Shown: positions 1-64,000, counted from the stretch's first letter. The stretch is 64,000 bases of DNA from an uncultured Actinomycetes bacterium (GCA_963809395.1 CAWEJM010000029.1:425-64424); one strand, 5' to 3'. Numbers and translations: made by a program. The notes: generated by a model from the letters alone, not told the origin.

Positions 1-1705
1 AACGCTCTGTGCGGCTTTCGTCCGGCCAGCTCGGGAACAGTGTTGTTCAACGGCATCGACCTCTATCACAACTTCGATGCCTACCGCAACGATCTCGGTT
101 ACGTTCCTCAGGACGACATAATCCACCGGGAGCTTCCCGTCCGCCGTGCCCTCGATTACGCTGCACGCCTCAGGATGCCAGGCGACACCTCGACTGCTGA
201 GCGGCTGCAGAGGGTCGAGGAGGTGTTGGAGGATCTCGACCTTGGGCCTGTGCCGAGCGGGCCGTCCGCCAATTGAGCGGCGGACAGCGCAAGCGGGTGT
301 CCATCGGCGTGGAATTGCTGACCCGGCCCGTCTCTTTCCTGGACGAGGCCACCTCGGGACTGGACCCGGGCACGGAGTCTCAGATGATGAAGCTCCTCCG
401 CCGCCTCGCCGATCAAGGGCGGACGGTGGCCCTCGTCACCCATGCGACCAAGAACGTCATGACCTGCGATAAGGTCATCTTCATGGCTCGTGGCGGCCAC
501 TTGGCCTACTACGGGCCCCCGGAGGAGGCGCTCCGCTATTTCGGAGTAGGCGATTTCGACGAGATCTACGGCCGCCTGGAGCAAGGCGATCCCAAGGAGT
601 GGCGGAGCAGGTTCCGCGCGTCGAAGATCTACCGGGAGAACGTCGAAGCTCGATTGGCCGAGGTGAGTCCGCCGGTAGGCGGTGGCGCTCCGGTTGGGGC
701 CGCGCCCGCGCCCGCTTTCGCGGCTGCCGCGCGCGCTGCAGCCCGCCACCCCCGGGTGTTCCGCCGCCCTGGTCGGGGGACCGATCGGCAGCCGGGAAAG
801 GAGCGTCTGGGAAGCGCCAGCGAGTCCCGACCTGGCGCCAGTTCGTCATCCTTTCCCAGCGCTACCTGGACACGATCTGGCGCGACAAGAAGACTGCCGG
901 CCTTCTGTTCGCCATCGCCCCCTTCTTGGGGGCCCTAGACTTCATCGTATGGAAGCGCGATGTCTTGAATCCCCAGACCGGGAGCGCCGTCAAGGCGCTC
1001 ACCATGCTGTTCATGGTGTCGCTAATCACGGTCTTGGTGGGCACCATCACTTCCGTAAGAGAGATCGTCAAGGAGGATGCCATCTACCGGCGCGAGCGCA
1101 TGGTGGGATTGCGCGTGATGCCGTACGTAGGCTCCAAGGTCGCGATCGGCTTCCTGTTTGCCCTGTACAGCGCCCTCATGCTCTTTGTCTTCAAGGTGGC
1201 GGCGATCGACTTTTCGTACCTTGGTTTCGCAAACACCATGCTGTTGTTGGTCCCCCTCGTCCTCGGCACCTTGGCTGGGGTGATGTGGGGGCTCCTGGTG
1301 TCGGCGGTGGCGCCGAGCGAGGACCGGGCCATGCTGCTCGTGATCCTGGTGCTGGTACCTCAGTTCGTCTTCTCCGGCGGCATGGTGCCGCTCAAGGATC
1401 TCGGCGCGGCCGGGAGGATCATGGGCTGGGTCACCTCGAGCCGCTGGGAGTTGGGGGCGCTGGCCACGTCCGCCAAGATAGGGGGCGGAGGCGGCCAGAC
1501 ACCGAGCCTACCCGGTTTTTCCCTACCTGGGGTCGGGACCATATCCGTTCCGGGGCAGGCAGAGGCCATGTCCGGCTCGATCCGCGATCAGTACGGGGAT
1601 ATCTTCCACGTAAACCTGGCGCTCTATTGGGGCATGGCCCTGGCTCTGGCGATAGTCCTGCTGGTCGTGATCATCTTCATCCAGAAGCGCAAGGACACGC
1701 TTTGA
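1..1705 (+). CDS. Fused ABC transporter ATPase + ABC-2 permease (Rv1747/ABCG-like), 5' truncated by window, frameshifted
   Basis: GYVPQDDIIHRELPV (40-276), signature LSGGQRKRVSIGVELL and Walker B FLDEATSGLD (273-), then hydrophobic permease with REIVKEDAIYRRERMVGL (599-1705). Confidence 0.9.
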
Positions 1706-1730
1706 CGGTCTGCCGGAATCGAGGACGTAG

Positions 1731-4016
1731 GTGGAAGATCTAGCGGGCAGGAACCTCGGCAGGTACCAGGTGACCGCGCTGGTGGGGCGAGGTGGCATGG
1801 CGACGGTCTACAAGGCCATCGACCCCGTCCTCGACCGGGCCGTCGCGATAAAGGTGATGCATAGCCACCTGGCCGCCGACCCCACCTTCGTCGGCCGTTT
1901 CCGCCACGAAGCCCAGGCGGTCGCAGCTCTCAGACATCCGAACATCGTCAAGGTGTTCGACTTCGGGAGCGAGGCCGAGGCCTACTACATGGTGATGGAG
2001 TTCATCGACGGGCCCACATTGGCCTCTCTGTTGGAGAGCAGGGCCGGGGAGAAGGTCGCGCCGACCGGCTCGGGCATTGGCGCCACAGGTCCCCCCGGAC
2101 GGGTCGGCGGCCTGTATCCCCCTGAGATACTGCGCATATTCGCACCCCTCTGCTCGGCCATCGACTACGCGACGACCAAGGGCATGGTGCATCGTGACAT
2201 CAAGCCGGCCAACATCCTCCTGACCCAGGACGGAGAGCCGATTCTGACCGACTACGGGATCGCCAAGATCATGGGCGCCACCTCCTACACCGTCTCCGGC
2301 GTGGTGATGGGGTCGGCCCACTACATGTCCCCCGAGCAGGTACAGGGCTTTCCCATGGACCATCGCACCGACATCTATTCCCTCGGTGTGGTGCTTTTCG
2401 AGGCGCTCGCGGGTCGCGTGCCCTTCGACGCAGAAACCACAGCCTCGATCCTTGCCCAGCACATCTCCGCCCCCGTGCCGCCTGCGCAGTCCATCAATCC
2501 CAACCTGCCGTGGCAGGTGCAGGCCGTCTTGGAGAAGGCTCTGGCCAAAGCGCCGGAGAACCGCTACCAGCAGGCGGGCGAAATGGCGGCTTCCCTGCAA
2601 GCTGCGCTTGCGCCTTTGGCCGGCGGCGGGCCCGGTACGACTCCCTCCGCGGGTGCCGGCCAAGCGCCAACGGTGGTGCTGAACGCGGGCGCTGCCACTC
2701 GCATGGAACGGGTGACGGCCTTCGAACCGGCGGGGGCTGAGCCACTGTGGGGGCAGCCGTGGCAGCCGATCCAGCCCGCCAAGAGTCGCCTACGGCGGAA
2801 TCTTTTGATCGCCGCCGCCGCGGTCGTGGTGATCGCCGGGGTGGTCGTGGGCGTTGTGTTGGGCACGTCGGGAGGGGGAACCGCGGCGGCGACCACATCC
2901 ACTCTTAGGGCCTCTACGAGCTCGACAAACTCGACGAACTTCACCGGCCCGACGACGGGCGGTACCAGCACCGTTACCAGCGGATCCGGGGGCGAAGTGA
3001 CGATCACGACGGTCTCGGGACAGGCGTCCTATCTGATCGAGGAAGGCGACGCCTTCGTGCAAAGCGGCCAGTTCGATGAAGGGATCAAGAGATACGAAGA
3101 GGCTTTGGCAGTCGACCCGGAGAGCGATGTGGCCCGCACTCAACTGGGTATCGTGTACTACCTGCATGGCACCTATTCCTCTGAGGGGGCTCAGCAGCAA
3201 CTCGAGTTGGCCACCGAGAAGAATCCCGCGAGCGCCCGAGCTTGGGCTTTCCTGGGTCTCTCCCGCCTGGGCTCGGCCTATAAGCATAAGACCGGAGACT
3301 ATGCGTCCGCGGAAACGGCCATCCGGACGGCGATGGAGCTTGATCCCAAGAGCGGCCTGGGTCATGCGTTCCTGGGCCGGTTGTTGGCGGCTTCGGGTCG
3401 CAACGACGAAGCTCTTACGGAAGCGCAGACTGCGCTGGACCTCGGTCCGGAGGACCCCTGGGTACTCGTTTCGGCCGGGTGGATCAATGGGGTGCAGGGA
3501 GACTGGACGGCCGCCGTCCCCTACTACGACCGCGCAGCCACCTACGAGCCCAACTGGGCCACCTTCTTGTCTCTGCTGGCCGAGGCCCTACGGGAGACGG
3601 AGAAGTATGACGAAGCCCTGGGCTACTACGACACCGTGCTCAACCTGGACCAGGGCTACGAGGTCGGGGCTTACGAGGACATCGGGGTGACCCTGTGGGC
3701 CAAGGGCGACTCCCCGGGAGCGATCACCAGCCTCGAAAAAGCTCTGGCCCTCGACGATACCCGCGACTACGCTCACTGGGCGCTCGGCGCCATATTGGAC
3801 GAGCAGGAGGACTACGAGGCGGCTCTGCCCCATCTGGAGCGGGCCGTCGCGCTGGTGCCCAACAACGCCGGATACCAGGAGTGGCTGGCGGATTGCCTCT
3901 ACTACTTGGAGCGATACAAGGAAGCGAGGACGGCAGTCGACAAGTCGCTCGCGCTCGACCCCAATCGTCCCGGCGCGCAGGGGATCTCCGACGATCTGAA
4001 GGCGCTGGGCTACTGA
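1731..4016 (+). CDS. Hanks-type Ser/Thr protein kinase with TM helix, Thr/Ser linker and C-terminal TPR repeats
   Basis: Intact 761 aa ORF; GRGGMATVY, VAIK, HRDIKPAN, DYG, YMSPEQ; TM LIAAAAVVVIAGVVVGVVL; repeated TPR-like A..A..LDP units. Confidence 0.95.
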   Translation: MEDLAGRNLGRYQVTALVGRGGMATVYKAIDPVLDRAVAIKVMHSHLAADPTFVGRFRHEAQAVAALRHPNIVKVFDFGSEAEAYYMVMEFIDGPTLASLLESRAGEKVAPTGSGIGATGPPGRVGGLYPPEILRIFAPLCSAIDYATTKGMVHRDIKPANILLTQDGEPILTDYGIAKIMGATSYTVSGVVMGSAHYMSPEQVQGFPMDHRTDIYSLGVVLFEALAGRVPFDAETTASILAQHISAPVPPAQSINPNLPWQVQAVLEKALAKAPENRYQQAGEMAASLQAALAPLAGGGPGTTPSAGAGQAPTVVLNAGAATRMERVTAFEPAGAEPLWGQPWQPIQPAKSRLRRNLLIAAAAVVVIAGVVVGVVLGTSGGGTAAATTSTLRASTSSTNSTNFTGPTTGGTSTVTSGSGGEVTITTVSGQASYLIEEGDAFVQSGQFDEGIKRYEEALAVDPESDVARTQLGIVYYLHGTYSSEGAQQQLELATEKNPASARAWAFLGLSRLGSAYKHKTGDYASAETAIRTAMELDPKSGLGHAFLGRLLAASGRNDEALTEAQTALDLGPEDPWVLVSAGWINGVQGDWTAAVPYYDRAATYEPNWATFLSLLAEALRETEKYDEALGYYDTVLNLDQGYEVGAYEDIGVTLWAKGDSPGAITSLEKALALDDTRDYAHWALGAILDEQEDYEAALPHLERAVALVPNNAGYQEWLADCLYYLERYKEARTAVDKSLALDPNRPGAQGISDDLKALGY

Positions 4017-4031
4017 CCGGTGGAGGGGACG

Positions 4032-4773
4032 ATGAGACGTGTGACGCGTGTGATGCCGGTGATCGTGTTGCTCGCGGTCGGCATGCTGCTGCCATGGGCG
4101 GCCGCCGGCTGTGGGAAGGGCTCCCAGCCCTCTGAAACATCGACTACGGCGGCCGGCCCGAGTACCACGTCTGCCGCGCAGGGGCTGGGCTCGGATATCC
4201 TGGAGGCCGTCCTCAAGTTCATCGACGTCCCCTTGTCCCACCCGTACTACGCGCAGATAACCGAGCTTGACTCGCGCGGGATCATCAGCGGCTTTCTCGA
4301 CGGTACGTTCAAGGCTGATTCCCCGATCACCCGGCAGCAGTTCGCCAAGATGGTCGTGAAGACGATGGGCTACCCGGTATCCGAGGCCGATGTCTGCCCG
4401 TTCACCGACGTCCCGAGCAATCTCGACGTGATAGACCCGCTGTATCCGGATCACTACGTAGCGGTGTGCGCGGCGCGAGGTGTCACGGTCGGCAAGACAG
4501 ACACCACCTTCGCTCCCGATGACAGCATCACTCGCGCCCAGCTCATCACCATGGTGGCGAGGGCCGCGAATCTCGTCGAGCCCCCGGAGGGCTACAGTCC
4601 GCCGTTTGGCCAATTCGACAACACCCACTTCCCCTTCGCCCGACGAGCCGCCTACGCGGGGCTACTGGACGGCCTGCTGGGACTCGGCCCAGACTACGAC
4701 TTTCTCTCTCCCGGCGACTCGGGGCGAGGTATGCGTGATCCTCTTCAACCTGTTGCACAATTCACTGAGCTAG
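4032..4773 (+). CDS. SLH (S-layer homology) domain lipoprotein
   Basis: Lipobox AAAGC; SLH motifs FIDVP..HPY, GIISGF.DGTF....ITRQQFAKM, FAPDDSITRAQL; third repeat PATRGEVCVILFN after a frameshift near 4708. Confidence 0.85.
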
Positions 4774-4862
4774 TCGGTGGTTCATGCCGAACGAGGTTGC
4801 GACGGACTTCCGCCGATAGTAGACTCGTGGTGAGGAGAGGCCCGACCCGGGCCGGCGGCAGA

Positions 4863-7230
4863 CGACAGGGGGGTGAGTGATGAGCGGCCATCAAGCCAAG
4901 CTCAAAGCACAGCGCACGGGGGCCGCCTCGGTCCCGATCCTGCTCGCCGCGGTCTGCGTTCTTGCCCTAGCCCTGGTGTTCAGTGCCTGTGGCGGTGGCT
5001 CCACTACCGCCTCGTCCCAGATGCCTACTCAGTTATCCCCGGAGCAGATCCTGGCCGGCGTCTTGGCTGTCGTGCAGGGAGCCGGCGCTGCTGGGGGCGC
5101 ACCGGCGCGGGGAGATGGTGGTCCAGGGGAGGGCGATATTCTCCTCGAGCCGGCCGGGACGGCAGGTCCGGAATCGTTCGCGGGTGAGGTGCACGTGGTC
5201 CGGGGACCGACCACCACCTTCTCGCTCCCCGCTCGTACCTCAACGACCCAATCACCGACCACGCTGGCCCCGGGTCAGGTGGCAGCCTGGTCCGGGGGCA
5301 CCCCCGGGCCTCTACGGCGGTTCGCGTAGCAAGAGCCAAATGCGACAAGGAACTGCAACTGCGTTTCCTCGAGCAGAACCCGGCCAAGGCGGCGGCCTTC
5401 TGCGCCGCTCTTAACAGCGATCCCACTCTGCGCTGGAGCGGGGGTAACAAGGTGGTACCCGAGCCAGCTGCGAGCCTACTTCGCCGAGCTTACTCCCATG
5501 CTTCTCACCCGGGACACCCGGGTCACCAACCACGGGTTCCGCAACGGCTATCCCACCCCCCGTCAGTCCGTGCTGCAGGCCGGTCAGGGAGTGCTCGTCG
5601 ATCCGGTACGGAGTGCCCCGGGTGCGCTGCGAGTGCGGCAACCCGCTCAATCCGCCCCAGCCGGTCAAGACCACTCCCAAATACACCGGTCCCAAGTGGA
5701 CTAACTTCGATCCCACCACCATCATCATCATCCAGCAGACCACCGTGATCATCGATATCTTCGTGGTCGTCGACGTCGACACCGGCGAGAGCTTCAACCG
5801 CCCGGCCGGCAGCACGGGAGAGCAGGACACACCGCGAGAAGTCACCACGTCGACCGTGACATCTACTACCGAGACGTCTACTACGGAAGTCCCGCCGACA
5901 ACGTCCCCGCCGGTTACTGCCGGGCCTCCGAGTTCCGATGACATCTCCTATGTCGGTGGATTCGAAGGCGTTTGGGACACCAACTGGGAAGTGCTGACGT
6001 TCACGAGAGACGGCACAAGCCTACACGGCGAGTACACCTACCAGAACGGCAGGATCGAGGCCACCTTGGGTGCAGACGGAAGAACGATGGAGGGCACCTG
6101 GGCCGAAGCCCCGAGCTATTCTCCACCCGATGATGGCGGTAGAGTGGTCTTTAGTTTGTCAGCGGATGGCCAGGCTATCGATGGCCAATGGTGGTACGGC
6201 AACGATGGGTCTGGTGGCACGTGGGTGGGGACCCGAAAGAAATAGAGCGACAGGGGGGTAAGTGATGAGCGGCCATCAAGCCAAGCTCAAAGCACAGCGC
6301 ACGGGGGCCGCCTCGGTCCCGATCCTGCTCGCCGGGGTCTGCGTTCTTGCCCTAGCCCTGGTGTTTAGTGCCTGCGGCGGTGGTTCTACTACCGCCTCGT
6401 CCCAGATGCCTACTCAGTTGTCCCCGGAGCAGATCCTGGCCGGTGTCTTAGCTGTTGTGCAGGGGGCCGGCGCTGCCGGGGGCGCCACTGGGGCCGCCAG
6501 CGGGGAGATGCGTGGTCCAACAGGAGGGCGATATTCTCCTCGAGCCGGCCGGGACGGCCGGTCCGGAATCATTCGCCGGTGAGGTGCACGTGGTCCGGGG
6601 ACCGACCACCACGTTCACGCTCCCCGCCCGTACCTCAACGACCCAAGTCACCGACCACTCTGGCCCCCGGTCAGGTGGCGGCCTGGTCCGGGGGCACCCC
6701 CGGGCTCTACGGCGGTTCGCGCAGCAAGAGCCAAATGCGACAAGGAACTGCAACTACGTCTTCCTCGAGCAGAACCCGGACAAGGCGGCGGCCTTCTGCG
6801 CCGCTCTTAACAGCGACCCCACTCTGCGCTGGAGCGGGGGTAACAAGGTGATACCCGAGCCAACTGCGGGCCTACTTCGCCGAGCTTACCCCCATGCTTC
6901 TCACCCGGGACACCCGGGTCACCAACCACGGGTTCCGTAACGGATATCCCACCCCCCGTCAGTCCGTGCTGCAGGCCGGTCAAGGAGTGCTCGTCGATAC
7001 CGGTACGGAGTCCCCCGGGTGCGCTGCGAGTGCGGCAACCCGCTCAATCCGCCCCAGCCGGTCCGTACCACTCCCAAATACACCGGGCCCAAGTGGACCG
7101 GACTTCGATCCCACGACCATCATCATCATCCAGCAGACCACCGTGATCATCGACATCTTCGTGGTCGTCGATGTCGACACCGGCGAGACCATCGACCGCC
7201 CCGCGGGCACCACGGGAGAGGAGGACACTC
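4863..7230 (+). repeat. Direct repeat of about 0.96 kb (about 4863-5830 and 6248-7230)
   Basis: Both copies begin cgacagggggg-t(g/a)agtgatgagcggccatcaagccaagctcaaagcacag and stay near-identical to gtcgacaccggcgaga...cacgggagag. Confidence 0.95.
4880..6245 (+). CDS. DUF6777-like lipoprotein, copy 1, with C-terminal beta-rich domain (frameshifted)
   Basis: Lipobox FSAC; LTRDTRVTNHGF, QSVLQAG..VLVD, PRVRCECGNPL resemble actinobacterial DUF6777; Thr-rich linker then GVWDTNW...GTWVGTRKK. Confidence 0.75.
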
Positions 7231-7740
7231 CTCACGGGAGCACGACCACATCGAGCGAGACCACCACGACTTCGAGCACCACCATCGAGCTACCGCAGCA
7301 GCACGACGACCACGTCCATTGCCGTCGACCACCCGGACATCAACGGGCATTGGACAGGCTCGTATACCTTCACGGCCATCGACGTCCTGCCTCGGCGGAG
7401 AGCGAACTCGAATCGCAGGGCTGTTCGGTGGCGGAACTCAAAGCGCTCGAGGGCAAGCCCTTGCCGATGACCGTGGACATCACCGTAACGCGCCGGGGAC
7501 AGGGTACCGGCGTGGTGCTCGTCGATTTCTCATCTGTCTCTTCGGACGCGTACCTCGGAGCCTCAGACCATGTCCGTCTCCTACGTCGGCAACACCGTTA
7601 CCCTCACGACAGAGGACGGGACGGAGACGAAGGGGGAGGTGTCGAGTCAAGGTGGTCGGTTGGTCATCGGCGGCACACAGACGCAAGCCGACCAGGGCAT
7701 CAGCATAACGGCCGTCTGGCAGGTGACGAAGGCGCAGTAG
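6265..7740 (+). CDS. DUF6777-like lipoprotein, copy 2, with a different C-terminal domain (frameshifted)
   Basis: Same N-terminus and motifs as copy 1; after a Thr-rich linker continues PDINGHWTGSYTF...ITAVWQVTKAQ, stop at 7740. Confidence 0.72.
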
Positions 7741-7761
7741 GCCGGGAGGGCGAAGGGATCA

Positions 7762-8223
7762 CGTGAGGAGCTAGGTGCACTGCTGCCTGGCTGCTGCTCG
7801 TGACGTTCGCGGTTGCGCTGGTCGGGTGCTCGAGGCCGCCGTGACACCTGCTCGACCGCGGTCGATCAGGGAGTGGGGACGGCCGTCCCGCTGGAGGGCG
7901 GAGGCCATTACACCGACATCCTTCCGCAAGAGCTCAACGCCATGCTGCAGAAGCAAGGATTTCTTCCTGGTCAATGTGCGGGTCCCTTATCAAGGCGAGA
8001 TCGAAGAGACGGACGCGTTCATCCCGTTCGACCAGATCGACGCGCGTCTGAGCGAATTCCCCGGGCCCGTAACGCCAAGATCGTGGTGTATTGCCGGAGC
8101 GGGGGCATGAGCGCCATCGCCGCGGCCGCTCTCGTGAAGGCGGGCTACACCAACGTCTACAATCTCGACGGCGGATTGCTCGCCTGGTCGGCCGCCGGGT
8201 ACACATTGCTCCAGAAGCAATAG
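7762..8223 (+). CDS. Rhodanese-like domain protein, probably a lipoprotein (frameshifted)
   Basis: [46 protein letters not shown]; VALVGC near start. Confidence 0.85.
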
Positions 8224-8250
8224 GCTCGGACCGACCCGAACCACGTGGGG

Positions 8251-10060
8251 CTATCGCCGCAGGGAGTGCCCCTGCTGCCTAGCGAGGAAGGACCGGTACG
8301 TCTCCATCATGGCGTCGAAAGGCGCCTCGAACTCGATCGTGGTGAAGTGTCCGGGTGGCCTGCGACACATCAGGTCCAGGGGCAGGTACCCGTCCCAGGA
8401 GTAGGCGAGCTGGGGGAAAGCGCCTCTGCCGACGACTCGGATGGCGGTCACACCCCGAGCCCCGCAGGCGGTGGCGAAATCCAGGAAGCGGTCAGTCAAT
8501 TCCTCTCCCGGCCTCCCCACGGCCACACTCAACGATTGCAGCGATCTGGCGGGCAGAAGACTGAGATAGAGGCGAGGCAGCTCCAGCAGGTCGTCCAGCG
8601 GACGGACCATGACGACTCGGCCCTGACAGTCGTTTACCAGGCCACCGAAGATACGGGAATCGAAACGGGGTTGACCCGGGGGCCGCTCGTCCAGCACCAC
8701 CACGAACTCGTCGTCGTAGCGCGACAGCACCCGCAGCCCGCGTCCCGTGCGCTCCATCCCCTCCAAGGCCTTGTAGCGGTCGAACGTGTCATGGAGTAGG
8801 CGGCGTGGCCATGCGCCGCGGGGAAGGAGCAGTGAGAGCCGGCGGAGCTGCCCGGCCAGGTGCTCCGCATACTCCTGGACGCTGAGGTCGCCGGTCTCGC
8901 CCTTCTCTACGAAGTGGATCCGCGAGGAGAGGCATCCATTCTGGTCCCAGAAGATGGAATCGAGGCCGGCGAGAAGGGTGACGACGTCAAGGAGGCTGCC
9001 TTCTTTTGGGGATGGGGCGGCCCGGTGCCTTTCGGCGAGCATCTCCCGACCGATGGCAGTGAAGCTGACCTTGTGCCCGTGGGCATGGAATCGGGGCCGA
9101 GCCTCGGTCGGCACGACCACCCGCTGCCTCGATCTGGCCCGCGATGCGGCCTATGGTGTCGTCTCCGGCTGCCGCGATGACCAGATCGGATCGGGAGAGC
9201 AGGCGGTCCTGCAACTCGGCGTCCTCGTAGTCCCAGGTCAAGATCGCCACGGTCCCGAACAGGTCGGCGTCCGCCTGTTCGAGCGCGGCGAGGACCATCG
9301 GGCTGAAGATCGGCTCGCGGCGGGAATTTCGCACCACTGTCACCGGGGGCGCGCCCCCAGCCAGGGTGGTCGAGAGGGCAAGGAGGGCGATGATCAGGGC
9401 CGTCCCGGGGACGTTGCCGGCTCCATACCCGGTGACGAACTCCGGTGCCTCCGCCTCTCCGAACAGCGGTCGCCGCGAGTACATGGGGAGCCGGCCGGCG
9501 AAGCGAACCGCCAGCCGGCCGGGCAGCCCGGCCAGGGCCCGCCACTCCCGTTCGTCAGCGCCGGCGCCGCCTGGAAAGAACCGCAGCCGTCCTGTGAGTC
9601 CGGGAAGCGACTCCCACCTGGCCGCCGCGCTCCTCGTGGGAGAGAGAGCGAGAGCCTGAGCCATCTGCCCCAGGTCCCACATATCCGGCGCCCCCAATGT
9701 GGAGGCGATCATCTCCGGCGAATACCCGGTATAGCGAGGAAGAGCGTCGAGGGCCGCGCCGTGGAGCGGGTCGCCGGGGTCGGACAGGCGCTCGCCGCCG
9801 ACAGCATGGCCGCCTGCAGGCGATCCCAGAACTCGGGTCCGCGCGGGGCCTCGTCGGCGGGCGGCTGAGAGAAGATCGAGCGTCCGCGTCCAGGCTTCGG
9901 CGCCGAGCCGGGGCCAGCGAGCTGTGACCGCCCCCGGGGCATCGGCGTCGCATTCGCGGCCGCACTCCCGGCCGCCGGCGAAGCTCAGGGTCTCCCAGCG
10001 AGTCTCGGCGGAGATCACCTGGGCGCGCACCGCCTGGGGCAGCCAGAATCCTTCGATCAC
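8251..10060 (-). CDS. LuxC-like acyl-CoA/acyl-protein reductase (ALDH superfamily), frameshift near 9120
   Basis: GAGNVPG, DLVIAAAGDDTI, HGHKVSF, WDQNGCLSS with the catalytic-Cys position of LuxC-type DQxxCxS. Confidence 0.8.
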
Positions 10061-11505
10061 ACCTGGGCTGCGCACCCTGCCTCCCCCAGCAGGTCGACAC
10101 GTTGGATGGAATCCCGGGCGAGGTAGGCTCCTCCGTCCCCGCAGGAGCAGACCGTATCTCCGCGCCCGACGACCATGGTCACCCGATCCGCGGTGCGGAA
10201 GAACGCCGGGAACAGATCGCCCCCTCCCCAAGGGTCGAAGAACGCCAGCAGTCCGGTCGTTCTGGATCCGGCTTGGAACCCGCCATCGTCATCGAGGGTG
10301 ACCGCATGCACCCATGGGGGTACGTGGTAGTTGCCGGCGGAACACTGCATCGCCACCCAGTTCGCCTCGGCCATGCCGTACACGTCTCTCAGCGGCACAA
10401 TCCCTCCGTCCGCCAAACGGAACACGCTCTCCAGGTCTCGTCTGATCTCTTGCGGGCCGAAATCGTAGGCTTCTTTCATGCCTCCGCCGGTGCCGAGCAG
10501 GCTCCCCGGAGCCAGGGTCAGCGTCTTACCGGCACGAGCCAGAGCCAATGCCACCCCGTGAAGTTGGGTGGCGCTCCCGAAGAGCAGTACCTTCTCTCCG
10601 CGGACCGCCGCCCGTTCGAGGACGGCCAGAGCGATCTTTATGGCGTGGGGGTCCACGTAGCGTCTCTGGAGCGACGTTTATCGCGGGGTGCCACGCACGC
10701 TTTTCGAGCGAGACCCCGCCAACCCGGGCGAAAGGCGCGACCCGCGCGGATGCGGACTTGATCCGGGTGAGCAGGGAACGGTATGGCGAAATGCACCCGG
10801 TCGGAGGTGAGTCCCACCCGCTGCACGCTGAACCGGGCCATGCGCGCCATGGCGATGCGGGTGCGACTCGGCATCATGAACACGGCCCGGTGGTCGGCCT
10901 TCATGCCGAGATAGCGCTGGAAGGCCAGGTAGAAGCTTTCGACGGTCAGGTCGGTGCCCCGCTGGTCGCGCGCGATGATGGTGGCGCGCCCCGAGGTTCC
11001 GCTCGACGTGAGCAATTCGAGCCCCAGGTCGGAGAACACACGCTCGATGGCGCTGAGCAAGGCCTCGAGCGACCGGTAGCGCGTTTTGAATCGAGCCATG
11101 CGGTTGCGGGGCAGCTCCACCGAGAGCTGGGCCGCAAGCCATTCGAGAAAGCCCTCGGGGTCGTCGTTGGGGAAAGGCGTCCCCAATAGGTCGATGTACG
11201 ACTTGAAAGTCTGGGATGTCGGCCGAAGCAGCCGGGGAAGGTCGAGAGGCCCTGCCTGGGGGCCCACTCCTCGTGCCGAGACGGCTTGCCTATAGGAAAG
11301 ATTGCGCTGATAGTGCCAGGCGTGGGTAGTCAAGAATGCCGTCTAGCGCGGCCTTGTCGCGCTCGGCGTCTGAAAGAGCCCAGAAATCGGCCAGGTTCAT
11401 CCGGGTCGCGGCGGCTTGCTCCACGGCGTCAGTGTTCGCTGCGAGGAAGTACTCATTCCGAACTCCGCGTACGTCTGCTGCGGGGCTCGAGCGGCGGGGG
11501 CTCAC
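10057..11505 (-). CDS. LuxE-like acyl-protein synthetase (frameshifted)
   Basis: LTSSGTSG, GTGGGMK, DVYGMAE, HVPPWV, GLLAFFDP, RTAD and a C-terminal EAGC Cys. Confidence 0.8.
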
Positions 11506-11923
11506 GGCCTTCCAAGGCTATGATGGCGGCGCGGTGGTCCGCGCGCAGCGGCACCCGGCGTCCCGCCACGTAGTCGTAGGAGACCACCAGAGCGTCTCCC
11601 TCGGCCGCCACTTTCCCCAGGCTGTGGCTGAACACCGCCTGTTCCATGAGGAAGCGGTCGTCCCCCAGGGCGGAAACCCGCACTCCCACCGAGAGGGTGT
11701 CCGGATAGGTGACGGGAACCCGGTAGCGGCAGCTATTCGCCGCCAGGATCACACCATGCTCGCTCGTACGCAGGCCGTGGAACGCGATCCCCGCGCGCTC
11801 GAGATAGGCGATGCGGCCCGTCTCGAACCACCGCAGGAAGACGATGTTGTTCACGTGACCGAGAACGTCCATCTCCCCCCAGGCCACGACGACGTCGACG
11901 GTTACCGGATAAGCGCTTAGCAT
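11453..11923 (-). CDS. Acyl-CoA thioesterase, hot-dog 4HBT/YbgC family
   Basis: VAWGEMDVLGHVNNIVFLRWFETGR; YRVPVTYPD. Confidence 0.9.
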   Translation of the reverse strand: MLSAYPVTVDVVVAWGEMDVLGHVNNIVFLRWFETGRIAYLERAGIAFHGLRTSEHGVILAANSCRYRVPVTYPDTLSVGVRVSALGDDRFLMEQAVFSHSLGKVAAEGDALVVSYDYVAGRRVPLRADHRAAIIALEGREPPPLEPRSRRTRSSE

Positions 11924-12019
11924 AGCCTCTCCTCGTGATTCGGGCCGGGACGAGGGCATTGTAGCGTGAAGCGGCCCTCCGCCGCCCTGCGCAGCATTTC
12001 GCGGCCCTCCGCGAGCCCT

Positions 12020-12056
12020 GTTGATTGCTTATTTGATATCGTAATAATATTAAGAA
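12020..12056. promoter_or_regulatory. AT-rich divergent promoter/operator region
   Basis: ttgattgcttatttgatatcgtaataatattaag between divergent thioesterase and SPFH genes in GC-rich DNA. Confidence 0.55.
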
Positions 12057-12131
12057 GCCGGCCAAATTCTGGCACGTTTTCCCGGACCGAGTTCGAGCCC
12101 GCCCCGATCAGGGCGGTGAACAGGAGGAGAC

Positions 12132-13166
12132 ATGAACGGGCAGCGAACCTCGCTGAACCACGAGAAGGAAATCAAGGCGATGAGCGGCTGGGGGATGCTG
12201 GCTGCCGTGATCGTGATGCTCCTCGGGGGCATCGCGCTCCTGATCGTGGCAGGCGTCCTGAGCGACCGGGGAAGTCTCGGCGACGGGGCGATCGGGGCGC
12301 TGGTGGGCGTGGGCATCGTCTTGTTGCTCCTTGGCTTCGTCTTCTCGTTCGGCTTCTTCACCCTGGAGCCCAACGAGACCCGGGTGCTGGTGCTGTTCGG
12401 CGCCTACAAGGGCACCGTGCGGCCAGGGCGGGTTCCGCTGGGCCAATCCCTTCTACTCCAACGGTCCGGCGGCCAAGACGACGGCCGAGGGTCGAGGGGG
12501 CGCGGGCGCCGGCGCGGGCGCCGGCGCCGCGGCCGAAGAAGGGCAGCCACTCCTCGGACGACCAAGAAGTTCCCCCGCTACAAGGTCTCGGTGCGGGCCC
12601 GCACCCTGAACGGTCCCAAGCTGAAGGTCAACGATCGGCGCGGCAATCCGGTGGAGATCGCCACCGTGGTGGTCTGGCGGGTGAGAGACACGGCGCAGGC
12701 GGTCTTCGACGTCGACGACTTCGAGCTGTACGTGGACACGCAGAGCGAGACCGCCCTCCGCCACCTGGCCAGCTCCTACGCCTACGACCACGGTGAGGAG
12801 AACGAGATCACCCTGCGCAGCAACGTGGACGAGGTGTCGCAGGCGCTCAAGGACGAGCTGGAGCAGCGGCTGGCCCGAGCCGGCGTGGTGGTCGAAGAGG
12901 CCCGTCTGACCCACCTGGCCTACGCGCCCGAGATCGCTCAGGCCATGCTGCGGCGGCAGCAGGCCGAGGCCGTCATCGACGCTCGCCAGAAGATCGTGCA
13001 CGGCGCGGTGAGCATGGTGGACATGGCCCTGCGCGAGCTGGCCGAGAAGGGCGTGGTCGATCTCGACAGCGAGCGCAAGGCCGCCATGGTGAGCAACCTC
13101 ATGGTGGTACTCTGCGGCGAGTCCGAGGTGCATCCGGTGGTCAATACCGGCACCCTCTACGGGTAG
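12132..13166 (+). CDS. SPFH (band 7/stomatin-like) membrane protein
   Basis: Two TM segments; [49 protein letters not shown]; probable compensating frameshifts about 12425-12545. Confidence 0.92.
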
Positions 13167-13237
13167 GCACTCGGTGGGAGCGGAGCGGAACAAGCTTACG
13201 ACCAGGGCCGGGCCACGTGGCCCCGGAGCGCCGACCG

Positions 13238-13405
13238 GTGAGCGAGCGCAAGCAGTTCCTGCTCCGCATCGATCCCCAGCTGTGGGCCGATCTGGAGGCC
13301 TGGGCGGCGGACGAGTTGCGCAGCGTCAACGGACAGATCGAGTACGTGCTGAGAGAAGCGGTGCGCAAGCGCAAGGGATCGCAGGAGAAAGGATCCGGCG
13401 AATGA
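13238..13405 (+). CDS. Arc-like ribbon-helix-helix DNA-binding protein
   Basis: [37 protein letters not shown] directly after the SPFH gene. Confidence 0.85.
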
Positions 13406-14512
13406 AGGACCCACGGCTGGAGACGCTGGCTCGTAACCTGCTCGACTACTCGCTCGGCCTGCAGCCGGGTGAGAAGGTGCTCATCGAAGGGGAGACCGGC
13501 TCGAGGGCCCTGATGATCACCCTGGTCGAAGCAGACCTACCGGCGGGGAGCCGTCCCCTTCGTCGATCACCGGAGATGCCCAGCTCCGCCGGGCCTGGCT
13601 CCTGGGGGCGACCCGCGAGCAGATGGACCTGCGGGTCTCCTGGGAGATCCAGCGGATCAAGGACATCGACGCCACCCTCTACATCCTGGCCGGCGACAAC
13701 GCCTCGGAGTTGGCCGATGTGCCCGGGAAGATCCTGGAGGCGTCGCGCCTGGCCTCCGAGCCGCTCATGGAGCTGTTGCTGACCAAGAAGTGGTGCCTGC
13801 TGCGCTTCCCCACTCCGTCTGCGGCCCAGGCCGCGGGCATGTCCACCGAGGCCTTCGAGGACTTCTGCCTGGCGGTGTCGACCCTGGACTACGCCCGCAT
13901 GGACCAGGCCATGGACCCGCTGGTGGAGCTCATGGCGCGCACCGACCGCGTGCGCATCGCTCAGTCCCGGGACCGACCTCATCCTTCTCCATCAAGGGGA
14001 TGCCCGTGCTCAAGGCGGCCGGCAAGAACAACATCCCCGACGGTGAGGTGTTCACGGCTCCGGTCCGCGACTCGGCGAACGGCACCATCGCCTTCAACAC
14101 CCCCTCACTGGAGGACGGCACCACCTACGAGCGGATCCGGCTGGTCTTCAAGGACGGGCGGATCGTGGAAGCCGACGCCAGCGAGCCCGAGAAGCTCCGG
14201 CAGGTGCTCGACACCGACGAGGGCGCCCGCTATCTGGGCGAGTTCGCCCTGGGCGTCAACCCCTGCATCGACCGGCCCATGAAGGACACCCTCTACGACG
14301 AGAAGATCGGCGGCAGCCTGCATGTCGCCTGCGGCCGGGCCTACGACGACGCCGACAACGGCAACCGCTCCAGCGTGCACTGGGACCTGGTGCTCATCCA
14401 GACGCCCGAGTGGGGCGGCGGCGAGATCTGGTTCGACGACGTGCTGGTGCGCAAGGACGGCCGCTTCGTGCTGCCCGAGCTGGAGGGGCTCAACCCCGAG
14501 AACCTGGTGTAG
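13402..14512 (+). CDS. Aminopeptidase, family M29 (AmpS/AmpT-like), frameshifted
   Basis: [57 protein letters not shown]. Confidence 0.92.
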
Positions 14513-15852
14513 GGCGACGGCGCCGGGCGGCCCGCCTCCTTGTCCGACGCCCGTCCCGCCCGGCCGTACAGCGGCGCGGCGGCGAAGTACACGATCCCGC
14601 CGATGGTGTAGGCCAGGGCCTTGGAAGCGCTCTGCGCGATAGCTCCAAGCCCCAGCTGTCCGCCCACCGCTCCGACGTCGGAGAAGAAGGAGTCGAACGA
14701 CAGCACGGTGGCTCTCTGCGCCGACGGGATGTGCTCGTTGATGTAGGCTTGCCGGACCGGCCCCACGATGCCGCTCAGGAAGCCGAACCCGCCCAGAAGC
14801 ACCACCAGGACCACGAACGCCACGATGTGGCCGCTGCCCGGGGCGAGCAGCCCGGTCACGCCCATCCCTGCCGCGAAAGCGGCCATTCCGGCTGAGGCGA
14901 GCACCAGCACCGACGCCGGTCTGGACCCGAAGCGCGTCCGGGAGATGCGGCCCACCAAACTGTTGCCCGCCACCCCCGACAGGGCGAACAGCGCGGTTAT
15001 CATTCCCGCGACCCAGACAAGGTTCTTCTTGCCGAGCAACTCCAGCGCGTACGGTTGCGAAGCGTAGAAGAGGTACCAGACCAGAAGTCCGTTGACGAGT
15101 GAGGTGAACAAAGCGGCCGTATGACCGGGTGGCGCCACCCGTGGGTGATCCCTGCTTCAAAGATCTTGCGGCTCTCCTCGCCGAAACGGGCCACCTTGAG
15201 GGGCCGGGGCTGGAAGCCGATGTCGTGCATGAAGGTCAGCGTCACGGCGAACGCGCCCAGGAGCAGCCCGGTGCGCACCAGATACGGTACCGCCAGGCTC
15301 ACTTGGCCCAGCAGGCCGCCTCCCAACGTCCCCACCAACATCGATATGCCGTTGAACATGCCGCTGCGGGCGAACACGCGGTCCTTGCTGCCCGGGTAGC
15401 CGGTCGAGTCGAGGGCGTCCACAAGCCAGGCGTCCACGGCTCCCGTCTGACAGGTGAAGCCGAATCCCAGGAGGATCGAGGAAAGGATGAATCCGATCAA
15501 CCCCCATCCGAACACCGACGAGCCGACGTAACCCAGAGTGGCGATCATGAGAGCCCCGATCCCGAGCAGGAACGAGACCCGCCTGCCGACCGTGTCGGCG
15601 ATCACCCCGGTCGGCACCTCGAACACGATCTGGCCGGCGCTGAAGGTGGCGTTGACGAGCATCACCCGGAAGATGTCGAGCCCGGCGTCGAGGAGGAAGA
15701 GGGTGTTGACGCCCCAGATGATCGAGGTGGCAAGGGTGAAGAGCGCGCCGGTGGAGTAGTAGACGCGCTGGATCCGTACCGCGGTTACGGGAGCGCCGGA
15801 GGGTGGCGGTCACCGCGTTGGGGTCAGGAGCGTTCGCGGAATCGGGGTTCAT
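14510..15852 (-). CDS. MFS transporter (frameshifted, ends approximate)
   Basis: FEVPTGVIADTVGRR motif A; multiple TM segments; IPSAQRATVLSF. Confidence 0.85.
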
Positions 15853-15855
15853 TCG

Positions 15856-16801
15856 TCACCTGTACCTGATGCGCGGGTTGAGCAGGGCGTAGATGATGTC
15901 GGCGGCGAGGTTGGCCAGGGCGAAGATGGTCACGATGAGCATGGTGGTGGCCTGAATGAGGGGCAGGTCGCGTCTTTGCACGGCAAAGAGGACCAGCCGC
16001 CCCAATCCCGGGTAGCCGAACACCGACTCGGTCACGATGAGACCCCCCATCAGCCAGCCGACCCCGGCGGCCACCACCGTCACGGTGGGGAGCAGCGAGT
16101 TCCGGAGCACGTGCCCGAAGAGCACCTGGCTGGTGGAGAGGCCCTTCAAGCGGGCCGTCCGCACGTAGTCGGTCTCCAGCACGTCCGCCGTGCTCGCGCG
16201 GGTCATCCGCACCACGTACGCCAGGCTGGTGAGCGACACCGTCAACCCGGGCAGGATGAGGCTGGGCAAGGCGGCCACGAACGAGGTGCCCGGGGCGATG
16301 GCCGAGGAGGACGGCAACCATCCCAGCACCCGGGAGAAGAGCGCGATGAGGAGAACGGCGGTGACGAACTCCGGCAGGCCGACAAAGGCCAGGGACCCCG
16401 CCGATATGACCTGGTCGAGGGCCGAGTTGCGGCGCCAGGCGGCGATCACCCCCAGGAAGATGCCCAGCGGGACGTACATGAGAAAGGCGACGAGCGCCAG
16501 CATGGCCGAGTTGCCCAGACGCTCGAGGGTGACGGCTCGAACCTCCTCCCGAGTGCTGAGTGACGTGCCCCAGTCGCCGCGGGCCAGGTGCCCCAACCAG
16601 CTCCCGTACTGCACCACCAGCGGCCGGTCGAGGCCCAGCTCTTTTCGCAGGTTGTCCTTGGCCTGCTGCGACGCCTCCCGTCCCAGGACCATGGTAGCCA
16701 CGTCGCCGGGTAGCACGTTGGTGGCTCCGAACACCAGCACGCTGGAGAGGAGCACTGTCAAGACCACGAACCCCAGGCGGCGGATGACGAACGCGGCCCA
16801 T
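15856..16801 (-). CDS. Peptide/nickel ABC transporter permease (OppB/DppB family)
   Basis: LGLDRPLVVQY, DYVRTARLKGL, HVLRNSLLP, ESVFGYPGLG, NPRIR. Confidence 0.93.
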
Positions 16802-19024
16802 CTATTCCGCCTTCTGAAGCGCGGCCAGTTCGTCCAGGGGGATGTGACAGTAGATGGAGTGATCGTGCGGCGCGGTCGGCTGCGGCGTCGGTTCGCGTCA
16901 CCCGCCGCCGGGCGTCGCCGGCGGCCGTGCGCCACGGCGGCTCCTGGTCTCGGCAGATGTCGCCCAGATAGCGCGGGCACCGAGGGTGGAAGCGGCAGCC
17001 GGACGGGATCTCGTTGGTGGCCGGCGCGCCCGAGCGCAGGCGCACCCGCGCCGGCCGCACGGCTCGGATCGGGCAGCGGGATGGCGGAGAGCAGGGCCTC
17101 CGTATAGGGGTGGTAGGGGGGCGACAGCACTCGGGCAGCTTCACCCTCCTCCATCAGCCGGCCAAGGTACATCACCCCTATCCGGTGAGACAGATGCTGC
17201 ACCGCGGCCAGGTCGTGGGAGATGAAGAGGTAGGAGGTTCCCTGCTCTCTTGCAGGTCGACCAGCAGGTTCATGAGCGAGCCCTGCACCGACACGTCCAG
17301 AGACGATATGGGCTCGTCGCAGATCACCAGGTCCGGGCCCGGCGGCGAACGCCCGGGCGATCGCCACTCGCTGCTTCTCGCCCCCGCTCAGTTCGGCCGG
17401 GTAGCGATGGAAATAGGAGGGCGGCAGGCTCACCGCGGCCAGCAGCTCGTGGGCCGTGCGGGTGGCGGTCTCCCGGTCGAGCTGCCCCGAGGACCATCAG
17501 CGGGCGCACGATCGCCTGCCCGACGGTGTGTCGAGGGTTCAGACGAGGCCTCGGGGTTCTGGAACACCATCTGCAGACGGCGAAGCACCGATCTGTCTCG
17601 CTCGGCAGTCGTCGCCCCCAGACGAGCGCCATCGAGAGAGACCTGTCCGCGGCTCGGAGCACTCAACCCGGCGATCACTCGGGCCAGGGTGGTCTTGCCG
17701 CTGCCGCTCTCTCCCACCAGACCCAGCGTGCGCTCGGGATCTATCCAGACGGTCACCCCGTCGACAGCTCTGACTCCCGAACGGCGGCCGGGATTGGGGA
17801 AGACCTTCGTTATCTCGCGCGCGTCCACGAAGTGGGCCCCGGCCCGCGGGCCGGGTTTCTGCGGCGACGCTATCGGCCGGTCGCGCTCCGGTCCCGGCAC
17901 GCCCCGGCTGCTGGAACGGGCCGCCGGCGCCGCTGCCCGTCCTGCGGCGAGCAGCACCTCCCATCTCCAGCACGCGGTGGAGCGCCCGTCGGCCACGCGC
18001 GGTCAGCGGAGGCCGGGAGACGCGGCACGCGTCCAGCGCCAGCGGGCAGCGGGGAGCAAAGACGCACCCGGCGGGTAGGTCGTCCAGCCGGGGAAGCGCT
18101 CCGGCGATGGTGGCCAAGCGCCCGCCGGCGCCGGCCGCGGCCGCGGATCCGCCCGAGGCGTCGCTCTCACGCCCGGCGTCCTCCGGCGGCGCCCCGGCCG
18201 TGGCCCCGAAGCGAGGCACGCAGTTCAGCAGGTTGAGCGTGTAGGGATGGAGTGGCTGCTCGAAGAGGCGCGCCGCGGTCGCCTCCTCGAAGATCTCACC
18301 CGCGTACATGATGGCCACCCGGTCGCAGATGCGCGAGACGACGCCCAGGTTGTGGGTGATGTAGAGGATGGCGCTGCTGAACTCGGCCTTCAGCTCGTCG
18401 AGCAGATCGAGGACCATCGCCTGGGTGGTGACGTCCAGGGCGGTGGTGGGCTCGTCGAGGATCAACAACTCGGGACTGGTCAGGAGGGCCATGGCGATGG
18501 CGCTGCGCTGCAGCATCCCTCCCGAGAGCTGGTGAGGATAGCGTTCGACCACCGAGCCGGGGTCGGGCATGTCCACGCGCCGGAGCATGGTCGAGAGTCA
18601 GGTCGCGGGCGGCGCGCCGGCCGAGGCCCAGGTGGCGCCGGCCCATCTCGTCCAGTTGCCGCCCGATGGTCAGCGTGGGGTTCAACGCCCCCTGGGGATT
18701 CTGGCTGACCAGACCGATCCTCGAGCCCCACACCCGCCGCATCTCGCGGCGGGAGAGCGCCAGCAGACTCCGTGTCGTGGAGCCGCGCCGCCCCGCTCAC
18801 CACGCGGCCGTTCGCCGGCAGGTAGCCGATCGCTCCCAACGCAAGGGTGGTCTTGCCGGAGCCCGACTCGCCCACCAGCCCCAGGGTCTGCCGCGGGGCG
18901 ACGGCCAAGCTCACGTCGCGCACCGCGGGTAGGCTGCCTTCCTCTGTCTGGTAGACGACGGAGAGATCGTCGATCTGGAAGGCGTCATCGCGCCACGTCG
19001 GTCCCGCCTGACGCGTCGCTTCAC
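16802..19024 (-). CDS. Fused dual-ATPase subunit of peptide ABC transporter (OppD-OppF), frameshifted
   Basis: Two GESGSGKTT Walker A motifs, YPHQLSGGM and YPAELSGGE signatures, two HPYT...GC.F.PRC tails. Confidence 0.9.
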
Positions 19025-19025
19025 G

Positions 19026-19954
19026 TCACCGGCTCCGCGCTCGCGCCGACGGCGTCGCTTCACTCGCCGCCCGGGCGGAGCCCGGAGGACTGAACACGTG
19101 GCGGAGCCCGTCGGCCATGAGGCTGGTCCCGATCACCAGCAGCGAGATGGCCGCTGCCGGGAAGAGGAGCATCCAGGGAGCCGCGTCGAAGAAGGTGCGG
19201 GCTTCGTTCACCTGCCGTCCCCAATCGGGTGAAGGCGGCTGCACTCCCAGCCCCAGGAATCCCGAGAGAGGCCACCAGGAAGATCGAGTAGGCGAACCGT
19301 ATCGAGGCCTCCACCAATAGCGGGGGAACGGCGTTGGGCAGCATCTCCCTGAAGAGGATGTAGCGGCGCGATTCGCCCCGCAGCCGCGCAGCCTCGACGA
19401 ATTCCCGGGTGCGCAGATCGAGGACCATGCTGCGGGCGATACGGGCGAACATGGGGATGTACAGCACGGTGATGACCAGGATCAGATTCAGGTTCGAGGG
19501 TCCGACCGTGGCCAGAAGCACCATGGCCAGCAACAGGGCCGGAAAGGCGAGCAGCACGTCGAGCACCCGCATGATGGCTTCGTCCCACAGTCGGCCCACG
19601 TACCCGGCCAGCAGGCCCAGGGAGGTGCCGATGATCGCCGCGAACAGCGTCCCCGCCCCGCCCAGGAAGAAGACCTCTCGCGTCCCTACCAGCACCCGGC
19701 TGAAGACGTCGCGCCCGAAGTTGTCGGTGCCCATCAGGTGGTGGAGCGAAGGCCCTTGGAGCCGCGTCGGCAGCGTCCTGGGCGGCGAAGTCGTAGGGCG
19801 CGACCAGCGGGCCGAAGAGGGCGATCAGCAGGAACAGGACGAAGATGACCGTCCCGGCCAGGGCGACCGGCTGTCGGCGGAGCCGGGTCCAGTAGAGAGC
19901 GACCCCGCGCCGGCGAGGGGCGGGAACCGGGTTTCCTTCGACCTTCCCCGTCAC
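19026..19954 (-). CDS. Peptide/nickel ABC transporter permease (OppC/DppC family)
   Basis: GTDNFGRDVFSR, EFVEAARLRG, QPPSPDWG. Confidence 0.92.
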
Positions 19955-21569
19955 CTCGTGTAGTAGGCGGTACGGAACAGGGTCCGCGACCAGTCGGGCG
20001 CCAGCGCGATGCCGTCCACGGCGGCGCTGACTCCGGCGGCGGCCGTCTCGAAGAACGGCACGATCACCGGCCCGCGCTCGATCAGGATCGACTGGGCCTT
20101 CTTGTAGAGGTCGGCCCGCTTGGCCCGGTCGAGCTCGCTGTTGATCTGGGCGGTGAGCGCGTCGAACTCCGGGTCGCTCCAGTGGGATTCGTTGTAGGCG
20201 GCGCCGGTCACGTAGGCGGCGTTGAAGTAGGTGTTGGGAGTGGCCCGGGCGCCCCATTCGGTGATGCCGAAGTCCACCTTGAGCCAGCTGGTGTCGCCCT
20301 CGCCGTAGTACACGTCGGCGGGTATGCGTTTGGATGTCGACCGTCACCCCGATGGCCTTCATCTGCTCCTTCCAGACGGTGGCGATCGCCGGGACCTCCA
20401 GCGCCTGCTGAGCGTAGAGAGTGATGGTCAGGCCATTGGCGTATCCCGGCGTCGGCCAGCAGCTTCTTGGCCTGCGCGGGATCGAAGACAGGGGCCTGGT
20501 CGAGGTAGTAGTCACCGTACGCGGGGCCCACGGGGGTGCCGTTACCCACGACGGCGAGCCCGGGCCGCACCTGGTCGATCAGGCCCTGGTGGTCGGTGCC
20601 CAGTTGCAGCGCCTTGCGCACCCGGGGGTCGGCGGCCGGCCGGCCGGCATCGGAGCGCATGTGGATGACGTAGTGGAAGGCGCTCGCCGGCCCGGTGATC
20701 ACCTTGAGCTTCGCGTCGGTCTTGATGGAGTCGACCAGCTCGGACGTGAGGCCGGCCACGAACTGGACCTGATCCCCGCGGAGGGCCTCCACCTGCCCGG
20801 CCGCGTCGGGGGAGAAGATGAACTGGATCTCATCGAGGTAGGGGAGTTGCCGGCCCTGATCGTCCTTCATCCAGTAGCCGGGATTCTTCTTGAGGATGGC
20901 CTGGTTCTCGGCCGAATACGAAGCGATGGTGAACGGTCCGGTGCCCACCCACTCCGCGGCCGGATCCTTGACGCCGCGCGACAAGACCGCCGCGTGATAG
21001 TCGGCCACGTCGCTGGGGAACTCCGGATTGGCGTCCTTGAGCGTGAACCGCACGTGGGTGGCGTCGACCGCTTCGATGGCGGTCACGTTGGCGTAGAGGC
21101 TCACTCCCGGCGAGCCCACCTCGGGGTCGCGCAGCCGGTCGAAGGTGTAGACCACGTCGTCGGCTGTGAACGGCGTGCCGTTGGAGAACTTCACGTCGGA
21201 GCGGAGTGTGAAGGTCCAGACCTTGCCGTCGGCGGATTCCCAGCCGGTGGCCAGTCCGGGAAGCAGCTCGTTGTTCTGGCCGATCTCGACCAGCCAGTCG
21301 TAGACCTGCTGGTTGATGAGGATGTCCGCCCTGGCGCTGGCGAAGGCGGGATCGCGGTTGGTGGCCGGCTCGGTGGCCACCTTCAGGATGCCGCCGGTCT
21401 GGATCCCGCCTGTGCCGCCTCCGCTGGTGGAACTGCTGGTGCCGCTACCGCCCGATCCGCAGCCTGCAGACAGGAGCGCGGTGGCCAGGACAGCGGCAGG
21501 CAGACGAGCGCGAACGGTGGTGACGAAGCATGAATCGATCGGAGCCGATCGTAAGCGGGATCGCCTCAT
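19951..21569 (-). CDS. Family 5 substrate-binding lipoprotein (OppA/DppA-like), frameshifted
   Basis: Lipobox SAGC, WTFTLR..VKFSNG..FTADDV, GTGPF, DPRVRKA. Confidence 0.92.
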
Positions 21570-21714
21570 GTGCCCCTCTCCCTTGAATGCGCGGCCTTGG
21601 CCCTAACGCGAGACCACGCAACATCGACGGTCAGTTCGTTGATTGCCTACCCGCCAGTCGATGTCGGCGGATTGGCTACCCGGCAGCCTTTCTGGGCAAA
21701 CCCGGGCGCGGGGG

Positions 21715-24209
21715 CTAGGGCGCCGACGTCTTTCTCGCCCTAGTCAACTTCGACGCGCGGAGCGGATGTCTCCCCCGGCGCGCGCGGCGTGGTCGCGCCA
21801 GAACGGCAGGCGCCTGCCTATCCGCCAGCCCAGTCCCACGAAGAACCAGGCGAAGACGCAGGCTCCGGCGGTCACGCCGATGGCCGTCCAACCGGGCAGG
21901 TCGAGGGCGAAGAAGTCGCTGCGCGAACGGCACGGCGAACGCCAGCGCCAGCAGGACGGCCATGGACAGGAGCAGCCCCAGCCGCCACCCACGGATGGGC
22001 CGCTCGATGGCGGCGATCACCCGCAGACCGATGACGGAGAAGATGACGGTCTCCATGGTGCGGGCCTCGTCGACCGAGGCGCCGACCTTCCTGATGAGCA
22101 GGTAGGAGGACAGCACGGTGACGGCCGCCAGCAGGCCGGTGGGGAGCACGAAGCGCGCCACTCGGAGCACGAAGCCGGGAATGAAGCGGCGGGGGTTGGG
22201 GGCCAGGGCCAGGAAGAAGCCGGGTATGCCGATGACCAGGGTGTCGATGAGGGTGAGATGACGGGGAAGTATGGGGTACGAGCATGCCGATGGCGGCCAC
22301 GGCGAGGGCCAGGAGCGCCGCCCAGACGGTCTTGGTGGTGAACAGGTGGGCCACGCGCTCGATGTTGGCGGTCACCCGCCGCCCCTCGGCCACCACGCCG
22401 GGCAGGGTGGAGAAGCGGGAGTCGACGAGCACCAGCTGCGCCACGGCCTGGGCCGCGGCCGTGCCGGTGCCCATGGCGATGCCCAGGTCGGCCTTCTTGA
22501 GGGCCAGCACGTCGTTGACGCCGTCACCGGTCATGGCCACGACGTGCCCCCGGCTCTGCAGCGCCTCCACCATGGCGGCACTTCTGGTCGGGATCGACCC
22601 GGCCGAACACGGTCGTCGTCTCCATCAGATCGGCCAGCGCCTCGCCGTTCGGCAGAGTAGCGGGAGTCGACCGCTTTGTCGGCGCCCGGCACCCCGGCCT
22701 TGGCGGCGATGGTCGCCACCGTCGCGGGGTTGTCGCCGGAGATGACCTTGATCTCCACCCCCTGCTCTCTGAAGTAGCTCAGGGTCTGCGCCGCGTCCGA
22801 GCGGACCCGCTCGCTCAGTATCACCAATCCCACCGGCGCCAGACCGGCGGGCAGCGCTTCGCCCGCGAGCGGGGCGTCGGTGCGGGCGAGGAGCAAGACG
22901 CGCAGACCTTCCTCCGCCAGCTCCGCGGCCCGGGCGCGCGCTGCGGCGTCGCCGGCGCCGCCCCCGGGGCCGCCGACCCCACGATCTCGGGGGCGCCGAG
23001 CACCCAGGAGCCGCGATCGGCGAAGCGGGCCGCGCTCCACTTGCGGGCCGACGAGAAGGGCACCGCGTCCTCGATCGTCCAGTCCGCGGGCGCCGGCAGC
23101 GACGCGCCGATGGCGTCCAGGGTGGAGTTGCGGCCGGAGGCGGTCGGCCGCCATCGCTCCCAGGACCTCGAGCGCCAGGGCCTCTCGGCCCGGGTCGGCG
23201 CCTCTGCCGGCGTCGCCGCCCGCCCGCGCGCTCCCAGCGGCTCGAAGCGCTCGAAGGCCGGGTGGGGCTCGGTGATGGTGCCGGTCTTGTCGATGCAGAG
23301 CACGTCCACGCGGGCCAAGCCCTCCACCGCGGGCAACTCGCGGGTGAGGACGTTCCGCCGGGCCAGCGTGATCGCCGACACGGCAAAGGCGATGCTGGTC
23401 AGCAGCACCAGCCCCTGCGGCACCATCGCCACCAGCGCCGCCACCGTGTTCGTGACCCCCTCCGCCATGGTCGCCCCCATGCGGAACTGCGCCCAGACCA
23501 GGAGCGCTCCCACCGGGACGATCGCCGACCCGACCACCCGCAGGATGTTGTTGATGCCCTTCACCAGGTCGGAGTGCAGGCGCACGTAGCGCTTGCCCTC
23601 GCCCACCACGCGCTGCGCGTACGCATCGGCGCCCACGGCGGTGGCTCGGAACAGGCCGCCCCCGGCGACCACGAAGCTGCCGGACAGCAGGCGGTCGCCC
23701 GGCTCCTTGATCACGGGCACCGATTCGCCGGTGAGCAGGGATTCGTCCACTTCCAGACTCTGCGACTCCAGGGTCTCGCCGTCGGCCACCACCTGATCGC
23801 CGGCCGATATCCGAAGCACGTCGTCGAGCACCACCTCGGCGACCGGTATCTCGCGCTCCGCGCCGTCCCGGATCACCGTGCGCCGCGGGCGCGGTGAGGA
23901 GCGTGAGCCTGTCCAGGGCGATCTTCGCCCGCATCTCCTGGGCGATGCCGATAGCGGCGTTGATCACGATGATCCAGCCGAACAGGGCGTCGCGCCACGA
24001 TCCGAACGTGAGCATGAACACGAAGAGCACCCCGAGGATGAGGTTGAACCAGGTGAAGACGTTGGTGCGGACGATGTCCCACGTCGAGCGTCCGCCCGGG
24101 CGGGGGGTGACGTTGGTCTGGCCGGCGGCAACCCGGGCGCGGACTTCCGCGGCGGTGAGTCCGGTCGACCGGGCGGGCTTGCGCCCAGCGGACGAGCACG
24201 GTCGCTCAC
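21715..24209 (-). CDS. P-type ATPase (CtpE-like), frameshifted
   Basis: [43 protein letters not shown]. Confidence 0.92.
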
Positions 24210-24760
24210 GGGCCGCACCTGTGCTGGTAGACGGCCACGTCCAGCCAGCGGTCGAACTTGAAGCCGACTTCCTCCAGGGTGCCGGTGCGGCGGAACCCGG
24301 TCTTCTCGGCCAGCCGGATGCTGGCCTCGTTCTCGTCGGTGACGAGGGCGACCAGGGTGTGGAAGCCGCCGGCCGCGCCCAGGGCGACAAGCTCGCGCAG
24401 GAGCGCCTTCGCCCAGGCCGCGACGCCTGGAGCCCGGCTCGACGTACACCGAGACTTCGCCGGCGAACCGGTAGGCCGGCCGCGGAGCATAGGGGCTGAT
24501 GGAGCCCCAAGCCAGGACCCGGCCGTCTTCTTCCCAGACGATCACCGGATACGGAGGCACATGTTCGGCGAACCAGGACTTCTGGGCCTCGAGCGGAGCG
24601 GGGCGCCACGTCGAAGGTGGCCGTGGTGTGGACCACCGCGTGGTTGTAGATCTCCAGGATCGTCTCGAGATCGGATTCCCGTGCTGCTCGTATGCCCAAG
24701 AAGTGCTCCCGAATGGTTCGATACCGCGCCGTCACCCTGTCGCCTACGAGGGTATCAGAA
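24206..24760 (-). CDS. GNAT N-acetyltransferase, phosphinothricin/methionine sulfoximine (Pat/YncA) type; start uncertain
   Basis: IYNHAV..TTATFD, EVSVYV, NEASIRL, EVGFKFDRWLDV. Confidence 0.85.
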
Positions 24761-24858
24761 GGCTCACCCAAAGGCCGCGCAGGAAGCCTTGATTTCTTCG
24801 CGGGGATGGGTTCCCATGGAAAGGAGTGTAGGACTGCGACCAGGAAGCGGGGGCGACC

Positions 24859-25717
24859 ATGACCGCACGACATGTCACCGAGCACGTCCCCATCGTGATC
24901 CACGCCGACCACGCCCTGGCGCGCCGTCTGGAGGACCTCATCTGCGTAGAGTTCCGGCGCCTGGCGGAAGTCGCCCGCATCGCCTTCCCCGATGTGCCCG
25001 CCGAGTACATCGACGTTGCCGACGGTGTCGCCCTGTGGCTGGGCGAGGGCTCGCCGGTGAACGTGGCCGCTGGTCTGGGCATGCGCGGGCCCGTGGTCTG
25101 AGACCGAGTTTGAGCGTCTGGAAACCTTCTATCACGAGCGGGGAGCCCCGGCGCTCGCCAGCGTGTGTCCGTTGGCCGATCACTCGCTGCTCTCTGCCCT
25201 GGGGCGGCGGGGGTGGCGGGCGTCTGAGTTCGAGCATCTCTTGGTCCGCGGGCTTGGCGAGCGGCCGGCGCTCGCTCGGACGACCGAACTGGAGGTACGC
25301 GTCTGCATGCCGGAAGAGCGGGAGGCGTGGGCGCGCACCGCCGCACGCGGTTTCTCCGAGGGGGCGCCACCCGAGCGGAGGCACGAGGAGTTCGGTAGGA
25401 TAATGGCCGAGCGTGAGGAAGCCATCCTAGTGTTGGCCTGGGCGGACGGAGAGCCTGCCGGGACCGGAAGCCTGGTGATCGACGGCGGGGTGGGCTGGCT
25501 GTCGGGGGATTCGACGCTGCCTGAATACCGGGGGCGCGGCATCCAGCAGGCCGTTCAGGCCCACCGGCTACGGCTGGCGTACGACGCCGGCTGCGATCTG
25601 GCGGTCACCGAGGCGACGCCTGGAGGCGTCTCGCAAAGGAACATGGAGCGGCTTGGGTTTCACGTCGCGTACACGCACGTGGAGTTGGTAAAGGGCTCGG
25701 CGGCCTGGCCGACCTAG
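24859..25717 (+). CDS. GNAT family acetyltransferase (frameshift near 25098)
   Basis: SPVNVAAGLG; STLPEYRGRGIQ; SQRNMERLGF. Confidence 0.8.
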
Positions 25718-25770
25718 GCTGAGGTCTCGGGGAGCGTGGGCCAACGTGCGCCTTCTCCTGGCCGGTCTGC

Positions 25771-26226
25771 TTAGATCAAGCACTTCGAGCAGACTCTGCT
25801 CGATCACGTCCGGCGACGGCGGGCAGCCGGGGATGCGCAGATCCACCGGCAACACCTCCTCGAAGGGCGGACCGGCCAGCTCGCTGGAATCCCCAGCACT
25901 CGACACCCGAAGGCGCAGTCGCCGAACGCGACCACCAGCCGCGGTTCGGGCATGGCGGCATAGGCCGCGCGCAGCGGCCCCACCATCCGGGTGGTGATCG
26001 CGCCGGTCACCAGCAGGACGTCGGCGTGCCGGGGCGAGGCGGCCACGCTGAGGCCGTGGCGCCCCAGGTCGTAGTGCGGACCGAACCCGGCGGCCAGCTC
26101 GTGCTCGCAGCCGTTGCACGAGCCGGCGTCGACGTGCCGCACGGCCAGCGAACCCGGGCGCTCGGGGCGAAGGCAAGCGCTATCTGGCGGCGAAGTCCTG
26201 CGCAGTTCGTTCAGTAGGACGAACAC
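25771..26226 (-). CDS. HyfI/HycG/NuoB-like Fe-S small subunit; 3' end approximate
   Basis: RHVDAGSCNGCE, SPRHADVLLVTG, FGDCA, IPGCPP. Confidence 0.92.
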
Positions 26227-26236
26227 GAGCAGCCTC

Positions 26237-27724
26237 CTAGCGGTCGCAGCAGGAGTAGCAGAGCTCGAAGCTCTTGTTGATCAGCGGGGAAGTCGGGCAG
26301 AAGGCTGCCGGCCGCCGCCCGGGCCACGGCGGGCCAGTTGGCGAACGAAGCCGGTGCGCAGGTGAAGTCGCGAGATGCGGCCGTCGTCGGCTTCGAGAAT
26401 GCAGACGGTCTCGCCGCGCGGGCTCTCCGACGCTGGCCACCCCCACAGCTCTCGATGCGGTCCCGGACGCGGTTCCGGCCGGCTCGACGCCCTCGCTCGA
26501 GCAGCTCGTCGAGCAGACCCAGCGTGACCTCCACCTCCAGGGCGCGCACGTTCACCCGGCTGGCGACGTCACCCGACGCCGAGTGCGGCACCGCCGGCGA
26601 GAAGCCCGGGTAGGCCAGGCGGGGGCTTTCGATCCGCGCATCGCACGGCGACGCCCGCCGCGCGGGCCGCCGGGCCCACAATCCCCAAACGCCGCACGTC
26701 ATCCAGGGAGAGGACGCCGACGTCGACGAGGCGGTCCTGGACCGAGGCGTTGAAGAGCACCTCGTGCCAGGCCTTCCGGGCGTCGTCTCGCCAAGGCGCG
26801 CAGCTCGCGCCGGGCCTCGGCGGCAGCGTCCCGGCCCACCTGCCAGCGTGCTGCCCCCCACCGCGATGGTGTCGAAGAGGAAGCGGTGCCCGGTCAGACT
26901 CCGGTTGAGCCGATGGGCCCGCTCTTTGAGGGCGGCGAAGGCCATGCTGCCCGGGGCGAAGCCGACGCCGGCGCAGATGGCGCCGATGTCGTTGCAGGTG
27001 GTTGTACAGGCGCTCCAGTTCGAGCAGCAGCGTGCGGGCCCGCGCCAGTTCGGGTTCGGGCCACAGGCCCAGCAGCGACTCGGCGGCGTGGGCGTAGGCC
27101 ACGGCGTTGCTGACGGCGCAGGCGGCGCAGGCGCGCTGGGCGTAGGCAAGACCCTCCTCGAGGGTCCGGCCCTCGGCGGCCCGCTCCAGGCCCCGGTGCT
27201 TGTAGAACAGGCGCAGGTCGACGTGGAGGATGCTTTCCCCCACCACGTGGAAGCGGAAGTGGCCCGATTCGATGATCCCGGCGTGGATGGGGCCGACCGC
27301 CACCTGGTAGGCGTCGTGGCCCGGATACGGGCACCGTCCAGGCAGCGAGCTCGGCGGGGTGCGCGAGCAGCGGCCGCAGCGGAGCGTGGCCGGAGAAGCG
27401 CAGGCCGTAGACGTCGTGGGCTTCGCGCTCGTCCCAGCCGGCGGCGGGCGCCAGATCGACGATGCTGGGCGCCTCGCCGGCCGGGGCGTCGGCCACGAGC
27501 AACGTGGAGGCCATCGGGGCTCAGCGAACAGCGCGCGCACGCCGGCGGCCCTCGCCGCATCGGCCGCGCTGCCCGCGACGCCGCCGGTCCGCGGCGTACA
27601 GGGCGAGGAAGCGGCCGCCGTCGGCCAGGACAGCGGCGCAGCGTTCGCGCCACTCGGCGAGGGCACGTCCAGTCGGACGCAGCAGGCTGCGTCGGGCTTC
27701 ACGGTACGTCTTCCCGCCGGTCAC
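26237..27724 (-). CDS. HyfG/HycE-like large subunit (NuoC-NuoD fusion), frameshifted
   Basis: WDEREAHD, VGPIHAGIIESGHFRF, LFYKHRG, RACAAC, LELERLYNH, C-terminal DFPLINKSFELCYSCCDR-stop. Confidence 0.92.
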
Positions 27725-29213
27725 GGCAGAACTCCGGCCAAGAGTGTGCACAGAGCCGAGCCGGGCAGCACCAGGGCCAGCGCGGCGAGCGCGACCAGCA
27801 GGACGACGGCGGCGACGCTGAGTGACGTTGACCCCTCGCCCGTCCGGCCAGCCGTCGCGGCGCGGCCGGCGACCCGGACCGAGCAGATCCTGCACCAGCA
27901 CGTGAGCCAGGCCGAGGAAGCCCAGCGCCAGCAGCAGCGCGGCGACCGCGGCGCTCAGCGGGTGGCCCGAGGCGAACCCGCCCATGATGATCAGCACCTC
28001 GCTGAAGAACAGCGGCGACGGCGGCAGGCCGCTGAGCGACCCCAGGCTCAGGCTCATGCCGGCCGCCAGTGCCGGATTCTCACCGCAGGAGGCCCCGCAC
28101 CGGATGCCGCCGCGCCGACGGGCGCAGGTCGAACAGCGGGATGGCCGCGTAGAAGCCGAGGGACTTGGCCACCGCGTGCCCGGCCAGGTGCAGCACGACG
28201 CCGGCGATGGCCAGCGGGCCGCCGAACCCGATGCCCAGGGCGAGCACGCCCATGTGCTCCAGGCTCGAGTAGGCCAGCAGTCGCTTCCAGGCCAGGGGCC
28301 GCCACAGGAACGGCACCGCCACCGCCAGGGACAGCGAGGCCGAAGGCGATGAAGACGTCGCGCCCGATGTCGCGCCCGACCGCCGGCGCCAGCGCCCGCT
28401 GCGGTCCGCCAGGCGACCAGCATCACGGTCGGCAGCAGCGCCGCCGAGAGCAGGGCCGAGACCGGCGGCGGCGCCTCGCTGTGTGCGTCGGGCAGCCAGT
28501 TGTGCACCGGAGCCCAGCCGACCTTGGTGGCCAGACCGCAGAAGAGCAGCAGGAAGCCGACCACGGCGGCCGGCCGGGACATGGCGGGAGCCGCGGCCGG
28601 CAAGCCCGGCCAGGAGAGCCCGCCCAGACCCGCGCTGCGCTCGGGCAGGGCCGCGTAGAGCACGACGATGCCGAGCAGCGCCACGGTCAGACCGACCGTG
28701 GTGAGCATCAGGTACTTCCACCCGGCTTCGAGGGCCCGGCGCCGGCCGTTGTAGGCGACGAGCAGGGCCGAGACGCCGGTGGTGGCCTCGATGATGACCC
28801 AGGCGACGCCCAGGTTGCCGGCGAGCGGGATGGCGAGCAGCGCCGCCCAGAAGAGGTAGAAGCAGAGGTAGTACCAGGCTCGGGCGCGCCCCGGGCGGAA
28901 GAAGCTGCGGTGGCTGGTGCGCAGATAGGCCGGCGACACCAGGGCGCTGCACAGGCCCACCAGGGCGATGACGGCAAGGAACGGCGCGGCCGAGCGCGTC
29001 GAGCGCGAGCCAGTTGCTGTCCGCCGGCCGTGGCCTCACGCCGGCGAGCGGCCAGGGCGGCCGCCCCGAAGCCACCGCCGCCGTCAGCACCGCCGACGAC
29101 CCGGTTGACCCAGTCCTGGCTGCGCGGCGAGCGGCGCGAGCTGGATCAGCAGCTCCGCCCACCAGCGGCACGGCGGGCACGGCGAAGGCGACTATGGTGG
29201 CCGACTCAGTCAC
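27721..29213 (-). CDS. HyfF-like antiporter-type membrane subunit
   Basis: WVIIEATT, LEAGWKY, HNWLPDAHSEAP, KRLLAYSSLEHMG. Confidence 0.9.
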
Positions 29214-29829
29214 GCAGGTCCCGCAGAACCGCGGTGTCCCCGGTGCCGAACTCGCCGAAGATGCGCTCGTGGAAGGCCGTGGCCACGGTGATCACCACGA
29301 TGAGATCGAAGGCCACGCCGAGCTCGATCAGCAGGGGCAGCCCGCCGGGGACCGAGACGGCGGCCAGCGCGATGCCGTTCTCCGCCACGAGCAGACCCAG
29401 CAGGTGGAAGATGGTCGGCCGCCGGGCGACGATGGTGGCGACGCCGATGGCCAGCAGGCCCGACGCTCGCCTGCTCGGCCGCCCGGAGTCGCGAGGCCGA
29501 AGGACGGGGCCAGAACGAGCACCACGAACACCGCCACCACGACCAGGCCCAGCCGCAGACAGCGGCTTCATCCGCGAGCCGCAGCGGGCGCGGCTCCCGG
29601 GTGCGTCTGACGCTGAAGGCCAGCAGCACGCAGAGGGGCAGGGCGCGGGCGAGCAGGACCAGGCTGGCGATCAGGAACTCCGTCGAACGTCCCGGCGCGA
29701 GGCTGAGCGCGTACACTCCCAGCAGCAGCGCCTGGAGGGCGACCAAGCGCGATGGCGGTCGTCCGCCGGCGGGTGATCACGACCAGCAGCCCCAGCGCCA
29801 CCATCCCCCAGCCGAGCGCCATCGGTCAC
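29206..29829 (-). CDS. HyfE-like membrane subunit
   Basis: LQALLL, LLVAENGI, PLLIELGVAFD, DT..LRDLRD. Confidence 0.85.
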
Positions 29830-30791
29830 AGCCGGCCTCCGATGAACCAGCGTGACCAGCCCGAGGAGGCAGAGACCGGCTGCCGACGGCCAGCAGCCGC
29901 GGCACCCGCAGCAGGCGCATCTTCGCCAGCCACGACTCCACCACGGCCAGCACGACGCACAGCACCGGCAGGCCGACGGCCAAGACAGCCAGCCTGCCCA
30001 GCGAAGCCGGCCGGATGGGGCGCGAACAGTTCGACCGCCAGGACCAGCATGACCCAGTGCCGGGCCGCCGCGGCCCATTGCAGGTAGGCCAGGTCCCGCC
30101 CGGCGTACTCGAGCAGCGGGCCTTCGTGGATCATGGTGAGTTCGAGGTGGGTGTCGGGATTGTCCACGGGCTGCCGGCCGGTCTCGGCGAGGACCACCAG
30201 GGCGAAGGCGACCGCCGCCAGCCAGTGCGCCGGCAGGCTCCAGACGGCCGCGCCGGCGCCGGCGTCGCTCAGCGACGCGCAGGTCGGTGCTGCCCGAGCG
30301 GCAGCGCGGCCAGCATCAAGACCAGCAAGCAGCAGACCTTCCACCGACGACGCCCAGCGTGAGGTCACGGCTCGCGCCCATGAGCGAGAAGCCGCTCCCC
30401 GTGTCCCAGGAGGCCACGGCCAGGGCGAAGCGCGCCAGAGCCAGCAGCCCGACCAGCAGCAGCGCGTCGTGTGCCCACCGGCCAGGCCGGGCGAGCTGCC
30501 CGGCCACGGGCACGAGCAGCAGCGCCAGCGCCAGGCAGGCGACCACCACCGGCGGCGCCAGCCGGTAGAGCGATCGTGGTGCCCTCGGGAGTCGACCATG
30601 CTGCGCGACCAGAGGCGGCGGAGCTCCCGGTAGGGCTGCAGCGGCGACGGCCCGCGGCGGCCCTGCAGCCGCCCCTTGAAGTGCTGCACCAGGCCGGGCA
30701 GCAGCGGCGCCAGGACGATGCCCCCGACCACCTGCACGGCGCCGGCGACCAGGTCGGAGCCGTCATGTGCGCCGCTGGCGTCCAGGCTCAT
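29826..30791 (-). CDS. HyfC/HycD/NuoH-like membrane subunit
   Basis: QGRRGPSPLQPYREL, ETGRQPVDNPDTHLELTMIHE..LEYAG. Confidence 0.92.
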   Translation of the reverse strand: MSLDASGAHDGSDLVAGAVQVVGGIVLAPLLPGLVQHFKGRLQGRRGPSPLQPYRELRRLWSRSMVDSRGHHDRSTGWRRRWWSPAWRWRCCSCPWPGSSPGLAGGHTTRCCWSGCWLWRASPWPWPPGTRGAASRSWARAVTSRWASSVEGLLLAGLDAGRAAARAAPTCASLSDAGAGAAVWSLPAHWLAAVAFALVVLAETGRQPVDNPDTHLELTMIHEGPLLEYAGRDLAYLQWAAAARHWVMLVLAVELFAPHPAGFAGQAGCLGRRPAGAVRRAGRGGVVAGEDAPAAGAAAAGRRQPVSASSGWSRWFIGGRL

Positions 30792-32846
30792 CGCACGCCC
30801 CACAGCCACGCCAGCGCCAGCACGACGATGACCAGCGCCAGCAGATAGGCCATGTAGACGCGCAGGCTGCCCGACTGCAGCCGTCGGGCGAAGGCCGCGA
30901 CGGCCAAGAGCCCAGCGCACCACCGGCCGGTAGAGCAACGTGTCGAAGAGGTGCGGCACCGATCCCGCGGTAGGTGAGCCGCTGCAGCACCCCGTCCGTC
31001 TCCGTCGACGCTCGACCGCGCGCTCGGCCGCAGGACGGCCTCCAGCACCAGCCGCAGCGGCTTGGTGAACCCGGCCGAGGTCCAGCAGCAGCGCCGGCTC
31101 GACCCGCTGCCCGCAGGCCCAGACCGGAGCCGCGGCCGCGCGGCGCCGGCCCCGCGCAGCGCCAGCACGGCGACGAGCACCGACCAGGAGCAGACCCAGC
31201 CCGAGCGTGGGCAACCCGCCGGTGCCGGGAAGCGCCACGCCCAGCCGTTCCACGGCAGGATCGCGGCGTCGACCGGCGCCGGCGAAGAGGTCGGCCGCCG
31301 CCTCGCCGCTGGGGCGCCAGACGGGCCAGAGCGAGGGCAGCAGGAGGCCGGGGAGCAGGCCCAGCACCACGCAGAAGCCCGGCCAGCGTCGGTCGTCGCG
31401 GCGATCATCGGCCCGGGCACCTCGCGCGCGTTCGCGCAGGCCGGGCGGCGGGGCGGCCCGAGCAGCACCAGACCCGACCACCTTGGCGAAGCAGAGCACG
31501 GCCAGGGCGGCGGTCATGGCCAGCCCGGCCGTCGCCAGCGCGCCCACGAGCGCCGGCCCGAAGCGAGGCGCCCGAGCCGCCGCGCCCCGGCCGCGCCGCC
31601 GGCCGGCGCCGGTGACCACGTGCACCAGCGCCTGCAGCGTCAGCCACTCGGAGACGAAGCCGTTCAGCGGCGGCAGACCGGCGATGGCCATGGATCCGAC
31701 CAGGAAGGCCCCGCCCGTCCAGGGCATGCGCCGCAGCAGTCCGCCGAGACGGTCGAGCTCCAGCCCGTGCACCGCCCGGTCGATCGACCCGGCGCCGAGG
31801 AACAGCAGGCCCTTGAACACGGCGTGGTTGAGCACGTGCAGCAGGGCGGCGGCGAACGCCAGCGCCGCCCAGGCCGGCTGACCCTGGCTCTGGAAGAGGA
31901 GCGAGGCGCCCAAGCCCGAGGACGATGATGCCGACGTTCTCGATGGAGTGAAAGGCCAGCAGCCGCTTGAGTTCGTGCTGGAAGAGCGCGTAGACGACGC
32001 CGCCCAGGGAGGAGAGCGTGCCCAGAGCACAGGAGCAGCAGGGCCAGCCACGTCGGCGCGACGCCCAGCCACTCGAACAGCACCCGGATGAGCCCGTAGA
32101 GCGCCACCTTGATCATCACCCCCGACATCAGGGCCGACACGTGGCTGGGCGCCAGCGGATGGGCCCGGGGAAGCCAGGAGTGAAAGGGCATGATGCCCGC
32201 CTTGGTGCCGAAGCCGACCATGGCCGCCAGCGCGATCACGGCCTGGAGGGCCGCGCCGGCCGCTCAGGAGCGCGGCCGGATCGCCGAGGGCGCCCAGGCT
32301 CGCCAAGCAGCAGCAGCGAGACCCACACCCCGACTCCGCCCAAGGTGGGTGATGGCGAGGTACTCGAACACCGAGCGGCGGGCTCGAGCGTCCTGGCGGG
32401 CAACCAGGATGGTCCCGGCGGGCAGCAGCGTCATGAGTTCCCAGAAGGTCAGGAACGCGAGCGCGGTGCGCGCCGTGAGCACGCCGATCAGCGCCAGCAG
32501 GAACGCCGGCGGTCAGCGTGCCCACCGAGCGGGCGCCCCGCGTACCGGGGAGGTACGCCGGCCGCGAAGACCAGCGCCGGCACCCCGCGACACGGCAAGG
32601 GCGACCAGGAAGAACCCGGTCAGCGGGTCGACCCCGAAGGTCAACCCCGTGTCCACCGGCGAAGGCCGACCCCGCCGTGCGACCTGCCGAGCAGCGGCCA
32701 GCAGCGCCGCCGGCGCCGACCGAGGCAAGACCCACGGCCTGCAGCGCCAGGCCCCAGACGGAGCACCTCCGCGCAGCGCGCAGAGCAGTCCCCCCGCCGC
32801 GACCACCGATGGCCCCGGCGAGCGCAAGCAGGGCGACCAGACTCAC
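30788..32846 (-). CDS. HyfB/HycC-like antiporter-type membrane subunit, heavily frameshifted
   Basis: FWELMT, HSWLPRAHP.APSHVSALMSG, NHAVFKGLLF, GLPPLNGFVSEW, WACG. Confidence 0.9.
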
Positions 32847-33219
32847 GCTGGCTTCGGGCGCCTTCCGGTCGGAGGCGGCACGAGGCTCGGGCACGGAGAG
32901 TTCCTCGAGCAAGGCCTTGGTCTCGGCCAGGCTCGACGAGATGATCTGTCGAGCGATCTCCAGCAGCTCGAACATCCGCGGATCCCGCACCGAGTAGCGG
33001 ACGCTGGTGCCCTCCTTGCGGCCCTCGACGATGCCTCGCTGCCGCAGCGCGGCCAGATGCTGCGACGTACCGCTCGAGTCGAGATCGAGAGCCGCCTGCA
33101 GTTCGCCCACCGTCTTGTCGCCGTCGCGCAGCAGCTCGAGGATGCGCACCCGGGCCGGATGGCCCAAGCACTCGGAAGAAGTCGGCTTTGATCGCATGTA
33201 TGGGCAGCTGGCTATTCAA
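32843..33219 (-). CDS. ArsR/SmtB family regulator, Rv0081-like
   Basis: IKADFFRVLGHPARVRILELL, SQHLAALRQRGIV; first gene of the hyf-like operon with a GTGA overlap to hyfB. Confidence 0.9.
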
Positions 33220-33237
33220 GAAGAACGTTCCTGGCTT

Positions 33238-33280
33238 TCTTAAGGTCTTAAGGTCTTATAATCTTAAGGAGTTATAAGGA
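33238..33280. promoter_or_regulatory. Probable operator/promoter of the arsR-hyf operon
   Basis: tcttaagg-tcttaagg-tcttataa-tcttaagg-agttataa-gg; contains inverted repeat cttataa-N10-ttataag about 20-60 bp upstream of the ArsR start. Confidence 0.7.
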
Positions 33281-33375
33281 TAACCGCTCCCGCCATGGGG
33301 CGCAAGCCCTTATTGTTCGTCGGTACTTCCGGCCAGAAGCTAGACCAGGTCGGACTACGTGTCTATGATAGGCAG

Positions 33376-34484
33376 ATGCCCACGCAACCCAAGGATCCGG
33401 CTCAAACTAGCACCTGGCCTCCGGTGGCGAGGACGGTCTTCATGCTGGCAGTCTTGATCGGACTCGCGCTCGGCCTCCGGGCCGTCCGCGGCGTGGCCGC
33501 ACCGATCTTGCTGGGGCTGGTGGTGGTCATCGGGGCCAGTCCTCTCATAGGGATCATGACCAAGAGACGAGTACCGCCCGTGCTTGCGTACATCATTTCC
33601 CTTCTTGTGATCCTGGTCCTGATCATTGCCTTGCTGTTCCTCATGTCGTTCACGGTCTTCCAGACGCGGGATCTTCTGCCCGAACTCCAAGACCAGTTGA
33701 CGGCTTTGCAGCAGGACGCTGCGCATGCTCTCGCCGGCTGGGGGATCGACATCTCGGGCGTGGTGGAAGAACAGGTCTTGAATCCGCAAAACATAGTCGG
33801 TTGGATATCGGCCGCACTGGCTGCCCTCTACGGCGCCCTGAAGAGCATGAGCCTCATAGTCTTCATCATCGCCTACCTGCTCGTGGAGGTATCGGGCTTT
33901 GGCAAACGGTTCTACGCGGCTCTGGGAGAGGATCGCCCGGCACTGCAGAGATGGCTGATGTGGACCCACGACACTCGCAGCTACTTGGGGATCACTACGG
34001 TCCTCGCCGCGGCCATGGCGGTCTTGAACTTCGTACTGTCTGTGGGCCCTCGGTGTGCCCTACCCCTTCACGTGGGCGTTTCTCTCCTTCGTGATGAGCT
34101 ATGTACCGAACTTGGGGTTTCTCATCGCTCTGCTGCCTCCCGTGACCCTGGCTATTCTCCAAAGAAGCTGGGGCATGGCTGTTGGAGTGTTGGTCGGATA
34201 TCTCAGTGATCAACTTCGTGTCCGACAACATCGTCAAGCCCAGATTCCTGAAGTCGGGCATGGACCTGCCCGCGGCGGCATCGTTCCTGTCCGTGTTGAT
34301 CTGGGGTTTCGTGCTTGGACCGATCGGAGCGCTTATCGCCGTGCCGATGACCATGATGGTCCGGACCATATTCCTTGAAGCCTCGCCCGAGACCGAGCCG
34401 CTCGCCCATCTGCTGCGATCGGGCGGCGACACCGCGCGAACGAGAAAGCGGACATGGTCGTGGTTGAGAAGAAAGACAGAGTAA
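33376..34484 (+). CDS. AI-2E (PerM/UPF0118) family transporter, frameshifted
   Basis: YVPNLG, DNIVKPRF, WGFVLGPIGALIAVPMT. Confidence 0.9.
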
Positions 34485-34654
34485 GAGAGATCGAAGAGAG
34501 GATCGCCGAGCTGAAGAGGCGATGGCCGGCTCACTCCGTCCCGCCGCGCATGTGGCAGGAGCTGGAAGAACTGGAAGACGAGCTCGAAGAGGCCGAAAGG
34601 ACCGGCGCCGAGGAGAGCCATGCCAGGGAAGACGGCCCTAGTCGACTACAATAA
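34454..34654 (+). CDS. Small helical-hairpin hypothetical protein
   Basis: IEERIAELKRRWPAHSVPPRMWQELEELEDELE; overlaps both neighbours. Confidence 0.65.
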   Translation: MVVVEKKDRVREIEERIAELKRRWPAHSVPPRMWQELEELEDELEEAERTGAEESHAREDGPSRLQ

Positions 34655-34833
34655 GTGCCATCCCGAGGAATGCGACCGCGGCATCTGTGTGGCCGCCTCT
34701 GGCGTGCACCCGCAAGGTGCTGACGCAGGAGGCTCCCTACGAGACGCCTATGACAGACCCCTCTCCCTGCAAGGGGTGCGGCGACTGCGTGCGCGCCTGT
34801 CCTCTGAAGGCGATCGAGATCATGGGCAGGTAG
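34620..34833 (+). CDS. Small 2x[4Fe-4S] ferredoxin-like protein (one frameshift)
   Basis: VDYNKCHPEECDRGIC....CTRK then CKGCGDCVRACPLKAI, stop at 34833. Confidence 0.85.
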
Positions 34834-34894
34834 GGGAGGGAGCCGAAAACGCGAGCGCCACCCGACAGCCGCGAGCCCCCGGTCGAGGCCGCGG

Positions 34895-35393
34895 TCACAC
34901 CAACAGTCGCAGCTTCGGCCCGCTGAACTCGAACCCCAGCTTCTCGTAGAAGCGGACCGCGCGCTCGCCGCGCTCGTCCTCGGGGCCGGTGACGTCCAGG
35001 CGGAACCATCTCTTCTCGCCGGGCGATGGCCACGGCGGCGTCGACCAACTGCCGGCCCACGCCCCGGCACCGGTATTCCGGCCGCACGTACATCTCGTCG
35101 ATCACGCCGTACTCTCCCCCGGCGTACAGGGCGAAGCTCGTCGAAAGGGTCAGGACTCCGATCACGGCGCCGCTCTCCTCCTTGGCCAGGAGAGCCAGAA
35201 ATCGTCCGGAGCCATGCCCGGAATCCGGGCCCGAGTCCGGCCTCACGGCCATGTTCCTCCGAATATCGGCGTGGAGCTTCTCTCGATCGATCCCGGCAAA
35301 TTCTTGTCCCTCTTCGCCCAATTCGGCGAGCAACTCCTCGATCAGCGCCAGCACGGTGCCGATTTCGCGCTCCTGAGCGATCTCGATCTTCAT
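34895..35393 (-). CDS. GNAT family acetyltransferase
   Basis: IDEMYVRPEYRCRGVG; FYEKLGF..SGPKL after a frameshift. Confidence 0.85.
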
Positions 35394-35418
35394 GGAGGGT
35401 CGGCGTCATGCTAGCAGA

Positions 35419-35438
35419 GGGGCGCCCGAAGGCGCCCC
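35419..35438 (-). terminator. Hairpin downstream of helicase
   Basis: ggggcgcc-ttcg-ggcgcccc on the minus strand: 8-bp stem with UUCG loop, weak U tail. Confidence 0.55.
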
Positions 35439-35498
35439 AAGGGTGCGTATCATGCTGGTGACGGCGCTCTTGGTTCGGGCGCCGCGATGTCTGGCTCC

Positions 35499-36705
<1,207 letters not shown>

Positions 36706-36930
36706 GAAGCTCCTTGCCGTGCGCCTCTCATAGGATCGCACTGCGATTGTAGACGCAGTTGATCCGATCGAGGTCTTGGGAAAGAGCGCGGAGGACAACC
36801 GTGTCTGGTTTAGTTGCGCCATTATACCGCATTCGCAGCCCGGCCGTCCTCAGGTAAACTGTGGAGGGGCGTTTGGGGCCCGCTCCCGCTGTCCGCCCAG
36901 TTGTTGACCCCAAGACGAGGAGGATGAACG

Positions 36931-37825
36931 GTGATGACGCCGGCAGCGATGTTCGCATCCCAGGAACGAGGCCTGGCGCTCTACAAAAGGGGTAAGGTGC
37001 GCGACGTCTACAAACCGAGCGACGAACACCTCATCATTGTCGCCTGCGACCGCATATCTGCCTTCGATCACGTTCTACCCACCCCCGTCCCAGACAAAGG
37101 ACGAATCCTCACCCAGATGTCCAACTTCTGGTTCGAGAAGACGGGGCATCTTATTGCCAACCACATCGTCGACTCCAATCCAGGCCCGGACTGGTACCCC
37201 GAGTTGGATTGGTACTACGAGGAACTGGAGGGACGGACTGTCCTCGTTCGGAACACCAGGCCGCTGACTATCGAGGCGATCGTCCGCGGCTACCTCGCCG
37301 GCTCGGGTTGGAAGGAGTACCAGAGGCTGGGAACGGTGTGCGGGATCGGTCTGCCGGAGGGCCTCCAGGAATCCGCCAGACTGCCGGAGGCGATCTTCAC
37401 CCCGTCGACAAAGGCCCAGTCCGGGCACGACGAGAACATCTCGTTCGACGAGGCTGCCGCGCTGGAGGGCCTGGATGTGGCCGAGCGCGTGAGTCGGGCA
37501 AGCCTGGCTCTCTACCGCTTCGCCGCCGATTACGCGCTGGAGCGGGGCATCATAATCGCCGACACCAAGTTCGAGTTCGGGCTCTCGAACACCGGCGAGC
37601 TCATCCTGATCGACGAAGTCCTTACGCCGGATTCTTCGCGATTCTGGCCCGCCGAGTCCTACGAGCCAGGTCGGCCCCAGGCCAGTTTCGACAAGCAGTA
37701 CGTTCGAGACTATCTCGAATCGATCCGCTGGAACAAAGAAGCGCCGGCTCCGCCGCTGCCGGAGTACTGTCGTCCAGAAGACGCGGGAGAAGTACCAGGA
37801 GGCTCTGAGACGTCTGCTCTCCTGA
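36931..37825 (+). CDS. purC: Phosphoribosylaminoimidazole-succinocarboxamide (SAICAR) synthase
   Basis: GKVRDVY, DRISAFD, RGYLAGSGW, FTPSTKA, ADTKFEFG, DEVLTPDSSRFW, DKQYVRD. Confidence 0.97.
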
Positions 37826-37890
37826 GGCGACGGTCTTGCCGCCTCGGCTGAATCGCCGCTGGCCGGTGGCGACCCAGGCAGCCGCGTGCG

Positions 37891-37927
37891 CCGGGGGCCC
37901 CGTGCCTCCGGGCACGGGGCGCCCCGG
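37891..37927. terminator. GC hairpin between convergent purC and CocE genes
   Basis: ccgggg-gccccgtgcc-tccg-ggcacggggc-gccccgg. Confidence 0.55.
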
Positions 37928-39800
37928 TCAGGTCTTCGTAGCTAGCTCTGCGGGATCACCGGCAGCACGATGTGCGACGGGTGGTCCTTGTCGTGGTAGA
38001 TGGTGTCCCGCCCGACCTTGAGCCCGTAGTAGTGGCCGCCGAAGTCGAAGGCGTTGGAGTCGTAGCAGGCCAGATCCACCCTGATGCCGGTGGCCCTTCG
38101 GGAAGCAGCAGGCCGTCGCCCAGACTTCGATCTCGAACTTGTAGATCGTGCCGGGCTCGATGGGCTTCGGCGCGTCGTGCTTGTAGTACGGCCGGTAGGG
38201 GAGGCTCTTGGCCTCGTCCTTGGTGCAGGCGTGTGACGCCTTCAGCCAACCGCGGGTGAGCATGCGGCCCCGCGGGGGCATGCCCGGTATCTGTTCGCCG
38301 TCGGGCAGCTGGTCGGTGAGGCGCACGAAGAAGTCGGTGTCGGTCTGGTCGGACGACGCCCAGAGGTTGAGGACGATGCTGCCGATCACCTCGAGGTCTT
38401 CCGCGAGGGGCTCGCTGGCGAAGGTGAGGATCTTCCGCACCGGGTTCGGCACCCCATCCTCCATGACCGCGGTCCCCAGCCCGGAGAAGTGCGACCAGTC
38501 GGGGTCGGGGTAGTCGTAGCTGGTCGAGCCGGCCGTCACCGTAGCCTTCGTCTCGCCGGCGGCCATGATGTCCTCCGGGGCCCACGCCGTCCGCGGCCGC
38601 CCGGCGCTCCGCCGGCGCTCGCCCCGGTGGCGCGGGACGGCGGCTATCGGCGGCGGGCCGCCTCGGCCGGCGCCGTCGGCGCCTCCCACGAGAGGGCGCC
38701 GTCGTTCAGCGATCCCACGGCGCCGCTCGGCCCGGGCGCCAGGTAGAGGTTGCGATACTGGGTGCGCGGGAGCGGCCACTCCTTCTCGGGCCGGTAGACC
38801 TCGCGATTGCGGACGAACACGGTCACCGGGTCCTCGTCCATGAAGCCGGTGTCGTTGCCCTTGAGCCAGTGGTCGTACCAGCGCAGGTGCAGCAGCTGCA
38901 TCTCGCGGGAGTTGAAGATGGCCATCTCGTCGCCCTCGAAGTCGCCGTGGCAGAGGAGCAGCTTCTTGGGCGTCTTGATCACCTCGTAGCCGCGGATGTT
39001 GCCCGCGCAGGTGGATGCCCACCTTGTGGAGGATGCCGATGCTGTAGACCGGCACCTGGATCTTGGTGAAGTCCGGGGAGCGCACCTGCCAGAATTCGTC
39101 GCAGGTGGGGTGGTGCATGACGTTCCAGGGCAGGTCCCATCTGCCCGACGTCCGGGGACGGGCCGTACTTGCCCAGCCGGTAGTTGGCCCGGATCTCCGC
39201 CGTCCACCAGTTGGCCGGGAAGCCCAGGGCCATGATGCCCCCGTGGAAGGCCACGTCGCGGTACATGTCGGCGCCGGCGTCGAACGGAGCGATGCAGGCC
39301 AGATGCGGCGGCTGCATGGCGGCGGTGAACCACTGCACCCAGGCCAGCAGCGACTCCCCGATCATCCCCACTTTGCCGGTGCACCAGGGTTGCGCGGCGA
39401 TCCACTCCACCATGTCGTAGAGGTCGTTCTGCTCCTCCTGGCTGAAGAGCTGGAACTCTCCCTCCACCGACTTGCCGCTGCCGCGGATGTCCTGGTGAAC
39501 GTACACGTAGCCCCGGGAGACGAACCACTCGATGTCGTTGGTCTCGCGGAAGTGGAAGATGGGCCACTGGGGCAGATGCTCCAGGTCCTTCTGATACGCG
39601 CTGGTCGCGTAGAGGGCGGGAAACTCGCCCGGAGCGTCGGGCCGGAAGATGTCGCAGGCCACCCGCACGCCGTCGCGCATGGTGACGAACACGTCCCTCT
39701 CGACCACCATCTTGTACTGCGGCTTGCTCAGCCTGTCGGCCGGGAAGTCCTTCGGGAGCATGGTGGACATGATCTCGGGTTTGAGGATCTTGGTGTACAT
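37928..39800 (-). CDS. CocE/NonD family hydrolase (S15-like), frameshifted
   Basis: MRDGVR..DIFRP, GYVYVHQDIRGSGKS, QPWCTGKVGMIGES, WYDHWLKG, RGWLKAS, FPKGH. Confidence 0.92.
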
Positions 39801-39831
39801 CCGCTGCCTCCTTGCCTTGAGCGTCCAGTAC

Positions 39832-40857
39832 CTAGAGTGCGAATCCCAATCTGGCCGGGTTTTCTTCGTAGAGCTTGGTCTGTTCCTCGACAGTCATGCC
39901 AAGCCCGTCAAGGAACTCGCCGGTTTCCTTCGTGCTTTCGTACGGATAGTCCGTTCCCAGCAGCATCCTCTCGATGCCGATCGCCTCGCGGGTGCAGTTG
40001 AAAGCCGCCGCCAGGAAGTTGCCGCTGGTGGTGGCGAACATGTTGCCCAGCAGGTATTCACTGGGGCGCTTCGCAATGGGAGGCATGGAGCCCGAACCCT
40101 TCGGCACGTGATACTGCAGGAACGAGCGATCGACCCGGGTGAGGAGGAAGGGGAGGGCTTCGCCGTAGTGGCCAAGAATGATCGTCAACTTGGGGAAGGC
40201 GTCGAACACGCCGCTCAGGATGAGCCGCATCATCACCATCGAGGTCTCGACGCCGAACCCGAAGCCGGGACCGGCCAGAGCCAGACCGTATTCGGTCAGT
40301 TGCGTGATGATAGGGAACGTGGGGTGGACGTATATGGGCACACCTAACTCCTCGGCCTTGCCCAGGATGGGCCAGTACAGCTTGTTGTCCAGGTAGGAGT
40401 CGCCGTAGTTGGAGTGTGTGTTCCAGCCCTTGAAGCCCAATTCCTTGACCGCCCGCTCCAACTCCAACACTGCGTTTTCGGGCTCTCGCGGGGCGAGGGT
40501 GGCGAAGCCGAGGTATCTGTCGGGATGCCGGTCGATGGCCTCCGCCAGCTTGTCGTTGGCGTCTCTGGCGATAGCCGTGGCGATCTTCGGCTCCAGTTGC
40601 TCGGGCGCGGGGGCGGTGTGAGAGAGCACGGCCACGTCGATCCCGGCGGCGTCCATAGCCTGGATGCGCATGTCGTCGAGGTCCAGAAGGCGATCGACCA
40701 GCGCGTCGCCGAACGGCTGCCAGTAGTCGGCCGAGTGGTACACGTGCCGTTCGCCGGTTTCCGGGTCGTCGACGAAGCGCGGATAGCCGGGATTCTTGTA
40801 GAGTGCCCCGACGAAGGCTTCGGTGGCGAAGTGGTTTTCGATATCGAACTTCTTCAC
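39832..40857 (-). CDS. Amidohydrolase_2 family protein, LigW/2,3-dihydroxybenzoate decarboxylase-like (paralog 1)
   Basis: Intact 341 aa; DIENHF, PIYVHP, GHYGEALPF, TTSGN, GTDYPYE. Confidence 0.9.
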   Translation of the reverse strand: MKKFDIENHFATEAFVGALYKNPGYPRFVDDPETGERHVYHSADYWQPFGDALVDRLLDLDDMRIQAMDAAGIDVAVLSHTAPAPEQLEPKIATAIARDANDKLAEAIDRHPDRYLGFATLAPREPENAVLELERAVKELGFKGWNTHSNYGDSYLDNKLYWPILGKAEELGVPIYVHPTFPIITQLTEYGLALAGPGFGFGVETSMVMMRLILSGVFDAFPKLTIILGHYGEALPFLLTRVDRSFLQYHVPKGSGSMPPIAKRPSEYLLGNMFATTSGNFLAAAFNCTREAIGIERMLLGTDYPYESTKETGEFLDGLGMTVEEQTKLYEENPARLGFAL

Positions 40858-40982
40858 GGCAGGATCCCCTTTGTTCGTCGATCAACGACCGGTGGCGGCC
40901 TGGGCACTCGCCCCAGGAACAATACCGGGAGGGACGGGATAGTCAAGCCATCCGGGGCAGGCGCGCCCGGGATGCACCGACT

Positions 40983-41340
40983 CTAGTCGGCGTGGGTCGG
41001 TCCCAGCAGCGATCGCACCGCGCTCGCCTGTTCGCGTCTGACCTCCGCCGCGGTCGCGTTGCCGCCGGTCTGGAGCGCCCCGGCTTCGAGCTCTATCGCC
41101 TGCGCGACGAGTTCGATGACGCGATCGTCGATACTGCCGAGCTTCAGTAGCGAGACGAGACTCTGCGGCGAGAGTCGCGAGGCCAGGATCGGGTCCATGC
41201 CGAGCGCCAGACCGATCGCCTGGCCTGCGACCTCGTACGGCTCCTCGGCATCCACGATGTGCAACTTCTCCATGGCCCGGCGCATCAAGTCCACCCATCT
41301 GCTCTATGAGGCGCAGCACGTAGTCAGACTGGTTCAGCAC
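40983..41340 (-). CDS. Small helical hypothetical protein (DUF6483-like N-terminus)
   Basis: VLNQSDYVLRLIEQMG then (frameshift) MRRAMEKL...; start overlaps the Mo-subunit stop. Confidence 0.6.
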
Positions 41341-43918
41341 TGCCACCGCTCTACCTGCACCAGGCAGGAATTGGGCGCCTGCCCTGGTGAGGTCGGTGTG
41401 ATGTGCCGGTCGGGGGTGAGTATGTTGATGCACCCCGCCCGGTCGGGTGAATGACCGGGTTCCCCGTCCGGCAGATAGTCCGAGCAGCTCTCGTACGAAT
41501 GGACGGTGCCTCGCGGCAGGCGCTCCGTCACCTGCGCGGCGAGGATCACCGAGCCCCGGTCGTTGAAGGCGCGGATGAGGTCACCGTCCTTGATTCCCCG
41601 CGCGCCGGCGTCGGCGGCGTTCACGCGCATGATCCAGTAGTAGTGGCCGTCCTCCTTCAGGACGCGGTGGTCCTTGATCTCGTTGACCCAGCTCTCTTTG
41701 CCGTCCCCCATGGTGTGGAACGAGTAGCGCGGGTGGGGCGAGATCATCTGCAGCGGGTACTTCTCGTACAGCTCGGCGGTGTGGTGGCCCTCCCAGCTGG
41801 CGATGTACTGCGGCCCCAGAGCCGGGCGCTCAGGATCGACGGTGCCGCCCCGCTCGAAGCGGGTGAGGCTGCTCGACACGAACTCGATCTTGCCCGAAGA
41901 CGTCTGCAGGCCCTTGAGTCCCACGGTGTCGGCGGGATGCGGGCCCCAGTCCGGGGTGTCGCGCACCCGGTCCTCGGCGAACCAGCGGAAAGCCGGGGTG
42001 GGAGTGCGGTCCACCGGGGCGGGGACCACGTAGTAGCCCTTCTTCTCGAACTCCTCCCAGGTGGTGACCTTGGGCAGGTCGCTGGCGGCGAACATCTGCT
42101 TGGTCCAGTCGAGGTCGGTCTTGCCCCCATCGGAGAAGATCTCGTAGACGCCCAGACGCTTGGAGAGCTCGGCGAAGATGTCGTAGTCGGACTTGCTCTC
42201 GCCCAGGGGCTCGATGCACTTCTGCTGCAGGGTGATGACCCGGTGGTTGCAGTAGGTGTAGGAGTCGGCCACGTAGCCGGAGCAGTTGGCGTACTCGCTG
42301 ATGTCCCAGCGTTCGAAGTTCGTGCAGGCCGGCAGGATGATATCGGCGAACTTGGTCTCGCCCTCGAACCAGATCGACTGGTTGACAACGAACGGCACCG
42401 TACCCTCTCTGTAGGCCGAGGCGTAACGGTTGGTGGCCGTCATCGTGCCGATGAAGGAGCCTCCGTACCTGTAGTACATCTGGATCGGAGGATAGCCGGG
42501 CGCCGGATACTCGTACTTCTGGAACTGAGACTCGATGGACGAGCCGCAGAAGCCCTTGCCCCGCCACTCGAGGTGCTGCCCGCGTCATGGCCTCGGGGAT
42601 GTGGAGGCGCGGCACCGTCTGGCCCTCGGTGGAATGGTGCGCGGTGCGGGTGGCGCCGCCGTTCGGGAACATGCGGTAGAGCCAGCGGAACCCGGCCGCG
42701 GAGTTGTCCACGTCGCCGGAGATGCCGCCCTCGGCAGTACCCGGGGAAGCAGAACGAGGTGTCGACCGGGGCGCCCGCGGTGGTGCACCAGATGTTGCTG
42801 CCCGGCTTGCCCATGCCCTGCATGACGGCCAGCGCGATCATGGCCCGGGTCCACTCGTTGCCGGTGGCGGAGCGGCACGCTCCGCCCATCCCGTGGTTGC
42901 TGCCCGGCGTGAGCATGGTCTTCTTGGTCGCCCAGGCTCGGGCCAAGGCCCTGATGTCGCGGGCGTTCACTCCCGATTCATCCTCGGCCCATTCGGGGGT
43001 CTTGGGCAGTGCCGTCGGACGCGCCGAGCACGTAGTCCTTCCACTTGTCGAAGCCGACGGTGCGGCCGGCCACGTACTCCTTGTCGTACGTGCCCTCGGT
43101 CAGCCACACGTAGGCGATGGCCAGGGCCACGCACACGTCGGTGCCGACCCGCGGGGTCAGCCACTTGTCGGCGAACAGGCCGGCGGTGTGGTTGAAGTAC
43201 GGGTCGATGAAGACCATCTCGACGCCCAATTCCTTGAGCCAGAAGCGGCGGGGCGTGCTCTCGAACCCGGCGTAGATGCCGCTGCAGGTGGCCTCCGGGT
43301 CGGCCGACCAGTAGCACGATCATCTCGGTGTGCTTGAGGGCGTCCTCCAGCAGGTCGTACTGCTCGGGCAGGCCGAGGCGGTGGCTGAAGCCCCACATGT
43401 GGGTGGCGCCCCAGTGCCAGCCCTCCCAGCTATCGGGGTTGTGCTCCCCGTAGGTGAAGCCCACCAGGTTCATGAAGCGGTAGTAGGCGCTGTGCCGGTA
43501 GCCGATGTTGCCCCACATGTGGTGCGAGCTGGGGGTGGTGAGGATGGCGGCCGGTCCCGACTTCCCGCTTGACCCGGACGATCTCCTCGGCCACGGTGTC
43601 GAGGGCCTCGTCCCAGGAGATGGGCTCGTATCCCGACGTGCCCCGGTTCTGGATGTTGCGCTTGCCCTTGGCGTCGAAGTCCACCCGTTTGAGCGGGGTG
43701 AGGATGCGCTTGGGCGAGTAGATCAGCGAGCGGTGGGCGACGGTGGGCTGAGACAGCGTGACCTTGCGGGGCGGCGAGAACCGCCGGCCCCGCGCCTCGA
43801 TGGTCCACGAGGCCGCGTCGGTCTCGTCGAAGACGATGGGCACGATGCGGACGATCCGCCCGTCCTCGACGTACACGTGGACGGGCCCGCCGTTGGTGCC
43901 GTTGACGAAGCGCTTCAT
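41334..43918 (-). CDS. Mo-bis-MGD enzyme large subunit, pyrogallol-phloroglucinol transhydroxylase (AthL)-like, copy B
   Basis: GGPVHVYV, SSHHMWGNIGYRHS, HNPDSWEGWHWG, ADIILPACTNFERWD, ANCSGY, SPHPRYSFHT, NDRGSVILAA; several frameshifts. Confidence 0.92.
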
Positions 43919-43951
43919 CCTCGCGCCGCCTGCCCCGCGGGCTGCGGTCGC

Positions 43952-44757
43952 TCACTCGTACCACTCCGGCGCCTTCCTCCAGGTCTCGAACTCCGGCATG
44001 CTGTGGGAGCAGAACAGCTCGGCGTCGTACTCGGCGGCCAGATCCTTCAGTCTCTGCAGCGATCGGGTGGCGGCGACGGGGTCGAGGTGAAAACCGCCGA
44101 TGACCATCATCTCCAGGTTCTTGGGCGTCATGGCGGCATCGTCGGTGAACAGCATGGGCCTGCGCCCCTCCAGTTCCACCAGCAGGCTGTAGTGGCCGGC
44201 GGAGTGGCCCAGGGTTTCGAATAGCCAGACGCCGAGGGCGAACTCCACGTCGCCGCTCAGAAGCTGGAATTCGGGCGAGAGGGTGGGATCCACATTCGCG
44301 GGGATCTCCTGGCGGTGCTTGACCAATTGGGGCGCGAACCAGGCCACCGCCCCGTAGCTCAGCAGTTCGAACAACTCGGGGTTCTTCGCCTGCTCGTACT
44401 CCTTCTCGTGACACACGACCTTGGCGCCGGGGAACAGATGGTTGGCGCCGCAGTGGTCGATGTGGAGGTGTGAGTTGATGACGTGGGTCACATCCTCCGG
44501 CCGGTATCCCACCTTGGCCAGCTGCGCGGGCAAGGTCTGGTCCGGCGACTGGATGGGCTGGTCTTGAGGGCACGTATTTCTGCATGAACTCCAGGTCGAA
44601 GCCGGTGTCGTAGAGGAAGAGGCCGTCCTCGTGCTCGATGAGGACGCTGTAGACGGGGAAGCGGATGTCTCCAGCAAGGCCCGCGATTCCAGTAGACCTT
44701 GTGGCCGTCGATGGCCATCGATCCCCCATCCAAGAGACAGACTCGAGTGGGTTTCAT
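43952..44757 (-). CDS. Metallo-beta-lactamase-fold lactonase, 4-pyridoxolactonase-like
   Basis: LLDGGSMAIDG..VYWNRG, RFPVYSVLIEH, NSHLHIDHCG, GHSAGHYSLLVE, FHLDPV, SH. Confidence 0.88.
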
Positions 44758-44789
44758 CTCAAACCTCCTGTTTGTCGCTTTCCCCTGGT

Positions 44790-45817
44790 CTAGGCGGTGA
44801 TCCCCAGCCGGGCGGCATTCTTCTCGTACAGCTTCTGCTCGTCGTCCGCCGACAGGCCTCGGCCCGCCAGGAACGCCAGGCATTCGTCCATGCTCCCGTA
44901 GGGGTAGTCGCTGCCGAAGACGATCCTCTCCATGCCCAGGGCATCCTGGGTGCAGAGGAAGGCTCCAGGCAGGTAGTTGCAGCTGGTCGACACCCACGTG
45001 TTCTCCCGCAGGTAGTCGCTGGGCTTCCGCTTGAGGGGTACGAAGGCGCCGCTGTCGGCGGAGACATGGGGGAAGTTGGCGGCGAAATCGATGCGGTCGA
45101 GCAGGAAGGGGAGACCCTCGCCGTAGTGGCCGATGACCACCTTCAGATTCGGGAAGGCGTCGAGCGCCCCACTCATGATCAGCCGCATCATGGTCAGCGA
45201 GGTCTCCGCCCCGAAGCCGAACGCGGGGCCGGCCAGACGCGAGACCGTAGGTCCAGAACTCCTTGATCAGGGGGACCGTGGGGTGCAGGTAGATGGGGAC
45301 GTCCAGCTCCTCGGCCTTGGCGAGGAGGGGCCAGTAGCGCTTCTCGTCAAGGTAGGAGTCGCCGTAGTTGGAGTGGGTCTTCCAGCCCTTGAGCCCCAAC
45401 TCCTTGACGGCGCGCTCCAGCTCTTTCACGGCGGTCTCGGTGTCTTTGGGCGAGAGCGCCGCATAGCCCTGAAGACGGTCCGGATGCCTGGCGATCGCCC
45501 GCGCCAGCTCGTCGTTGGCCTCCCGGGCCAGCGTGGTGGCGGCCGCCGGCTCGAGCTGCTCCACTCCCGGCGCCGTCAGCGAGAGCACGGCGACGTCGAC
45601 CCCGGCCGCGTCCATCGCGGCGATGCGGCCCGCGTCGATGTCGAGCAGCTTTTCCAGCAGCGCGTCCGGCAGGGGCTCTCCCGCTTCGGCCTGGTAGTAG
45701 AGACGCCGGTTGCCCGTGGCTCGGGTCGCGGGCCAGGCGGGGATAGCCGGCGTTGTTCTCCAGCGCTTCCACCCAACCCTGGGTGGCGAAGTGGACCTCG
45801 AAGTCTATCTTCTTCAC
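44790..45817 (-). CDS. Amidohydrolase_2 decarboxylase-like protein (paralog 2), frameshifted
   Basis: DFEVHF, THSNYGDSYLD, PIYLHP, GHYGEGLPF, GSDYPY. Confidence 0.9.
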
Positions 45818-45874
45818 TGGGCTCTCCTTTGGGCCGCGGCGGTCGGCCGGGCGATCGCGGTCTCCATCGCGGCG

Positions 45875-46709
45875 CTAGCCGGCCTGCAGCACGATGGTGC
45901 CGAGGTTCGTGCTGGCCTCTAGGTCCACGGTCACGGCGTACGGCCTGTAGCCCGGCGCCTCCACCGTCAGCGTGTACTGCTTCCCGGTCTCCAGCTTGTC
46001 GATGTAGAAGTCGCCGAACGTGCCGGCCACGGCTTCGCCGACGCTTTCGCCCGGCCAACGCCAGCGTGGCCACCGCTCCGGCCGCGCACTCGTCGGTGTC
46101 GCCGTAGACGACCCCGGCGGCCACGAACGCCTTGGTGTACCGGTGGAGGTTCTTGTAGAAGACGCGCGCCTTCGGCGCCAGCTCGGGCCGGTAGGCCTCG
46201 AGGCCCTCCTCAGCGGCGCGCGCCGCCATCTCCTCGTCGGTGGCCCAGAGGAACTTGAGGGCTTCGGTGGGGCACACCTGGGTGCAGCGCGTGTCGGTCC
46301 AGCCGTCCTCGAGCAGGTGGATGCAGCCGGTGCACTTCTGGGCCAGCTTGGTCTCGTCGTTCCAGTAGATGGCGCCGTACGGGCAACTGTCGACGATCTC
46401 TCTGCGCCCGGCGGCCTTCTGCGGGTCGATGACCACCACGCCGTCGTCGCGCTTGTAGACGGCACCGTCCGGGGTGAGACAGGGAGCGTCTTCGCACTGC
46501 AGGCAGGGCATGGGCAGGTAGCACACCCGCACCCGCGGATACTGGCCCTCTTCCTGGCGCATGATGTTCATCCAGCGGTGCCCGTGCCAGGGCTGCCCCA
46601 GGGAATACGGGGGGAAGTCGTTGCCCACGTACTCGTCCTTGCAGGCGAGGAAGCAGTTGTTGCAGTCGTGGCAGCGGGCGACGTCGATGATCATGTTCCA
46701 CTTCTTCAT
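45875..46709 (-). CDS. Transhydroxylase beta-subunit-like Fe-S protein with C-terminal beta-sandwich
   Basis: IDVARCHDCNNCFLAC, HRWMNI, CLQCEDAPC, CPYGAIYWN, KCTGC, RCTQVCP, FGDFYIDKL; ATGA overlap with copy A. Confidence 0.92.
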
Positions 46710-49312
46710 GTGCCTACGCCCTCCCATTTCTCGATCTCGATGAGGCAGGAATGATTGGCCATCCCGGTTGACGTGGGGGTGATGTAGCGCTTGGGCGCCA
46801 GGATGTTCACGCAGCCGGCCGTATCCGGCGAGTAGCCGGGCTCGCCCAGGGGCAGGTAGTCGGAGCAGCTCTCGTAGGAGTGCGCCGTCCCCTGGGGCAG
46901 GCGCTCGGTCAACTGGGCGACCAGGATCACCGAGCCCCGGTCGTTGAAGGCCCGGATGAGGTCGCCGTCGGCGATGCCGCGCGCCACGCCCGTCGGCGGT
47001 GCTCATGCGCATGATCCAGTACGAGTGCCCGTCTCTTCAGCACCCGATGGTTCTTGATCTCGTTGACCCAGCTGTCCTTGCCGTCGCCCATGGTGTGGAA
47101 GGAGTAGCGGGGGTGCGGCGAGACCAGCTGGAGCGGGTACTTCTCGTAGAGCTCGGCGGTGTGGTGCCCTTCCCAGCTCTCGATGTGTTGCGGGCCCATG
47201 GCCGGGCGCTCGGGGTCGACCGTGCCGTTCTTCTCGAAGCGGGTGAGACTGGAGGAGACGAACTCGATCTTGCCCGAGGAGGTCTGGAGGCCCTTGCAGC
47301 CTCACGGTGTCGGCGGGGTGGGGGCCCCAGTCGGGCGTGTCGCGCACCCGGTCCTCGGCGAACCAGCGCAGGGCGGGAGTGGGTTTACGGTCGTAGGCCG
47401 GGGGCACCACGTAGTAGCCCTTCTTCTCGAAGTCTTCCCAGCTCATGACCTTGGGCAGGTCGCTGGCGTGGAACATCTGCTTCACCCAGTCCAGCTCGGT
47501 CTTGCCGCCGTCGGTGAAGATCTCGCCGACGCCCATGCGCTCCGCCAGGCCCGGCGAAGATCTCGTAGTCCGACCTCGACTCGCCCAGGGGCTCGATGCA
47601 CTTCTTCTGCAGGGTGATGATGCGGTGGTTCACCTGCGTGTAGGCGTCGGGCAGGTAGCCGGAGGGGCTGGCGAACTCGCTGATGTCCCAGCGCTCGTAG
47701 TTGGTGCAGGCCGGCAGGATGATGTCGGCGAACTTGGTCTCGCCCTCGAACCAGATGTTCTGGTTGACCACGAACGGCACCTTGCCTTCGCGGTAGGCGC
47801 GGGCGTAGCGGTTGGTCTCGGTCATGGTGCCGATGTAGGAGCCGCCGTAGCGGTAGTACATCTGGATCTCGGGATATCCGGGAGCCGGATACTCGTACTT
47901 CTGCAACTGGCTCTCGATGGAGCTGCCGCAGAAGCCTTTGCCCCACCACTCCAGGTGCTCGCCCATCATGACCTCGGGGATGCGGAGCCGCGGCACCGTC
48001 TGGCCCTCGGTGGAGTGGTGCGCGCTGCGGGTGGCGCCGCCCTTGTTGGCGAACATGCGGTAGACCCAGCGATATCCGGCCGCGGTGTTGTCCACATCGC
48101 CGGAGATGCCGCCCTCGGCGTACCCGGGGAACATGAAGGAGGTGTCGACGCGGCACGCCCTGGGTGGTCGACCAGATGTTGCTCCCCGGCTTGCCCATGC
48201 CCTGCATGGCCGCCAGGGCGATCATGGCCCGGGCCCACTCGTTGCCGAACGAGGCGCGGCAGGCGCCGCCCAGGCCGCCCAGCCCGCCGGCGGCCAGCAT
48301 GGTCTTCTTGGAGGCCCACAGCCGGGCCAGCGCCCGGATCTCCCGAGCGGCGATGCCCGACTCGCTCTCCGCCCACTCCGGGGTCTTGGCCAGGCCGTCT
48401 TCGCCGGCGCCGAGCACGTAGTCCTTCCACTGGTCGAAACCGACGGTGCGGCTCGCCACGTACTCCTTGTCGTAGGTGCCCTCGGTGAGCCACACGTAGG
48501 CGATCGCCAGCGCCATGGCCACGTCGGTCCCGATGCGGGGCGCCAACCACTTGTCGGAGAAGATCCCGGCCGTGTGGTTCATGTAGGGATCGATGAAGAT
48601 CATCGGGATCCCCAGCTCCTTGAGCCAGAAGCGCCGGCAGGTGCTCTCGAACGCCGCGTAGGTGCCGCTGCAGGTGGCCTCCGGATCGGCGGACCAGAAC
48701 ACGATGAGCTCGGTGTTCTTGAGGGCGTCGTCGAGCAGGTCGTACTGCTCGGGGATGCCCAGGCGGTAGGTGAAGCCCCACATGTGGGCCGCGCCCCAGT
48801 GCCAGCCTTCCCAGCTGTCCGGGTTGTGTTCGGCGTAGCAGACGCCGACCAGATTCCAGAAGCGGAGATAGGTGCTGTGCCGGTAGCCGACGTTCCCCCA
48901 CAGGTGGTGGGAGCTGGGGGTGGAGAGGATGGCGGCCGGCCCATATTCCCGCTTGATCCGCATGATCTCGTCTGCGACGGTATCCAGGGCTTCGTCCCAA
49001 CTGATGGGCTCGTAGCCGGAGACTCCGCGATTCTGGATGTTGCGCTCGCCCTTGGGATCGAAATCCACCCGCTTCAGGGGGGTCAAGATGCGCTTGGGCG
49101 AATACACGAGCGATCGCTGGGCCACGGTCATGGGGGAGACGGTGTTCTTGCGCGGGAGGAGTGAACCTCCGTCCCCGCGCCTCTATGGTCCACGATTCCG
49201 CGTCGCTCTCGTCCAGGGTGATGGGCGTGATCCGGAGAATCTCGCCGTCCTTCACGTACACGAACACCGGCCCTCCGGTGGTTCCATTGGTCAGTCTCTC
49301 GACCTGCCCCAT
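46706..49312 (-). CDS. Mo-bis-MGD enzyme large subunit, AthL-like, copy A
   Basis: MGQVERLTNGTTGGPVFVYVKDG, ILSTPSSHHLWGNVGYRHSTY, HNPDSWEGWHWG, FPGYAEGGISGD, SPHPRYSFHTMGDGK; several frameshifts. Confidence 0.93.
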
Positions 49313-49478
49313 ATCAGACCTCCGTTTGCTTGAGCCATGCGGTCCCGTGCGCTTTGCCGCCGGTGCGCGAAGCATCGATTCTGCCAGCCTAGGGGCTTCC
49401 GCGGTGCGCGTCAACTCGCTTGTGGGCCTCGCCCCTGTATAGTGAATGCAGGCAGACTCGACTCCGAGGGGGGAGACG

Positions 49479-50192
49479 ATGGCACAGAGGATCACAGGGA
49501 ATGCTGGTAGGCCGACGCGGCGGCACGGACCGGCGGCTTTACTTGGCCTGGCTGGGGCCGTGGTGCTCGTTCTGGTCCTGGCTCTTGCTTTGGGCGCGGT
49601 GGGCTGCGGGTCCGACGAGGCGACATCGGCCACGGTCACCGTGACGACCAGCGAGGTCGAAACGACCACCTCGACCACGGCTGAGACAACCACGACGGCC
49701 ACTTCCGAGCCCACCACCACCAGCTCGTCCACCACGACCAGTTCGTCCACCACGACGACCGAGGCGCTTTCCAGCGCCGAGACCCGCCTTGCCAACGGCC
49801 ACATCCGGGCCATGGGCTACATCGATAGGGTGTGGGAGTCGGGCGGCATTCGCCACATCAGCATCGACTACGCGGAGATGCTCACCGGAGAAGAGGCCAA
49901 GGCCGCGGCCGTCGAGGCGGGAGAGATCGCGCCGGGCGAAGACCTGCCCAACGACTACTTCATACGCAACACGAATCCCACGAAGCGGGAGTTCACCGTG
50001 GCGTCGGCTGCGCCCATCACCACGGCCACGTTCGGCGGGGGCATGGATCGAGCCGGTGACGTGGAGCTCAGTTCAAGAGCTTCTGGAGCGCTGTCCCCGC
50101 CCGCAGGAGGCGAGCACCTGCACGACATGCCCTGGTGGATCGAACGGGACGGCGGCGACGTGGTCAGCATCGCCGAGCAGTATCTGCCGTAG
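49479..50192 (+). CDS. Hypothetical lipoprotein with long Thr/Ser linker
   Basis: Lipobox AVGC, about 45 aa T/S tract, C-terminal domain DYAEMLTGEEA...NDYFIRN...EQYLP. Confidence 0.8.
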   Translation: MAQRITGNAGRPTRRHGPAALLGLAGAVVLVLVLALALGAVGCGSDEATSATVTVTTSEVETTTSTTAETTTTATSEPTTTSSSTTTSSSTTTTEALSSAETRLANGHIRAMGYIDRVWESGGIRHISIDYAEMLTGEEAKAAAVEAGEIAPGEDLPNDYFIRNTNPTKREFTVASAAPITTATFGGGMDRAGDVELSSRASGALSPPAGGEHLHDMPWWIERDGGDVVSIAEQYLP

Positions 50193-50277
50193 GCCGCCGC
50201 AGCCGCGCGCAGAGCGTCCGGCGCGCAACGGCATGGCCGCGGTGGCGTGCCGGAGCTGGCCGCCGGCCCGCGCGGCC

Positions 50278-52242
50278 TCAGCTCCGGCCGCCTACCGACG
50301 CTCGGTTGGCCTTCTTGCGCTCCTCCGCGTCGAGCACGGCCTTGCGTATCCGCACCGACTTGGGCGTGACCTCCACCAACTCGTCGGTGGCGATCCACTC
50401 CAAAGCCTGGTCCAGGGTCATCTCCCGGGGGACCTTGAGTCCTACGTCGATCTCTTTGTTCTCGGACCGGTAGTTGCCCAGCTTCTTGGTCTTGGTGGGA
50501 TTGCAGGCCAGGTCGCCCGAGCGGGAGTGCTCGCCCACGATCATGCCGGCGTAGACCGGATCCATGGGGGAGACGAACAGGGTGCCCCGCGATTGCAGGT
50601 TCTCCAACGAATAGCCGGTGGCGGGACCATTCTCCATGCTCACCAGTGAGCCCCTCTCCCGGTGCGACACTTCGCCGCACCAGGGCTCGTAGCCCACGAA
50701 ACGCGACGACATGATTCCCAGCCCCCGGGTGTCGGTGAGGAAATCGCCCCGGTAGCCGATGAGTCCCCGAGTCGGGATCTTGAACTCGAGCCGCACCACC
50801 CCGGTGCCGGTGTTGTGCATGCCCGTGAGTTCGCCTTTGCGCTGGGCGAGTTTCTCGATAACGATGCCCTGATGTTCGTCGGGCACGTCGATGGTCAGTT
50901 GTTCCATCGGTTCAAGAAGGTGGCCCGCCTTGTCCCGCTGAGTGATGACCTCCGGCCGGGAGACGCACAGCTCCATCCCCTCGCGCCGCATCTCCTCGAT
51001 GAGGATGCCCAGGTGCAACTCCCCGCGGCCCGAGACCTTGACTCCGTCGGGGCGGCCCAGGTCTTCCACTCGCAGGGCGACGTTCACCCGCAGTTCCCGG
51101 TCGAGCCGGTCCTTGATCTGCCGCAGGGTCACGGCCTGGCCGTCGTTTCCGGCGAAGGGGCCGTTATTGACGAGAAAGAACATCGAGACCGTGGGCTCTT
51201 CGATCTCCAGCGGCGGCAATGCCGGATCGGCCAACTCGGGAGCGGACAGAGTGTCGCCGATGGTGATCTCGGCCGGCCCGCTGACCCAGACGATATCGCC
51301 GGCGTGGATCTCGTCCACTTCCTCGCGTTCCAGGCCGCGCGTGACCCACAGATGGGCGGTGCGGGTGGTCTCGCTCCCCACTACTTCCCAGTCGTCCTCG
51401 CTCCGCCCCAGGCCGGTCCAGCGAGACGAGGTGCGCACCAGTTCGTCGCCTCGGCGGTGGGACCCTTCCGACACTCGGCCACAGCCGATCTGGCCCAGGT
51501 AGTCGCTCCAGGCCAGGGTGGATATCTGCATGCGGAACGGAGCCCCGAGCTTCGCCCGAGGTGGCGGCACTTCGGCGATGATGGTCTCGAACAAGGCCTC
51601 CATGCCTTCGTGGGGATCGGTCTCGGGATCGCGCACGATCCACCCCTCCAACGCCGAGCCGTAGACGACGGGAAAATCGGCCTGCGCGTCGGTGGCCCCC
51701 AGCTCGAGGAAGAGGTCGAAGGTCTTGTCCAGGGCCGCGTGCGGGTCGGCGTGAGGCCGGTCGACCTTGTTGACCACCACGATGGGCCGCAATCCCAGGC
51801 GGAGGGCGCGCATGAGCACGTAGCGGGTCTGGGGCATGGGGCCTTCGTTGGCGTCGACGAGGAGGAGCACGGAGTCGACCATGGAGAGCACGCGTTCGAC
51901 CTCTCCGGAGAAGTCGGCGTGCCCCGGCGTATCGACGATGTTGATGAGGTAGCCGTCCCACTCCACCGTGCAGTGCTTGGAACGGATGGTGATGCCGCGT
52001 TCCCGCTCCAGGTCGTGGCTGTCCATGACCCGTTCCTCGATCCGCTGGTTGTCGCGGAAGACGTGAGCCGCGCGGAAGATGGAATCGATGAGGGTGGTCT
52101 TGCCGTGGTCGATATGGGCGATGATGGCGACGTTACGGATGCGCTGCGCGAGGTCGGCGGCGCTGGCGGCGCCGACCGGCGGGGAGGCCGGGGCTGCCGC
52201 GGCCGCGTGGTCGCTACGATCGATCGTTGCTGCAGGGGGCAT
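50278..52242 (-). CDS. typA: Translational GTPase TypA/BipA
   Basis: [54 protein letters not shown]. Confidence 0.97.
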
Positions 52243-52346
52243 GAAGGCTCGGGCTCCTCACTGGATTCGGGTGCGGACGTTCCACCTGGCGACAGGGGAT
52301 GAGAGATTATAGCGCTTGCGGCGACCGGCCGTTAGGGACTATAGTA

Positions 52347-52363
52347 ATAGAAGCTGATTCTAT
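52347..52363. promoter_or_regulatory. Inverted repeat upstream of tetR (possible operator)
   Basis: atagaa-gctga-ttctat in an AT-rich patch between divergent typA and tetR. Confidence 0.45.
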
Positions 52364-52420
52364 ACATGGTTCTGCGAGATTGTCGCAGCAGGATCCGGCC
52401 TCGGAGATGGCATACACGTC

Positions 52421-53107
52421 ATGAGCCCCTCTTCCACAACCTATAGGCCGCCGCGACAACGGCGAAGCCAGGAGTCGCTCGAACGCATTCTCGACGCGGC
52501 CGAGCTGCTCATCCGAGAGCGGGGCTTCGACAACATGACCATCGCCGAGGTGGTGCATCGCTCGGGCTCCTCGGTAGGCAGCCTGTACGCGCGATTCCGC
52601 AATAAGCTCGGGTTGCTGCAGGCCGTGCAGGTGCGGTACCACGCGCGCGTCGAGAACGCCATCGCAGCGGAGTTCGGCGGCGACGGCCCGCGCGATGAGT
52701 GCCTGGAGGATGCCGTCGGCCGGATCGTGCGCGTGCTCTGCGATTATCTGCTCAACGAACCGGAGTTGTTCCGAGCCTTCGTTCTCCAGGCGGTTTCGGA
52801 TCCCCGGATACGCGCCCAGGGTGAGCGGGCCAGCAGCAAACGGCGCGACAGCGTCGTCGAAGTGCTTCTGGCGCATCGGGCGGAGATCAGGCACCCCGAC
52901 CCCGATCTGGCGGCTCGGTGGTTCTACACGATGTGCATGGCCGTCCTTCGGGAGAGGATAACGTTTGGCGAGAAAGCCGAGCTTTCCGGGGCTTTTTTGG
53001 ATGGAACCATGGTGGCGGAGCTCACCCGGACGGCCACCAGTTACCTCATGAGTGGCGGCTTGGCCCCGAGTCGGGCCGACGCAGGGGGCGCCGGGATGGC
53101 AGATTGA
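52421..53107 (+). CDS. TetR/AcrR family regulator
   Basis: PRQRRSQESLERILDAA..L..ERGFD, SVGSLYARFRNK. Confidence 0.95.
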   Translation: MSPSSTTYRPPRQRRSQESLERILDAAELLIRERGFDNMTIAEVVHRSGSSVGSLYARFRNKLGLLQAVQVRYHARVENAIAAEFGGDGPRDECLEDAVGRIVRVLCDYLLNEPELFRAFVLQAVSDPRIRAQGERASSKRRDSVVEVLLAHRAEIRHPDPDLAARWFYTMCMAVLRERITFGEKAELSGAFLDGTMVAELTRTATSYLMSGGLAPSRADAGGAGMAD

Positions 53108-53262
53108 CTCCTCACATATCGGAATGATATTTTAATTCTAATTACGCGAAATCACATGTGTGCGGAAAAGACGTGCGAGGGAGGTGACGCCGGATCCAAG
53201 ATCCGCATGGGCACATGCAGTTGTGCCAAGCTCTGTTGTTGTATTGAATCGGGGGTTGAGAC

Positions 53263-54713
53263 TTGTTCGAAGATAGCGATAAAAAAGCCGTATCGAGACG
53301 CGAGTTCCTGAAGATAGCCGGCATAGCCGGCGCGACCGTGGGTCTGGGCGCCGGTCTGGGTGGCCTCGTGGCCGCCTGCGGCGGCACTGAAGAGACCACC
53401 ACCACTACCGGTGCGGCCACGACCACCACCGCGCCGGTCAGACCACGACGACCACCGCCGCCGCCAGCACCACCACCGTCTCTGCCGGAGCGGAAGCCGG
53501 CCGCGCCATCAAGATCGGGGTTCTGTCGCCGCTGACCGGGGCGCTCGCCTCGTTCGCCAAGCCGGATAAATGGATCGTTGACACTGTCACCGCGACGCTC
53601 AAGGATGGCGTAGTCTGCGGCGACGGCAAGCTGCACAAGTTCGAGTTCCAGGTCGAAGACACCCAGTCGAACGCCTCTCGTTCGGCGCAGGTGGCCGGCG
53701 ACCTGATCCTCAACAGCAAGGTCGACATGATCATGGCGTCGTCCAGCCCGGACAACGTGAACCCGGCGGCCGACCAGTGCGAAGCCCTCGGAGTGCCCTT
53801 CTTGGCCAACTTCGTTCCCTGGCAGCCGTTCTATCTCGGCCGGGGCGCGACTCCCGACAAACCCTTCAAGTGGACCTACATGTACCACTTCGGCCTGGAA
53901 GACGCTGCTGCTCGTACGTATGGGCATGTGGGATCAGATCACGACCAACAAGAAGGTGGGCATCCTCCTCCCGAACGACGCCGACGGGGTGGCCTGGGCC
54001 AGCGACAAGACCGGTCTCCAGGTCCCTCTGAAAGCGGCCGGATACACCGTGGTCCAGCCCGGTCTGCATGATGCGACGGCCGAGGACTTCACCGCGCAGA
54101 TCGCGGAGTTCAAGAAGGCCGGCTGCGAGATCAGTCACCGGCATCGAGACGCCGCCGCTGTTCACCAACTTCTGGAAGCAGTCGCCTCCAGCAGGGCTTC
54201 AAACCCAAGATCGCCTGGTTCGGAAAGGCCCTGCTCTTCCACGAGACCCTGATCGCCCTCGGCGATTCCGGCATCGGCCTCACCGACGAGGTGGTGTGGC
54301 ATCCGACCTTCCCGTACAAGAGCTCGCTGACCGGTCAGACCTGCCAGGAACTGGCCGACCAGTACACCGCGGACACCGGCAACGGCTGGACCGAGCCGAT
54401 CGGCCAGTACGGCAAGTTCGAGTGGGCCGTCGATGTCTACAAGCGGATGACCGACATCGATGACAAAGAGCTGTTCCCGGCCGTCGTGCAGGCCACCAAG
54501 TTGGAGACCATCAACGGGCCTGTCGACTTCACCGTCCCCGGTCAAGCTGGGGACTGTGCATCCGGTGCTGAACGTGTTCAAGATCCGTATCGCCGCCGGC
54601 CAGTGGCTCAAGACCGCAGGGCGGCAAGTGGCCCTATGATCTCGTGCTGTGCTTCGCGAACGATCCCGCGATCCCGACGACTGCCAAGCTCCAGCCGATT
54701 ACCGTACGCCTAG
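53263..54713 (+). CDS. Tat-exported lipoprotein, branched-chain-amino-acid-type (PBP1) substrate-binding protein, frameshifted
   Basis: SRREFLK twin-arginine motif, VAAC lipobox, Thr linker, IKIGVLSPLTGALA, EDTQS, ETINGPVDF. Confidence 0.9.
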
Positions 54714-54749
54714 AGCCGGACCCGCTGCTAGTCGAAAGGAGCCTGGCAC

Positions 54750-55748
54750 GTGAAGAAGATCGACCTAGAGAACCATTTTGTGACCGATGTGTGGTTGGAG
54801 GCCCTCCGCACCAACAAGGGCTATCCCAGGGTGGATGAGAAGAAAGGGCTTGGCTTCGCTCCCGAGGCCTGGATGCCCCTGGGCAAAGAGGGCCAGCTGC
54901 GGGACATGGGCGAAGGCCGCCTCAAGCTCATGGACGCCGCCGGCGTCGACTACGCCGTCCTCTCGCTGACCTCTCCCGGGTCGGAGCAGTTCGAGGTCGA
55001 GGTGTGCAAGAAGGTCGCCAAGGAGCCAACGACATCCTCGCCGCGGCCATGAAGAAGTACCCGACTCGCTTCGGCGGTTTCGCCTCCCTGGCTCCGAAGG
55101 ACCCCGAATGGTCGGCGAAAGAGTTGGAGCGCTGCGTGAAGGAGCTGGGCTTCACCGGCTGGAACACTCACTCCAACTATCGGCGATTCCTACATCGACG
55201 AGGAGAAGTACTGGCCACTCCTGGCCAAAGCCCAGGAATTGGACATCCCCATCTATCTTCACCCGGCCGTGCCCATGATCCCGCAGTTGCGTGAGTTCGG
55301 AATGGTCCTCAGCGGACCCAGCTTCGGCTTCGGAACGGAAGTCATGTACGCGTTCCTGCGCATGATCGTGCGGGGCGTCTTCGACGAGTTCCCCAACTTG
55401 AAGATCATCATGGGCCACTACGGCGAAGCGCTGCCGTTCCTGGTCGACCGGGTGGACCGCGCCTACATGCAGCGCCATTCCACTCCGAACGCCGAGATCG
55501 GCCCGGGCAGCAAGGAATGGGCCAGCCACTACGTGAAGACGAACCTGTGGGTCACGACCAGCGGCAACTATCTGCCCGCCGCGTTCGTGTGCTCGCGGGA
55601 CGGGCTGGGCATGGACAAGGTTCTTCTAGGGACCGACTACCCGTACGAGGACATGGGCGACTGCATGGGCTTCTTGGCCGGTCTGCCGCTGACCGACGAC
55701 GAGCAGAACAAGCTGTACGAGGCGAACGCCAAAGCTATCGGGTTCTAG
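54750..55748 (+). CDS. Amidohydrolase_2 decarboxylase-like protein (paralog 3), frameshifted
   Basis: DLENHF, NTHSNY, PIYLHP, GHYGEALPF, TTSGN, GTDYPYE. Confidence 0.9.
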
Positions 55749-55799
55749 GCCGGGTTTCGGCTCGGCTGTCGTGGGCCCGGCTTCGCCGGGCCGGGATGG

Positions 55800-55835
55800 G
55801 CGGCGCGGAAAGCCCTCGGGGGCTTTCCGCGCCGC
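55800..55835. terminator. Strong hairpin between convergent genes
   Basis: gcggcgcggaaagccc-tcgg-gggctttccgcgccgc, perfect 16-bp stem. Confidence 0.7.
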
Positions 55836-55909
55836 TTGTCGTTCGGCGCCGCTCCCGCCGCGCGCCGCCTCCGGTTGCGCGCCGGCGCAGGTCTCAGCCG
55901 GTCTGATCG

Positions 55910-57036
55910 TCAAGACTCCGGACGTAGGCCTCCAGGGCCCCCAGTCCCACTGCAAAGTCCTCCCGGCCCAGACCCATGCGAAAGTGATCGTCCCCGTAGC
56001 CGTAGACGGTCGACGGCAGCAGGAGCACCCCGGTGTCGTGGAGCACTCGCTCGCAGAACTCCTCCGCTCCGCGTCAGTCCGCCGGGCTCCGGGCAACAGG
56101 CGGGGAAAACAGACCGTGCCGGCCCGCGGGGGTACCCAACTGAACCGCGAAGGATGACGGCCGAAGAACTCCCCGGCCGCCCGGATGTTTCGCCTCACCC
56201 GTTCGCGGTGGGCGGCGACGATCGCGTCGCGCGAACGCAGGGCCATGAGCGCCAGCAGCTCGCTGGGGGCGCTGCTGCAGATGGTGGTGTAGTCCTTGAG
56301 CGCCTTCATCCGTTCGAGAAGACCGGCGTCGTGGGTCGCCACCCATCCGATCCGCAGCCCGGCGAGCCCGAAGGCCTTCGACATGCCGGAGAGGGAGACG
56401 GCCCGCTCGTATCGGTCCACGGCCGCAGGCAGGCGCAGGTCGGCGGACGGCTCCAGCAGCCGGTACATCTCGTCGGAGAACAACCAGGCGCCGGCGGCGC
56501 CGGCGGCCGCGATCATGCGGGCGAAGTCGTCGGCCGCGGGCAGCGCTCCGGTGGGGTTGTGGGGGAAGTTCCACACCACCAGCTTGGTGTCGGGACGCAG
56601 GTTCTTCTCCAGCCAGGCTGGGTCGAACCGCCATCCCTCATTCTCAGAAGGTTCCCAGAAGGTGACCTCACACCCGATGGAGAGCGCGAGCTGGTAGAGA
56701 GACTGGTAGCCGGGAAAGGTGCAGATCACATGGTCTCCCGGCTCCAGCAGAGCGTTCATGGCCAGAAAGACGGCTTCTTCGGGGGCTGCGACCAGGATGT
56801 CCGCCGGCGTCCACCGACTCGTAGAGCGTGGCGATCTCGGCGCGCAACTCCGGCAGGCCCTGCGACTCCGTGTAACCGAGCCGCAGTCGCTCCCAGCGCT
56901 CTTGAAGCTCGGGCTCGGCGCCGGCCAGAAGATCGGCCATGGCCAATCCTTCGCAGTCGGAGGTCGACAGCAGGTAGCGGGCGCTGAACTCGTGCCGGGC
57001 AAAGAAGCGCTCGAGGGCGAAGGGTGTGGGGAACAT
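55910..57036 (-). CDS. PLP-dependent aminotransferase class I/II (VioD/YugH-like), frameshifted
   Basis: FALERFF, NFPHNPTG, SDEMY, SGMSKAFGLAGLRIGW, KDYTTIC. Confidence 0.9.
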
Positions 57037-57095
57037 GCCGGTTCCTTTGCAGCAGCGGATTGACGGGAGCGAACTACCAGTCCATAGTACTCCCG

Positions 57096-58327
57096 TGACT
57101 TCTACAGGTTCGCAAGTCAAAGCACAGCCTCACTCGCTGGCGCTGCTCTACCCCACCCAGCTCTTCGCCGGGGCGATGCTCATCTCCTTGGGACCCTTGC
57201 TGGACCCCATTCTCCACGACCTGCACATCCCGCTGGCGAAGGGGGGGATACTCTCGCTCGGGTTCTTCCTGGGCCGGGTCGCGGGAGTGATGCTGCTCAA
57301 TTTCGTTCTGGCGCGGGTGCCGCTGAGACTGACTTTGATCCTGGCGCGCGTGGGTCCAGGCCGCCGCGCTGGCCGTCGCGGGGCTCCTGGCCCCCGGCCT
57401 CTGGCCTCTTTTCGGCGCGCTTCTCGTGACCGGGCTGACCGCCGTGATCCCCAACGCGCTCGCCGGCGTCTGGGTGGGCGCTCACGTGCGCAAAGACACC
57501 GAGAGAGCGATGCTCCTGGTCCTTGCCTTTTTTGCGCTGGGCGTCGTCGTGGCCCCGCTGGTCATCGGCGCGGCCCTGGGCTTGGGCGCCACCTGGCGAT
57601 GGGTGTTCGTGGGCGAGGCCGTATTCTCGGCCATCGTGGCGGTGGCCCTGATGGTCTCGCCCCTCGCGGACGTGCGGGGCAGGGAGAATCTCCGTCTTCC
57701 CCAGCTGCGCGAGATGGCCGGATTCGCACCCACAGCTTCTGGGGATCATGCTGACGGCGACCTTCCTGTACGTGGGGTCGGAAACCGTGCTGGGCGTGTG
57801 GCTGGCCAAGTATCTGGATAGACAGCTTCGCCGCGAGCCCTGCTGTGGCGGCGCTCAGCGTCACGCTCTTTTGGGCGGGCATCACGGTCGGCCGGTATGT
57901 GACCGTCCCGCTCGCGCGCAGAATCCATCCCCCGCTGCTGCTCGCCGTCTTCGCGGCAGTCCAGTGCGTGTTCACCGTCGGACTCGTGCTCTCGCCCGGC
58001 CTGGTGAGCGCCGAGGCCTGTGCCTTCGTCGTCGGTATCGGGGGTTCAGTGTGCTTTCCGCTTATCGCCGGCTACACGAGTCGTTTTCCCGGTTGGTACT
58101 CGGGAGTGGCGTACTCCGGGATGATGCTGGCCGGGACCTCCGGAAGCGTCGTCTTTTCCTATGTGACAGGGCCTGTGGCCGAGGCTCTCAGTCTGCGGAT
58201 GGCCCTGGGCCTGGCGGCGGTACTACCTTTGGCCGTGGTGCCCTTGTCCATATGGCTGGGGCGAGTCGCGGGGGAGCGCCCCGCGCCGGCGCTAGCTCGG
58301 AGCTTCCCCCTGAGGCGCGCTCCCTAG
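57096..58327 (+). CDS. MFS transporter (TsgA/FucP-like), frameshifted
   Basis: SLGPLL, WRWVF, LYVGSE, FWAGITVGR, CFPLI. Confidence 0.85.
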
Positions 58328-59776
58328 GGCGAGGTGCCTGTCTCCTCGCGCCGCGGTCCCACCAGCGAAGCGGCCACGCCGAGCACGCAGAGCACCGTGA
58401 AGATGGCGAAGCTGATGCGCACGCTGGTCAGGAGGTGCGGATAGTCGCCGGGCACGATCGCGTGCCTTCCCACGACGATCGCCAGCACCAGAGTGGCCAG
58501 ACCGAGACTGATGTTCTGCCCCGCCAGACGCATCGTCCCGATGGTCGCTGAGGCCACGCCCACGAAGCGCTTCTCCACGCTTCCCATGACCGCGCTCATG
58601 ATGGGCGAGGAGAAGAACGCGAATCCCAGGCCCAGGACGCAGAGCATGGCGATGATGTACCAGTAGGGGGTGGTCTCGGTCAGGAACACGAAGGCCAGCA
58701 GGCCCAGGACGCAGAGAGCCATGCCCGCCGAGGCCACCAAACGGGCCTCTACCCGGTCGGCCAGCCGGCCGGCCACCGGGGAGAAGGCAGCCTGGACGAA
58801 GGTCCCGGTCACAAGGACGAAGCCGGCGGTCTGGGGGTTGAGACCTCTTGTGTACTGCAGATAGAGGCTCATGAGGAAGGTCATGGCGAACGTGGCGGCG
58901 TAGTTGATGAACGTGGCCGCGTTCGAGTAGGCGAACACGCGGTTGCGGCGCAGCAGGTCGACGTTCAGCACCGGATCGGCCGCTCGAGTCTCCCACCACA
59001 AGAAAGCCGAGAGTCCCGACGACTCCCACGACGATGAGAAGCACTCCCAGCAGGCCGGGGAGCCACGAGAATCCCAGGAGCAGCGCCGAGAGCGCCAGGG
59101 CGTACGATCACCGAGCCGAGGATGTCGAAGCGGGCCCGCTTGGGTTCCCGCCAGTCGACGCCGCGCAGTTTCCAGGCAGGCGAGGGCCCAGTTGATCACG
59201 CCGAGGCCGCCTGCCACGTAGAAGAGGCCTCGCCAGCCCGATGTTGTGGATGATGATTCCCCCCAGCACGGGGCCGAGGGTGAGACCGAGGTAGACGCCG
59301 GCCACGTTCAGTCCCAGCGCTCGTCCGCGGGTCTCGGGCGGGTAGGCGAGGATGATCATGGCGGTGAAGCTGGCGAAGATCAGGGCCGCCCCCAGACCTT
59401 GGACGACCCGCAGCACGATCAGGACGAGCACCGAGGGAGAGAAGGCAGAAGCGAACGCGACGACGGTGAATACCGCCAGGCCCCATACGAAGATCCGCTT
59501 GCGGCCGTAGAGGTCGGAGATCCGTCCCACGGGCATGAGCACCGCCCCGGCGGCGAGGATGTAGGCGAGGGGGATCCAGCCCAAGGTCACCGCCGACACG
59601 TGGAACTCCGACTCGATCATCGGGAGGGCGATGTTGATCGATGACCCCATGAACGTCGACACGAACCCGGCCAGCGTGGTGACGATCAGCACCATGGTCT
59701 GATCGCGGGGGGCCAGGAGCGCGCCGCCCCCGCGGTCGACGAGCGGTCGGTGGTCTCGGTGGGGCGATGGCTTCAT
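58324..59776 (-). CDS. MFS DHA2 (EmrB/QacA-like) transporter, frameshifted
   Basis: SINIALP, GRISDLYGRKR, RVVQGLG, GPVLGG, GRLADR. Confidence 0.9.
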
Positions 59777-59894
59777 GGCCTGCCAGCGTACCAGGAAGCC
59801 GACGAGCGGGCGGGCGCGCGCCCGCTCGCCTCGCGCGGCGCGCCCGCCTCGCGGAGCCCTTGCCTCGCGGAGGCCGCGGCTCCATACTCTGCTG

Positions 59895-61085
59895 GTGACC
59901 CAGGGAACGAACTCAAACCCACCGACTTCATACGTGTCTCTCTACGCCACCATGTTCATGGTCGGCGTGGTGATGGTCTCGTTGGGTCCCATCCTGGACC
60001 CTACCCTCAAGGACTTCCACATACCTCTTTCCCTCGGGGGGCTCACTTCGGTGGGCTACGCCGTCGGGATGCTCGTGGGGGTGTTGGCGTTGAATTTCGC
60101 CCTGGCCCATGTGCCGGTGAAGTGGGGACTTATCGGGGCCGCGTGGCTGCAGACCGTGGGACTTGCCGCCGCCGGTGTTCTGGCGAGGGGATTGTGGTCG
60201 CTCTTCGCGGCCTATGTCGTGGTGGGGGCCGGCTGCGTGTTCCTCAACAGCCTTCCCGGGATGTGGATCACCTCCCACATCAAAGTGGGGACCGACCGGG
60301 CGATGGTCGTCCTGCTCCTCTCTTTTGCGGGCGGGATGATGATCACGCCTTTGGCGATCGGGGGCGCGCTGGGGCTGGGAGCCTCTTGGAGATGGGTGCT
60401 GATCGTCGAAGCCGGCCTCTCCCTGGTCCTGTCCATCGTGCTCACCGTTCTCCCGGTGTCCGACATCAAGGGCCGGCAGAATCTCAGCCTCGGTCGACTG
60501 CGAGAGGTGATCGGATTCAACCCCCGGCTGTTCGGGGCCGTGCTGGGCGCCTCGGTGCTGTACATCGGAGCGGAGTTCGTCCTCAACGTCTGGATGGCGA
60601 AGTTCGAGATCGACACGTTCGCCGTCGGCAAGACGGTCGCCAGCCTGGGGGTCACGCTGTTTTGGCTCGGCCTGGTCATAGGGAGGACGATAGCCGTCCC
60701 CTTGACGCGGCGGTTCCGAGCCTCGAGACTCTTGCTGGTCGGTACCGCGGTCATGGCCGTGTTCGCGCTGGGGATCGCCCTCTCCACCTCGCCCGAGATG
60801 TCCATGGTCATGGCGTTCCTGTCGGGGCTGGGCGCGTCGGCGGTGTTCCCTCTCATCCTCAGCTTTTCCGGCCGGTTCCCGGCGTGGCACGCGGGAGTGG
60901 TCTTCTCCGCGGTGATCATGGCCGGGGCTCTGGGGCGGATCATGTTCCCGTATGTAGTCGGTCCGATCGCCCACTCACTCGGCTTTCGGGTGGCCATAGG
61001 GCTCGCGTTCGTGCAGGCCGGCGCCCTGTCGTTGCTGTCGCTGTACCTGCATCGGGTCGCTGGAAGAGGCGAGGCTACCGGCTAG
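59895..61085 (+). CDS. MFS transporter (TsgA/FucP-like), paralog of 57096-58327
   Basis: Intact hydrophobic ORF; SLGPILDP, WRWVL, LYIGAE, FWLGLVIGR. Confidence 0.88.
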   Translation: MTQGTNSNPPTSYVSLYATMFMVGVVMVSLGPILDPTLKDFHIPLSLGGLTSVGYAVGMLVGVLALNFALAHVPVKWGLIGAAWLQTVGLAAAGVLARGLWSLFAAYVVVGAGCVFLNSLPGMWITSHIKVGTDRAMVVLLLSFAGGMMITPLAIGGALGLGASWRWVLIVEAGLSLVLSIVLTVLPVSDIKGRQNLSLGRLREVIGFNPRLFGAVLGASVLYIGAEFVLNVWMAKFEIDTFAVGKTVASLGVTLFWLGLVIGRTIAVPLTRRFRASRLLLVGTAVMAVFALGIALSTSPEMSMVMAFLSGLGASAVFPLILSFSGRFPAWHAGVVFSAVIMAGALGRIMFPYVVGPIAHSLGFRVAIGLAFVQAGALSLLSLYLHRVAGRGEATG

Positions 61086-61137
61086 GCGAGGTCTTGTATA
61101 CTGCTTTCTTTCCGATCCCGGAAGTGAGGATGATTTG

Positions 61138-62451
61138 ATGAGGGTCAACCCGGTCAGCCCTTCATCTGCGCATCTGTCGTACGCCATCCGAGACATCGTC
61201 AAGTTTGGCGAAATGGTGCGTCAGCATGGAGTGGAAATAACCTGGGAGAACATCGGCGACCCTATCGCCAAGGGGGAGGCTGTTGCTCCCTGGATCCGGG
61301 AGATAGTCCATGATGTCGTGGACATCGACAGTTCCTGGGGCTACTGTCCCACCGAAGGTTTCTTGGAGGTACGCCGGGCCCTAGCTGCGCATGTGAACGA
61401 TCGCCCGGGCGCCCGGGTCTCGGCCGACGACATCATCTTCTTCAACGGGGTCGCCGACGCGGTCTCCAAGGTATACGGATTCCTCAGCCCCAAGGCGCGG
61501 GTGATCGGTCCCTCGCCCGCCTACAGCACCCACTCCTCGGCCGAGTCCGCGCACTGCTCCCTGCCGCACATCATGTACGATCTGGACCCTGACAACGGGT
61601 GGATGCCCGACATGGTCGACCTGCGCGGCAAGGTGCAGGCCGACCCCTCCATCGCTGGGATCTTGATCATCAACCCGAACAATCCGACCGGGGCGGTCTA
61701 TCCCGTCAGAGTGCTGAAGGAGATCGTGGCTCTCGCTCGAGAGTTCGGGCTGTTCCTGGTGGCAGACGAGATCTACATCCATATGGTCTTTCCGGGTGTC
61801 GATAGCGCCCATCTTTCCGAGGTGGTCGGCGACGTCCCTGCCATCGTCATGCGCGGCATCTCCAAGGAGCTGCCTTGGCCGGGATCGCGCTGCGGATGGA
61901 TCGAGGTCCTCAACCGTGCGCAGGACCAGAACTTCGCCACCTACGTCGATTCCCTGGTGGCCGCCAAACGGCTCGAAGTGTGTTCCACCAGCGGGCCGCA
62001 ACTAGCTATACCGCGGATCTTCGGCGACCCTCGCTACCCCGCTCATCTGATCGAGCGCGCGGAGACCTACTCCGCTCGGGCGAGGGAGGCCCAGCGGATA
62101 CTGGGCACGGTTCCCGGGGTGAGGGTCAATCCGGTCCAGGGCGCCTTCTACATGACCGTCCTCTTCGAGGACGGCATCCTCAACGGTAGGAATGCGCTGC
62201 CCATAGCCGGCGCGCGACTGCGCGAGGTCGTGGAGAGCAAGGCCGCGGGAGCAGCTCCCGACGCCCGTTTTGTCTACCATCTGTTGGCTTCCACCGGCAT
62301 CTGCGTCGTGCCGCTCAGCGGGTTCTGTTCGCCGCACCCCGGTTTCCGCGTCACCCTTCTCGAGGCCGACGACGCCAAGCGCGGCTGGATGCTCCGCACG
62401 CCTCGCCGATGCCGTGGCAGAGTACGTGGAGAGTGGGAAAGAGCAGTCTAA
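61138..62451 (+). CDS. PLP-dependent aminotransferase class I (AlaA-like); 3' end may be frameshifted
   Basis: LSYAIRD, ENIGDP, INPNNPTGAVY, ADEIY, SKELPWPGSRCGW, GAFY. Confidence 0.9.
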   Translation: MRVNPVSPSSAHLSYAIRDIVKFGEMVRQHGVEITWENIGDPIAKGEAVAPWIREIVHDVVDIDSSWGYCPTEGFLEVRRALAAHVNDRPGARVSADDIIFFNGVADAVSKVYGFLSPKARVIGPSPAYSTHSSAESAHCSLPHIMYDLDPDNGWMPDMVDLRGKVQADPSIAGILIINPNNPTGAVYPVRVLKEIVALAREFGLFLVADEIYIHMVFPGVDSAHLSEVVGDVPAIVMRGISKELPWPGSRCGWIEVLNRAQDQNFATYVDSLVAAKRLEVCSTSGPQLAIPRIFGDPRYPAHLIERAETYSARAREAQRILGTVPGVRVNPVQGAFYMTVLFEDGILNGRNALPIAGARLREVVESKAAGAAPDARFVYHLLASTGICVVPLSGFCSPHPGFRVTLLEADDAKRGWMLRTPRRCRGRVRGEWERAV

Positions 62452-62606
62452 GCTCGAGTCGACGCTTCTCGCTCCGAGCTCATCATGCGAAGAGACAGAT
62501 CGTTGCTCGCTCGTCGAGATAAGCAGCTGAGAGGGGTTGAAGGGTGGCTCCCCGGCGTGTAGCGTGGTGACCGGTGGGTTCAACGCAGGGGAGAGGAGCG
62601 GTTGCC

Positions 62607-62891
62607 GTGCCTTACGTGCTCATCCAACATGCCGTGGAGGATTTCGCTCGATTCAAGTCCGTTTTCGACGACGAGGCTGAGCGGCGCAAGATGAACGGCT
62701 CCCAAGGCGGGCGTCTTTTTCGTTCTGTGACCGAGCCCGATGAGTTCGTGGCTCTGTTCGAATGGGCGGACAACGAGGGGGCGCTGAAGTTCACCGCCTC
62801 CTACGAGTTGCGGGAGGCCGTGGAGTGGGCCGGAGTCAAGGGCGAGGCGAAGATCATGGTCCTGGAGGAGGTTGAGAAGGTCGACGCCTAG
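62607..62891 (+). CDS. Small dimeric alpha-beta barrel (ABM/cyclase-like) protein
   Basis: VLIQHAVEDFARFKSVFD...LFRS...LFEW...LREAVEWAGV. Confidence 0.7.
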   Translation: MPYVLIQHAVEDFARFKSVFDDEAERRKMNGSQGGRLFRSVTEPDEFVALFEWADNEGALKFTASYELREAVEWAGVKGEAKIMVLEEVEKVDA

Positions 62892-63418
62892 ACGGCCGGG
62901 CGCAGGGTGAATCGCCAGCGACAGTCACACCCGGCCGGTCGTTCGCCGGGCGGCGCGAATTCGCACCGCACCTCGATCCGCGTGTCGACCTCGGCAGCCA
63001 TGCCTACGAACTCCCGGCGGTGCATCTCCTCACAGAGGTACTCCTGCATCCCGCGCCGGCGGCGCGCTTCCTGAGTGGCGCAGCACGGTACGCTGAGGAC
63101 GATCTCATCTGGGGATTCCTCTATCTGGTACTCGAGCAGAGCGGTCCAGGGATAGAGGCGCAAGACTTTGGCGAATCCCTCCAAGCCTTTCTCGGCGATC
63201 GCGAACCTGCTCATCAAGTCTCGGGTGGCTAGACCGGAGACCCGTCCCCACACCCGTTCGTTCAACTGCTCGGCGGCCGACTGGCTGTAATCCTCGGCCA
63301 TGTAGAGGAACCAGAAGCTGTCGACCACTCGGTAATGCCAGAGCAAGAAACCGAGATAGCTGCGCAGTTCCGATGGGTCCATGGTGTCGAAACGGGATAG
63401 GTCCATGTCGTTCAGCAT
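62888..63418 (-). CDS. DUF6125-like hypothetical protein
   Basis: VDSFWFL, C.TQEARRRRG..EYLC, C.FAPP....C.WRF Cys pattern. Confidence 0.7.
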   Translation of the reverse strand: MLNDMDLSRFDTMDPSELRSYLGFLLWHYRVVDSFWFLYMAEDYSQSAAEQLNERVWGRVSGLATRDLMSRFAIAEKGLEGFAKVLRLYPWTALLEYQIEESPDEIVLSVPCCATQEARRRRGMQEYLCEEMHRREFVGMAAEVDTRIEVRCEFAPPGERPAGCDCRWRFTLRPAV

Positions 63419-63434
63419 AGCGGAAAGGGAGTCC

Positions 63435-64000
63435 GTGAAGGAGAGCATACGCACGAGCAGGTCACTGGGAAGGCTTGTCAGCGGCGTCACCTACGTGGCG
63501 GCCTTCGGTGCAGCCGCGCTGGTGGTAGACGTCACCGGTGTCTCCCATCCCTTGGCGGCTCTGGGGCTGGGCACTCTGGTGGCCACAGTCGTCGTCTTCG
63601 CCGCCTCGGTGGTGACGGACAATTCCAGCATGTACGACCCTTACTGGAGTCTGCAACCCGTGGCCGTGGCCGGGTACTACCTGTGGACGGGGTGGGGCAG
63701 CTTGGGGCCGCGGCAGATCACGGTGACGATCCTCGTAGTCCTCTACGCCTTGCGGCTCACCAGCAACTTCTATCGCGACTGGCCCGGTCTGGGCAAGGAG
63801 GACTTCCGCTACGTAGCCTTCCGCGCCCGCTTTGGTCGGGCGTACTGGCCGGTGAGCTTCGCCGGCGTACATCTCTTTCCCACGATCATGGTGTACCTTG
63901 GCTGTCTCCCGCTGTACGCGGTCGCGCGATCCGGCGCTGCAGGTCTGAGCTGGCTCGACGCAGTGGGATACGTGGTGCTGCTGGGAGCGATAGTGCTCGC
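63435..64000 (+). CDS. DUF1295 / steroid 5-alpha-reductase-like membrane protein, 3' truncated by window
   Basis: Open frame from GTG 63435 (not in ORF track): DNSSMYDPYWS, RLTSNF.RDWPGLGKEDFRY, HLFPT. Confidence 0.85.
   Translation, partial: MKESIRTSRSLGRLVSGVTYVAAFGAAALVVDVTGVSHPLAALGLGTLVATVVVFAASVVTDNSSMYDPYWSLQPVAVAGYYLWTGWGSLGPRQITVTILVVLYALRLTSNFYRDWPGLGKEDFRYVAFRARFGRAYWPVSFAGVHLFPTIMVYLGCLPLYAVARSGAAGLSWLDAVGYVVLLGAIVL

Follow-up and report, generated by a model that had tools for sequence, protein, structure and literature searches.

The window, a 64,000-nucleotide stretch from the genome of an uncultured soil Actinomycetota (G000; completeness 65.8%) with close relatives labelled Thermoleophilia or Gaiellales, carries on its minus strand a tightly spaced, co-oriented series of eight genes. 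In order, these code for a molybdopterin alpha subunit (alpha A), an Fe-S beta subunit, an Amidohydro_2 protein (Amid-I), an MBL-fold lactonase, a second molybdopterin subunit (alpha B), a putative small protein, another Amidohydro_2 protein (Amid-II) and a CocE-type hydrolase (Table 1). We assigned families by searching gene fragments against Pfam, and set the gene boundaries by guide-based alignment and direct reading; every gene named in the initial annotation was recovered, with the orientation and spacing given there. The start codon (ATG) of the beta gene and the stop codon of alpha A overlap. A further group, located 3 kb from the operon on the plus strand, comprises genes for a TetR-family regulator, a solute-binding protein and a third Amidohydro_2 protein (Amid-III). 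Between the two groups lie a lipoprotein-like gene with no Pfam family and, at 50278-52242, a gene that we take from its translation to code for TypA. A TetR gene is internal to the locus in the versions from two relatives (L001 and L024; L labels denote relatives' loci), and the binding protein is 50% identical to its guide, a Peripla_BP_6 protein with a TAT signal (L024:11230-12687). The small ORF matched nothing in Pfam or the Atlas, and has no relative in the fetched loci or in the rest of G000. The stated absence of a ring-cleaving oxygenase held among the 30 window ORF products covered by a partial scan.

Table 1. Genes of the operon and of the neighbouring plus-strand group, with positions counted from the first letter of the window
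Feature	Position	Strand	Remarks
Alpha A, AthL-like molybdopterin subunit	49312 to 46706	-	6 one-base insertions; Pfam Molybdopterin on fragments
Beta, BthL-like Fe-S subunit	46709 to 45875	-	2 one-base insertions; Pfam Fer4_11
Amid-I, LigW/gamma-resorcylate-type Amidohydro_2	45817 to 44790	-	2 one-base insertions; Pfam PF04909
MBL-fold lactonase, 4-pyridoxolactonase-like	~44779 to 43952 (start approximate)	-	3 one-base insertions; Pfam Lactamase_B
Alpha B, AthL-like molybdopterin subunit, without its own beta gene	43918 to 41334	-	5 one-base insertions
Putative orphan small ORF, 100 aa	41285 to 40983	-	GC3 = 0.85
Amid-II, LigW-type Amidohydro_2	40857 to 39832	-	Sole intact operon gene; Pfam PF04909, E 2.3e-45
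CocE/NonD (S15) hydrolase	39800 to 37928	-	3 insertions and 1 deletion; Pfam Peptidase_S15 and PepX_C on fragments
TetR-family regulator	52421 to 53107	+	Pfam TetR_N, TetR_C_15
Peripla_BP_6-type solute-binding protein	~53263 to 54701	+	~5 insertions and 1 deletion
Amid-III, third LigW-type Amidohydro_2	54732 to 55748	+	1 deletion and 1 insertion

Over its 11.4 kb the operon contains 21 one-base insertions and a single deletion, which leave all genes but Amid-II out of frame. These could be true mutations of the organism in a decaying pseudogene cluster: at about 1.9 indels per kb the operon exceeds the other AthL paralogues of G000 (0-2 per gene, and none in four distant ones), and rpoB is an uninterrupted frame of 1261 aa, which together would allow for local decay; moreover, the insertion sites are not homopolymers. 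Against this stand the strong excess of insertions over deletions, the complete absence of stop codons after frame correction and dN/dS values of broken genes (0.075-0.10 across alpha B, CocE and MBL; alpha B 0.09) that equal that of the intact Amid-II (0.11). Further, the same frameshift signature is seen on all 33 contigs at 0.61/kb, three times the rate of short-read MAG loci (0.18/kb), and both the BKACE gene and ctaD-like housekeeping genes are fragmented as well. Insertion-biased breaks also occur in some of the relatives' long-read MAG loci, and the extra bases at 42585, 43314 and 54183-54185 are absent from the relatives' short-read contigs. Since the signature is genome-wide, the broken frames most likely reflect errors in the assembly consensus rather than gene decay, which we consider very improbable.

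The intact alpha orthologue from L024 aligns with the Pelobacter acidigallici transhydroxylase AthL (PDB 4v4c_A) over residues 5-868 at 1231 bits, the next-best match being TMAO reductase at 234 bits; its best solved relatives are Ser-type family enzymes (TMAO and DMSO reductases). Alpha A is 79% identical to this orthologue in the guide alignment and corrected alpha B 90.7%, both without stops, and the intact C-terminal 381 aa of alpha B match 4v4c_A with E 2e-159. With residue types and numbering taken from the 4v4c_A alignment, both alpha A and the L024 orthologue have H, R, D, S and Y at AthL positions 144, 153, 174, 175 and 404; alpha B conserves the first four, and its position 404 falls in a frameshifted stretch. 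According to the 2004 structure paper, the serine is reportedly the Mo ligand in AthL, with His144, Arg153, Asp174 and Tyr404 said to be catalytic. The conserved residues include all those that we presume to bind the pyrogallol hydroxyls. Judged by sequence, both alphas are true members of the AthL family, near the Pelobacter pyrogallol-phloroglucinol transhydroxylase. The emphasis of the initial annotation on twin molybdenum enzymes is thus justified as to family, but their pairing is not special, as tandem AthL-like genes are common in the lineage: G000 has about a dozen DMSO-reductase-family paralogues, and 41 of the 55 genomes of the family possess an AthL-like gene, many of them in several copies.

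A FastTree phylogeny of 123 alpha sequences places alpha A and alpha B within a clade of 10 AthL-like proteins (support 0.999). Where AthL has Trp at position 354, this clade has Met or Leu (Leu in alpha A). No clade-specific substitution was found in the pocket, as Met/Leu-354 is present outside the clade too, and the single column that discriminates the clade shows no difference from Pelobacter AthL. The beta subunit is BthL-like, matching 4v4c_B with E 1.3e-72. However, a beta gene lies within 2.5 kb of only 2 of the 10 clade alphas, both by virtue of the window's single beta, as against 78 of the 113 other alphas; alpha B and eight other clade members have none of their own within that distance, and further beta genes are found elsewhere in G000. 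As the alphas of this module mostly lack an adjacent beta, their biochemistry may differ from that of the heterodimeric transhydroxylase.

The remaining enzymes likewise belong to the classes first proposed for them. The window MBL shows an HxHxDH metal motif in translation and is 87% identical to its L024 orthologue, which aligns over its full length with the 4-pyridoxolactonase structure 3aj3 (E 5.5e-81) and scores 342.8 bits on the 4-pyridoxolactonase equivalog model NF047925 of NCBIfam (cut-off 325). The three Amidohydro_2 proteins represent paralogous groups with 50-60% mutual identity, and all have LigW, gamma-resorcylate, 2,3-DHB and salicylate decarboxylases as relatives (E 1e-57 to 1e-32). 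Amid-I, 81% identical to its L003 guide without stops, is the orthologue of the decarboxylase found in the module at L003, L004, L005, L008 and L010 (76-81% identity to the module proteins); the L003 orthologue matches the LigW structure with E 1e-56. Amid-II matches LigW (E 1.8e-55) and gamma-resorcylate decarboxylase (E 1.5e-50), and is 83-84% identical to orthologues in L001 and L024, where it has the same linkage to CocE. Amid-III is 78% identical to L024:5662-6687, which has LigW (E 1.6e-53) and then gamma-resorcylate decarboxylase as its top PDB matches. The metal ligands of ACMSD-type enzymes comprise an N-terminal E/H-x-H, a mid-chain His and a C-terminal Asp; ENH, VHP and TDYP motifs are visible in the Amid-II translation. 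The CocE-type protein is 89.7% identical to its L024 counterpart, which scores 329.9 bits on TIGR00976 (cut-off 66.3) and also matches cocaine esterase structures.

The association of these families is highly specific. An MBL gene lies within 2.5 kb of all 10 clade alphas and an Amidohydro_2 gene within that distance of 9, whereas neither accompanies any of the 113 other alphas. In the reverse test, 10 of the 30 pyridoxolactonase-like loci among 301 genomes of the class had an alpha within 1.5 kb, and the MBLs of these loci form with the window MBL a single clade separate from 18 further pyridoxolactonase-like genes in the class. The genes could nonetheless be neighbours without a common pathway, that is, ordinary pyrogallol transhydroxylase paralogues beside a quorum-quenching or general lactonase: AthL-like genes are so numerous in the lineage that chance adjacency is conceivable, and the MBL matches AiiA-type lactonases as well (E 1e-26). 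Yet this is hard to reconcile with the exclusive association, with the concordance of the MBL and alpha phylogenies or with the co-orientation and tight packing of the triad in nine loci of different genomes, and we regard it as improbable. Conservation of the gene set had been named as a test of the initial reading: the core of alpha clade, Amidohydro_2 and MBL co-occurs in 13 or more species-level genomes, but the full set of eight genes is not conserved, and the half made up of MBL, alpha B, Amidohydro_2 and CocE is common only to L001 and L024 besides the window. The evolutionarily stable unit is the triad of clade alpha, Amid-I and MBL. In the window a triad, present as alpha A, beta, Amid-I and MBL, is fused to a unit of the L001/L024 type made up of MBL, alpha B, Amid-II and CocE, the one MBL gene being common to both. 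What is new here is the tie between a clade of AthL-like enzymes, a pyridoxolactonase-like MBL and a LigW-type decarboxylase.

The lactonase raises the alternative of an oxygen-independent vitamin B6 route, in which the MBL would be a true 4-pyridoxolactonase yielding 4-pyridoxate, an Amidohydro_2 enzyme would remove the 4-carboxylate, ortho to the 3-hydroxyl, and the AthL-like enzymes would hydroxylate the pyridinol without O2. Indeed, the nearest characterised relative of the MBL has a vitamin B6 catabolite as its substrate rather than a polyphenol; the L024 orthologue of the MBL combines a score above the equivalog cut-off with a full-length alignment to 3aj3, and the solved relatives of the decarboxylases use ortho-hydroxy aromatic acids. 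Moreover, L024 (by product scan) and L001 (by clustering) both keep two class I/II aminotransferase genes and two MFS genes next to the locus, and blastn places this stretch in the window too. However, the alpha-linked MBLs, besides forming their own clade, straddle the cut-off at 289-354 bits (244 for the largest in-frame piece of the broken window copy), while the five best scorers (356-393 bits) are all unlinked to an alpha, and G000 has a second, non-linked copy on contig C12 (C12:4530-5360). The residues conserved in the alphas, presumably binding pyrogallol hydroxyls, also speak against a pyridine substrate, as does the fact that N-heterocycles are usually hydroxylated by xanthine-oxidase-family enzymes. 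Finally, no pyridoxal or pyridoxate dehydrogenase was seen in the scanned module loci, and we judge the B6 route unlikely.

A possible destination for the products is offered by contig C12. Its 202-224 kb region combines four alpha-beta pairs with two cyclase-family genes and one gene each for a 3HCDH, an SDR and a BKACE. The characterised phloroglucinol cluster of Clostridium scatologenes consists of PGR, DPGC, TfD and TAL, from the SDR, cyclase, 3HCDH and BKACE families (PMC10470551). By Pfam assignment, the same four families occur together on C12 beside AthL-like pairs; they lie outside the window, on a different contig from the operon. The proposal of a self-contained system is not upheld, the operon most likely feeding the canonical phloroglucinol pathway on C12. 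The term O2-independent applies to the enzymes and not to the organism, whose genome includes heme-copper oxidase genes.

We consider that there is about an even chance that the locus is an accessory funnel operon, directing phenolic lactones and esters, probably plant compounds, into the known anaerobic phloroglucinol pathway. For this we infer the following order of steps and class of substrate. Hydroxy-aromatic compounds would first have their ester and lactone bonds opened by the esterase of the CocE family and the pyridoxolactonase-like MBL, and the LigW/gamma-resorcylate-type decarboxylases would strip the freed ring carboxylates to leave pyrogallol-type polyhydroxybenzenes. The two AthL-type enzymes would then, without O2, move hydroxyls around the ring or introduce new ones to give a phloroglucinol-type ring, which would be reduced and hydrolytically cleaved by the SDR, cyclase, 3-hydroxyacyl-CoA dehydrogenase and BKACE family enzymes of C12. 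A bolder and decidedly more tentative proposal is that the triad defines a dedicated, undescribed O2-independent pathway of fused aromatic lactone opening, decarboxylation and hydroxyl re-positioning, followed by reductive and hydrolytic cleavage. Its candidate substrates, put forward with equal reserve, are ellagic acid or urolithin-type, phthalide-type lactones and 4-pyridoxolactone. Under such a scheme an ellagitannin unit would have both of its galloyl-derived rings taken apart by the doubled set of the window: two alphas, a single lactonase, a single esterase, and Amid-I and Amid-II with the third Amidohydro_2 protein nearby. Were this true, some soil Thermoleophilia-like actinobacteria would be complete ellagitannin degraders without oxygenases.

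The Amidohydro_2 proteins share PF04909 with the ACMSD-type LigW, gamma-resorcylate and 2,3-dihydroxybenzoate decarboxylases, their best solved relatives (E 1e-57 to 1e-40), but match no NCBIfam model and are split into three divergent groups. The MBL is homologous over its full length to the Mesorhizobium loti 4-pyridoxolactonase, with the HxHxDH motif and a score close to the equivalog cut-off; however, the known context of that enzyme is an oxygenase-dependent B6 pathway, whereas the alpha-linked MBLs constitute a separate clade within the class and are accompanied by an AthL-like alpha and a decarboxylase. With the AthL/BthL system of Pelobacter the locus shares a full-length alpha, aligned from AthL residue 5, with equivalents of the Ser ligand, His144, Arg153, Asp174 and Tyr404, and a Fer4_11 beta. 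It differs in the residue at position 354, in having two alpha paralogues to one beta gene (with most clade members lacking an adjacent beta) and in the linkage to a lactonase and LigW-type decarboxylases, which to our knowledge does not occur in Pelobacter; its host, furthermore, has aerobic respiratory oxidase genes.

As the initial annotation had held, our literature search found no description of this combination of genes; its logic, however, has a characterised analogue in the ellagic acid cluster of gut Coriobacteriia. Gordonibacter Eah/EAL, an ACMSD-type metal-dependent decarboxylase, converts ellagic acid to urolithin M5, and its gene adjoins genes for MFS transporters and for three dehydroxylases of the DMSO reductase family (bioRxiv 10.1101/2025.01.17.632430; 10.64898/2025.12.05.692447). 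The Gordonibacter/Ellagibacter cluster (Eah/EAL with Eadh1-3) resembles ours in joining an ACMSD-type decarboxylase with several DMSO-reductase-family molybdenum enzymes, MFS genes and a regulator, and in that the molybdenum enzymes target the ring hydroxyls of a polyphenol lactone. Compared by description, it is taken as an analogue only: its molybdenum enzymes are catechol dehydroxylases, a single amidohydrolase both opens the lactone and decarboxylates it, and the resulting urolithins are not cleaved. The window, by contrast, has AthL-type molybdenum enzymes and a separate MBL lactonase, with a ring-cleavage pathway present in the same genome.

Gene boundaries were drawn from a frameshift-aware guide alignment to intact orthologues and from direct reading of the gene ends. 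The operon codes for two molybdenum subunits (alpha A and alpha B) similar to AthL, the large subunit of the Pelobacter pyrogallol-phloroglucinol transhydroxylase (PDB 4v4c), an Fe-S subunit (beta) similar to its partner BthL, two LigW-type Amidohydro_2 proteins (Amid-I and Amid-II), a 4-pyridoxolactonase-like lactonase (MBL) and a hydrolase of the CocE/NonD family (CocE). The gene set named in the initial annotation is present, and Pfam searches of the ORF fragments recovered all its families: two Molybdopterin/Molydop_binding, Fer4_11, two Amidohydro_2, Lactamase_B and Peptidase_S15/PepX_C.

Genes of the molybdoenzyme operon and of the neighboring TetR group, with the indels found in each
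Gene	Position	Strand	Indels	Remark
Alpha A	49312->46706	minus	6 one-base insertions	guide alignment
Beta	46709->45875	minus	2 one-base insertions	ATG overlaps the alpha A stop
Amid-I	45817->44790	minus	2 one-base insertions
MBL	about 44779->43952	minus	3 one-base insertions
Alpha B	43918->41334	minus	5 one-base insertions
Orphan ORF, 100 aa	41285->40983	minus		between alpha B and Amid-II
Amid-II	40857->39832	minus		sole intact gene of the operon
CocE	39800->37928	minus	3 insertions, 1 deletion
TetR	52421-53107	plus		Pfam
Peripla_BP_6-type binding protein	about 53263-54701	plus		guide alignment
Amid-III	54732-55748	plus		guide alignment

The orphan ORF has a coding-like GC3 signal and yielded no relatives in Pfam, the fetched loci, the source genome (G000) or the Atlas; in the related loci L001 and L024 its position is taken by binding-protein and TetR genes. 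Between the operon and the TetR group lie a lipoprotein-like gene without a Pfam family and a gene that, from its translation, we take to be TypA. On one side the locus is flanked by a DEAD-box helicase gene and purC, on the other by MFS transporters and aminotransferases. The latter stretch (55900-62440), placed by blastn, holds two class I/II aminotransferase and two MFS genes, the MFS genes having also been scanned with Pfam; L024 shows the same genes by scan and L001 by clustering. Elsewhere in the window, positions 26000-33200 have 74-75% G+C, a strongly positive AT skew (+0.33 to +0.37) and long, overlapping and heavily frame-broken minus-strand ORFs, which presumably encode membrane antiporter-type and NiFe-hydrogenase/NuoD-like subunits behind an ArsR-like N-terminus.

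The guide alignment places 21 insertions and 1 deletion in the 11.4 kb of the operon. With the extra bases skipped, its genes contain no in-frame stops, and the corrected products are 90.7% (alpha B), 89.7% (CocE) and 87% (MBL) identical to their L024 orthologues. Their dN/dS values against L024 (0.09, 0.10 and 0.075, respectively) lie close to that of the intact Amid-II (0.11). A frameshift signature based on GC3 and ORF overlap detects 1544 events across all 33 contigs of G000, mostly one-base insertions; this rate of 0.61 per kb is about three times that in loci from short-read MAGs (0.18 per kb, n=14), with long-read MAG loci at 0.26 per kb (n=17). Fragmentation likewise affects cyclase, BKACE and COX1 genes in other parts of the genome. 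Moreover, the extra bases at 42585, 43314 and 54183-54185, sites independently placed by the guide alignment, are absent from relatives' short-read contigs. The broken frames are hence most likely errors of the assembly consensus. Real gene decay could be argued from the insertion sites not being homopolymers, from an intact rpoB and from the 0-2 breaks in each of the other AthL paralogues of the genome; however, the stop-free corrected frames, the constraint shared with Amid-II, the genome-wide signature and the relatives' contigs make it very improbable, and we read those three observations as an uneven error rate across G000. Frameshifts of this kind may also have lowered the CheckM completeness of G000 (65.8%). 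In public sequencing runs the best match covered 0.21 of sampled words, and all aligned records were short contigs from relatives with 90-99% identity; these runs therefore indicate neither habitat nor strain. Joints in such contigs bridge a gap of about 5.4 kb from alpha B to alpha A; these were rejected as a deletion variant, as they arise when contigs of single-alpha relatives map partly on each paralogue.

A scan of species representatives gave 254 pattern matches, 173 of them confirmed; the best 80 were retained and 79 loci returned. These loci, among the best 80 of the 173, belong mostly to uncultured Actinomycetota, Thermoleophilia and Gaiellales MAGs, with a few labelled Clostridiales, Dehalococcoidaceae or delta proteobacterium, and tandem alpha-beta arrays are common in them. 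A FastTree phylogeny was built from the 123 alpha sequences of the 79 loci and G000 whose rows had 70% coverage or more. It groups alpha A and alpha B with the alphas of L001, L002, L003, L004, L005, L008, L010 and L024, making a clade of 10 (support 0.999). All 10 members of this clade have an MBL gene within 2.5 kb and 9 have an Amidohydro_2 gene, as against none of the 113 other alphas in either case; conversely, a beta gene lies within that distance of 78 of the 113 and of only 2 of the 10, both instances being the single beta of the window. In the reverse direction, a pyridoxolactonase model matched 31 of 301 genomes of the class, including 20 of 55 from the same family. An alpha-like match was present in 12 of the 30 pyridoxolactonase-like loci returned, 10 of which have the alpha within 1.5 kb; the other two, L089 and L104, were discounted because their matches overlap the MBL gene itself. 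The window MBL groups with the alpha-linked MBLs and with those of L089 and L104, the other 18 falling outside this clade. Part of the loci come from genomes already in the first set; L097, L103, L108 and L110 are new. Given this clade-exclusive linkage and the reverse test, the evolutionarily stable unit is a triad of clade alpha, Amid-I and MBL. G000 encodes a second pyridoxolactonase-like protein (L109, C12:4530-5360; 300.7 bits on NF047925), with no alpha or Amidohydro_2 gene within 1.5 kb and outside the alpha-linked MBL clade.

Type 1 loci have the order alpha, Amid-I, MBL, and L001 and L024 have MBL, alpha, binding protein, (CocE), TetR, Amid-II and CocE, with Amid-III upstream; the window joins both types around a single MBL gene. 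None of the relatives' loci compared carries the full eight-gene set. Further conserved neighbors of the triad were considered and set aside: a benzoylformate-decarboxylase-like TPP enzyme with a ketopantoate-reductase-like gene occurs 3' of it only in L003 and L004 (L003:13049-15748; L004:13265-19265), and genes for a 2-hydroxyglutaryl-CoA-dehydratase D-like protein and an aldehyde:ferredoxin oxidoreductase only in L004. These downstream genes could be additional pathway steps in some relatives; the window contains nothing closely homologous to the L003 TPP enzyme. The Pst/PhoU genes upstream of the triad are housekeeping genes.

Over its intact C-terminal part (381 residues), alpha B matches the large subunit of the Pelobacter pyrogallol hydroxytransferase with an E-value of 2e-159, and the L024 orthologue aligns to that subunit over residues 5-868 with 1231 bits, the next protein scoring 234 bits; beta matches the small subunit (4v4c_B) at 1.3e-72. 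In that large-subunit alignment, the Pelobacter chain 4v4c_A has H, R, D, S and Y at positions 144, 153, 174, 175 and 404. All five are kept in alpha A and the L024 orthologue, and the first four in alpha B, where position 404 falls inside a frameshifted stretch. We take these positions to be the Mo ligand and catalytic residues of AthL. AthL has Trp at position 354, where alpha A has Leu and the L024 orthologue of alpha B has Met; the residue varies among W, M, L, Q and F across the alpha clades. When 88 other AthL-like sequences were set against the 10 members of the clade, no pocket signature telling substrates apart emerged: a single column discriminates the clade, and since Pelobacter AthL has the clade's residue there, it furnishes no argument about the pocket. 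Amid-I, -II and -III are three orthogroups with mutual identities of 50-60%, whose nearest solved relatives are 5-carboxyvanillate, gamma-resorcylate, 2,3-dihydroxybenzoate and salicylate decarboxylases. The L024 orthologue of MBL gives a full-length alignment to 4-pyridoxolactonase (E 5.5e-81) and reaches 342.8 bits on the NCBIfam equivalog model for that enzyme (cut-off 325).

G000, a genome of 2.54 Mb in 33 contigs in which the window spans C29:425-64424, has DMSO-reductase-family alphas at 13 places, of which 6 are AthL-like with 54-91% identity to the L024 alpha. Contig C12 carries four alpha-beta pairs at 202-218 kb, adjoining two cyclase-family genes, a 3-hydroxyacyl-CoA dehydrogenase, an SDR and a BKACE. 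The pairs of this region (C12:198000-224000; L082, L083) comprise two AthL-like and two distant ones, and it also holds two Peripla_BP_6 genes and a PAS/GAF regulator. The characterized phloroglucinol pathway, as outlined in PMC10470551, uses the same four families (cyclase, 3HCDH, SDR and BKACE), and the region has the appearance of a canonical island for pyrogallol and phloroglucinol degradation. As the characterized dihydrophloroglucinol cyclohydrolase is described there as a "cyclase"-family enzyme, that role was ruled out for the MBL and the amidohydrolases. Heme-copper oxidase genes are present, as is one LigB-family gene on contig C23; no intradiol dioxygenase was found in the 65.8% complete genome. 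Across the class, 66 of 301 genomes have AthL-like genes (E <= 1e-150), the survey scoring only 3 candidates per genome and hence giving no usable paralogue counts; these genes are confined to two families (41/55 and 24/55), the other ten having none (0/190). The twin molybdoenzymes, singled out in the initial annotation, belong to a lineage-wide expansion. The initial annotation's reading of an undescribed catabolic system is partly supported, its alpha, Amidohydro_2 and MBL genes being conserved together; the full gene set is unconserved, and the locus is most likely a feeder for the known phloroglucinol pathway rather than a new kind of system.

In the simplest pathway fitting these data, esters and lactones would first be hydrolyzed, the released hydroxy-aromatic acid would be decarboxylated, the AthL-type enzymes would re-position hydroxyls without O2, and the product would enter the phloroglucinol route; we infer both the step order and the substrate class. 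The similarity of MBL to 4-pyridoxolactonase would also fit a vitamin B6 catabolite, which we consider unlikely as the substrate, though it would imply a new vitamin-degradation pathway. A feeder acting on ellagic acid or a related lactone would mean the first route by which such a compound is fully mineralized without O2. According to the "enzyme latch" idea, discussed in PMC10470551, tannins and polyphenols persist in wet soils since phenol oxidases depend on O2. Our results point to an abundant, uncultured actinobacterial lineage in which transhydroxylase-type molybdoenzymes are greatly expanded and which also carries a canonical phloroglucinol pathway, together with oxidase genes of aerobic respiration. 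The exclusive triad offers a clean, testable lead: a conserved three-gene module is now defined, and its intact orthologues in L003 and L024, with MBL at L003:12219-13079 and L024:7701-8561, make the substrate question directly testable.

No description of AthL, a pyridoxolactonase-like MBL and Amidohydro_2 together was found in the literature searched. Going by published descriptions, a characterized analogue of the operon is the ellagic-acid cluster of gut Coriobacteriia, in which an ACMSD-type decarboxylase (Eah/EAL; ROT88165.1 for Eah) is reported to make urolithin M5 (bioRxiv 10.1101/2025.01.17.632430; 10.64898/2025.12.05.692447), its gene adjoining three Mo dehydroxylases and MFS transporters (bioRxiv 10.1101/2025.01.17.632430).
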